Positions 1-64,000 of a stretch of 64,000 nucleotides of DNA are shown in pieces (position 1 is the first letter of the stretch; every line of letters starts with the position of its first letter). The position numbers and the translations under genes were made by a program. Origin of the DNA: Amphiscolops sp. MND2022 (lineage: Eukaryota); assembly GCA_964187785.1 (NCBI GenBank), contig CAXLNC010001375.1, positions 1 through 64,000 on the forward strand, read 5' to 3'. The notes beneath the pieces are model-generated. The model had not been told where the DNA came from. It was given only the letters and a program-made list of their open reading frames with translations, and ran no database searches.

Positions 1-27
1 TTATATTTATTTTTTTCTATTTGTATA

Positions 28-630
28 NNNNNNNNNNNNNNNNNNNNNNNNNNNNNNNNNNNNNNNNNNNNNNNNNNNNNNNNNNNNNNNNNNNNNNNNN
101 NNNNNNNNNNNNNNNNNNNNNNNNNNNNNNNNNNNNNNNNNNNNNNNNNNNNNNNNNNNNNNNNNNNNNNNNNNNNNNNNNNNNNNNNNNNNNNNNNNNN
201 NNNNNNNNNNNNNNNNNNNNNNNNNNNNNNNNNNNNNNNNNNNNNNNNNNNNNNNNNNNNNNNNNNNNNNNNNNNNNNNNNNNNNNNNNNNNNNNNNNNN
301 NNNNNNNNNNNNNNNNNNNNNNNNNNNNNNNNNNNNNNNNNNNNNNNNNNNNNNNNNNNNNNNNNNNNNNNNNNNNNNNNNNNNNNNNNNNNNNNNNNNN
401 NNNNNNNNNNNNNNNNNNNNNNNNNNNNNNNNNNNNNNNNNNNNNNNNNNNNNNNNNNNNNNNNNNNNNNNNNNNNNNNNNNNNNNNNNNNNNNNNNNNN
501 NNNNNNNNNNNNNNNNNNNNNNNNNNNNNNNNNNNNNNNNNNNNNNNNNNNNNNNNNNNNNNNNNNNNNNNNNNNNNNNNNNNNNNNNNNNNNNNNNNNN
601 NNNNNNNNNNNNNNNNNNNNNNNNNNNNNN
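28..630. other. Assembly gap (N run)
   Basis: Continuous Ns; ORF-track entries 7..633 and 21..644 are artefacts. Confidence 0.99.
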
Positions 631-681
631 CATTTTTTAGATAGATTGGTAGAGAAGTTGTTAAAGTGCATATGATTTCAG

Positions 682-828
682 GTATTTTTATCGCTTGCTT
701 CGTCTGTCACATATTGTCGCTGCCTTTAACATTTGCTGCCGTTGTGATGGCAGCAATGCTCTTGACCGCAAAGTTTAGCACCAATCGGTCTCTCCTGATA
801 GTATTGTTGGGATTTGCAGCTTTAGCTG
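682..828 (+). CDS. Host gene internal exon encoding transmembrane helices (claudin/PMP22-like multi-pass protein, tentative)
   Basis: tttcag acceptor at 676-681, gttagt donor at 829; 147 nt, phase 1-1, no stops: GIFIACFVCHILSLPLTFAAVVMAAMLLTAKFSTNRSLLIVLLGFAALA. Confidence 0.65.
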
Positions 829-1419
829 GTTAGTTGTTTCCTTCTCTTCAATAAAATCCCCTACGTATCTGAAACTCCTGACCACCTCTTATTTTGTACT
901 TGAATAATTTACCTCATACAAACCACCTTTCGCGTACAAATGTACTAAAATGGAGCCTAAAATATTGAAGCTTTAATTTTGCTGAGACAATCAAAAGAAA
1001 ATTTGTAATAAATGTTAACAGTACAAATCCTAAGGTTAGGTCATCTCCAGGTCAAGCTGGAATTGTTTTAATTGAAGAAGAACGATATAAAGTGATGATT
1101 TCTCTAGATCGGAAAACATAATAAAACTCGTCTATCATATAGACTACAGTACTATAAAAAATACTATAAAACTACAATAAACAGAATATAATTCAACTAC
1201 TAGAAGGTATGTTCGATTATCGACAAAGGTATATTCATTATGTATGCTGAATATAAAGAAGAGAAGCAAAATAATCAGAAGACGACAAAAATTTAACAAG
1301 AACCCAAAAAATAGTTCCCATGAATTTATAAAAATTGTGTGACTCATGAATGTGTCTCATTGTTATGTCTAATGTGAATTTATTTTGAAAACAGTTACCT
1401 ATTTTGATTTTTTAAATAT

Positions 1420-4400
1420 ATTCAATTATATGTTTTTCAAATTGTAAATGCTTCATTTAGAAAATGGGAAATGCAACTTTGCAAGATTGTCATGCTGAAT
1501 AAAATATTTAAAATAATTTTTCACATTTAAAATCATCGAAACCTTGGACAGTATTATTGTGAACCTTGTAATGTTTGTACATCTGCAATTAAAAAACAAT
1601 CTGTCCAAATAATTACAGATAAATAAAAGTAAAAATCTTCATCAAATAACTTATTCTGGAATATGCAAACTTATCGTCGATTAGGACAAGATACATAATC
1701 AACCTAGTATTCAATTATTGTGCTAGATCAAACACAAGTCCAAACTCTGAGCAGCTGTATGAATTCGTTTTTATTCCTTTGTATCAAGGATACGATTAAA
1801 AAACTATCGAAACAGTTCTATCTGAACGTCGTTTTCTAAGTTTCAGTATTGTGTTGAAACTGGTGTTCAACTTCATATACTCAAACTGGTTGAACGATGA
1901 ATTGAACACTACGTTTAACATCCTTGAACTAGCTATCCTTGAAAAAATGTTTCAATAAATTGATGAACAATTGGTAGGTTGAGGATTTGATACCTAACAA
2001 GTAACTGAATTGGATGTTGAAAATTATAAAATGCTATCCAGCAGCGGGTTTTTATGTTGAGTTACCAGAAAATTATAAAATTAGTAAGTCAATTATGAAT
2101 AAAACAATGAAGATCAATTCTGTTTTTGTGGTATATATTAGCTCATCATGACAATAGAACTTCATAATATACAATGTATACACCTATTTTGTGTGTATGA
2201 GATTTCGAGTTATTTTGGCACAATAAAGATATTCCGAAATTTGAAAAGTCAACTTCAAATACAAACGTGTTCAAGTTGGATGAAACAGTGCCAACAGCGG
2301 TTTACATTATTACAAACCATAATGAAATCTCAAAGTGATTGAGTATTGCGCGAAAATCATTTTTGTCTAATAACTATCCCACACACTCGGATAACTAAAG
2401 ATTCACACAAGAAACTTGCATGTAGATGTTTAACAGCATTTATAATTACTGGGGTCCTAAAAGATCACACCTGAATGATGTATATAACAACAACCTACTA
2501 ACAAGAGCCTAATGCAAATAGATTTATTTATTATGACCATGTGGAAATCATCATCACTCATTTTTTGAAACAGATTGTGTAGATTGATTTGGAAAAAACT
2601 CTAGACAATAAAAAAAGGTATCTGAAAAATATAAATGAGGGGGAGCCTCGTGTACCAGTCAGAGCATTCGGCCTGTACCGGGGCGGTATCAGGGTCGAAT
2701 CTCTCTCAACTAACCCTTGTTGGTCCTTCATCTCTAGTTTAGTGGTATGGTCAATGACAAAAAAAACACAATCGGCGGAGAAAAGCAAAACAAAAAGAGC
2801 AACGATGAACAGTGAGACCTTTGTGACCTTGAGCAAGTCACTTTGATTCCACAGCTTCAAGTCCACCACTACTTGACCACTTGGCTGCAACATTGTACCA
2901 TAGCTTGCTGTGGTGAGATACTATCCGAAAGGGCGCCGACTCAGAAAACCAGAATGGTTTACTCGGTGCCCACACCACGGTAAAGGGGAAATAACCTTCT
3001 CCCCTATAACACTATTATACCGCCCCAGTTGACTCTTCAAGACAAAATACATTTCCACGAAACATAAGTATGTTGGTTGCGTGAAAAACGCTTTTCATTG
3101 GATTGTAAAAAAAATAAAGATCAGTTTCGTGACCAAGATCATCTTACAGGAGGAGCAGCTCATATTTGATGCAACCTCAACTCTACACATAAAGTTCAAG
3201 TTTTGTTCCAATATTTTTCGCAGTTTTTCTGGGTATGATTGTCATTTAATTTGTAAACAACTATTAACAAAATCATTTCTTTCAAGTCTTAGAATAGATA
3301 CAATATCAAAGTCAAAACTATATACCAGTCCACTAAAACTATATATCAGTCCAGGTAGGTTGTTAAAGGGTTTTGGATTTATATTGATTATTAAACAGGT
3401 CTATAGACACATTAGGTGAAAATTGAAACCGCTTCACATTATGGAGTCACTTAACCTAGACGATGATTTATTAAAAACGAAGTTAGCTAGCCTTATGAAC
3501 AATTCAACCTGAATAAGTTTGAAAACCAACTATGTCTAACCAATGAAGAGTTTTTTCCTCATTGAAACAAACCTTACCACCGGATGATGAAGTTAACCAT
3601 TCAAAAGAAATTGTTTATAAAATTATTATACAAACCGGAAGAGAATCAACTCTATAGTACTTTAAAAGGGATGTTCTTCAATTAGCTGATATATTTGGAA
3701 TCTTTGTGGGAAAATCTACACTTGAGTATGGCAATTAATCCTTTATATAGTTTTTCATTAGCACGTTATACAAGGAAAGCTGGTTTGAAAAAACTACTAT
3801 CAAGTTAGATTTTAGAAAAGATATACATCTCCCAATATTGTTGGAGAAAAACATCCGTGGAGGATTTTCCTGTGTAAAGGGGATATGTATGTTGAATAAC
3901 AAAACAGTGTTATACATCGAGGCAGTTTTTCTATACGGATGTGCTATGAGTCAACCTCCCCCTACTGATGAATTCCAAAACTTATCTTTCGGAATTAGTT
4001 TAATAATGATCAAATAGTAGACGATATGTCTCCAGACAACAACGAGAGTGGGTTTTAGATGTGATTCGGAATATCAAAACATTTAAAAACATAAACTCAA
4101 ACTTTTTCACTTTGTTCTTTTCAAATAATATTCAATATGAAAAATTCTATGAGTCCAAACGTCTCATGAAGACCCTTCAACATGAAAATTACAAACCAAC
4201 GCACAAATCATGTGATCCAATAAAGAATGTTCAAGTTTTATGTTAATATTGGGATGAAATTAACAAAGATTCGTTATTTGTATAGATACAAACAGTCACC
4301 ATGGTTAACGGTGATTTATGATCATAATACTCAAAATAGAACCCAAGGAAAAACAACTTTCGATATTCATGAAAGATTTATACGAACTAATGAACAATGC

Positions 4401-4790
4401 TTTCTTTGGTAAGGCATTGGAAACTGTTAGAAAAATAATAGATTTTATTCGTTCTAACGACATGGAAAGTGTTATAAAAAGACAATCTCTAAACTATCTT
4501 TTGAACAAAAAATATCCTACGTTTAAAGTTAAATGATATAAAAAGTTAGATAAATACATTATTCATCGAATTTATTTAGGGTTCTCTGTTTTAGAAATGA
4601 GTAAAGTCCCCTTGTATGATTTTATCATACTTTGCAACTGTAATGGAAGCAATCCATCCATTTACAATATATGGAAACTGAATCCTTTGTTTCAACTTTT
4701 GATACAATTGACCAAGGTTTAGAACGTTTTACACGAAAAAAGGAATTTGATTTTAGTTAATAATGAAGTGATGAATGATAACTGAAATGA
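1420..4790 (+). pseudogene. polB: Degenerate Polinton/Maverick-type family B DNA polymerase, copy 1
   Basis: Across frames: SGYDCHL (exonuclease), DVLQLADIF, NIRGGISSVKG, LYIEA..LYGCAMSQ (motif A-like), ELMNNAFFGK..E.VRK (motif B), LQYMETES (motif C, YxDTDS-like). Many stops and frameshifts. Confidence 0.85.
2639..3026 (-). mobile_element. SINE-like insertion in PolB copy 1
   Basis: Interrupts the PolB reading (KNI...ELTLQD). Minus strand has a tRNA-like segment (AGTGGTCAAG, degenerate B box), AAGTGACTTGCTCAAGGTCAC resembling the MIR/L2 3' motif, and an L2-like tail (GATTCGACCC...AATGCTCT). No clean TSD. Confidence 0.5.
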
Positions 4791-5339
4791 CATCCTTCAA
4801 ACTATTCGGCCAAAGACTTCAGATGTTCTTCATGGTCATGCAACTACTCGAAGTCATGCACCATGAAATGACAATCAACCGGAAAATTTTGAAGTATATG
4901 TTTATATAACTGCTCTTTCGAGAGGATCTTTCGGCGGTTTTTTATGTCAGATTGAGACGTATGTTTTAAAGGATTGTACTCGTTGTTCTTGAAGTGCACC
5001 ATTTTTAGGGAGAGAGAACAAGATATGTCGGCTTCAAATTCTTATGTTCGATTCACATCGGTGCAACGTTTCATAGAGGCCAGAGTGAAAGTTTGACTGA
5101 CAATTTCGTTCAAGGTATTGGTTGAAAACTTCTTTTATTTCATTTGGGACTTAAGAACATAACACATGTAAGTGTCTTTTCAAAGTGTGCTTTTGGCCTT
5201 GAAAACGTAAATGTTCTTCAACGTGAGCTTCAAATTCGAAAACTAATTGGAGCTGAAGAAGTATGATTAAATTAAGTTGTCGCATGAATATGTCTACTGT
5301 GAATTTATTTTCAAAAAAGTTACATTTTTTGATTTTTTA

Positions 5340-8300
5340 AATATCTTCAAATATATGTTTTTTAAATTCTAAATGCTTCATTCAGAAAATTGGAAATGCA
5401 ACTTTGCAATATTGTCATGCTGAATATAATCTTTAAAATAATTTTTCACATTTAAAATCATCGAAACCTTGGACAGTATTATTGTGAACCTTCTAATGTT
5501 TGTACATCTGCAATTAAAAAAGAATCTGTCCATATAATTACAGATAAATATAAGTAAAAATCTTCATCAAATAACTTATTCTGGATTATGCAAACTTATC
5601 GTCGATTAGGATAAGATACATAATCAATCTAGTATTCAATTAATGTGCTAGATCAATCACAAGTCCAAACTCTGAGCAGCTGTATGAATTCTTTTCTGTT
5701 CCTTTGTATCAAGGATACGATTAAAAAACTATCGAAACAGTTTTATCTGAAAGTCGTTTTCTACGTTTTTAGTATTGTGTTGAAGCTGGTGTCCAAATTC
5801 ATATACTCAAATTGGTTGAACGATGAATCGAACACTACGTTTAACATCCTTGAACTAGCTATCCTTGAAAAAATGTTTCAATAAATTGATGAACAATTGG
5901 TAGGTTGAGGATTTGATACCAAACAAGTAACTGAATTGAATGTTGAAAATTATACAATACTATTCAGCAGCAGGTTTTTATGTTGAGTTACCGAAAAATT
6001 ATAAAATTAGTAAGTCAAGGATGATTAAAACAATGAAGATCACTTCTGTTTTTGTGGTATATATTAGCTCATCATGACAATAGAACTTCATAATATGCAG
6101 TGTATACACCTATTTTGTGTGTATGAGATTTCGAATTATTTTGGCACAATAAAGATATTCCGAAATTTGAAAAGTCTACTTCAAATACAAACGTGTTTAA
6201 GTTGTATGAAACAGTGCCAACAGCAGTTTACATTATTACAAACTATAATGATATCTCAAAGTGATTGAGTATTGCGCGAAAGTCATTTTTGTCTAAAAAC
6301 TATCCTACACACTCGGATAACTAAGGATTCACACAAGAAACTTGCATGTAGGAGATGTTTAACAGCATTTATATTTATTGGGGTCCTAAAAGATCACACC
6401 TGAAAGATGTATATAACAACAATCTACTAACAAGAGCCTAATGCAAATAGATTTATCTATTATGACCATGTGGATATCATTATCACTCACATTTTGAAAC
6501 AGATTGTGTAGATTGATTTGGAAAAAACTCTAGACAATAAAAAAAGGTATCTGAAAAATATAAATGAGGGGGAGCCTCGTGTACCGGTCAGAGCATTCGG
6601 CCTGTACCGGGGCGGTATCAGGGTCGAATCTCTCTCAACTAACCCTTGTTGGTCCTTCATCTCTAGTTTAGTGGTATGGTCAATGACAAAAAAACACAAT
6701 CGGCGGAGAAAAGCAAAACAAAAAGAGCAACGATGAACAGTGAGACCTTTGTGACCTTGAGCAAGTCACTTTGAACCCACAGCTTCAAGTCCAACACTAC
6801 TTGACCACGTGGCTGCAACATTGTACCATAGCTTGCTGTGGGGAGATACTATCAGAAAGGGCGCGGACTTAGAAAACCAGAATGGTTTATTCGGTGCCCA
6901 CACCGCGGTAAAGGGGAATTAACCTTCTCCCCTATAACACTATTATACCGCCCCACTTGACTCTTCAAGACGAAATACATTTCCACGAAACGTAAGTGTG
7001 TTGGTTGCGTGAAAAACGATTTTCATTGGATTGTAAAAAAATAAAGATCAGTTTCGTGACCAAGATCATCTTACAGGAAAATACAGAGGAGCAGCTCATA
7101 TTTGATGCAACCTCAACTCTACCCCAAACAAACTCAACCCCACACAAAACGTTCAAGTTTTGTTCCAATATTTTCCACATCTTTTCTGGGTATGATTGTC
7201 ATTTAATTTGTAAACAACTTTTAACAAACTCATTTCTTTTAAGTCTTAGAATTGATACAAAACCAAAGTCAAAACTATATACCAGTCCAGGAAAACTACA
7301 TATCAGTACAGGTAGGTTGTTAAAGGGTTTTGGATTTGTATTGATTATTAAACAGGTCTGTAGACAAATAAGGTGAAAATTGAAACCGCTTCCCATTATG
7401 GAGTCACTTAACCTAGACGATGATTTACTAAAAACGAAGTTAGCTAGCCTTATGAACAATTCAACCTGAATAAGTTTGAAAACCAACAATGTCTAACCAA
7501 TGAAGAGTTTTTTCCTCAATAAAACAAACCTTACCACCGGATGAAGAAATTAACCGCTCAAAAGAAATTGTTTATAAAATTATTATACAAACCGGAATAG
7601 AATCAACACTATAGTACTTTAAAAGGGATGTTCTTCAATTAGCTGATATATTTGGAATCTTTGTAGGAAAATCTACACTTGAGTATTGTAATAATCCTTT
7701 ATATAGTTATTAAATAGCACGTTATACAAGGAAAGCTGGTTTGAAACAAACTACTATCAAGTTAGATTTTATAAAAGATATACATCTCCTAATATTGTTG
7801 GAGAAAAACATCCGTGGAGGATTTTCCAGTGTAAAGGGTGATAGGTATGTTGAATAACAAAACATTGTTATACATCGAGGCAGTTTTTCAATACGGATGT
7901 GCTATGAGTCAACCTCCCCCTACTGATGAATTCCAAAACTTATCTTTCGGAATTAGTTTAATAATGATCAAATAGTAGACGATATGTCTCCAGACAACAA
8001 CGAGAGATGTGATTCGGAATATCAAAACATTTAAAAACATAAACTCAAACTTTTTCACTTTGTTCTTATTAAATAATTTTCAATATAGGAAATTCTATGA
8101 GTCCAAAAGTCTCATGAATACCCTTCAACATGAAAATTACAAACCAACGCACAAATCATGTGATCCAATAAAGAATGTTCAAGTTTTATGTTAATATTGG
8201 GATGAAATTAACAAAGATTCGTTATTTGTACAGATACAAACAGTCACCATGGTTAACGGTGATTTTTGATCATAATACTCAAAATAGAACCCAAGGAAAA

Positions 8301-8750
8301 ACAACTTTCGATATTTATAAAAGATTTATACAAACTAATGAACAATGCTTTCTTTGGTAAGTCATTGGAAAATGTTAGACAAATAACAAACTTAGATTTT
8401 ATTCGTTCTAACGACATCGAAAGTGTTATAAAAAGACAATCTCTAAACTATCCTTTGAACAAAAATATCCTACGTTTAAAGTTAAATGATATAAAAAGTT
8501 AGATAAATACATTATTCATCGAATTTATTTAGGGTTCTCTGTTTTAGAAATAAGTAAAGTCCCCTTGTATGATTTTATCATACTTTGCAACTGTAATGGA
8601 AGCAATCCATCCATTTACAATATATGGAAACTGACTGAATCCTTTGTTTCAACGAATGATACAATTGACCAAGGTTTAGAACGTTTTACACCAAAAAAGG
8701 AATTTGATTTTAGTTAATAATGAAGTGATGAATGATAACTGAAATGACAT
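5340..8750 (+). pseudogene. polB: Degenerate Polinton-type PolB, copy 2
   Basis: Same motifs as copy 1; retains RDQDHLTGKYRGAAH.CN (endonuclease VII-like insertion typical of these PolBs) at ~7060-7115; KLMNNAFFGK at ~8330. Confidence 0.85.
6568..6954 (-). mobile_element. SINE-like insertion, duplicate copy
   Basis: Same position and sequence as 2639-3026; B-box-like GGGTTCAAA is better preserved. Confidence 0.5.
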
Positions 8751-8879
8751 CTTCCAAACTATTCGGCCAAAGACTTCAGATGTTCTTCATGGTTATGCAA
8801 CTACTCGAAGTCACGCACCATGGCATGACAATCAACCGGAAAAATTTGAAGTATATGTTTATATAACTGCTCTTTCGAG

Positions 8880-11800
8880 AGGATCTTTAGGCGGTTTTTT
8901 GTGTCAGATTGAGACGTGTGTTTTAAATGATTGTACTTGTTGTTCTTGAAGTGAACCATTTTTACGGAGAGAGAACAAGATATGTCGGCGTTAAATTCTT
9001 ATGTTCGATTCACATCGGTGCAACGTTTCATAGAGGCCAGAGTGAAAGTTTGACTGACAATTTCGTTCAAGGTATTGGTTGAGAACTTATTTTATTTGAT
9101 TTGGGACTTGAGAACATAATACCTGTAGATGTCTTTCCGAAGTTTGCTTTTCATCGGCCTTGAAAACGTGTATGTTCTGCAACGTGAGGTTCAAATTTGA
9201 AAACAAATTGGAGCTGTAGAAGAATGATTAAATTAAGTTGTCAAGGAGTTATCAACAAACATTGACAGGTAATGAACAAAGTTTCAAGAAGTCTTTAGAA
9301 TGTTCTATTTCATTTTCAACAAAAGTTAGGAAAGGACTAGGAAAAGTTGTTTCAAGCTTCAGATTTAAATAACGAAAAGTGTCTCAAACTCGTAAAAAGG
9401 ACGTAGTGTGGTTTGTACTGTACAAAATGAAAGATTAGTAGGAATATTTTGAGGTATAGTAAGATATTTTTGTACTATTCCGGAAAACTTTGGCGATTAC
9501 ACTATTAGCACTAAAATAGATGTAAAGATGACATTACAAGATTACACGCCTATAGAAAATATTTGGGTAAATACACACTTATACAAGATTACCAGTTTAC
9601 AAGGTTACAACAGTAATTATACTTCAACACATTGAAGAACTAAGTTAAAGAATTGTAAAACTTGCAGAATAAAATTTTCTAAAATTTAACGTTTGAAATA
9701 CAATTCAGGGAAGGTGTTCAGTAGAGAAATTGGCAGAAAAGACCACGAATGGAAAAAGTTGACCAAGGAGGTGAAGAAAGTCGGCGAGGTCAGCGAAGAC
9801 GGTGAAGGAAGCCTGCCGAAAACGGGCCGTAGAAGAGTGAAGCGGCCTATGGATGATGATGAAGCGAAGTGGCGATGCATTGGGTAGCAGAGAATGTGTG
9901 GCTTGGAGGTGGAGAAACAGAGAAGTCACGTCGTCGTGACCTATATGTGAAGTCATTGTGGAGGTAGACGAAGTAAAGAAGTAGAGAGTGAAGTTTGAAC
10001 AATTTTTCAATTGAATGGGTGAGTTTGAGGAGGTCGAACTTAATGAGTTTTTGGATCAAATTTGGCCAATTTCTGCAAATATCCAAAATCGTAACTGGTC
10101 GCATTAAAGGCTCATCAACGGCTGCTTCGAAATAGTTATCCTTTTGTGTTAACGAGGAGTTTATGAAAAGTACTGTGTCAGAGTATCTTTAATGTTTAAA
10201 GGTGAAGAGAAAAATATTTAGTTACAGTGAGAATATAAGAGTATCGTAATGAGATGGCCATCTCTTGTTGTAGGAAGTGAGGATTCATAAACAGTTTGGG
10301 TGGTTAAATAGGTGAAGAAAGAGACGCAGGATCTTTCATTAATTAATTTTTTTTTGGCTGTGACGATGTTTTACGAAATTGGTCAACTGGAAATGATTCT
10401 GGAGAGTTTGATTTTCAGGAGAGATATTTTTTGTTTGTTGGTGTTCGGTTTGCTGTTAAGAAGAAGAATTTGTAGACTCTCCCATCGATTGAGAAAGAAT
10501 ATTGGAGAATCATTGAGTAAGGGTTTAGTCGTGCCGTTTGTTAGATTAGAGGTCTTTTGTTCAATTTGCGAATAAAGATCTACTTGTGCTGGTGTGATTT
10601 GAGCTTTTGTCATTTTTGAAATTACCAACGAGTAGATTTGTCTGCTGTTTTTGACGGAGGTGTTAGAAATTTAAAGGTGGGTGTTGTGGTCTAGTTATAG
10701 TCATTTCAACTATGGGCTCCATTTTGATGAAGTATCTGAAAAGAATTGCCACGAGAATTTACAAGTGTAGAAAGAGCAGTTGAGTTAGAAGAGAGAGAAA
10801 AAAGTCAGAATGAAATGATCTAAAAAGAAGGTGGAGGGTAATAAGAAATCGTTTTCGAGTTTAATTTACCAGAACTTTCAATTTCATCATTGACAGTTGT
10901 GGTATTCAACGTATAATCATTTGGATTGTGATTGAAACTTGAATACTGTAGTAATGAATGATTTTGTAGTGTTGAAGTGGTGAACTTGGAGTTGTCTTTC
11001 ATTTATCTACGATTAAAAGATAATTTTCATTTTAGAAAAAAGTTATATCGTGTCTTTTGGATATCCGATTTGGACGTTTCGTAACAACGGTACTTGTGAC
11101 ATAATCCCAGTTGGATTTGCAGGAGTGTTTTTTCGATCGTCGGAATCAACTTTCAACGGACGACACTGACCGTGTTGAATGAGCGCCATTTAGGCCACCC
11201 ATTGTTTCTGCTGGAAGAATAATAAATAGAATGTGCAATTGAACTAAGAACCGTTATATACTGTTGAAGATTATATTTTATGGAAACTGTTTTGTATAGT
11301 TTGATAAGAAGACTTAAAACGGCCTGTACAAAACGAAATGTTGAGAAAGAAATTCCAAATTTGGTTAAATTATAGCAAGGGTATCCGAATACGACATCAG
11401 TAAACTAAGTTGGTGTAATAAGTGGAATTAAATCAAGAAGTTTATTAGGTAATCCAAACCGTCATGTACTATACTGTTTGTGTTCGGGAGACTTTGCAGC
11501 ATAATTAGGAGTATTAGAAGAGACTGATGAAGCGAAGTGGCGATGCATTGAGTAGCAGAGAATGTGTGGCTTGGAGGTGGAGAAACAGAGAAGTCACGTC
11601 GTCGTGACCTATATGTGAAGTCATTGTGGAGGTAGACGAAGTAAAGAAGTAGAGAGTGAAGTTTGAACAATTTTTCAATTAAATGGGTGAGTTTGAGGAG
11701 GTCGAACTTAATGAGTTTTTCGATCAAATTTGGCCAATTTTTGCAAATATCCAAAATCGTAACTGGTCGCATTAAAGGCTCATCAACGGCTGCTTCGAAA

Positions 11801-12815
11801 TAGTTATCCTTTTGTGTTAACGAGGAGTTTATGAAAAGTACTGTGTCAGAGTATCTTTAATGTTTAAAGGTGAAGAGAAAAATATTTAGTTACAGTGAGA
11901 AGTTTTACCATTTGTGTTGGAATGTTGAACGGCAACAAGAAATTATCGAAATCAATGAGATATTCTAGAGGTTTCATAATTTGTCGAGATGTATCATTGT
12001 GAGGAACAAGACTAAAGTATTGCTCGATAAGATCATAGTTACGAAGATATTCTGTACTTCTAGCGTAATCAACAGTATATAAAATCGTCATTGTAAAAGG
12101 TGAAGTTTATCTGCAATGTGCAAAGTTATAATTTTGTGATTTTTGATGTTTTAAAACTTGGTCTGCTTCATGTGAGTTTTGCATCAGAGAAATATAAAAG
12201 ATCAATTTCTTCGGCTTTTTAAATCATAGATCCATTTGCGAAGGAAATTTAGTTGTGGAGAAAAAATATTAACTCAACCGTTTAGCCATTATTGGTATGG
12301 AGCCTTAATTTTGGGGAGCAATTGAAGTGAAAAACATCTTAATTGTTATCATAAAATTTGAAAGCATGGGAAGTATTGCAAACAAAGATGAATGAGCTGT
12401 GCTTTGAAAATGAAACAAGAATATAAGAGTATCGTAATGAGATGGCCATCTCTTGTTGTAGGAAGTGAGGATTCATAAACAGTTTGGGTGGTTAAATAGG
12501 TGAAGAAAGAGACGCAGGATCTTTCATTAATTAATATTTTTTTGACTGTTGCGATGTTTTACGAAATTGGTCAACTGGAAATGATTCTGGAGAGTTTGAT
12601 TTTCAGGAGAGATATTTTTGTTTGTTGGTGTTCGGTTTGCTGTTAAGAAGAAGAATTTGTAGACTCTCCCATCGATTGAGAAAGAATATTGGAGAATCAT
12701 TGAGTAAGGGTTTAGTCGTGCCGTTTGTTAGATTAGAGGTCTTTTGTTCAATTTGCGAATAAAGATCTACTTGCGCTGGTGTGATTTGAGCTTTTGTCAT
12801 TTTTGAAATTACCAA
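8880..12815 (-). pseudogene. Copy A 3' orphan ORF (ORF-X) remnant, partly duplicated
   Basis: MTKAQITPAQVDLYSQ...KPLLNDS (12815-12603), APYQ.WL (~12300), LLPFNIPTQMVK (~11960); homologous to copies B and C. Confidence 0.6.
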
Positions 12816-13711
12816 CGAGTAGATTTGTCTGCTGTTTTTGACGGAGGTGTTAGAAATTTAAAGGTGGGTGTTGTGATCTAGTTATAGTCATTTCAACTAT
12901 GGGCTCCATTTTGATGAAGTATCTGAAAAGAATTGCCACGAGAATTTACAAGTGTAGAAAGAGCAGTTGAGTTAGAAGAGAGAAAAAAAAGTCAGAATGA
13001 AATGATCTAAAAAGAAGGTGGAGGGTAAGAAGAAATCGTTTTCGAGTTTGATTTACCAGAACTTTCAATTTCATCATTGACAGTTGTGGTATTCAACGTA
13101 TAATCATTTGGATTGTGATTGAAACTTGAATACTGTAGTAATGAATGATTTTGTAGTGTTGAAGTGGTGAACTTGGAGTTGTCTTTCGTTTATCTACGAT
13201 TAAAAGATAATTTTCATTTTGGAAAAAAGTTATATCGTGTCTTTTGGATATCCGATTTGGACGTTTCGTAACAACGGTACTTGTGACATAATCCCAGTTG
13301 GATTTGCAGGAGTGTTTTTTCAATCGTCGGAATCAACTTTCAACGGACGACACTGACCGTGTTGAATGAGCGCCATTTAGGCCACCCATTGTTTCTGCTG
13401 GAAGAATAATAAATAGAAAGTGCAATTGAACTAAGAACCGTTATATACTGTTGAAGATTATATTTTATGGAAACTGTTTTGTATAGTTTGATAAGAAGAC
13501 TTAAAACGGCCTGTACAAAACGAATTGTTGAGAAAGAAATTCCAAATTTGGTTAAATTATAGCAAGGGTATCCGAATACGACATCAGTAAACTAAGTTGG
13601 TGTAATAAGTGGAATTAAATCAAGAAGTTTATTAGGTAATCCAAACCGTCATGTACTATACTGTTTGTGTTCGGGAGACTTTGCAGCATAATTAGGAGTA
13701 TTAGAAGAGAC
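9858..13711. repeat. Tandem duplication within copy A (9858-11525 and 11526-13711)
   Basis: Near-identical units; the first lacks ~520 bp (equivalent to 11901-12421), with the join at ~10227. Confidence 0.93.
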
Positions 13712-15480
13712 TATGGAATTAATTATTCTCCTAAAATTAAAGTGTAATATCAGAATGCTTACAGAGAAAAATCGTTTCCAAAATTGATCAAATTCTGCAT
13801 TGGAGTATATTCCAGCATCTTGGGATGTAAAAGTAAGAGGTCTAATTGTGGTTTTAATTTGAGAAGGTGTAAACATAAAGGATGATTTTCGTTCATTGGA
13901 TTCGTGGCGAAGTGTGTAAAAGTCGTGAACGTCTGAATCACGATCAAGTTCAAAGATATTTCTCGAATTATTACCACATGTTGTAGGTGAGGAATAATCA
14001 AACGTTTGTTCTGTAAAAGAGTCAACATTTATACCAGTATTTTCAACGTGTATAAGTATGCGATCGAACCAACGATCAGCTTTGTATGAAGCTGAACGAA
14101 ATCGTGGGCAATCATAGAGACATGAGTTGGAACCTTCGACACAAAGGAAATTACTTCACTTTTCTGTTAAACAAAATCCAGCAAGTTGGGGATTTCGTAC
14201 CAGCATGGCAAGTATTGTAGTTAGTTGACACATTTTGAAGGGCATTTAATTCTTTTGTTGTCATTGAGCGAAGAACATTGATAAGGGTGTAATTTGTTAT
14301 TCATTTATAGTTTTTAAATGTGCGTCATAGTCACTTGTAGCAAAGTTGTTTGAAACATTTAATGCAGGACAAAATATATTTGTTGTTTGTGCTGTCTGAC
14401 ACAAACTCCCCTGAGATGCCTCCTTTAATTATAAATTGAGGATTTGATATCCAGGATGCGTGTTAATACCTTTGAAGTATGTTACAAAAAGGTCAAAACA
14501 TTTTGTTGACTTTAGAATTTCTGGTTTACCACAAAAAGTCTGAGCATGCAAAAACACTTCAAAATGTGAAAGACCGGATTTGTGTAGATTTTGTGTGTGG
14601 AGAGCATGTACATGAGTTCTTTTAATACGTGAAGTAGTGTCAGATTTTTCGGGATAAAGAGTGTACAAATGAAGCAGTTTCAATCCAATTACGTTCTTCA
14701 ATTTTTGTCATTCGTCCAACGAAATGTTGTAAAGTAAGAATGAGACAAAAGTCATCACTAAACCAAACAACGGTATATGATGTCGTGGTTGTTGGTTAAC
14801 AGAAATTATGAGAAAAGTACCATGGGAGTGCGTGCCCATCAAAATTTATAACATTTTTGGTATCAACGTATAAAGTTTCGATTTCGGAAGTCTCCAACTC
14901 ATTAATTTAACTTGAAATTGATGGTAAGCTGAACAGATATGAATATTATTTTTGATGGATCATGAAGCCGTTTTTTATTTGAAGGCGTAAAGGTAAACGT
15001 ACCAGTGTATATTTTGTTAAACTGATGAACAAAAACTGTAGTTTGAACTTGCTCCAATTTTTCTTGGAAGTAATGGATCTTCTAAAGAAGTAAAAGTTTT
15101 ATCATAATGTAAATTGTTGAAAATAATATTTTCTGGGTGGCATTGTGTTATGGTTCCAAATATTTTTAGGGTGGCATTGTGTTATGGTTCCAAAAAACTC
15201 TATCAACACGTCTATATTTAACAGAGCCTTGAGAACAAACCTTTTGTTCTTTTTGGCATTAGCTTCACATTTAAAAGTCCTTACACGTTCAGTTTTTGCT
15301 CCGACAAAGTTTTGAGTGTTAACATTTGCATGCTGTTCTTGGGAAGGAGCTTCATTGTTTAACATTTAGGAGATTAACTTTTTGTATGTTATGTTGTTTT
15401 CCACAATCATAATGGGGAACCATAAGTCTCAAAATATTGAGGTCATCATATAAAAGATAAATATCTCATTTTGTTAGCTC
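13350..15480 (-). pseudogene. env: Copy A env (class III fusogen-like), decayed and internally deleted
   Basis: SHYDCGKQHN, TFKCEANAKK, QTFCGKPE, QDAGIYSNAEFDQFW and a C-terminal hydrophobic segment (FGYPCY.LTKFGI.FS), all matching copy D/C env. Confidence 0.85.
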
Positions 15481-16299
15481 AGTAAGTATTGAGAACGTGA
15501 GAAACAGTATTAGGGAATAAAGTAACCTATGTTTTATTGAAAACAAAGTTTGCGTATTAAAAGAGACTAGTATATTTGAGGCCTTAAAATGGGTTATGAA
15601 AGACAATTTTGCAATCAGTCAAATCAGGAATTTGAGGATTGCGGTTGCGGAGTTGTTTGAAAAAGGAGCAGAAACTTTTTTTATGTTCAAACTTGGCGAC
15701 TTGAAAGACTAGGCGACAGTTTAAACGATGAGTTCAACTTTTTTTCGAATTTGAAATCTAGATTTGTGTTGTGAATTCTTTTAGGTTCGTTTGTTTTTCG
15801 TTTATTAGAAAGTGTATCGTTCTAATTGATAAAGCGTTCTGTATGAATAGGACAACGAGTATCTGTTTGAGGGTTTTGTTGATTTGTTTGAAAGGTGATT
15901 TGTCATTTAAAGAAGGATCAGAAGAATTGTAATTTGTTGGAGAAGAAGGTCATAATTCAGAAAATAATTGAAGATCTTCTTGTGAAGATGTGTCATCAGA
16001 GAAAGTACCATCAAACTTGAAACGGGTTGAGTGGCTAATTGCATTCTTTATTTGTTGTGGGTGTCAACAACTGAACGACTCTCAGAAGCGCATGAAATTG
16101 CTATCGATTTTATATTGTCCATTTCAAAGCAGTTCATGTTGGTCGGAAAAACGAACATGTGAAACGTTTCGTTTCAGGACAAAAATTCCAAGAGGAAGAT
16201 GGAAGATGTTTTCCTTCATGTCAAGTTTTTGTTGTATAGGCTTGAGAGTTAATTTTTTGAAGTGTATAGTCGTAGTGTATAGTCGAGTGTATAGTCGTG

Positions 16300-17330
16300 G
16301 ACATGACAGTTCCTACTGCAAGAAATAGTTGTGGAATAGATTTAGAAATTGTGCGACAAAAGAATGATTTGAGGTAATTTTTGTCATTTTGTGAGTTCTT
16401 TGATACTTGAGAACAATCTTTTCTTGTGAGGTACATAATTTTGTTGCGTTTCGAATAAGATTGAGATCGAAGGTGAGTGTAATCCGAGGATAAGTGTGAA
16501 AAACAAATTCCTTAGGAGAAACATTCAATGCATAAAGAGGTTGTGCAATGTGTGCATACGCATACATTTGGACTTGACGTTCCCAATCTTTTGGAGTTTT
16601 TTTAAGAAACCAATGTGTACCAAAGTTTTTGCTTTGAAAATCAACGACGCCATTTGTCCATAATAAACAGGGGTTCTCGGAGAGTGGCGTATACCCATTA
16701 GAGTACAAAGTTGTGCTATATCGGCCTTAATGTATTCTGATCCACGATCAGTGAGGAAATATGAAAGTGAACCGAATTTGATATTCCAATGATTGAGGAG
16801 AATCGTAACAGCAGTTTTAGCGTTCTTAGATCTGATAGGAACGTTGACAACAAAGTGAGTAAATGCATCTACTATGACATGGATGTATCATTTGTTCTGA
16901 GAAGAAAGATTTATAGGCCCTTCGTTTCACTTGAAATTTTGTATTTAAAAAAAGACCGTGTTTTGGAGAATATTGTACAGGAGCTGTTTGCAGTGTGACA
17001 TTGGAGTGTCTGCTACGTTGACATTCGAGACAATTGTATATAAAAGTAAATGACAATTTTTCGAGGAAAGGAAAGTAATAATTTTGTGGAAAGGTAAGGT
17101 AAGTAATTTTAAAGCCTGTATGTCAATAATCGTATAATTTGTTAAAAGCGGTCTTGAAAAAACGAAAGGGGAGACAGATTTTATTGTACCTGGGAATGAT
17201 GTTGGGATATATAATTCGTTGTGTTTCATATGAAAACTTTGATTTTGTGGTGGGCATGTAAAATTAGGGTACCAGTGATTAAGGGTGTTAAAGATGCAGG
17301 TTTAGTGTTTTCAGAAAGCCAGGGGTATAC
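16300..17330 (-). pseudogene. pol: Copy A integrase
   Basis: H..GH/NCLEC zinc finger, SDRG core, WTNGVV, QVQMYAYAH, PRIPLTFDLN. Confidence 0.85.
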
Positions 17331-17749
17331 TTTTTTTAAGAACAGGATCTTGTGACTGTTGTTGTATAATAGTTTGGAGGTCTTATGACTGTTCATCAGG
17401 TTTAAAAAAAAACAAAAATTGTCAAATATATTTAAATAAAACAATGATTTTTGTAATTGAAAAACGATAAGTCAAAAATGTGAACTTTGAGTCTGAGAGG
17501 TCCTTGGACGTCGATAGCAGATAATATAGTTAGATAATGTAACTGTTTTTGGGTTTGTGACTGTCAAAAAATCTGTGCCAGAGAAATAAAATCATTAGGA
17601 TTAGGATGAGAATCGTGCTTTTGATGCGGTAATACTTCTCCATGTAACAAGTAATTAGGTAATATACAAGTTTCAGAGTGTTGTTTTGTAATATAGCAAA
17701 GTCAATTTGTGATGGATGTTGTTTCTGTTTAAAGTTGTTAATCTGTAAT

Positions 17750-18800
17750 TCACTTTTAGTGACAGTGCGATTAAGCATGTCTGCAACACAATAATTTTCT
17801 CCAGGTGTTTGAATAGAATAATTTTGAGTTTTGATAATTTTGTTTGTTGCATTTGTGCACAATAAAGTCGTGGACCTAGAAAGCCTTCCTTTGTAAAACA
17901 ATGAAAGCAGTTTTATGATCATCAAAAATTGAACTGGATGCGGTGATTCCCGTAATTAGAAAGTCATTGATCTGAAGTACATGTACTATGCCACGAGATT
18001 TATTTTCTTCATTGGATTGGAAAAGGGCAGAACCTAACCAATTAGTGAGGTATCAACTGTAAAAAAATCCTGGATGTGTTGTATTTTGTTTTGTAAAATC
18101 TTTATCAAAAGTAAGGAAACAACAAAAAGGAACAATTTTTATTAGTTGAAAAGTGATTTCACGATCAGAGGTCCAGTTCCATGGAGTGTTTTCATGTACG
18201 AGGTCAAAAAATGAGTTTGAGATTCACATGCAACTTTTCAGTACACTAAGTGCAGAAATTGAATGCACCTTTGAAACTCAGGGTAATTTTTCCAGTGAGC
18301 GAGGGAAATTTGTTTAAAACGTCTATTTTTGTATGGGTTTTATTATGTTAAAACCAACTTCATTTCCTAGAAAATCACCTTCAGTAAGTTGGAACATAGG
18401 TTCTTCAGAGATAGCAGAAGTAAAGTATCATCAACGTAGACGAGAGCAAAGCCTTATTCGAATTTTTTAAAGAGGAATGACAATTGCTTTGTGAAATAAT
18501 TGGGACTCTGTTAGTTTTGTAGTTTCTCCGTGGAAAAATCTATGTGCATAGGCGTACATGATATCTATGGCACATATTTATTTGTTGTTTGAGCGTGCTA
18601 GCTGAGGAGCTAGAGATTCAATCGACGAAGATTTGTCTGATTGATTTCTTTTAGTGTTAGGATGTCTGGCATCTAATTCACGATTAATAGAGTCTCCTTC
18701 AGGTATGATAATAAGACAATGTAAATGAGTAGTTCATGTGGAGAAAAATCAGTTTTTCAATGATTTTATTTTTTTCCAGTTCTTTAAGAAGGATAATCAT
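17750..18800 (-). pseudogene. pol: Copy A RT (partial) and RNase H
   Basis: PNYFTKQ, YVDD at ~18435, NYCVADMLNR, QIDFAIL; the capsid-to-RT segment is largely deleted. Confidence 0.8.
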
Positions 18801-19979
18801 GTTTGTTATGGTTTTCTGTAATATGTGGGTATATTGAGTAAAAACAACTTGATAGTGTTAACGCATCTGCCCTTTAAGTAGGGTGGTACATTTGCTTCCA
18901 CTTGATAGGATCTTTTGAAGTTTGTGGTTGGACTGTATTTTTTCCTGTATCAGAATCTCTAAAATCTTTTTGTTCACTCACAGATTGTGATCATATTGAA
19001 AACGTAACACGTGCCTCAATTTGTTGTCGATATTCTTTAGGTGTATTTTTATGATCTAAAGCATCGAAAAGTTTATTGGTTTCTGAAAAGGAAGCGGATG
19101 AGGTTTTGTGTTGGTTTTGATACAGTAGGGAAATGTAGTTTAGAAGAGGACATTTTCTGAAACGCTAAGTGAATATGAGAATTAGTCGTTATAATGGTCA
19201 AAAGAATTTGTGGTATTTGAAAATGAGTATTTTGTAGTGTAGTTTTTTACTATTATCAAAATGATGAGAGGTAGAGAATGAATTGATAAGTAAGGTATTT
19301 TTATGGATATTTTTGTTGGAGGTTGAACTGGTTGTTGTATACTTTTCACGTTAGCACTTGTAAAGCTATTTGTAGGTGGATTATTTAACACTGTTGGCGG
19401 TGGAGGCCTTGAAAGAGTTCTGGATGTAGTGTGATTTGATAGTGGGTTTGTATGAATGGTTTTAATAATGGAAACAGTTTGTTGGTTACTATTAAAACAA
19501 ATTTTGAGCAGGAGTATATGTTAGTGTATGAGCTGTTGGTTGTCTTGTTGAAGTTGTTGTTTGAAATTGAGTTTCAGTTGGGTCTTGTATTCTATTTGAT
19601 ATGAATGCACTGCAAGAACCTTGTTGAGGAAACTTCCGAGGAGTATTGTGTGTAGGATAATCAGAGGGGGTGGATGTGAATCATACGTTTGAGAAGACAT
19701 CTGCTGACTTGGAGGTTGCTGTTGTACTCCTTTGTTGTTCAATGTTAAAAACGTAGTTGAATCATTTTGATAGATATTATAACTTTCATTTTCGTTATAT
19801 GACTGACAAGGACGTTATATGTATTTCAGTTTGCAGTGACTGTTATACTAGGTGTATCAGTAGTACTTTCATCTAAAACGCTTGATACCTTATCTAATTT
19901 TTTGTTTTAGTTTGATTGTTATTGTTTCATCTAATAAACATGTTATTTTTGAAGAGTGGCTTCATCTTGATCTCTCGGT

Positions 19980-20900
19980 GATATACTGAGGTTATAGTCA
20001 GAATATGGTGAATATGGTGTTTCTGGAATAATATTAAAAGACGTATAGGGTCCACTATCAAATGTTTCAGCTTGTTCTACAATAATAAAAATTGTCTAAT
20101 GTGATACGTTCAAAAAAGGTATGTGAAATGTTGTAGGATCTCTGTGAAGCGAATGTTCCTATTCTTTTTTCATAATCAAAGGTAAAAGTTCAGTAGTTGT
20201 AAGAGCTTGGGGAAAGTTAACATAGGCAGATTGGTCTTGCCATACCAAAAGTAATTGATAATTAATTCTTAAAATTATCATAAGTAAGTGAGAGAAACCT
20301 TTGATTTGTGGCATGGCATCTTCAATAAGTATAATGTTTTGAAAGAGTGTGTATTGAATTGTGTTTTTTTTGTAAAACAACTTGTTGTACCCAGTATTGA
20401 ATGTTTCAACGTCAACTGATCTTTCTTTCAAGGTTTGGTACTTCACAATAATTATATTTTTCCTTAAAGGATAGTTTCTGAGGCTGTTGCGCTTAGTGAA
20501 TATGTTAAGAATATGAATATTTTATCATACTTCTCAAGTTTCTGATGGTGCCCGAAATCTAACATGATAGCGTTAAACGTGTCGACCTTCTTCCAGACCG
20601 GCTAGAAAAAAGTGGTTTTTACTAGTAAAAGAGAAATCAATGATGAAAACGGTGTACAAAGTTGTTTCCCCAATTGCAATGTTGGGTCCGTCCATGTGGA
20701 TACGGGATTACTGTTCAAAATTAATTTGCAAACATTAATTCTTATCTTGCTAACATTGTAGAGCACCTTAAGAAAAGATCGTTTTGTGGAGGCGGTAATC
20801 TTGTCATTATTGATTTCAAGTGACATTTTGGAATCCATAGTATGGAATATGGCTGCCTTTAGGCTGCTAGCAGTCAGAGAATTCGTAAGTATTGTTTCAG
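19980..20900 (-). pseudogene. Copy A Gag N-terminal domain (ORF1 homolog)
   Basis: ORF 20159..20446 (FQNIIL...RINYQLLLVWQDQSAY..F...TTTELLPLI) aligns with copy D 52905..53681 (FKNITL...RFNYQLLWSLQDQPAF..F...TADECLPFI). Confidence 0.7.
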
Positions 20901-21099
20901 GTGCCGGAGGAGCCATTGCCAGGTTGTTGCGAGAATGGAAGACGAGAAGTCAGAGGCAAATCCCACTGAAACGAGGTGGCTGATGTAGAAGCAGACTGTG
21001 CTTAGGCATACTGGGTAAAATCTTGATAGAATGAAGTTGTAGTTGTGGGATTAAGCCAAGGAGGTAAATGAGGGGCCGGAAGGAGAGAAGTTTCTAAAA

Positions 21100-23088
21100 C
21101 AAACGAAGACTGACTTATGGATATTTTGTGGCGCTATTTTGACTTGTATCATAAATACGTTAGTAAACTTCAAGTGCTACAAGTTGTTTATATTAGAGTT
21201 CCAACTTTTGATGTTCAAATATGATTTAGTAAAAGAGAAAAAGGTTTGACAATACCACAAATGTAAAAAAATTGTAAGTGTACTATACTTAAGAAACATT
21301 TCGAAATTGTTATATGTACTACGGGCACAGAAATTAAAAAGACCATTTAAAACTGTGTTACCTGTGTAGTTGTAATATTAAAGAATCAGAGCAAAAAGGA
21401 GTGTTCATAGAGTCTAAAGCGGATTTTATTGGGTGTGAAGATTGTGCTATTCTTTGGGAATCTAACTCAACTGATTGAAGGGGTTTTGCACTACGATCAT
21501 AGCAGTCATGGATTTGAGTAAGTCCTGTGAGAAGGGTATCAGAAGGGTTTCATTTGGCTCAAATTTTTGTGTTATGTCACGAAGAGTGCAACGATTTATC
21601 ATGACAGACAGTTCGTCAGATGTAGAGAAGTTCTAGAGGTTGCTCTATTGCGTTCAAAGTGAGTAGATTTGAGTTCTGTGTTTTGTTCAGATTTAACAAT
21701 GAACGAAATGAGTTTTGCAGAAAAAAAGAAGAGTTCGTCATAAGAGTATTAGTCAGTGCTGTGTAATAAGAGGTGTCTTTGTCGTCGAGAGGCGAAGAGA
21801 CAAGATGTTTAAAAACTGCTAAATGTTTGACTGTTTGTGTGGGAATTTTGCAGGGCAATGTGGAAGGAAAAGTGTATTTGTAGATTGCAAAAACATAGTT
21901 CTGTGGCTTTTTGTACTGTAGAAATTTAGTATAAAATTGATAATGCAAGGATTTTGTGAAAAATAAAGAAATGAAGGGCCATCTTCATTCGTTTTCAACA
22001 CGTTGATAGACGGGCGAAGAAAGTTAAATTGAAGCGAAAAGATTTTTACGCCGTGTCAAGCCAGTATTGGTATGAAGGCATTATTTTGGAGGCCATGAAT
22101 GTGCAAAAATCTTGATTTATACTGTGAATATAAAGTCGGTAGGGTGCATGTACAGAGAAGTTAGTTGTAATCTAAAAACGAATCTATCATGAGAAAGGGA
22201 TGGTATCAAATGATCATCTCCATTCCTAGACAGTGATGGTTTTGAAGGTAACATCGAGGTGAATGTATAGGCGAAAAAAACGCAGGATCTTTCATATTTT
22301 TGTATTCTTTCACATTCTTTTTCGGCGGTGGAGGTGTTTCAGAAGATGTATAATTATTAGTCGTTTCAGTAGGTGTGCACGTTTGGAGATAAATTATGAT
22401 GTTCGATTTGTAAAAAAATTGTAAGTGTACTATACTTAAGAAACCTTTCGAAATTGTTATCTGTATTACGGGCACAAAATGTAAAAAGACGACAAGAAAA
22501 CCAGGAGTGTTTACTTTTTTAAAAAAAAGAGAGAGACAAGATGTTTAAAAACTGCTAAATTTTTGACTGTTCGTGTGGGAATGTTGCAGGGCAACAAAAA
22601 ATCGTCATGAAGTATGAGACACTCTTGAGATACAGTAGGTGGACGAGATGTGACATTTTGAGGAAGAAGACAAAAAATACTGTTTGATGGTATCAGAGTT
22701 ACGTAGGTATCCCGTAGGTTTGTAGTGGTCAAGTGTACATAGATTTGTCAATGTGAAAGGAAATGAGTCTTTGTAGTTTGCAAAAAGATAGTTCTGTGGC
22801 TTCTTGTACTGGAGAAATTTATATTTTCTTTCATATTTTTGTATTCTTTCATATTGTTTTTCGACGGTGGAGGTGTTTCAGGAGATGTATAATTATTAGT
22901 TGTTTCAGGAGGTGCGCGCTCATTTGGAGATAATTATGATGGTCAATTTGTTCAGAATTAGTAGTAGGTTGATCTTGGTCACTTGCTTCAAAGAAGCGAA
23001 CCGGAGAAATATTAAATAGAGGTTGAGTTAAGAAATCGGTAGTGTTTTTTTGAGGTTGGTTTTGAAGATCGATTTGTTTTTGTGTCAT
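21100..23088 (-). pseudogene. Copy B ORF-X remnant with internal partial duplications
   Basis: MTQKQIDLQNQ..QPLFNIS (23088), YQYWLDT (~22060), LPC(N/K)IPT..VK.LAVFKHLVS twice (~22560 and ~21820). Confidence 0.65.
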
Positions 23089-23749
23089 ATTGAAGACAAT
23101 AATACTATAAAATTACAGTAGCGAGTGGCTTTATCAGAGGTTTTTGGTGGAGGTGTTAAAATTCGAACTTTACTGGTTGGAGTATTTGGTCGATGAATGT
23201 GGATTTCAATTAGTGGACTTATTGCGAGAGAGGAAGGAGCTCAATTTTAATAATTTTGCATTAGGAGAACAGTCTGCGCAAGCGAAGTGAAAAGTCACAA
23301 TGACTTGGTTTAAAAGAATGGCGGATTAGAGGGGTTAATTTGTTTTGCAATACACTTTGACAGGAGTGGTATATAAAGAAAAATCATGTGAGTTTGGATT
23401 AACAGTTGTATAACGAGATTATGTAGAATTTCGTAATGGTGAAGTATTGCTGATGGCGTTGTTATTTTTAGTTTGTTGATTAAAGGACTTTTTTTGTTTT
23501 GGTAAGAACCTAAGGCGTGTCATATTTGGAATTCGTTTTGGTATAGAAAAGTGCGTGTTACATAGTTCCAGAAGGTAAAGCAGACGAATGTGTTGGATCG
23601 TGTGAATTATCAGAAGATTCACCTAATGGGTGTTCATTTAAAGTTGACAGGGGAAATTTTTGAGATTTTTTAATGGGCGGAAATGGTTTTTGAGTATGAG
23701 CACCATTAAGGTTATTAGGCGTTTCAGATGTAAGAATATTGAAAACCAT

Positions 23750-26113
23750 GTGCGATAGAAATAATGATAGTAATATTCTGTAAAAACATTTTTTCAAGAA
23801 ACTGTTTTCTATAAAGTTTGATACGAAGTGTCAAGATCGTATGTATGAAGAAAAGAATGTTGAAAATTAAATTCCACAAGGTGTGAGGATGTAACACGAA
23901 TATCCAAATAATGAAATAAAAGCAGCAAAGAACAATGTCGGTGTAAAATGGGAGTTAAATTAGGACGTTTAATATGCAGTCCAATACGTAATGTAATATG
24001 AGGATTATGATTATCGTCGATAGAAAAAGTATCATTAATTGGGGTATTAGAAGAAATAAAATATTAGCTGAGAGTTTTTCCTAGGCGTTGTAATGTAGTA
24101 TCAGAATGTTTTGAAAAAAATTTCCTTCCCAAAACTTATCAAGTTCGGCATTAGAATATATACCAGCATCTTGAGCTGTGAATGTATTAGGTCGTTTTGT
24201 AGTTTTAATTTGGGATGGTGTAAACATAAGTGATGGTTTTTGTTTTATTGGCTCAGGTCTAAGAATGTAAACGTCTTGGTCCACCGAATCGGGATCGAGT
24301 TCAAAAATGTTTCGTGGAATATTATCACATGTTTTAGGCGTGGCTTAATCATAAGTACGTCTTGAGATCAACGTACAAAAAAGTATCTTTGAAATGTATT
24401 GGAATACGATCGAAACAACAATCAGCTTCGTTTCAACGGTGAAAGTGAATGGGAGAAGCATAAAGCCATGCAGTGGAACATTTACCTTAAAGGAAATTAC
24501 TTCGGTTTCCTGTTAGAAAGAATCCAGCAAATTGAGGATTCTGTATTGACATTGCATGTATTCTAAGTAACTGCTTTCTTTCTAATTCATATACAGAATT
24601 AGGAGAGTTTACTTCTGGTACTGTGATGGAGCGAGAAACATCTGTTTAATATATTTTTGTTATCTGTTTAATATATTTTTGTATAAAATATGCAACAGAG
24701 TTACTCATAGCATTGTCAATCGAAACATTGAGTGCGGGGAAAACATCTTTAATATTGTTCTTGAACTATTTTTCCTAAGTTTTTTCATTGATTGCACAGT
24801 GAGAGTTTGGTTGTCATGTATGCATGTCAAAACCATTAGTGTATGTAATATAAAACCTGAATATTGTGTTGCATAAAAAGGTTCTGGTTTGTGACAAAAT
24901 GTGTGAGCATATGGAAAGACTTCGAAACGTGAAAGACTAGCATTGTGTGGGTTTTGTGCAAGTGGAGCATGAACATATGGGCAAGAGGTTTCTTTAGTAA
25001 CACTTGTGGTGTCATATTTGTTGGGAATGAGAGAGTGTACGAAAGTATCTGAACTCGAAAATGAGACAAAAGTAATCATTAAACCAAATTAAAGTATAGG
25101 GTTATTTTGTGGTCGGTTTGCAGAAACTATCAGCAAAGTAACAAGGTAATGTAAGACCATCAATAACCATAACGTTTTCAGTGTCATCATATGTAAGTTC
25201 TATTTCGGCAACTGAAAATCGCCAACTGACTATGTTAGGTTCAAATTGGTGTTCAGCTGGGCAGTTATGGAGAGGGGTTCGTTTTGGATCATCAAGCAAA
25301 GTTTTATCTGCAGGCATCAATGTAAAAGTACCAGTGTACATTTCGTTAAACTGATAGACAGTAAAAAAAAGATTGAAATTGTTCTAGTTTTTCTTGAAAC
25401 TAATGAACTTCGGCAAAAGTGATAAAATTGTTATAATTTCGGTTGTTCAATCTTTTATTATTAGTACCATTGAGATGTCTAATTAGGTTTTTATAATCCA
25501 GAGGATCAAGATTATCAAAAAGTGGCATTGTGTTATGCTTCCAAACAGTTCTATCAACGCGTCTATACTTAAGAGAGCCTTGAAAACAAATTTTTCTTTT
25601 TTTCTTGGCATATGCTTCACATTTGAAAACTTTACCAAATTTTGCTTCTGCGCAAAAATAGACCAGTGCTTTAACATTAGCGTGTTGTATATTAGATAGA
25701 GCTTCAGTGCATTGAGTCACATTCAAGTTAAAATGACGAAAGTTATCTTGTTTTTCACAGTCATAATGGGAATCCTTGAGGTTTGTAATATTTGGGTCAT
25801 CAGACGGAAGAAAATTAACTGTATCAGTTAGTTCAATAGGAATAGTGTAATATGTAAAAGCAGGAACTAGAGTATAATATTTGCTACGTAAAGAAGTTTT
25901 TTCGTAATGAAAGGTTGTAGTATATTTAGGTCCTGAATAGGGATTGTAAAATACCATTTTGCCATAAGCCAAATCAAGAAGTTGAGGATCACGATTGAAA
26001 TCTATACACGTGGCTTCAAATGGATCTGGAGTTGTCGTGTGTTCCATTTTAGCGACGTGAAATATCGGATGAGGGTTTAGGCCTTGGAAACTTATCTTTA
26101 ATTCACACTTCAA
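23750..26113 (-). pseudogene. env: Copy B env with N-terminal leader in frame
   Basis: ORF 25400..26113 reads LNPHP...FYNPYSG...hydrophobic stretch...SHYDCEKQ...FKCEA; further ORFs give TLPCYFADSFCKPTT, TFCHKPEP, QDAGIYSNAELDKFW. Confidence 0.88.
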
Positions 26114-26923
26114 TTCTCAATTAGTGTTTTGTAGTATTATAAGTTCTGTTTCATTTCTTGTGTTTGGTAAAGAATCGTTAGTTGCAATGAAATTTTCTGT
26201 AAGAATAGATGATCGTCTTTTGGGTAGTAGATACTTACAACGTCAACACGTATATGATAGACTGCAAGTTTAGGAGTAGAACGTTAGGAATATTCAGTTG
26301 TAAAACATTCATGTTGTCCCACGTGTGCAGGAACCGGAGTAAGAATAAGAACTTCAGAAAAGAGATTTCCTGAAAGATATGCAGTTTTTACGTCAGACGA
26401 ATGTAATGAAGCGGTGTTGACACTTGATCTAAAATATGCTTGTTGAACAAGGTCCGAAGAATGTGTATCGGAGGATAGTGGTTGAGCATGTTGCGTTGCG
26501 AGACGTAATGTTACTCGAAAGAGTGGAAAAATTGGGTGTTGAAGTGTCAGTACTAAGTCTTTGTGAAGTAATGAAAAGTGAACTGGTAGAGTGTTGAGAT
26601 CGTCGAAGATATTCTGAAGATTTGTTTAAAAAAATTGGATAGTGAAGTGGATTGTTTTCGAATAGGTTTGAGAGGTGGCTAGGTTTTTGAAGTATTAGAA
26701 GAGTTCTTCTCTGAAGGTAGGTGTAATGAGGGAAGCGGAGAGTATTCCGTACCAGGCATATCTACAATATTTAGTTGAGGTTGAAGACGACCTAAATTTA
26801 TAGCAGTGGGTTGTTTGTGGTTTACAAATCTTGAAACAGTTTCTGGATTGGTATGTGTACCAAAGGAGTATGAATTGGTGACATCACGATACGTTTGCCG
26901 CAAAAGTGGATTTTTTCATCAAG

Positions 26924-27210
26924 TGTACGATGTATTTTCCTTAAAAGGAGAGCGAACCGTATTCTAGTCAATTAATGCAATCAAACAAAGCAGTCTTCGC
27001 GAATTGTGATTCACAGTTGATCAGAATTTCGGTACACATCGTCAGGAAAATTAACACCAAACGATGCTTGACACAAACTACGTGTAACGTCAAATCACGG
27101 AGTGTAACAAGCAAAACTCGTAACGCGTATCTGGAATCAGAACGCGTTTTTCTTGGCTGTTAATCGAACTAGCAAGATCTTGCTAGTTCGTTGCGGAATA
27201 TGTATCGTAA
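26924..27210. mobile_element. ~290 bp solo-LTR- or MITE-like insertion in copy B
   Basis: CpG-rich island in G-poor context; imperfect inverted ends (TGTACGAT...ATCGTAA); hairpin 27122-27148 and perfect 26 bp palindrome 27165-27190. No TSD found. Confidence 0.4.
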
Positions 27211-27949
27211 TGGATGATTGAGATTGAGAACGGGAAGTAAAAGGTATTTCAAATATAGGTGGTCTACTAATTTGAGATACGGTTTTAGATACTGAAGAAG
27301 ATGTATCTGTAATATCTGTTGTTTGTCTTTTGAATGGAGTTACAGGAGCTACATTGTGAGTTTGAAATGTTATAACAGTTTGAGAGACTGAAGTAGAAGA
27401 TAGACTTGGATCAGAAGGAGATGTTTCAGAAAAAGGATCTAGAATGGTAGCTCAGTGAAGTCTTTTTTAGACTATTTTATAATTGTGGAGAGTGTTTTAC
27501 TTCAGTTGTTTCAATGTCACCAATTCCCACCGAGTTTTCAACGTTTTGAACGAGTTATGACAAGACGATTATCTTTTCTAGGTTGTTGTCTCAAGTTATA
27601 ATGAATTTCAACCATTCTTTCATTTGAAGATTGGTTTCGAGAAGGATCTGTTTGATGAGTTTTAAGAACTTGTTTCGGAAGATGAAATTTCATTTTGTAT
27701 TGAAGGTGAGTTGTCATTTGAAGAAGGATTAGAAGAAGTGTGATTTGATTTTGAAGAAGGTATTAAGGGTTTTTATAGGTAAAATTGTGGGAGATCGTCT
27801 TGTGATACTTGTTCATCAGGAAAAGATTCACCTGATTGAGACGGAGGTGAGTCGTTATTTGCATATTTATTTGATTTTGGAATGTCATATTGATTTGAGT
27901 TTAAAAAACGCATGTCGTTACGAAGGTGAGGGTACAAAAGAGTTTCTTT

Positions 27950-29060
27950 AGGATAATACGGTATCAAATGATTTCGAAGTGTATGAAAGGTAATACCATC
28001 TTGGGAACGAAGTTCATACGAGACATCAGAAAGTCTATCGAGTATTTTGTAAGGTCCAATCCGAAGTGGTTTTAGTTTGTCTGGAAAATGAACGTGTGAA
28101 AATTAACGTTTTAAAACAAAAGTTCAAATAGAGAGAGGTTTTTCTTCATGATAAGTTTTTGTAATGTAGGCTTCAGATTGATTTTACGAATAGTGCATTC
28201 TTATACTGTAGATAGGTTTGTAACATAGCAGTTTCTACTGCGAGGAACTATTGAGGAAGAGGTTTAGAAAGTGTACGATAAAGGAATGGATTAAGATCTG
28301 TCTTGCTTCAATGTGAATGTTCTGGAAGTCAGATCAATATGTTGAAATACATGTTTTGTGTAAACCTCGATTGAGTTTTAAGACAAATTTGAGTGGAATT
28401 CGAGGACGTCGTGAATTATGAGCGTAGGCATGCATGTGGACTTGTAGAGACCAATCTTTTGAAGCATTTTGAAGTACCATCCGAAGAAGTGTACCAAGAT
28501 ATTTGTTTTTACCTTCAACGAGTCCATTTGTCCAAGGGGAGTAAGGAGTCCTATGAGAGAGGCCGATACCCATAAGAGTACTTAGTTGTGAAATATCAGT
28601 AATAATATATTCTGATCCACGATCAGTGACAAGGTATATAGGTGGACGAACCTTCATAACCCAATGGTGAAGAAGTGATTTTACAGCAGTTTTAGCGTTA
28701 TTGGATTTGATAGGAACAGTGACAGCAGAGTGGATAAAAGCGTCGACAATGATATGTATGTATGATTTGTTCTGTGAAGGAGGATCGATGGGACCTTTGT
28801 GTCCACTGAAAATCGGTAATTGAAGGAAGGAGCATGATCAGAGAAAGATTGTATTGGAGCGGTTTGAACCTTTTGATTAAAATGTTTGTTACGTTGACAT
28901 TCGAGACAGTCATGTATTAAATGGAAAGCCATGGTTTAAGAAAAGGAATGTATTAGTACTGTGAAATGGTGTTGTAATCAATTTTGAGACCTGTGCGACA
29001 ATGGTCATGAAGTTTTTTGAAAGTCGTGCTGAAGAGACGAAGTGGCAGACAAATTTTGAA
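27950..29060 (-). pseudogene. pol: Copy B integrase
   Basis: LHDHCRTG/HDCLEC zinc finger, SVDTKGP, VDAF, VTDRGSEY, WTNGLVE, RIGPYKIL. Confidence 0.9.
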
Positions 29061-29829
29061 GGTGGTTTCAAGAATGTTAGTATTCAGGTCTGAGAGTGTT
29101 TTAGAAAAGTCTTTACTTTTCGTATAAAGGCTGATAAGATTGGTAGACTCATCTGTAAAGAGATTTGAAAAGATTTTATAGTCATCATGTGAAAATGGAC
29201 AACCAGAAAATCGAGGTGTTAAAAATCTGGTTTCGTGTTTTGAGAAAACCGGTAAAATACAGTTTTGAGTACTGGATCTTGGAACTGTTGTTGTTTGAGT
29301 GTTTGAGTATTTATCAGGCAAGAAAAGCCTTGAAAATAATCTTTGTATTTGAAGAATGAAGGGTCATAAAATGGGTTTATTTGTGAACAATGTCAAGAAA
29401 GTTTGATAGAAAGTTCTATAGCATTAGTAGAAAATGAATACTTCAAGCATATGTGATAGTAAAAACGTTTGCGTCTAAAAGAAAACTGTCGGGTGTGAAG
29501 GGTGTTGTTTCTTCCGGAATTTTTGTATAGGTATGATTTTCATCATCACTAATGACAATGACATCAGTATCTTTAGGTAAATGTGATTGTTGATGAGATT
29601 TAATATTTTTTTCATAGGAAATTTGATTTTTGTCTGAAAAGGTGTAATGGATATGAAAAGAAACGAGTCAAGAGGTTTGACATTGATAGCGTTACCTTTG
29701 CCATTTTTTCCGGATGATAACTTGGTCTGTGTCATATTCTAGGGTGAGAATCCTGTTTTTGATGAGGTAGGACTTCGTGTATAATTAAGTAATGGACAAG
29801 TTCAAGTGTGTTGTCTTGTAAGATTGCGA

Positions 29830-31150
29830 AGTCAATTTGTGGAGGATGTTGTTTATGTTCAAGTTAAATAATTTGTAAATTTGTAGTTCAGTTTTAGTAA
29901 AAGCAAGACTGAGCATGTCAGCGACAGAAACATTTCTCTCAGGTGTATGAATGATTTTGAATTTGAAAAATTTTGTTAATTACATATCAGCACGATAAAG
30001 TCGTGGACTAAGATTGTATTTTTCGTTAAAAAAATGTAAACGAGGTCTATGATCTGTGAAAATATGGATTGGATGTGAAGATCCAATAATGAGAAATGCA
30101 TCATAAATTTGTAGTGCGTGTACATTACCAAGAAGTTCACGGTCAAAAATAGTAATTTTTGTTCTTGTGGGGGAAAGATTTTTGAATTGTAAGAAAAGAC
30201 TTTCATTTTATTTTCTTCATTAAAATGGAATAGGACTGCGCCTAATCCAATCAAAAAAACGTCAACTGAAATAAAAGTGGATGTTTTGATTAGGTATTGT
30301 AAGTTCAGTATCGGATGTGAGAGAAGATTTTAATTTTTGAAACAAAAATTCGTGTTCAATTCTATGGGGTGTTTTTGAGTGAGAGATCATAAAATGGTGT
30401 AAAATTAACATGCAGTTTTTCAAAAAAGTTTTTTTAAACCTAAAAAAACCTATTAAATAGTGCACCTATTAAACTTATAAGAGCAACTTTACTAGTGGGA
30501 GAAGGAAGTTTATGAATAGGAGCAATTTTTGAATGAATGGGTTTTGAAGTATTGTAGCCAATTTCATGTCCACGAATTTTGACTGTTAGTAACATAAAGA
30601 AATATTTTTCAGGAGCAACTTTTTTACTAATTATGTGAAATTGTTCAATAAGTTGAAACATGTGTTCTTTAGAGTTAAAAAAGAGTAAGCCATCATCAAT
30701 GTATAGACGGGAGAAACCTAGATCAATAGGAGTTTTGAAGAATGATGACACGTGTTTAGTGAAGAAATTAGTGAGGCTTCGAGACCATAAAAACGTCTAA
30801 TTGAAGCAAGAAACTCATCACCTGATGAAAAAATTAGTGAGTTTTATTGTTTATTCGTCAGGGGATGTGTAAGCAAAGGCGAACATGATGTCAATTGCAG
30901 ATTTATACTTTTTATTTGCGCGGGCAAGTTGGGGAGCAAGAGGCCATGATTCATCAGATTGATCTGTGTTAGAGTTAAAGTGTCTAATACACAATTAATA
31001 GAGTCTCCTTTGGGGATGATAGTAAAAACATTTAGATAGGTAGTACCATATGCAAGTTTATCATATGGAAAAGAACCACTTTATTTGTGTCACAAATTGG
31101 GCATTTGGTGTAAGTCCAATACGGAAAGGAGTGGAAATCTTTCCAACATC
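29830..31150 (-). pseudogene. pol: Copy B RT and RNase H
   Basis: NDVGKISTPFRI, WPLAPQLARANKKYKSAID, LYIDD, GHEIG, IGLGAVLFH..YNS, VADMLS. Confidence 0.9.
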
Positions 31151-32023
31151 GTTTTAATGAGTAGCAAAACATTTTTTATTGTTTTATCAATAAGTTACAA
31201 AGTGAAACATATTCAGTATCTGTGAGATCAGAAAATTGAAGGGTTAATTTGTTGATGAATTTGAGAAGGTCTTTAGTATAAGCAAGAGAAGAAAAAAGAC
31301 GAGGTCCAGTTGTATGAGAAGTTGGTTGAACATTGTAGAGAGAGGAGTTTGTAGTTTTTGTAATTGTTTCTGTCAAAAAAAATTGGTGTGACGAAATCAA
31401 AGGACGAGTAGGTGTTTCTTCAGTGAATTGTAGAGCATAAGTTGTTTGTGAAATAGGTTCAGTAAATTCTGGATGGTATATGAGCAACGTTACGTACCCA
31501 AGGGTAAATATCTTTAACTTGATAGTATCTAGGTTTATCATTTGTAATTGGATCTTTTGTATAGCCAAAGTGTCTTGTAAATAAAGTACCAATATGGTTG
31601 GTAGAGTTTTGTATGATTGTTGCACAAGTGTCAGATTTATCTTGGGTAAAGACTTCAATTTAGTAGAGAAATAGGTGTGCGGAATTGTAGAAAAAAAAGG
31701 TTATTGTTGTAGTTGTGAAGTGAAGATTATAGTTGTTTTTTCTTGGGACGTGTGCAATTTTAGAGAAGTTGTGTTTTAAACGTTTTTGTGTTCTAGAATT
31801 TTGTATGGGTAATCTTTAGATAGGATTGATGTGACTTTGGTATGGTTTGGCAGTACTTTTGATTGGTATTTAAATTGTAAAGTAATGTCTTGGATGTTAA
31901 TGTTTCGTATATATCCGAAAAAATGACGTATCAAATCTTTTGTATTTCATATAGGCTACTGCAGAAGAGGTAAAAATTGTCAAGAATTGTCGGTTATTTG
32001 CTGAAAAACACAATTCCGACCAA

Positions 32024-35000
32024 TTAGAAAGGAATGATTTTATTTATTGGTTCGGTTCTAAGTTTGCGACAGTGGTGAAATTCAAACGGTGTGATTTTCA
32101 ATCCGGTATGCCTTTTGAATCGCCTTACATAATTTTCTCTATTTACGCATTCGGTCAAACATAAATTGTCTTCCATGGTAGCAAATATTGAGTTCTTCAA
32201 TGTTTGTATTTCACCTTCTACTGTTCTGTGCCGGTATGTAATCTCGGTGTGCTCTATTTGATCTCTGTTTTTTTTCGATTTGCAGAAGTCTTTATATTCT
32301 TTTGAAATGAATGCTCCGCCTTTGTCCATTATACTTCCTCCGGGAATCCGTATAAATTAAAATTTTGTATTAGGAAGTCCAGTACAACTTTTGTTTCCGA
32401 CGATTTCCAAATCTTTACGGTTGGCCATTTACTAAATCTATCAATGACAATTAAAATTTGGTGTTCTCCGTTTAATTTTTTATGGTTTAATTTTCCGGAA
32501 AATTCTATTTGGACTTCTCGCCCCGGTTCCGTATTAGTGTTTTTACTTTCCCGAATTCATTTTTGGTAATTGACAGTTGAGATTCTTACCCGATGCCATG
32601 CAGGCCCCACAGTATTTGGTCTTGTCCACATTTTCTTTTGACATATTCAACCTCCAGAATAATTTGGCTTCCTCTTTGTGGCTCCAGCATGTCCGAAGTG
32701 CAACGTGTCCAGTACTTTTCTTCTCAACTCAGTCGGTACAATTATCCGGTCTTCAACGAATGTCAGCCCCCCCCCCCCTGTGTTCCAAAACTTTTCCAAT
32801 ATCGGTCGGTGTGATTCTCTGGCTGTATTTTTCGGCTCGTCTCATTGCGTCTCTGACCCGGTTCAACTCGGCGTCTGTTGAATACTTGGCGGTAATAGTT
32901 TTTAAGTCCAGCAGCAAATTGAACTTGGCCGTTTTGATTGCAGCGTCTCTTTTCCTTCTGTGTTATACGCTTTCAAGTCCACAATCGGGAATCTGCGCTT
33001 TCACCCTCATTTTCCGGTTCGTTATTTTCTTCTATGATCCCCGGTTTTTGCCGGTTGTTGTTATTGCTGTCTAGATCTTCATCTTGCACTATTCGGTCGT
33101 TCGATGGTTGGTAGCCTCCCCTGAATTGGATTAACCGTGATAGCAATTCGCCGTCGATTTCAGCGATTTCTTCTCGACTTCTTTTGTTCGGACTAGAAGG
33201 GGCACAAATTTGTCGTTGCGCGTTCAGATCGAATTGCGGTGCATTGTCCCTGGTCTTGAGATTTCTATTCTCATTTCTACAAGTCTGAGAGTTTCCGGGC
33301 TCTTCCCTCTCCGTCTAATGATTTCCATAATCTCGGCAGTTGCACCGCACAAAAAAACAATTTCGGTACATCTCTTCCTCAAATAGTGGTAATTTCGGTA
33401 AATAATTTGTAGTCGACTTTGAATATTTACGTTCCGGATTTTACTTTGCGGTTCGACCCTTTTTCGGCGTTCGGTTGATGTAAATTTCGCTTTATCACAA
33501 TTTTTGTTCACGTCTCGGGTTTTCTCGAATGTTTTATTGTGTTTTGATTGGTTATCGCTTTTTGTATCGTTTGTTTTTTTTTCGGTGCGTTTTGTGATTG
33601 GTCGTCAAATAGTGATCCGTATTTGGTGTTTTTTTTCAGCTTGTTCTGAGATGAATGTTCAGCTTGTTCTTGTTGTGAAGCTATATCAGAGTGCGCCAGT
33701 CGGTCAAACCATCTAGTTAGTCTTGCTCTGCATCGCTGGTTGACCCAATATCTTTTAATCGATAGTTTGCGTGTTTGGTGGTCTGTTTTTTAAAAAAACA
33801 TGTTTATAAATTTTCCCGTATAAATAAAATTGGAATTTTGCTAGGACAGCTGTCAGTATTTCCAGTTCTTCAATTGAATATTTTTTCTTTCTCATTCAGA
33901 TATCTGCTACCGAATGTTCTCGGTTTTATTTCTCCATATTTTCTACCATAACGTGATTCCGAGTCCGGTTTTTTCATCAGTTGTTACAATGTTAGCTCTG
34001 TCATTTGCGTAGTTGGCCAGACAGAGTTCTTTGGTCAACAATTTCTTTAAGCTATTGAAGTGTTCGCCTTGTTCTTTTCCCCAGTTCCATTTAGAGTCCT
34101 TGTTTAGAAATTTTGGGAGTCGTTCGATTCGTTCCTACAATCTTGGTGAAAACTTTGCCAGGTATTGTTTTGCACCGAGGAGTGGTTTCAGTTGTTTATG
34201 ATTATCCGGGTGTTTCAACACCTGTATTGCTTTTACCTTCTCTGTTTCGTCTCTGTTTTCTGTATTGCTTTCCCCTTCTATGTTTCGGTTTGATTCCCGT
34301 TTCGTCAATTTCATGTCCCAGCCATTTAATCCATTTAATGTCAATTTCATGTTCCAGCCTGTTTTTTGAGGAAAAATTCGGATGCCCATTCGATCGCTCG
34401 GTATCCTGCATTTTCTAGTTTTTTTTCAATATGCCAGATAGTTTTTCTCATGTTCTGTCCGGTTTCCTCTTGTGACCACTATTATGTCGTCCAGACAACC
34501 CGGTGTGGAGTTTTCTGAAGTTCGGTCAATTTTCCTTGAAATATCGTTGGGATATCGTCAAGACTGTAAAATTGGTAGTATTCCCTTTATTTTCCTTCGG
34601 TTATAGCAAATACACATTGTCGGATACTCGGCTGGTTTCTTTAGATATTTTTATTTGGCCATATACGTAATCCAGGTCAATTTTTGATATCAAAAGTTCT
34701 TTTGTTCTACCGAAATCTGATTCAACATGTCTTCCATATTCAGCATATGGTTTCTGAATTTTACGCTCCTGTCGTTCAATTTGGCCGAGTCTAATGCAAT
34801 CTTTACCAATTTATCGTTTTTTTCGCTGATGATTACTACGGGAGAAACGAAGCAATCTTCAACTATATGTTCACTTGTTCTATCAGTTTCTCCAATTCTT
34901 TACCTACTTGTTCTTGCAAATGTAGTGGAATAGGTCTTGCATTCTGTTCCACCGGTTAGTGTCCCGGTTCTAATTGATTGTTTATTACGGTATCTTTTAT

Positions 35001-35340
35001 TTTTGTGTTATTCTTGAGTAGATCCGGGAATTTTTCACTCACTCGTTATTTTCTAATTCTTAAGTTCATTTTTTTTATGCAGTGCATTCCGAGTATTGGT
35101 GTTAGGTCATCTCTTTCGGAAATCAGTACTTGCATTTTCGGTTTGCTGTTCTCGTATTCAATGTCGGTCGGTACTTGTCTCCGGAATATTATTTTGTTTT
35201 TGATGACATCTTGTTACCGATAATTTACTTTCTGAATTTCGGCTTTCTTCTGTATGTTTTCATCTGTCGACATTATTGAAATCGGTGATCCGGTATCTGC
35301 TATGAATTCTTTCCCAATATCGTTCACTTTCACTTTTGCT
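32024..35340 (-). pseudogene. pol: Element E pol (PR-RT-RH-IN, RT partly deleted)
   Basis: Domain motifs in gypsy order; integrase core in ORF 32024..32329. Confidence 0.85.
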
Positions 35341-35384
35341 GTCAGGTATTCGTTTCTGTCGGTGATTCTATTTATCCTTTCTAT

Positions 35385-36294
35385 TCAGTAGGTACTCGAT
35401 TCTGATTTGTCAGATTCTCCGCTAATTTCTGTTGTTTCTTCCTCGGCTATATTTTGCACTTGACGTTTGTTAATATATTTTTGTCTGCATACTCTGGCAA
35501 AATGTCCTTTCTTTCCGCAGTGGTTGCATATTTTCTCCAATGCCGGGCATTTACGAGTTGAGTTCCAGGTTGGTGCGTTACATAATTTACAATGTTTGTC
35601 ATTTGTGATTTTGTTTTCGGTCTTGTTCCGAATCGTTCCATTTTTTGTATTGGTTCTTCTTTTATTTCTTTTTCTCGGCTTGAGATTATCGCTTCCGGTA
35701 TTGTGTTTTTTTTCGATTCTTCCTTTCATATGTGTTTTGTTCGATCATTTCAATTGTTTTCTTCAGTTCGAGTCTCTTTTCTTCCATTATGTTGTCTCGG
35801 AGTTTTGTATCCATAATTGCGGTCATGAAGTTCGTTCGAGATGTGTAGATCTTTGTCTGTAAATCCTTCGAATGCACATTTCTTTTCGATTTCTATTAGT
35901 GTCAGCCAGAAATCTTCGGGTGTTCCGGTTTCGGTCTGTCTCGTCCGAAAGAACTCTCTGCGGTTGTGATATGAGGTTCGTTATGGTACGAAGTATTCAT
36001 TTAAAATTCGGATCATGTCTTTCACTGCTATTTTGTCCGGTTTAACTTTGTATTCTCCCCGTGTGTTAATTGATACAGTGCTTCGGAACTTATGCCTCTT
36101 ATGAAGTCCAACCGTTTTGTGTCATTTCGGCTCCCGGTATCATTTCCGTGATAACGATTTTACAGTTTCTCATTGTGTATTGCCAAAATCTTTCGAGCAA
36201 TTGTTTCGGTGAAACCATTCGTTTCCTGTCCGATGTGACCTAAAGATTCGGTACTTCGATTTGTTTGCTTCTATTGTAATGTTTTTGTGGCCAT
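35385..36294 (-). pseudogene. gag: Element E gag
   Basis: CCHC zinc knuckle in ORF 35385..35729; capsid-like upstream segments in shifting frames. Confidence 0.8.
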
Positions 36295-36314
36295 AAAGTT
36301 CAAGTTAATTAAAA

Positions 36315-36460
36315 TACTGACTGCGCGATGTTCTATATCTTGGTTGGAAGAAGAAAACAAAATCGAGTTAGACATTTTTCTTTAGTGTGTGATCTGTCAA
36401 TATACGATATAAAGTCTAACTCTAGCTCCAATGATATAAATGAGGCACAATACAATAACA
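36315..36460 (-). promoter_or_regulatory. Element E candidate 5' LTR (36329-36460) and degenerate tRNA-Ser-type PBS (36315-36328)
   Basis: Minus strand TGTT...AACA followed by TCGCGCAGTCAGTA, close to the TGGCGCAGTCGG-type PBS, just upstream of the gag ATG. No partner LTR. Confidence 0.4.
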
Positions 36461-37228
36461 TGGTATTTATAAACAGAAAGCATCATTTGAATCTAATTCG
36501 TTGGACTAATCTTTTGATCGAAACGAGTTTTATTGACAGTGTCACCGTAGGATTTAGCATCGGTAAATACACCGTATCACTCTAAATCTCCCTGCACTCA
36601 CAAACAGTTCAGTTTCTCGCAAATCGAGTCAAAACGCTCAATCACTTTCCTCTGATACACAATCTTCCGAATTAGCTTCACGCTCTTAATTTAAGTCCGG
36701 CATAGACACTGCTTCTTTATTACCTTCTGCTGTACAAACTGCTTACCTCTCTGGTAACATTTTCTCAGACGTTCTATCACCTACTCCAGTAGCACCTACA
36801 GTACACCTACCTACTTCACTGCAGAAAACGCTAGGCCTCCTACTCCTAACTTTGCTGACTACCCATTACGTGTTGACGGAATCACGATATACGAACCTCA
36901 ATCTGATCTTCGTTTCACAGACCGTTTCATTATTAACAACAATACAATGTCTGCCAACGTAAAGATCTCAAGTTCAAGAAACTTCAAAATCCTAATTGAG
37001 AACTAATGTTTGAAGTAAAGGTTAGATTCCAAGGATTATATCCCCATCCAGTATTTCAAGTTGCTAAATTAGAACATAAAACTACATGTGCTCATTTTCT
37101 CGTTACATATTTGACTTCAATAGAGTCCCTACTCTTCCAGACTTAACTTAAGACAAAATTATGTTTTATAATCCATACTCAGGCCACAAAAATACTACAT
37201 CCTTACAAAATACACATTTTCACATCCG

Positions 37229-39440
37229 ATGTACCAATTATATTTTACACCCCTCTCTGTAACACCTTTTTATTTACTTTCATACTTAATACCTATTGAA
37301 CTAACAGATGCAGACACTTATCTTACTCTAGATGACCCTAACAAAACGAACCTCAAAGTTTCCCACTACGATTGTGGAAAACAACAAAATTTGAGACAAT
37401 TCGCTTTATTGAACGTCAAACAATGTACTGAAATTCCTTCAAACACACAATACGCCAAAGTCAAAGCCCGAATCTACGTTCCAGTTGAAGCTAAACGCGT
37501 TAAAGCTTTTGAATGTGAAGCTTACGCAAAGAAAGAACGTAATATATGTTTCCAAGGCTGAGTCCAAAATAGCCGTGTTGACAGAACGGTTTGAAATCAT
37601 AACACACTACCTCGTCTTATAACGTTTGACCTCAATAACACAAACAACAAAATAACGAACAACTTCAATTACAGTCATACTTCTACACTTTCAGAAGATC
37701 AATACTTTCAAGAAACAACTTGAACAGTTTCAAACCCCTTTTACAGTTTGGAACTTGAAAACAATGCATACTGGTACTTTTACCTATATACAAGCAGATA
37801 AAGAATGGATTTATGATCCCCTAAAAACCCTTTACACAACTGTCCAGCACATCACCAATTTGAAGTAAATCTACTTAGTTGGAGACTCTCCGTCTCTGTA
37901 GTAGAAGTATCTTGTGATGATACAGAACACATCATGGTAATAGATGGACATACTCTACCATGTAATTTGCAGAGGGTTTCTGCAACCCCACTACCGAAAC
38001 TCATTTTACACTTGTATGGTTTAGTGATGTTTTTGTTTAATTTTTACACTATTTTCAGACTTCGTTGGTAGAATGACAAACATCGATGAAGGTATTGGTT
38101 TGAAACTGATTCTTTAATGCACCCTTCATTTCCAATTAAATCTGATTCCTCTTAGAATTTTAAGGCACTTCATATTCATACATCCATGAACTACACATAA
38201 AAATCACTTAACACTATCCTCTTACATTTTGAACTTTTGCCACATACTCAAACATTCTGTGGCGAACCCGAACCTCTCTACTCTGCACAATATTCCGATC
38301 TTTTTGTTACATACCAAGAATGTTTCAAAAAGCAAACAGGACAACCAAATCCTCAATCTATGGTAAGCGAATATAACTCAGGGAAAACAATATTATAAAC
38401 TAAATCACAACCTTTTGTTTTTGCAGCAATAAATGTAACTAACAACTTTGCTACCATCGACTTGACTATGATGCACATATAGATACTAAAATAAATTATA
38501 AAAATAACCATGTATTTCGTTCCATGACTGTACAAGAGCTTAATACTCTTCATACCATATGTGAATTAGAACGCACCAAACGCCTTGAAGTACTTGCTAT
38601 GCCTGTTCAAAACACTCAACTCACTGGATATCTTCCAACTGGAAGTCGAAGTAACTTCCTTTATGTCGAAATTTCTACGGCTTGCTTATAAGCCTGTCCT
38701 CATATTTTATCACTATTGTATGAAACTGACCGTTGCTTCGACAAAATACCTATCTATTACAAAGATACTCTTATGTATGTGGACCCTATTAAAAGACAAA
38801 TTTATCATTATGCTACTCCTATACCTGGTGGCAACAATCCACGCAATATAATAGAGCTTAATCCTGATGCTGGCGATCAAGACTTCTATTTTATTTGTGA
38901 ACCTATAAAACGAAAACCCCTCGTATGTTTACTCCTTCTCGAACAAAAAATACTAAACGCCCAAAGAACACATTTACAGCTCGCATATAAGATGCTGGCA
39001 TATATTCTAATGCAGAACACAATCAATTTTGAAACAAAATACTTTTTTCAAAACATTCTGATACAACACTTCATTTAATCGGAACAACTCTTGGTTGTTC
39101 ATTCATTTCTGTTAATACTGCAGACTACTCTGATGCACACATTTTTCAGACTAACCCCTATAATACACTTCCTATTGGACTACACGATAAACTCATTATC
39201 CTCACTCCAGTTGTTACACCAACATGATTTGCTGATGCTTTCATTACACTGTTTGGCTGTCCATGTTACATACTTACACATGGTGGAAGATGTTTTCTAC
39301 AATTCTTTTCATACAAGCACTTTCAATACTTCTTATCAAAGTTTACAAAAACTTTATCAAAGATATTCTTCAATCAACAAAACATTACCATTTTCAGTTC
39401 TATTGCAATTGGTTTTTTTTTCAAAATTGTTATAGCAGAA
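37229..39440 (+). pseudogene. env: Copy C env (class III fusogen-like)
   Basis: VSHYDCGKQQNLRQFALLNVKQC...AFECEAYAKK; TFCGEPEPLYS; CELERT; CFDKIPIYYKDTLMYVDP; hydrophobic C-terminal segment. Confidence 0.88.
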
Positions 39441-40231
39441 ATGGTCAATGAACTAAAAGACGCTCCTTCTGAAACACGATCATTAGGTTTTAATTACTTA
39501 AACAAAACTTCTTCCGAATTCTCTCTGTCAACCATTACTGAACACCCATTAGACCAATCTTCCATTACTTCAGATTACCCATCAGACGATCTAACTTCAT
39601 CCCCAACTCAGAGTTACGATCCTCATGATTCAAATGGGATTACATCTCTACCACCATTTTACACTAAACGACCTATACGTAAACTGTCTAAAATTTCACG
39701 ACCCAATTTTTTTTCCTAAACAAAAGTCCTATAATACTATCACTATTCACACCTCAAAACCATTAACATCCTTTAGGTCACCACCTCCTTTACCCCATTA
39801 CTCAAGCAACATTCGAAAACCTGACACCTATCCATTCAACTCTACTGCACTTGATAACCATGACACGGACACTCCAGTCAAATTATTTTCAAAAACCAAT
39901 TATTCATTTCCACCATCATTTTAACATCGCTCATTCAGCACTTTCCTTCACGTAGTAACAGTCAACTACCACTTCTCTCTATCTTAACATTTTGAACGTT
40001 GACAAAAATCTACCTCTCTGAAACACAACTAATTCTACAAAACTGATTCTCAAATTGTACCTCTCTGAAACACCAATAAATTTAAAAAAACACAAATCAA
40101 CCTATAAAATTGACTCTCAAATTGAAATCTAGGTTACGCGCTCTAACCAACCCACCGTCAAAATCAGAATTATATCTCAATCTCTTCCTACAAAACACGA
40201 TGAAGCCACTCGTTAGTAATTTCAAAATATT

Positions 40232-41900
40232 ATGACGCAAGCACACTTTGATCTTCAATCACAACTCGACTCTCAGTACATTTCAAATATCTCGGATGCA
40301 TCAACTACACCATTATGTAATAATTCACGAATTCTCTTTGTCAGCCCTATTGAACTTACCGTAATCGAACGACTGGAAACTACTAACGCCACCTCTGAAT
40401 CTCGTGATAAAAGTGATGTTACAGTTAAAACTTTTGATAAACATGATGATACACCTCTTAAAACTTTTGAATCTTTCGACACCTCCACCATCTTATATTG
40501 AAAGACCCCGCCTTTCTCACGTCTCCAATCGATCCACCAATAATTTCTCCAAACGAATCTTTTTCAACTGGACGAGATGACCATCTCACACCACTCCCTT
40601 CACTTGATAAGCTCACTTTCAAATCACATCTCACTTCATTGTATATTCATCCTACTGATTAGACATTCAGACCTACTGAAATAAAGCAAGATTTTTTCAC
40701 ATCCTTTGCCACAAAAAGAATGACTCCATATCATTATTGGCTTGAGACCAATGTCAATAGCTTTTCACTTCAATTCAATTTTCTCACACTATTCATATAT
40801 GATGTCAAAACTGATGAGAATGATTTTTCTTTTCTCGCAACTTCTCAAAAGGCACACCGCCTTTTTCTCAATCACAAAAAACCTCTGAACAATCTTTTCA
40901 TCAATTACAAATATACATCACTGTACACCATGAACAACTTTTACACTATTGACCAATCATCGTTCCACAAGAATATCTGATACGTTTTGACGACTTTCTT
41001 CTACCTTGCAACGTACCTAGGATCATTGCAAAACCTTTACCTGTCATTATGCACCTTGTTTCTGCTCCTCCTAATGACAACGAAAAGTCGTTTTGTACAG
41101 CTTTGTCAAAACAAGCATACTCCTACTATGAACTCTTGTTTATTTCTGCTGAAGACATTGCCTATGGTGAAACCCGAAGCTGCCAGAGCTGAAGGGAAAT
41201 CTAACAAAAATTCTGAACACTACACTTCAAAACAAACACCAATCACCACTACTGACAAACTCATCAATGTTCTCAATTCATGAACTCTTCGTAATATCAC
41301 TCATAAGCTACACCGATCCAAAAGAAATCCAACCGATTCTTCGCTCTCAACTCTTACACACATACTTGAATGTTACGATCACACATTCAAGTTGTTACAA
41401 TTTTTAGATATTGACTCTCAAAGAAGCACACAATCATCTGAAGCAATTCAAGCAACACTTGAAAACTTGAGCGTAGTTTTCAACTCTCGTAATTCTCTAT
41501 AAACTTCTCAGGTTGACCCATTTTTTTCTGTTTTCTTCTGGTACGCTCCTACTCATTTCACAGGTAACGCTCCATTTTGAACACTTTTTGTATTGTACCT
41601 CTTCTAAAATGTTGATACAAAATAAGAACTTTTAAACTACACTGTTGTTGCAAATTGGCACTTTGAATTATGCCTCTCTAACACTTGATTTCTTTCCTTT
41701 GGCAACAGATACTTTTGTAGCTCTTTGAAACTTCTTCTTATAGACATTTGGCCCTTCAATTTTGCCAATTTTTTCTGGTCAATCTTACTTTTAGGAAACT
41801 TCAAAATATGCGACACTGTAGCATCCAATCTATAGAACAAAATAGCACCAAATTTCCTGAACGATTTAGCACCATAGTTGTATTTCGATTGCACAGTTAT
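40232..41900 (+). pseudogene. Copy C ORF-X remnant
   Basis: MTQAHFDLQSQ..TPLCNNS (40232), MTPYHYWLET (40720), LPCNVPRIIAKPLPVIMHLVS (~41005-41065), TLRNITHKL (~41285). Confidence 0.65.
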
Positions 41901-42847
41901 TCATCAATTACATTGTTCCAGAAACTTCTATTCTGCCCACCCCCGTCCTTGCACTGCAGTTCATGGTCTTGGCCGCTGGACGTTTCAGCAAAACAATGAT
42001 TCAAACTGTTTCGAAAACTCAATTTCGAAACATTTCGTTTGAAAATGAGATGTAGACCTATTATTCGTATAACAGATATAAACCTGATATTTGTATACTC
42101 AATAAGCTGTAGCCTAATATTCGCTTAAAATTGTAATCTATAGTTTCCTTTACCCTCTTAATATGATCTTTTCTCATGTTATAATGCTCTCAATACACTA
42201 TATTACAACTCTTTTACCAAGACCTTATTTCCCATCTTTTTCTTACAGTACAAGCTTTATGTTTCTGGAACAAAATGATACATTCTTATAGTTTGAAACA
42301 CTTTTTCAACGTCTTTCGAATTCGTTTTTTTGAGCTGAATGGCTTCTTTCACTTTTGTTCACTACCCGCCAATGTTGGGTCATGTCTCATTGAAAACTCC
42401 AATTGCACACAAAAAGCTTTTAGCCTTCAAAAAGGTTGTTAATGTCACACAATATTCGCTGATCTATTAAGAAATTTTTCTTTTTGGGCAGATGAAGGAA
42501 CATTAAATCGAATTTGAATCTAAATACATATTATATGTTGTCAGAAAATAACTAGAACCAAACCGTCTGTCACAAATTATTTTCACTCTTGAAATGTTGC
42601 ACGTGAAGTGATCCGAACCATAAATAGGTAACTGAACCGCTTTAGGTAGCTCGCACTCCTTAAGTATAAAAGACATCTGAAAAATACATAACATCTTCCA
42701 TAATACCTGAACACAGCATGATACGAAACACCTCAGAACATAAACCTACTTCTCCAATGTGATGTTTTAAATTTTTTCAGAAGATTTTTTATTGAAATTG
42801 ACAACTTGACATATAACTTCTAGTCCAAAGAAGTTTATACAATCTAA

Positions 42848-42975
42848 TAATCTATTATTTGATGCTCCTACTATTCAGATGTTTCTTTAGCCTGTATTCT
42901 ATTAATCTATTTAGCGAATGCTCCTACTATTCAGATATTGTCACCCGTTAATCTATAATCTATTTAGCGATGCTA
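42848..42975. repeat. Short imperfect tandem repeat (taatctatt..atgctcctactattcagat, ~2.5 copies)
   Basis: Direct inspection. Confidence 0.7.
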
Positions 42976-43399
42976 GTCTGCAGTCTTCTAGACACAGTTA
43001 ATAATGACAGTTATATTATTGAAATATGTTCTGGAAAATATATAATCAGAGTTAAGCAATACCTCTCAACGAAAGGTTTTCTCTCAGTCAAGTACTCGTG
43101 AAAGAAAAATTAAAATTAGACCAAAAACTTAAATAAGTATTAAAAGAGATCTCACATCTAAAGTTAGACAGTGGTTACTACTTCAGACTAAAATAACTTC
43201 TGATAAAAGCGTGGTGCAGTCTGAGCAGTACACAGTGGTGTGAAGAAATAGTGCTACTCCGTACCAAATTTTATTGCAACGAAATCAAACCAAAACAAAA
43301 CAAAACGTATCCAGAAAAGCTACAAAACATGCCATTAGGTAGAGAAAAGTCTAATCAGTTGTCGGATAACCTCTTTTTGCAACAACTAGCTGTAATCGT

Positions 43400-44290
43400 T
43401 GAGGAAATGAATCGTAAAGTATTACTATGTACTCGACAGGAATTTTCTCGAATTCTTTTTATGCATGTTTCGAAAGTTCGTCTATGGTCTCCAGACGTCT
43501 TTTGGAGATGTTTTTCTTAGGGAAACTCCACAAATTTCCGATGGTGTTGAGATCAAGGGACTGTACAGGCCAAATTTCCAATAAAGTGAACCCATTTTCC
43601 CAAACATATGGGTTTTCATTGATGGGCTGGGGCATTGTCCGGTTGGAACGGTTCATACATATTAAGGAAGTCTATAACATAATCTTTGAGGACTTTGGTG
43701 TATTCATCTGAATCCATCCTGTCTTCTATAGGTATCATCATCTCTTTGATCGCTAATTTGATCGAATGCATCCCCACGCCATCCATTTTATTTCAAGGGA
43801 AAAACTTTTTCGCGAGAAAGCGGCCCTCCAAAGTGGGTTTTCTGGGTCTTCTGACAAGGTCCTTCCCTTTACTGTTCAGCTCAAGCATAGTCTCGTCCGA
43901 AAAAAAAGAACTGTTTTCCACACAGTTTGCTTTTTTTCGACCAGCAATATTTTTGCCCTTTTTTTCTCTTTTCTGTCGATCCGGCCCAGAAATTTTGGCT
44001 TCGCGCTGGCCATACTTGATCGCTATCTTCCTGATATAACTGGTACAGAAGTCGATTTATCAGGATATTTATTTGGGAAGCGTTTAAAAAGGGTCTTTTT
44101 TTGAAACCAGAACCACCGTTCTTCCCATTCTTTCGTTGACTATTTTGGCTGACCGGGACTTTTATTGTTGTTAAAATGTCCTCGGTCATTGTATCGAAAG
44201 ATCTTTCGGGAAACAGTTGCTTTATGTACGTTGGTTATTTTGAAATTTTGACAAACACAAAGATTTTGCAAGTTATTTTCGATGCACTTT
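43400..44290 (-). pseudogene. Tc1-family DDE transposase
   Basis: HTH-like KATVSR..SPGQPK; FFSDET; WPVQSLDLNTIGNLWS (WPxxSPDLNPIENLW-like). Confidence 0.88.
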
Positions 44291-44304
44291 TTTGATAGTT
44301 CGAA

Positions 44305-44709
44305 TGTAACGACCGGCTAGCGACGCACATCTAGGAAGAGGGAAAATGTCTAGGATGCTTGAACAAGAGACGTTGTCTTACTACATCCCTAGACATTAGT
44401 TTTTATCCCCAAATGGTCTCCAAGGGGACTTTTCTATCGTCTTAGGAGGCTGCTCTAGTTAGAGCTCCGAAGCAACGCGCCAGCACTCTCAAAGTCCGGA
44501 CACGCCCCACAAGCCTGTAAAAACGTATCCTAGGTTCCTAACATACATTCCTGCCACCTCCTACACACCTCCGAGGTCCAAAAAGTGTCTAACCGAAATA
44601 CATTATATTGAGTGAATAAGGACTACAATGGAGACCTACTATGTCAAACATCATCCAAATACTCGGAAAATAGTAATAAAGCACGGGGATAAGTCCCAAT
44701 AACATTACA
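44305..44709 (+). mobile_element. Isolated LTR-like segment inserted in the Tc1 element
   Basis: TGTAA...TTACA termini, AATAAA ~30 nt before the end; no TSD identified. Confidence 0.5.
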
Positions 44710-47387
44710 GTTTAGGGTTGGGCATCAGTTTGGCCTCTGGCATCTTTCCTCATCTTCGGGGCACAATGGTCTCTTTTGGCACTTTTCTGCCGAAGCCCTG
44801 TCTTTTTGCTGTCAGATGGCACAATTCCTGATTCTCTCGCCTTCTGGGTGATGACATCTTGGACATTTCGTTCCTGGGTGGGACTGGGGGCTGACTGTAC
44901 GTTTTTTTGGTTCTTCTACGGTTTTCGTACCTGCCGGGTCGTCCATCTTGAATGTTTTTGTTTGATACCGCACATTTCGAATTTTTGATCGACATTTTCA
45001 AACACTTCTGCAACGTCTTTTGCCTGAGGTTACATCCTCCCCGGGCCGTAGTTTGTCGTACTCGACAAACGAGAGAAGACTTTCACATCTTGGTTGCCAC
45101 CATCCAGTGATCCAGTGATACTGTTGCATCATGGTACTTCAGGAATCTAAATGGAAGTCATTACCAAAAAACATGTTACTGCCCAAAAACATGAGTTTTT
45201 GCTAGCCTAGCGGGCTTCCTTGGATTCCACACCAACAACGGGTTCTTGCACTGGAAAAAGATTAGCAACTTTTGACATTTAGCATTATATTCAAAAAGTT
45301 TTCGTAACTTTTAATTGCGCACCAAAATTACTAGCACTGTGTTACCGAATCTGTAGAAAAATAAAAAGCACTCATCAGAACAGGTTTGGCATTGCCCGGG
45401 GGCCCACCTGATAGGTTAGGTTTTCCAAAATAATGCACGATAGCACTTGAAAAGCGAAAAATAAAAGTAACAGCTATGGTCCTGCAAAAGTGCGTAGTTC
45501 ATGGCCAACGGAAACTGCACAATAACTATTGGGGAAACAGGCTTCAAAAAAATCAAAAATATCACCGAAAGTGAGGACACATACAGTCTATTGTGTTAGC
45601 AGTGTACGCTCAGACAAAGGTATTGTCTAGGTAGTACAAGCACCAGTGTATATGCAAGAGATGGAAATAAACTGCTTTTCAAGAGGATGACAATGTGACT
45701 AGCGAAGATAGAGCAGAACCAATAAGAGTCAAAAATCAGGCATGATATGATAGATCATGAAAACAGGGTTCGGCATCAAAAAAAAGTTCCAGAGCAATCA
45801 TTTGAGTTCTAAAAGCACGGCCGCTGGCCAAGCAGTTCTCAGAGCTTCGAATCTCTAGGTGTTTCATCATGCTTGGTGTTGATTTCTCTCGGGAGAGTAC
45901 AGGTACTCCCCGTGCCAATCTCTTGTCCGGTGTTTTGACATCGACATGGTTCACACAACTGTGGTACCGAGAACCGACGTGCACCTAAGGCATGAATTGA
46001 GCAACGAACACGATTTTTTGAGAAGCCTGCTTGGAGAGCACAAGCCTGCCTGGAGAGCACAAGTGATAACAAAAATGTAATTAGGGACTACGGGTAGACC
46101 TTGGGGGGAGTAGGAGGAGAGACACTGTGTTTGAAGTGGTTTTTTGCCTTACGATCGTAGTACGTTCAGAAAAAGCGTTCTTTTTCAATTATGGTAGTCA
46201 CTAGTGTACTTGTTGTTCCGTTTTGAGACGCACTGCGTTCAAATTCTAAACCTCTAAAAGTGCCTATAAACAGTCTCCAGCACCGACGGGGTGCACAAGG
46301 CGTCGAGCATGCATGTTCACAATTGATAGCTTGCTTCAATTTTTGGTTTTTCACCTCTATGTCTCGTAGACCGTTTTTTCAAAGACCCGAGGTCTCAGGG
46401 TCGGTTTAGCACTAATCAAAGTATTCAGCAGGACGTGCTGAGCGCGCCGGGTATGCTAGTGAAGTCGTTTGGGCGCTCCCTGGCACGTACACTGACAAAA
46501 AGTGTGCAATTCGTCACGCAAAACTGCAAAATCAACAATTTTGTTGTCAACAGGCACCTCCGCGGAAGATGAAAATCAGTTCTAGCGCTGCTAGCGACCA
46601 GAAAAGTTCACACCGTATACTATGGTAGCCAAGTCATGGGGAATTAAACTCCGATTGCGCCAAAATTGACTCTGTGGGTGTTACGGTCACTTAACAATGT
46701 TCACTGAAAAATGACTATATCGTGAATTTCACAAAAATTAGTCAAACTCGCCTTCTAGGCGTCCTAGCTACCTGAAATTTTGTAATCGAGCGTAAATTAT
46801 GCCCACGTAACAAACACATACGGCGGCGAGGTGCCTGGATTGATACTTGGCGATTCGGTGTGACAAAACCTTGATGTACATTAGGTACCACTTTTCGGGT
46901 CAAAATTCACAAAAATGTCAATTTCTCGGCTTTGGCTTGTAGCCGGCTGTTCAAAATGCTCAAATCGTCGGAATCCAGTGCCGTGCGTACGAAAATGCAA
47001 GAATTTTAGTGCTAGGATACCTGCAAGGTATTGCACTATGCTCTACTAAAATTCGATTTTTTTCTACAATTTCGTACACTTTTTGATCAAAATTGCGGCT
47101 GAGTTTTCTCGATCACTAGTAATCTCATGATTGTTTTGTCTACGATCCTATTATTCACTTAGTTAATCAAGGTTTTGAAAAGCGCATCAAAGGTTCTAGG
47201 TGGCATTCTTTTTTCACACCACTGTGCGTAATGTTAGTTCGTAATGCTGATTTTCGAAAAACCTGTTATGCACATCTCGGGTTGCCATTACCGGAAGTGA
47301 CTTCCACATTTTCTTCACCAGCGATGTCTTGAATTGGCAGTTTAAACAGTGCCAAAAGAAAAAACTTACATTTTTTTTCCTTTTCAG

Positions 47388-47474
47388 TTCTACTCATGCT
47401 GCTAGCTGCATGCCTTTTTGTCCCTTTGAAAGGACACGCGAAGACAGTGGTCGATTACCAGAAGGCAAATGAAG
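47388..47474 (+). CDS. Host gene exon (continuation of the TM helix from exon 682-828)
   Basis: cttac branch-like site and polypyrimidine ttttcag acceptor; gttggt donor; 87 nt, phase 1-1; the join gives FAALA-V-LLMLLAACLFVPLKGHAKTVVDYQKANE. Confidence 0.65.
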
Positions 47475-48406
47475 GTTGGTTCTTTCTTCATTTACATGGT
47501 AAATTTTTCCAATTATTGAGATGTGTTTCTGAAGGGATTCAAAATTATTGCTCAAATGATGAGATAAGAATCTGGAATATTCTCAGCAAGTGGAATTTCT
47601 CGTGGTGCTTTATCACATTTTTTTACTTTTCCTGTAGTCATGAGGACTACAAAGCAATGGATCAAGCCGCAACATGTGTCAAGGTTTCTTTTCCAAAGAG
47701 TATGTCTTTGACTTTTTGACTTTTTCGAGGTCCCACGTACTTTTTTACTGTCACTGTGCGGTGTTGGCTTGTGCTTGAACCATCGAAACAAAATATACCG
47801 GGAAGGTATCGCTTACTGGCCCAAAAAAGATAGCACAAAATCTCACTTCGCAGATTTTTCCCTAGATAATTAGAATGCCGCTTGTTAAGGTGAAAAGTAC
47901 AGTTACGTAGAGAAATTTGTAAATGAGTTCTCGCTTACGAACAGTCATGAAACAAATGAAGAACCTGTTGTCCCTAAAAACCTCTTGGACATTTTATAGC
48001 AAAATCCAATATCCCTTGTCCTACTTACATCTGATTTGATAGTCGATCGGGCACAAACGGTATTATTTATTCTAAGCAGCCAAAGGGCGTTCTTCGGCGA
48101 CAGAGAGCATGGCCCCAATGCTTGGTTTTGAGTTTGTAACTCAACCAGCGAAAGTAGGAAAACACTTTGCGGCGCTACCAAAAAACTTCTTGCTTTTCCT
48201 CTCGCGGTTTTCCTTTCGGAAATTTGGTCAAAGGAATTGCGAAAACACTGCAGTGCTGAGGAACAATCGGAGGATCAAACAAGGTTTATAAGAATCGGAA
48301 TAAACTTTTGGGTTCGGTCCGTTTATTTGAGGCAAGTTTGCGTTACTTCCAGTCATTTGTTTCGAGGGCAGATTATTAATCGTGACTACTTTTGACTTTG
48401 ATTCAG

Positions 48407-48624
48407 ACGTTTTTCGTTCTCCAGGCATGAACCTTGGCGAGTCTGTTAAATCACCTGGGGAAGAACACCAGCCGCACGTAAGAAGACAACGAAGAGAGAA
48501 TTCCGACAACAAACAACAAGGCAAACATGCGTTTGACGTGAGACTCGCGATGCTAATAACTGCCACCGTCCTTTCCACCGGGGCTCTCATTTGCCTCATA
48601 GTAGTGGCCTGCCTTGATGACTAA
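48407..48624 (+). CDS. Host gene probable last coding exon with final TM helix
   Basis: Phase-1 acceptors at 48406 or 48424, both in frame; ends LAMLITATVLSTGALICLIVVACLDD-stop. Confidence 0.55.
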
Positions 48625-48673
48625 CAGCAATCCAAATGTCAATTAACTTGGTTTATCCTAGAATAGCCCATGG

Positions 48674-49174
48674 NNNNNNNNNNNNNNNNNNNNNNNNNNN
48701 NNNNNNNNNNNNNNNNNNNNNNNNNNNNNNNNNNNNNNNNNNNNNNNNNNNNNNNNNNNNNNNNNNNNNNNNNNNNNNNNNNNNNNNNNNNNNNNNNNNN
48801 NNNNNNNNNNNNNNNNNNNNNNNNNNNNNNNNNNNNNNNNNNNNNNNNNNNNNNNNNNNNNNNNNNNNNNNNNNNNNNNNNNNNNNNNNNNNNNNNNNNN
48901 NNNNNNNNNNNNNNNNNNNNNNNNNNNNNNNNNNNNNNNNNNNNNNNNNNNNNNNNNNNNNNNNNNNNNNNNNNNNNNNNNNNNNNNNNNNNNNNNNNNN
49001 NNNNNNNNNNNNNNNNNNNNNNNNNNNNNNNNNNNNNNNNNNNNNNNNNNNNNNNNNNNNNNNNNNNNNNNNNNNNNNNNNNNNNNNNNNNNNNNNNNNN
49101 NNNNNNNNNNNNNNNNNNNNNNNNNNNNNNNNNNNNNNNNNNNNNNNNNNNNNNNNNNNNNNNNNNNNNNNNNN
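48674..49174. other. Assembly gap (N run)
   Basis: Continuous Ns. Confidence 0.99.
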
Positions 49175-50195
49175 TTAAAAAATTTGGTAGATGTAAAACA
49201 ATCTGCTAACATCGAAAACATTATGAACCAAGTTGATGAAGGATTTGGCAGTGAAGTTGCAATGGCTGAATTGGACAATCAAACAAAATGATCCTTGATT
49301 CGCGAGGAGTGCCTCATATCAATCAACTGTGACAAGCAAATACCTTGTCTCCTTTGAACATTCATGCCTAATATACCTATACCTTCAAAAGAGTTGAATT
49401 GATTACAGTTTTTCTCTGAGGTTAAATTGTTTTCACATCAAACTGCAACCTATAGATAATGTTCCGGAATTTTGGCTTGATAATTTCGGCCTTATTTGCA
49501 AAAGTAACATTCAAAAGTCTCTCTAGAAAAAAAGAGAAAGATTGACAATGTTTAATTTAGGTAATTTAGGAAGAGAACAACAAAACATCAGGAAAATGTC
49601 TAACCTAACCAGACATCGGGTGAACATTTCTCTACGAGCATTTATTATGAACCGGTAACAATTTTTTTCTACATCAAACAGTAAATTGAAAACATACTTT
49701 GATGACATCTTGTGTTATATTTTGCCTTTATTGTTAGCGTTTCAGTTGTAATAATTTTACAAGTAATTGCGGAAGTTTCGAAAATTTTGTGATCAAAGTC
49801 GAAGATTCCAAAAAAATGTTTTTGCAACTTTTGTTGGGATTGCTCCAAAGGATGGAAGTTTTTCTGGGTACCTTGCCTTCGAAAATTGTTATGGATATTA
49901 TCTCTCTCGGTGAAAATTACATCAGTTTTCCGATTTCTCACCAAATAACACATTTTTACATTTTTACATATAGGTAATCACTTTATATGTACGTATTTTC
50001 TGTTACGTAGTTTAGATATATGAATAATGGAGGACTCTTGACAACATTCTTAGACTGTTAGCAGTGAGTTTCATAGAAAATGCGAACTTTGTTTTATTGA
50101 GGTGAGAAGGAACATTCAACTCCCAACCAAAATTTGAATTAAAATTTCTAATACCTAGCTTCAATCAAGATTGGTTCGAGTTTTTAGAGTAACCA

Positions 50196-50565
50196 TGTGT
50201 AGATGACAGTGCGTCCGTCAGGAACAGCGAAAAAAACACGAGTAGAAGTTTTCTAGAATCTACCCGAAAAAAGGGATTCGGAAGTTTTACAATGAATTGA
50301 ATTTCTGCTTACACGCACTTTCCAAATAACTTTTTGTCTAGCGTGTGTATCAACCGTGAAATCGCTTTTTTAAATTTTTCTTGTCCTAGAAAAGTTTAGG
50401 TAAGCAAAATAAAGTTTTTCACTAGTCAATTTACAGGCACGGAAAAGCTTACTGTTGCGACTGATATAAAATTCCAAACTTGTGTTTAACTTTAGTTTTC
50501 TCCGGGACTAGCGGCCACGTTCACCTCCTTGGGGGTCCAGTTTTTGGTGCTACCATGTGACCAGC
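50196..50565 (+). promoter_or_regulatory. Candidate 5' LTR (~50196-50539) and PBS-like site (TGGTGCTACC at 50545)
   Basis: TG...CA bracket followed by TTTTTGG; priming tRNA not identifiable and no second LTR in the window. Confidence 0.3.
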
Positions 50566-51142
50566 ACACCTATAAACAGCACTTCTATAAATGGTCACCA
50601 ATAAACATGTCTACAATTACATTGGCATTGATCGCACTATGTACCGACCTACATTAATAACCAATAGTATTTCGATGTTCATAGAATATTCTAGAATGTA
50701 CATTTATTTAATATTGAATAACTGTAAAACTCTACTCCTTCAGAGAGAGAAAACTAATAATCAGTATTTGGTCGACTTCCTTTTTGATCTATCGTTCAGA
50801 CCTCCAGGCTTTAATAGAGTTAGCTAGCTAGCATCATCTTACTACCTTAGTTCAGTACTATCTAGATGAAGGTAGCCACCACCGAAAATACCTAATAGAA
50901 CTCTTTAAAGCAGCACAATTTGGTGCGACTTGTAAAACTTTTTTTCGCTGGATGCTTTCTCTTCTCTCATCAATACAAAACCTACTACTCCTCCTCCTCT
51001 TTGAAAATCTCTTGGATTGCAGTGAAAGTTTTCTGGAAATTCTAGAAAATCTTGTCTGTGACTTTCTGAATTTCTGTAACAAATACTTCATTGTTAGACA
51101 AAAAATTTCTGCATATCAAATATAAAAAACTTTTCCAATTCC

Positions 51143-51405
51143 GATTTATCACGTTTTTCTAAAAACGTTGACACGGTTCTTCTTCTATTCCTCTCACTTT
51201 GCCGCTTTATCACGTTTTCTAACACGTTGACACGGTACTTTTTCAGACTGTTTTATCCACAGTGACACAGTTCTGCTTTTCTCTCAGACTGCTTTATCCA
51301 TAGTGACACAGTTCTGTTTTCCATACTGATTTATCACAACTATCCGGAAGCTTGTTGAAACAATTCTGTCCGGTTTATCAAGGTTTTCTAACACCTTTGA
51401 CACGG
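51143..51405. repeat. Array of imperfect repeats TTTATC...(T)GACAC(A/G)G
   Basis: Six TTTATC cores, five paired with a downstream TGACAC. Confidence 0.75.
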
Positions 51406-52373
51406 CATTCAATTCTTCAATCCTGCTATCTTGAACGTCAGGTGGACTCCTGGTGTAATAGTTGACTTAGTGCATGTTAGACTCATTTCACCTATAAGCA
51501 CATACGTTACAAGATCAATTTCGCGTTGGCAGAAAACTTGGATTTTCTATTGTTTCGTTTTGGATCCATTTTCAATAAAAACTTCAAAAATTTACCTTCA
51601 GAATTAGATTCTGATATCCATAAAAGGTAACCAAGTTCTTCCCTACTTCTTCCTTATCATCTCTTTGACAACAAGTAGTTTTAACTATTTTACAATTTTA
51701 ACATAACTTCACAACATATTTCTTCTAACAAAACCTATCATACAATTTTAACATAACTTCTTGCTTAAAGTCTAAAATAGGACATGTAAATAAAACAGAC
51801 ACTGTAAAGGTAGTTTTATATTTTCAGGCACCCGCAATTCCTATCCTCTCCTGTTAGATTTAGACATTCAGATTACTCAGTTACAACTTGTGTAGTCTGA
51901 TTCTAAGACTGACTAAACACCTTAGTAGAGTTTAAACGTCCTTAAGGAGAATCTAGAGGACACCGAACTACGTTCGAATCTTCGAAATTCTCAGGAAGTA
52001 AAAGTAAAAGTAAAACATACAAAAGATCAAATTTTGATCTTGATCAGTATTGATCAGACTTTGGATAGTGGACGTTCATTGTTCCCTTAGTCTTAAAAAA
52101 CACAAACCACTTAAAAATTAATCTTTTTAGTTTCTCTGGACGTGTCAGTAACCATATGTTAGACACTTAATTGCAAGTCCAGCTCTAAAATACAACTCCC
52201 ACTGGATGTGTCAGTAACCTTATGTTAGACACCTCAATTTAATCCAGACCTAAACCTGAACTTAGATTCTGTTAGCAATCCTTTGAGGTTGAATACAGAT
52301 TCTATTGCATCCGCTTCATTCTTCTCTGTCATAAACAATTATAACAATTCAAACAATTTCTTCATATTACAAC

Positions 52374-55300
52374 AAAACATGAACACGAATACATATAATC
52401 CAACTTTTAACAATTCACCTCTTTCAAATTCCCCAATACTACCTTTTACACGTCTACTTTTACAACGATCAAGTCCAATCTAAAATCCTTCAAATCTAGA
52501 TTTTGAACGATTAAGTCAAAAATACGCACAATATTATTTCTACCTTTTAGAACAACAAATACAAAACAATTCAAAATCACCAACTTAAAGTATACAACAG
52601 AACACCATTAATTTTTTCAACACTTACTATCTTTAAACAACATAGTATGTGGGAAAAACTTACTACAAAAATCCTTATTACCACATATACATTTTCTGTT
52701 TTATTCCTATTTTGCATACTGTTGGAAAAGATACTTACAACAATATCTACACTCTAACATGAAAAATGTAATCTCAGAAGCACTCAAAATAATAACTCAT
52801 CTCTAATATGACATCTTCCATTTCTCTCCCTTCACCTTTTGAAATACCTTACATTAAAAATGCAAAATTAGTAAAACTCGAAATTAAACCATTCTTATAC
52901 AACATTGTGTACAATTATACTAGACCACTCTCATTTGAAAATGAACCTTATACTCTTGAAACAATCCCTTTTATTAGAGAACATTTGGATTCATATCTCT
53001 TCTATATTAGAAATAGATCTACAATTGCCTCTACGGAATACCCATCTTTTCAAATTACCTTTCCTCATCAAGAAACATCCTCAATTAGAACATATCCAAA
53101 AACAATTAATCCAATCAATCTCCAAATCCCTAATCGCTATTCGGGAAGTTTTCTATGCTTTCCTCAATAAAGTAAAAGAATTTAACATAACACTCGAAAA
53201 CAGAAAATTTAGTCCAAATGCACTTAAAAAACTTGAACAATATATACATAATTTCGAAGTAGAAGATCTAGAAAGACTAATTGTAACTCACAATAATCTT
53301 CATCATTGGTTACGAACAGATATAGTCCAAATACAAAATTTTCTATATCATTATTTCAAAAATATAACATTAAACGAACAGACAAAATCTCAAACTAAAT
53401 TGACATCCCTATTTTTTAGAAAATATTTCAGATTTAATTATCAACTATTATGGTCACTACAAGACCAACCTGCTTTCGCAGCATTCCATAATCATTTCAC
53501 AGCTGACGAATGTTTACCATTCATCATAAATGAACATATTGAATATCCTTACTTTGTAAAATTAGATACAATAACAAAACAAGCTATAGATTATATTTCC
53601 TTTAACCCTCGTTTAATCACAGAAAACAATCTTCACGATGACAATAGACCTTATCGCTATCAACAAAATTTCCAAGAATAACAAGATATAAATTTTAACA
53701 ATGACTATGATGAAAATGACACTAATAATGAAGAATTTACGCCTCAAAACCAAAATGAAGATGACATCAATAATGAAGAATATGTAAATGAAAATCAAAA
53801 TGGAAATCGTAATGAAGATAAAACACTCAATATAAATGAAAATAATGCAAGTGAATATACCACTCCAGAATCTACAACTTCGGCACAAAATACATCACAA
53901 ATTGAGACATCAACAAATACTCAATTCGTTAGAGTTCCAACTAGAATAGTTAGTCCAAGACAAAACACACAAGCTTCACAATCATATTCAGAAACACTTC
54001 CACATCGTAACATAACTTTTACCTTTCCACCAAGTCCAGAAGAAACAACACAAGATGGATCCCAAAATATTACTTCTAGTCGTGATATTTCTGTTAATGT
54101 TTTATCGCCCACAAGAAATATTCCTAATATTACACGAAATACAACTCGACCCATATACGATCCTCCATCAGTTCCTTCTGTCTTCAAATATTCTAATGAA
54201 ACAAGTCAACCAGAAAATCATTATAATAATAATTTACCAACTTCTAATCAATTTTATGATCCATTTAATTACTCCTTTTTTCCATCAGTTAATACAAATA
54301 CTCAAACTAATAATACTCAAAATGCATCCCATTCTAACTATAATATTAATTCAACAACACAACACCCATATCCACATTTATTACAACCTAACTCTTCAAA
54401 AGTAAATTGCCTTCACAAAATAAAAGAACATCGTACTCAAGTATTGTACAACCTTCTCATAGAAGATCTCAAAATCCTCCACTTTCACATATATCTACTT
54501 TCCCTCTATACCAAATGAATCAACAAACAACGTATAATCCTAATACTATTCCATCACCCGTAAACATGGAACAATCTGTAGTTCCTCAGCCTCAATACAT
54601 ACCAATACAACAAGATACATTTATCAACACATCAGCTTCAATACCAGAACCCATGAAACCTTTCGACGGTTTAGACCATTCGTATACTCCAGAAGAATAT
54701 TTACAACAAGTTGAAGCACGATTAACCTTCGCTATAGGTGAAGAACCTCTAAATAACCCTGTCAAATATAAATCATGGCATAATAGACGTATGGCATACA
54801 TACAATGTTCTTTAGTTGGAACAGCTGTTGATTGGTATACTACTCTTCACATCTCATATGAACAACAATGGAACTCGTTCGTACAACTATTTAAAAAACA
54901 ATTCTCATCTCAAAAGACCGCTTATTACGCACAAGTAGAAGCAATGTCACTCATGAAAAAAAAATAAAGAAACAGTACGCCATTTTGCCCTTAGAGTACA
55001 ACACTTAGTCAAAAAGGGATGGTGTAACGAAAATGCAGCTACTATAAATCTAAAAAATAAGGAAGTTTTTACAAAAGGACTACCCAAAAAACTAAAAGAT
55101 TTCGCTCACAAAAGACAAGTTAAACATATATCAACATAACTTGAACCATCAATACCGTTTCACACACTTTGTCAACATGTTGATTCTGAAGATATCGCTA
55201 ATGAAAAAATAGGAACAAATGATTTAGCTTTAGAAATAAACAAAGTATCTATTGAAGATAATATTAACTTCGAAGATAATAAAGACAATAGGAACCAAAA

Positions 55301-55950
55301 TTTGACCATATATTGGTTACTCAATCTGGAGACCCAAACAATAAAAGCAAACCAGCATATAAAAAATATTGTTCCTATTGTCACAAAAACAATCATGGTA
55401 TTTCCAACTGTTATCAAAAACAACGTGATGAAGAATATCAAAGATATAAAAATCAGAGATCAAGACTCCTCAACAGTCCTTTTTACAATATGTCCGCAGT
55501 AAACCTAGTAATTCACAAGAAAATCGAAATGAAAACAAAAATGATTATTTTTCTGGATAACGACCATACAAGATCTAACCAAAATACTACTCCTATTACA
55601 ACGACAGATATAGATATAAAGACAGATATAGAAGTAATAGTAGAGATTATTCACAAAATAATTACCGATCTAACTCTCGACAAAGATATTACAATAGATC
55701 TCTAAGTCCTTACTCATCTAGATCCAGATGTGACAATTATTATCAAAGAAGAAACCCATCTAGATCTCCATATAGATCTCCATATAGAAACAACTCTAAT
55801 CACAGATACAATTCGCGATCAAGATATAGATCTCGTTCTCAATCACAAGGAAACTCTTTTAGAAGATACAATTATCCGAACCGATTTCCATCTAGAGCAA
55901 GAGATTATAGATCAAGATCTAGAACACCTTCACAAAATAGACAACAAATC
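52374..55950 (+). pseudogene. gag: Copy D long gag: N-terminal domain, N/T/S/P-rich linker, capsid, CCHC knuckle, RS-rich tail
   Basis: ORF 52905..53681 continues in frame past one TAA; KPFDGLDHSYTPEEYLQQVEARL...WY...FKKQFS capsid (54640-55260); CSYCHKNNHGISNC (55370-55411); RS-rich 55621-55950. Confidence 0.85.
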
Positions 55951-56451
55951 AAAATAAATCAAGTAGATGTTATATCTACCAATGACAAAGATAGTACTAA
56001 ATTTGAAATTCATACATGCCAAATAACTGAGATTGCTAATACAATTACTCCTTATAGTTGGTTTTATCAACTATTTATACATGCCTCTGAAAGAAAAGAC
56101 AACATAGTACCTTCGAAACTAGAAATCTTATTTCTCTTAGATACTGGAGCTTCTATTTCAGTTTTGAATCTACCATCATTTCACGTTATTGCAAAACAAC
56201 TAAATCTCAACGTACCAAAAAATATTGAAAATAAAAGAACAAAAACTGTTACATTTGCTAATCAAACTGAAGTACCAATAATACATTACGTTTCAATGAC
56301 ATGTTTTACAGAAGTCAATCATCAAAATCGATCTTTCAATATCGAATTTGCAGTAGCAAATATTAAATACAACATTATTGGAGCACCTTTCTTCAAGAGA
56401 AGTATCCAAAATATAGATTTTCAACAAAATATTATGATTTACAAAAATTAA
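55951..56451 (+). pseudogene. pol: Copy D aspartic protease, in frame with the Gag C-terminus
   Basis: LFLLDTGASISVL (D codon at 56140) and NIIGAPF; frame open from 55621. Confidence 0.9.
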
Positions 56452-57149
56452 CATCCAAAACCTATAAAAACACACTTTTCAACATTTACTGAAAAAGATT
56501 ATCCTTATATTTCATACATCTATACTAATAAAAGTAAGGAACCAATCCAAAGACTATACACTTTCCAATTCCAAATTACCTTCACTTACACTTTGAACTA
56601 GAAGATAATACAAAATTTTATCAATCAAACACATATACATAATTTTCCCAAAAATTTGAAGATATCTTTCACTTTTTAGACATGATAATCAATGATAAAA
56701 ACAAAGACTCTTGTTCAACAATAATTCAAAACTTTACATCTCACCCAGCTACACTACCACGAGGAATTATTGGATATATAGAGATCCCTATTATTCAAAC
56801 AACACCTCCTCATTATAGAGTTCAAGATGTAAACTAACTTATTCATTCAGTAATACATACCTATCTTCCTGATACTACCATTCCAATTAAACAAAATGAC
56901 TATACAGATATGAACTTATGTACTCGAATAATTCCACAATCCTCAGTAGAAATATATAAAATAGTAATAAATGATAAAACAATTCAATTACCCATACCCT
57001 CTATCACAAGAAACCTCCGACCCTCAGATAAAATTAGAAAGGATTTTCCATCATTTTCATATACTACAGAAAATCAACAATTTATTAAAAAAAGTTCAAC
57101 TTTGAATATTCAGATCTTACTGATATTGAATATGTAATCCTTTGTAACA

Positions 57150-58138
57150 TCCTCATTAACAATCAACAATGTTACGCTAAACACAAAAATGACGTAGGAA
57201 AAATTTCTACTCCTTTCCGAATTAGAATTAAAGACAATTGTAAACTTCAAACACAAAGACCTTCTAAAGTACCGATTCATTATCGAGATAGATTAAACAA
57301 ACTCTTTGTAGAACTTGAAAAATACAATATAATTAAACAAATTGGCTCCACACCAGACGAAAAACACACTATTGGAACAACATTCTTGAATCCTCTAATC
57401 ATAATCCCTAAAGGAGACGCAATAAAAGTTGTTTTAGATGCCAGACATTTAACCTCAAATACTAATCAAGAATTTGAATCTTGGCCCATTGAACCTTTAG
57501 CTCCTCAATTGGCTAGAGCTAACACAAAATACAAATCGACTATAGATTTAATGTATGCATATGCTCATACTCCACTAGATGAAGAAACAATAAAACTTGA
57601 AGGATTTTCATCCGGAGACAATATGTATGCCTTTATCCGTGGATTCTATGGATTAAAAGGACTCCCAAATTTTTTCACAAAACAAATGTTAACCTTCTTC
57701 AGATCACTCATAGACAAACGTTCTGCACTAGTAAACATTGATGATATACTACTTTTAGCAGATGAGAAACATGAAATGATTGGACTTATCAAAGAACTCC
57801 ATAAAATAGCTACAAAAGATACTCTCAAACTTGCACCCGAAAAATCATTCTACAGGTTACTCAAAGTAAAATTCCTTGGACATGAGATAAGGAATAACAC
57901 AATAAAACCAATCCCATCAAAAATTGAAGCCTTTAAAAGAATCCCATCACCAAAAGAAAAGAAAGATGTTATGCAATTTTTAGGCAGTGTAAATTTTTTT
58001 TCAAAATTCGTTGAAAAATTACACATCAATCTAAATCCACTATACACCCTAATACATGATGATGTTAAATTTCAATGGACACCAGAATTAGAAAAAAATA
58101 TTTCAAGATGTTACAAACGCAATGACAGCAGAAACTGA
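57150..58138 (+). pseudogene. pol: Copy D reverse transcriptase
   Basis: NPLIIIPK..KVVLDAR, STIDL, GFYGLKGLP, NIDD (57734; YIDD/YVDD in B and A), KFLGHEI, FLGSVNF. Confidence 0.95.
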
Positions 58139-58139
58139 A

Positions 58140-58545
58140 TTGACCATACCCAACACAAAACATCCATTTTTTATAACAGTTGATGCGTCCTTAGTTGGTT
58201 TAGGCGCAGTCCTATTCCAAATGAATGAAGAAGATAAAATGAGAGTTATTACTTAGAATTCACGAAACCTTAATACACGGGAACAAAAACTTTCAACACT
58301 AGAGAGAGAACTCCTCGCAATAGTCTATGCATTACAAATACATGAATTTTTTATCATTGGATCTCCTCATCCAATATACATATTTACAGATCACAAACCT
58401 TTACTACACTGTTTTGCAAAAAAAGGAAACCTTAGTCCAAGATTTTATAGAGCACAAATGCAATTAACAAAATTCTCCAAACTAAAAATAAAAAATTATC
58501 CGTACTCCTGGAAAAAACTTAACTGTAGCAGACATGCTTTCAAGA
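58140..58545 (+). pseudogene. pol: Copy D RNase H (Ty3/gypsy type)
   Basis: TVDASLVGLGAVLFQ, ERELLAIV, FTDHKPL, VADM. Confidence 0.92.
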
Positions 58546-59339
58546 ACTTTCACGAAAGAACAATTACAACTACACCAAGTACGACACAAACAATTGCCAC
58601 CTTAAGTCGATTTTTCTATTATGAAAGACAATCAACTTAAACCTGTACACTATTTAGTAAAACACGCAGAAATCAAATATAACCAAAAAAAATGATTGCC
58701 ACCCTATTCTCGCTGATTATGGTGAAGATCAATTCTCAATTCGCATCAATAACAAAAGAGAAGATATTCATATCAAAACCCTAGATTCATTTTCCTTCCA
58801 ATCCATTGTTCCGTTTGAATCTAAATACAAAAGACCTACAAAGAATCAAGCAAAAACACTTCTACAACAATCAACCATCCTCAATGACACTGATATTCTT
58901 AGTGATGAAGAAGAAATAAATCAATCACAAAATATGAGCAATCAAAATACAAATACATTTCAAGAACAAACACTAGCTATACAATACCCCACCAAATCCG
59001 ATTACTGTAATCAACAAGTTCCATTTTTTGACTCATCTTTCTTTAAATATAAAAAACATTTCCATTACTTTTTCTTACCAGAAAATACTCAAATAACAAT
59101 TGAAACTAAAAAATCTCAACAAAAACAAGACCCTGTTTTACAGAAAGTCTACCACTGGTTAGAGATTAATGAAAGACCTTCACAAATTGACCCAATAATA
59201 TCAAGTATTTCTTTTCTATAAGTTTACTACAAACTCTTCAACCAACTGTACTTCAATCACGATACAAAAATCATTCATGATTCAAATCCAAATCAAAAAG
59301 ATAAAATATGTTAACCATTCAAACTATTCCAGGCTGCTT

Positions 59340-60816
59340 TGAATAAACTTCATGCACATGGACACTCTGGAATCAAAAGATCCATTAAAGCTTTTAACCA
59401 TTTTTATTTTATACCATATTTAAACAAATGGATGTCGATATTCATTCATGATTGTATCGAATGTCAACAAAACAAACAATAACCAAAAAATTCAAACTGC
59501 AACGGTACTGATTTTTTCAGAAAATGCTTCCTACCGTCACAACAAAACTCATATTTTCATGTAATAGTAGACGCTTTTAGCCATTTTGTAGTAACAATCC
59601 CTATTAAACAAAACAATGCTCAAAACGCTGTTAATTCCTTATTACATCATTGGATTACCAAATTTGGACCTCCTGTATGTCCAGTTACAGATCGTGGTTC
59701 AGAATATATTAATTCTGAACTTGCAAATCTTTGTACTACAATGGGAATCAGACATTCACCAAGAACTCCTTATGCACCATGGACAAATGGTTTAGTTGAA
59801 AATCAAAACAAAAACCTCGGAACCCATCTTCAACTTTTTTACATAACACACCAGAGAATTGGTCTACCCAAGTCCATATGTACGCTTATGCACATAATTC
59901 ACAACCACTTTCTGAATTAAATCATTCACCATTTGAAATAGTATTTCACACTATACCTAGGATACCCATCAATTTTGAACTCAATCTTCAAAAAGATACT
60001 TGTAGAAATTGCACTTCTCAAAATTGTCAAGATTTACCACTCCATATACACTATGAAAAATCAAATTTAAACCCTGTCTTCCATAAAATACTATCAAAAC
60101 CAATTCCACAAGGGATCTTGGCTACTGAAACTGCTATGATTCAAATATATCACACTGTTTATGAGAACATAAAAAGAAAAATTAATTCATTTGCTTATTT
60201 TAACAAAACATACAATAACCCAAGACCCTTAGACATTGGCACATTTGTATTGAAAAGAAATTATCTCCATGTTCATTTTTCAGATAAATTAAAACCTCTC
60301 AGAATTGGACCTTTTAAAATCATAAACAAAATTTCTGACATTACATATGAAATTGTTAACCAAGACGGTTACACTTCACTTTTTCATAGAAACCATTTAG
60401 TTCCCTATTACCCAAAAGAACCAATCATTTTCCCTTTTATACAACATTATCATCCTCATTCAAATATCAATAATGACAGTAATAAATCGAATTTAAACAA
60501 TTCAATTAAATCCTTTGACTCTTCCCCTGATGAAGAACAATCTACTGAAGATGAAGATAACTCATTTGCAAATTCTAATAAAGAAACGGAAATACCATCC
60601 ACAATTGATTTTCAACCAGAATTATTTAACCAATACTCCCCATTTCCGTATCAACAAATGAAACAAAAAACTAATAATACCAACGCAGAAGACCAATCTG
60701 ATATCCATGACTATGATAACTATATTAACACCCGAAGACACACCTATGACAGATACAATTTCCGCTCACACTATCAACTCTTTCTTGATGAAAAGGATAT
60801 ACCTTCATTTTCCTGA
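59340..60816 (+). pseudogene. pol: Copy D integrase with C-terminal GPF/SH3-like domain
   Basis: HAHGH...CIEC; VDAFSH; VTDRGSEY; GLVE; RIGPFKI..HRNHL. The first catalytic Asp segment (DTKGP in copy B) is deleted at ~59530. Confidence 0.92.
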
Positions 60817-61091
60817 AATCCTGCTGAAAGAAAGTTGAAAAGGTCGAAGATAAAAGAAAGTTGAAGAATATTGGAAAAATAGAAATTCAAATAAAGAAAA
60901 GCAAAAATACAAAAAAAATATAAATTGAGACAAAACTTGAAATTCTAAAGAAATAACAATAATTATACTTCAAAATTGATAGCCATAGACCTTCACCCTC
61001 ATCAATAAGAAATAATTCGTCATCTAGTTCAACACATTCATTCCAAGTTTTACCTGAATATACTGCATTTTTAAACTCAGACACAGACATA

Positions 61092-62405
61092 TTGGATTCC
61101 TCATCCTCAAACCACAGCCCATCTGCTCCATATTCTCCTGATAGAGCAACAGTAACACCCAATAATACACCAATACTCCAAACTCAAACATCAGTAAAAA
61201 CAACTGAACCACAAAATATTATAACAACTCAACCACAACCCAGTTCACGAAATTTGCCATTTTTAGAAACAAATTCACCAACAAGTGACTCTTGTGGTGA
61301 ATCACTTACAACTCAAAATGACGTACAAGATACTTCGAGTATCTTAAACAGACCTCCTCTTCCACCAATTCCTACTACTAGAACTTCACTTATTCCTGAC
61401 CCTAGCTCAGTTCTCCAATATATTGGTTCTTGTTCACATAAATAACCAACTGCAACAAAAACACATAGAAAAACGTCTATACCAACACTACCAAAGAACT
61501 CTGCTTTATCTTCAACAAGCCAAACCCCAATAAAAACTATACCAGAACATACAACTATTTCACCATCTGAACTAAATTCATTTACTTTTTCTCAATTATA
61601 CCCAAGATTAGATTGATTACAACCTACAACTGTTTCTTCCTTAACTGATTTATACAATAAAGACACAGACTCTGATTCAACTGCTAGCACCAGAGTACCA
61701 AGACATAGTTATAATCTTCGATCTCGATCAAGAAGAAACTCTCAAGAATTACAATCCTTAACTAGTTCAAGTACAAATTCAAGACTAATTAGACAACAAG
61801 CACAACCCAGATCAGAATCTCTTCTCTTTCCTCATCTCAGCATACAATACCATCTTCTTTATCGCTACCATTTCAAATCACCTCAGGATTTGAATCAGCA
61901 TCTCTTATTTCAGAAGGTCCCCAAACTCTATCAGATAGCGCCGCTAACTTTTCACGAGTTTATTCACCTAGTTCAATACGATCTGATTCATCCATACAAT
62001 TACCCTAATATTTTCTAGAAGAATTTTCAAGACCTCCTTCACCTAACCCACACGAATATCCTATCCGTGTTAACTCAAAAATCATTCGTAGTCTTACCGA
62101 AGACCCTCGATATACTATACTTCCAGCTAGATATATAAATAACAGTTCTCTTTCAAAACAAAGGAAACAAAGAGAATTACGAAGATTACAAGAAGATCAA
62201 TTACTTTTAAAATTTGAAGTAGAAGTGACATTCAGCTCCTTAAATCCCCATCCATTATCTCTTTCAACAAGAGTAGCACACAAAACAACTCCTTCACAAT
62301 ATCAAAATCTTATCTTTGTGACGCAGACGTACCAGAAATTAGAACAGGTCATATAAACTTCTTTAATCCCTATTCAGGACTTAATTACAGAACTATATTT
62401 TAACC
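61092..62405 (+). pseudogene. S/T/P-rich pre-env ORF ending in the conserved Env-leader domain
   Basis: ORF 61092..61445 and continuations; YPIRV, FEVEVTFSSLNPHP, FFNPYSG motifs shared with copies A-C. Confidence 0.6.
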
Positions 62406-64000
62406 ATGAATAATATACCCTTCAAATTATACATTGTATACATATTACACGTCGTTAAATATGCATACATAATACACATAGTTCATTCCACCTCAGTTCC
62501 TAAAGTTGACACGACAAATCAAGAAAATCATATTTCAGAACAAGACCCAAATAATTTAAACCTTATGGTATCTCATTATGATTGTGCAAAACAAAACAAC
62601 TTAAGACAGTTTAGTCTTTTAAATGTTGAACCATGTAAACAAGCACCCTCAGATATACAACACACAAAAACTCAAGCAACAGTATATGTTAGAGCAAAAG
62701 CAAAAAGAATTAAAGCCTTCAAATGTGAAGCATATATAAAAACCGAAGAGGTTTGGTGTTCACAAACTTTTTCATCCAGTAGAAGATATGATCGTTTACA
62801 AAGGGGACAAAATACATTAGAAATCCCAAAAATACTTGACCCTATTGAATGCAAAAACATGATAAGATATTTGAACGCAACTGATAGTAACGAATTAAAC
62901 AATTATAATATACAAAATTCCATCTCATTTTTCGATGATAGAGATTATCAAAACAAAATTGAACAAATACAACAACCATTTAGAGTAGAAAAATTGAATG
63001 CTTGGCAAATTGGAACCTTCGTATATGACGAGCATTACCAAGATTGGATAGTTAACTTTACACAAATATATTATTCAAGATGTAGAAGCCACCGAGAACA
63101 CTTAATCACTCGAAAAAGTTGGAAACTCAGAATAACTAATGCTGAAATAACATATGATGATAGAAATAACCAAATGATCCACGATGGATATATACTACCA
63201 TGTTATCATTCTGATGGATTTTGTAAACCAACAACAAGAACTCCATACCCATTAACATGGTTTGATGAAAAATTTTGCCTTATATTCCGATTACAAGAAT
63301 TCATTGGAAAAATGACAAGAAATAAAGACCGATATTGGATAGAAACTGACAATTTTATTGAATCCTCAAACATTACACAAAACCTTCAGACCGAAGGAAT
63401 ACAAGGAACAAAATATCCCAATGTTAAAACACCACAATCAACCGTAGCAAATCCAAGTCTTTCTCGATTCGAAATGTACCCAATAGCACAAACCTTTTGT
63501 GGAAAACCAGAACCATTATATTCAACACAATATGAAGATATCTTTGTTACATATTTAGATGGTTTTGACATGAGTAATGGACAACCACGACCACACTCAA
63601 TAATAGATCAAAAAACTAGTGAAAAATACAATTTGATACTTCTAATCAAAAATATATTTTTCCCGCACTCAATGTATCAAACAATTTTGCCACTTTAGAT
63701 TATTTTGCTCATATAAAAACAAAAATTGACTCCAAAAAAATCACGTCTTCAAATCAATGAAAGTACAAGAATGAAATACTCTTCATACAGTATGTGAACT
63801 AGAAAGAACACAATTGTTAACAATCTTAGCTATGTCAGTTAAGAATCCTCAATTAGCCGGTTTTGTCCTAACTGGAAACCGTAGTAAATTCTTATATGTT
63901 GAAGGATCTACAGCATGGCTACATGATTACCCTCATTTTATATCACCTCTGTATAAAGCAGATAAATGCTTTGATAGAATTCCCATACACTATAGAGAAA
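62406..64000 (+). CDS. env: Copy D env: class III (chuvirus G/gB-like) fusion glycoprotein, frameshifted near 63610, truncated by window end
   Basis: 430 aa ORF: hydrophobic N-terminus, HYDC...C...FKCEA...C, LPCYHSDGFC, TFCGKPEPLYSTQY; continues in another frame as CELERTQLLTILAMS...CFDRIP. Confidence 0.85.

What the first reader, a model, noticed from the sequence alone, without database searches (positions are those of the whole stretch)
40232..41900. Conserved orphan ORF-X downstream of env in three divergent copies
Seen: same start and blocks in C, B (23088-21100) and A (12815-8880): MT-Q-DL-Q...PL-N-S; PY-YWL; LPC/F-N/K-IP...K-L-V--HLVS; TLRDIT/TILDIC. Protein-level conservation persists although the DNA has diverged. 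I recognise no family. A 3' accessory gene in this position parallels foamy tas/bet or lentiviral nef by location only; function unknown.
Basis: partly seen in the sequence, partly recalled or inferred. Interest (0 to 1): 0.75.

Follow-up and report, generated by a model that had tools for sequence, protein, structure and literature searches.

The report
Foamy-style accessory gene in gypsy retroelement
A large virus-like jumping gene carries, behind its envelope gene, a strongly conserved extra gene of no known family that likely has its own promoter and likely makes a nuclear regulator, as in foamy viruses; the three copies in this window are broken.

Summary
ORF-X is real. The three window copies are decayed relics of an ~18 kb Ty3/gypsy LTR element with a gB-type env. 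Three young families in the same genome (LTR pairs 98.9-100% identical) carry X intact as a 430-473 aa gene, in the order gag-pol, W, env, X, Y. Its core is under purifying selection as strong as pol's (dN/dS 0.02-0.07). No known family or fold was found; the best 150 of 549 profile hits among 1.84 billion proteins are all family members. New here: an initiator-like plus DPE-like motif pair at fixed spacing sits 220-370 nt before X in 24 of 41 distinct copies (shuffles 0.47), which points to an internal promoter at the env end, the foamy IP-tas layout. X has an acidic low-complexity N-terminus, a basic motif, an aromatic core and a C-terminal coiled coil, and no membrane segment. Best reading: nuclear trans-activator (0.4); function untested, no RNA data.

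The parts
40232..41502 (+). ORF-X, copy C: decayed (frame changes and stops); intact relatives encode 430-473 aa
39931..39964 (+). Initiator-like hexamer (A +1 at 39933) and DPE-like pentamer at +28 to +32: predicted internal promoter for X
   Evidence: genome-wide spacing counts; consensus and spacing rule recalled
40109..40216 (+). Short AUG-less frame U (26-37 codons in relatives) ending just before the X start; one stop in this copy
41512..41921 (+). Intron-like spacer: donor-like site about 10 nt after the X stop (degenerate in C), acceptor-like site at 41920-41921; gene Y not found behind it in C
37253..39921 (+). Decayed gB-type (Monjiviricetes fusion) env, copy C
36579..37202 (+). 3' remnant of ORF W, copy C
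21379..23088 (-). ORF-X, copy B: decayed, with internal duplications
21094..21361 (-). Intron-like spacer of copy B (donor-like site at 21361, acceptor-like site at 21094)
20524..20865 (-). Decayed gene Y, copy B
23338..31922 (-). Decayed pol, W and env of copy B
11681..12800 (-). ORF-X, copy A (about residues 14-321), joined by a deletion to the 3' part of Y
10013..10613 (-). Tandem duplicate of part of the X/Y region of copy A
13016..20468 (-). Decayed gag start, pol, W and env of copy A
50640..64000 (+). Copy D: LTR remnant, leader, decayed gag-pol, W and env; its X lies beyond the window

Best explanation
ORF-X is a conserved accessory gene of an envelope-bearing Ty3/gypsy element that is likely transcribed from its own internal promoter at the end of env and likely encodes a nuclear regulator that would switch on the element's other promoters, as foamy-virus Tas does. 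Shown: X is intact in three young ~18 kb families, sits between env and a second gene Y, and is under strong purifying selection; the window copies are broken relics. Inferred from sequence: an initiator-plus-DPE promoter 220-370 nt upstream gives a short RNA; ribosomes pass a weak non-AUG frame (U) and start at the X AUG; a small intron behind the X stop is spliced out. Inferred from protein anatomy: an acidic low-complexity N-terminus (activation-domain-like), a basic motif (nuclear import), an aromatic conserved core of about 260 aa (nucleic-acid binding) and a C-terminal coiled coil (oligomer). The confidence is for the whole mechanism; for the steps: real gene 0.97, own promoter 0.7, nuclear regulator of some kind 0.6.
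For: Intact X: 88 of 90 scored hits for family F1 and 90 of 94 for F2 have no stop, 88 of 114 for the F3/D type by my count; these are the top-scoring hits of 7,469-8,678 candidates, so they are biased to intact copies. Same gene order in F1, F2, F3 with LTR pairs 98.9-100% identical. X follows env in 11 of 12 D-type loci. dN/dS of the X core 0.02 (F1/F1b) and 0.07 (F1/F2) against 0.07 and 0.09 for the pol C-terminal part. Among 30 F1 copies, shared variants are 33 synonymous to 6 non-synonymous. Promoter-like pair in 24 of 41 distinct copies, shuffles mean 0.47, maximum 3 in 500; the same pair lies 7 nt after the pol stop in F1, F1b and F2 and in the F2 LTR. Genome-wide the exact pair occurs 3,228 times at the 23-nt spacing against 1,106 and 1,553 one base shorter or longer, reversed controls 477-542. 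No AUG lies between the env stop and the X start in F1, F1b, F2. No hydrophobic segment (19-residue hydropathy at most 1.14), N-terminal 85 aa net charge -5 to -10. C-terminal helices are the only confident part of the model and match generic coiled coils. Foamy IP-Tas logic: PMC7390438, passages.
Against: No function was tested and there are no RNA data. The core has no confident model (mean pLDDT 47 and 53), so DNA binding is not shown. The one domain lead (PF21690/3H92) is under its cut-off, appears in 13 of 32 segments, and in none of 12 more divergent members. The basic motif is not a canonical NLS and one divergent member (P0292) lacks it. No shared motif was found between LTR and internal promoter regions. 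The 41 copies fall into a few lineages and are not independent; 17 of 41 lack the strict pair, among them F2 and F1b (looser match only) and window copies A and B. The motif pair also fits a branch point plus splice acceptor in lineages with AG at +28; F2 and F3 lack that AG. F3 has 5 AUGs between env stop and X. Genome-wide counts are inflated by repeats. Selection as strong as on pol suits a product that acts on its own element (RNA or particle) at least as well as a freely diffusing activator.
Confidence: 0.4

Rival explanations
1. X is a Rev/CERV-like factor that binds the element's RNA and exports the unspliced genome from the nucleus.
For: A donor/acceptor pair behind X is conserved in F1, F1b, F2 and the C type, so the full-length RNA would retain an intron. 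CERV is a 517 aa nuclear protein of a Ty3/gypsy element with a basic motif and a zipper (PMC10309623, passages). Aromatic-rich conserved core.
Against: X has its own AUG and no conserved cysteine cluster; a separate promoter-like site suits an early transcriptional regulator better; no similarity to any Pfam family.
Confidence: 0.2
2. X counters host silencing or restriction (Bet/Vif-like), letting the element reach very high copy numbers.
For: Thousands of candidate copies in one genome; 3' accessory position; other gypsy families here reportedly carry accessory genes (unchecked notes).
Against: The core is almost frozen (dN/dS 0.02-0.07), unlike the fast change usual at host-conflict interfaces (general knowledge); no enzyme or known suppressor domain found.
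Confidence: 0.17
3. X is a cytosolic structural protein (matrix or tegument-like) that links capsids to the tail of the gB-type envelope.
For: Follows env in 11 of 12 D-type loci and in all young families examined; coiled-coil tail; selection as strong as on pol and env.
Against: No membrane anchor or MG start; acidic disordered N-terminus and basic motif; no match to viral structures (on a low-confidence model, so weak).
Confidence: 0.17
4. X is a captured host gene or non-coding passenger without a role for the element.
For: Origin unknown; 399 weaker hits were not listed, so a distant host relative is not excluded.
Against: Purifying selection across families 37-72% identical; 148 of 148 new representatives match the family and none of the 12 scanned carries a Pfam domain at E below 0.06.
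Confidence: 0.04

Closest known systems
gB-type env-carrying Ty3/gypsy elements ('ancient errantiviruses'; Chary and Hayashi, PMC13524379: abstract, sections 5 part 1, 8, 14, term search, part 1 of 34 of supplement 1 plus a term search)
   Same: LTR element with gag, PR-RT-RH-IN pol and a chuvirus-like/gB-type env; many near-identical copies.
   Different: That survey looked for gag, pol and env within 10 kb and with gaps up to 1 kb; 'downstream of env' and 'extra ORF' occur 0 times in its main text. Here about 1.2-1.6 kb with ORF W separates pol and env, and X and Y follow env; the 12-nt tRNA end that would match this primer site is not in its table.
Foamy virus internal promoter and Tas/Bet (PMC7390438, passages)
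   Same: Accessory genes between env and the 3' LTR; a second promoter at the env end (predicted here); two genes and a splice.
   Different: Different virus family (RT closest to Ty3); no sequence similarity; the donor lies behind the X stop, so no Bet-like fusion is conserved; that paper calls the internal promoter unique to foamy viruses among retroviruses.
CERV of C. elegans Cer1 (PMC10309623, passages)
   Same: Orphan 430-520 aa accessory protein of a Ty3/gypsy element with basic motif and helical zipper-like part.
   Different: CERV takes the env position, is spliced to gag exons and has a cysteine-rich loop; X coexists with a true env, has its own AUG and no conserved cysteines.
Oikopleura Tor3b/Tor4b elements (PMC4402516, passages)
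   Same: Ty3/gypsy-like elements whose env RNA starts at an internal promoter after or in pol; the W/env promoter-like site here is placed alike.
   Different: No gene behind env is described in the passages read; here a second promoter-like site serves X.
Extra ORFs in LTR elements (PMC6431247 and PMC5408684, passages)
   Same: Captured ORFs in place of, before or downstream of env are known in general; accessory ORFs enlarge fish foamy-like ERVs to 17 kb.
   Different: Those named are known enzymes or fusogens; X, W and Y match no family.

Membership tests
env-carrying Ty3/gypsy element (host element) | Paired LTRs with TG...CA ends and short target-site duplication | tested here: met
   8 young copies with LTR pairs 98.9-100% identical (a ninth, older locus gave no pair); 4-bp duplication read in 5 of 7 checked
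env-carrying Ty3/gypsy element (host element) | pol order PR-RT-RH-IN with Ty3-like RT | tested here: met
   Pfam order in copy D; best PDB match Ty3 Gag-Pol E 5e-22, foamy Pol 7e-9
env-carrying Ty3/gypsy element (host element) | F- or gB-type envelope ORF | tested here: met
   PF24664 at 75.6 bits, cut-off 27
env-carrying Ty3/gypsy element (host element) | tRNA primer-binding site behind the 5' LTR | tested here: inconclusive
   A TGG-starting site lies 2-3 nt behind the LTR in F1-F3; the tRNA was not identified
env-carrying Ty3/gypsy element (host element) | Placement in the published POL tree / GyDB profile class | not testable with these tools
   Profiles and sequences of the survey are not held
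Foamy virus Tas/Bet | Encoded by a spumaretrovirus | tested here: not met
   RT closest to Ty3; gag and pol in one frame
Foamy virus Tas/Bet | Sequence similarity to Tas/Bel | tested here: not met
   No such Pfam hit at E up to 10 for three intact X proteins; that Pfam holds a foamy Bel model is recalled
Foamy virus Tas/Bet | Expressed from an internal promoter at the env end | tested here: inconclusive
   Motif pair only; no transcript data
Foamy virus Tas/Bet | Binds LTR and internal promoter DNA and activates them | not testable with these tools
   Needs bench assays
CERV (Cer1) | Spliced to gag exons, in place of env, cysteine-rich loop | tested here: not met
   Own AUG, env present, no invariant cysteine
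CERV (Cer1) | Exports unspliced genomic RNA | not testable with these tools
   Needs bench assays
Lentiviral Nef | N-terminal MG myristoylation start and overlap with the 3' LTR (recalled) | tested here: not met
   Starts MT/ML/ME; ends about 2 kb before the LTR
PF21690 (MJ1010-like C-terminal domain, PDB 3H92) | Score over the 27-bit cut-off | tested here: not met
   Best 25.3 bits; 13 of 32 segments at E up to 1; 0 of 12 divergent members
PF21690 (MJ1010-like C-terminal domain, PDB 3H92) | Helix-turn-helix-like fold in that stretch | tested here: inconclusive
   Model pLDDT under 50 there; 3H92 lies among homeodomain/winged-helix folds per PMC3851181, one passage

The most novel reading that the evidence does not exclude
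A Ty3/gypsy lineage has independently become a 'complex retrovirus': an 18 kb genome with at least five main genes and several small ones, three transcription units (LTR, W/env, X/Y) run by initiator-DPE promoters, non-AUG starts with leaky scanning, and its own trans-activator X of a new fold that drives a foamy-like feedback cascade.
Probability: 0.3. Interest if true: 0.82.

Novelty: new variant of a known kind. Interest (0 to 1): 0.62.

Why it matters
Regulatory genes with their own promoter are regarded as a mark of complex vertebrate retroviruses, above all foamy viruses. An invertebrate-type Ty3/gypsy element with a gB-type envelope that has the same layout would show that this control scheme evolved twice, and it adds three unnamed, strongly conserved protein families (X, W, Y). 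The predicted start sites and splice sites are exact and can be tested with one RNA experiment. Surveys that look only for gag, pol and env within 10 kb would miss these genes.

Tried and rejected
Family searches without result: Pfam, PHROGs, NCBIfam, PDB sequences by profile (48, 69, 90, 91; only designed coiled coils, LSD1 tower helices and 3H92 at E 0.2-4), ESM Atlas (16 nothing; 61 best 0.82, chance level), longer fused forms (92: none of 5,479 candidates), viral and metagenome contigs (57, 58: none of 357 and 55 pattern matches confirmed). Fold searches on low-confidence models: BFVD (50) and PDB Foldseek no E below 0.001; VIA best Z 6.7, generic helices only (74); the core was barely tested, so this says nothing on whether its fold is new. 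A Tudor/SH3-like or winged-helix reading of residues ~250-300 (recalled patterns) was tested with a short profile and not supported beyond the weak PF21690 lead. Homodimer prediction: no answer. An X-Y read-through fusion after splicing was rejected: in frame in F1b, F2 and one F1 copy, but blocked by a stop in other F1 copies and out of frame in the C type. U as an env extension was rejected: its frame relative to env differs between F1 and F2. No shared LTR/internal-promoter motif (116). Literature: 9 searches; none returned a description of this family, but most subscription journals and Repbase are not covered, and only 1 of 34 parts of the survey's table was read (plus a term search); its other supplements were not opened. 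The host organism was not determined.

Full report
Observation. None is an open frame. With a natural intact relative as query, C matches at E 5e-89 over several frame segments, B in duplicated pieces and A over residues 14-321 only. Differences are concentrated on third codon positions in all three (only well-matching windows counted). In C the gene ends at 41502.

The element. Copy D shows gag, protease, RT, RNase H and integrase in that order, then an env. The RT region is closest to Ty3 (E 5e-22; foamy Pol 7e-9) and an intact env scores 75.6 bits on the Monjiviricetes fusion family. So this is an env-carrying Ty3/gypsy element of the gB type, a group surveyed by Chary and Hayashi (PMC13524379; abstract and sections 5 part 1, 8, 14 read). 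The genome is 1.07 Gb; the host was not determined.

Intact relatives. Searching the own genome gave three young families: F1 (X 473 aa; 88 of 90 scored hits without a stop), F2 (447 aa; 90 of 94) and F3 (430 aa; 88 of 114 for the F3/D type by my count). These are the best-scoring of 7,469-8,678 candidates and are biased to intact copies. Eight copies read in pieces measure 17.8-18.5 kb between LTR ends, with LTR pairs 98.9-100% identical, and the families share the order gag-pol, W, env, X, Y (single copies carry occasional breaks in other ORFs). X follows env in 11 of 12 D-type loci; the twelfth has another element inserted. X identities are F1/F2 69%, F1/F3 42%, in the same order as pol.

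Selection. Between natural copies, dN/dS of the X core (residues 89-355) is 0.02 for F1/F1b and 0.07 for F1/F2, the C-terminal helices 0.02 and 0.12, the pol C-terminal part 0.07 and 0.09; dS is saturated against F3 (Nei-Gojobori). The N-terminal 88 residues and a linker vary. Among 30 F1 copies, shared variants are 33 synonymous to 6 non-synonymous, single ones 24 to 20. The constraint therefore acts on replicating lineages.

No known family. Pfam, NCBIfam, PHROGs, PDB sequences and the Atlas gave nothing usable. Two searches of 5.8 billion proteins returned 253 and 243 hits; the 120 listed in each are unnamed ENA proteins at 53% identity or more. A profile search of 1.84 billion representatives found 549 hits; the best 150 are family members, some only 31-42% identical, none named in the 6 clusters looked up; the other 399 were not listed. 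AlphaFold models are poor (mean pLDDT 47 and 53), confident only for the C-terminal helices, which match generic coiled coils. One lead, PF21690/3H92 over residues ~250-297, stays under its cut-off, shows in 13 of 32 segments and in 0 of 12 divergent members; I give it little weight.

Anatomy. X has no signal or membrane segment, an acidic N-terminus rich in P/S/T/Q, a basic motif at about residue 87, an aromatic-rich core with invariant blocks and no invariant cysteine, and a heptad-patterned tail. That is the build of a soluble, probably nuclear, regulator; this is inference.

Expression signals. A hexamer of the initiator type followed by a DPE-type element exactly at +28 lies 220-370 nt before the X start in 24 of 41 distinct copies, including window copy C (39931-39964); shuffles give 0.47 on average, at most 3 in 500. 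The copies belong to a few lineages, so the count overstates independence; F2 and F1b match only a looser form, and A and B lack it. The same pair lies 7 nt behind the pol stop in F1, F1b and F2, not in F3, and in the F2 LTR, not in those of F1 and F3. Genome-wide the exact pair peaks at this spacing (3,228 against 1,106 and 1,553), with many unrelated spacers, though repeats inflate all counts. The consensus and the +28 rule are recalled; PMC2377424 (two passages) only confirms that Drosophila retroelement internal promoters use these elements. A splice-acceptor reading is possible where AG stands at +28, but F2 and F3 lack it. Between this site and X there is no AUG in F1, F1b and F2 (5 in F3), but a short conserved frame U with a near-cognate start in good context (selected by its own motif, so partly circular). 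Ten to twelve bases behind the X stop a donor-like site is conserved, and an acceptor-like site about 100 nt before Y. No RNA data could test any of this.

Mechanism. The best-supported model: an internal promoter at the env end makes X early; X enters the nucleus, oligomerises and raises transcription from the LTR and the W/env promoter, as Tas does from the foamy internal promoter (PMC7390438, passages). The gene and its constraint are shown, the promoter is inferred from motifs, the activity from anatomy and layout only (0.4 overall). Rivals are a CERV/Rev-like RNA exporter (0.2; PMC10309623, passages), a counter-defence factor (0.17) and a matrix-like particle protein (0.17). Against the best model: no shared response motif, no structural support, and selection strong enough to suit a cis-acting product.

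Novelty. Env-carrying gypsy elements, extra ORFs behind env in general (PMC6431247, passages) and an internal env promoter (PMC4402516, passages) are known. Nine literature searches returned no description of this protein family or of a gypsy element with this layout, within the limits of the library. I rate it a new variant of a known kind, interest 0.62. Earlier notes of the scan describe other accessory genes in gypsy elements of this genome (unchecked) and none for this sequence.

Noticed in passing
L062:3288-4547, L121:2785-4038, L172:2332-3798; window 60963-62400 (+), 25910-27448 (-): ORF W between pol and env: 418-489 codons with no in-frame ATG in three families and only 2-4 ATG in any frame (25-28 expected from the other ORFs, 11-16 from base content); CTG or ATT in strong context at its start; dN/dS 0.15 (F1/F2); no Pfam match. 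Suggests a non-AUG start and leaky scanning to env.
   Followed up: partly
L062:9283-9759, L121:8695-9144, L172:8613-9086; window 20524-20865 (-): Gene Y behind X, 150-160 aa, conserved in F1/F1b/F2 (62-82%); the F3 gene in this place is only about 22% identical and may be unrelated; no family match.
   Followed up: partly
L061:4085-4204 and 4312-4548; L120:3448-3570; L171:3568-3681: Small hydrophobic ORFs upstream of gag (39-40 aa and about 78 aa in F1 and F2, 19 of 39 and 29 of 78 residues identical; 37 aa in F3). Position recalls the small ORFs of Drosophila MDG1-group elements (PMC11952523, passages), but they lack the MG start.
   Followed up: partly
L064:4131 onward: Gag has a ~640 aa N-terminal extension before the capsid-like domain; gag and pol form one frame of about 2,690 codons.
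   Followed up: no
L129:3411-4405: A D-type env joined directly to the middle of an F1/F2-type X: a recombinant between distant families.
   Followed up: no
window 20468-20524: The end of copy B (gene Y) runs straight into the gag start of copy A with no LTR or leader found between them.
   Followed up: no
window 1353-9242: A 3.9 kb tandem duplication, 93.6% identical, which includes a piece similar to the element's 3' untranslated region.
   Followed up: no
window 32000-36500: A strongly T-rich stretch with gag/integrase-like fragments of another element on the minus strand lies between copies B and C.
   Followed up: no
window 42343-42402 and 9219-9294; L063:3340-3420: A ~60 nt non-coding block in the 3' untranslated region is about 80% conserved across F1, F1b, F2 and copies A and C; a candidate cis element, for example a target of X.
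   Followed up: no
G000 genome-wide: The initiator-plus-DPE pair is 2-3 times more frequent at the canonical spacing than one base off, with many unrelated spacers, hinting that this host uses DPE promoters widely.
   Followed up: partly
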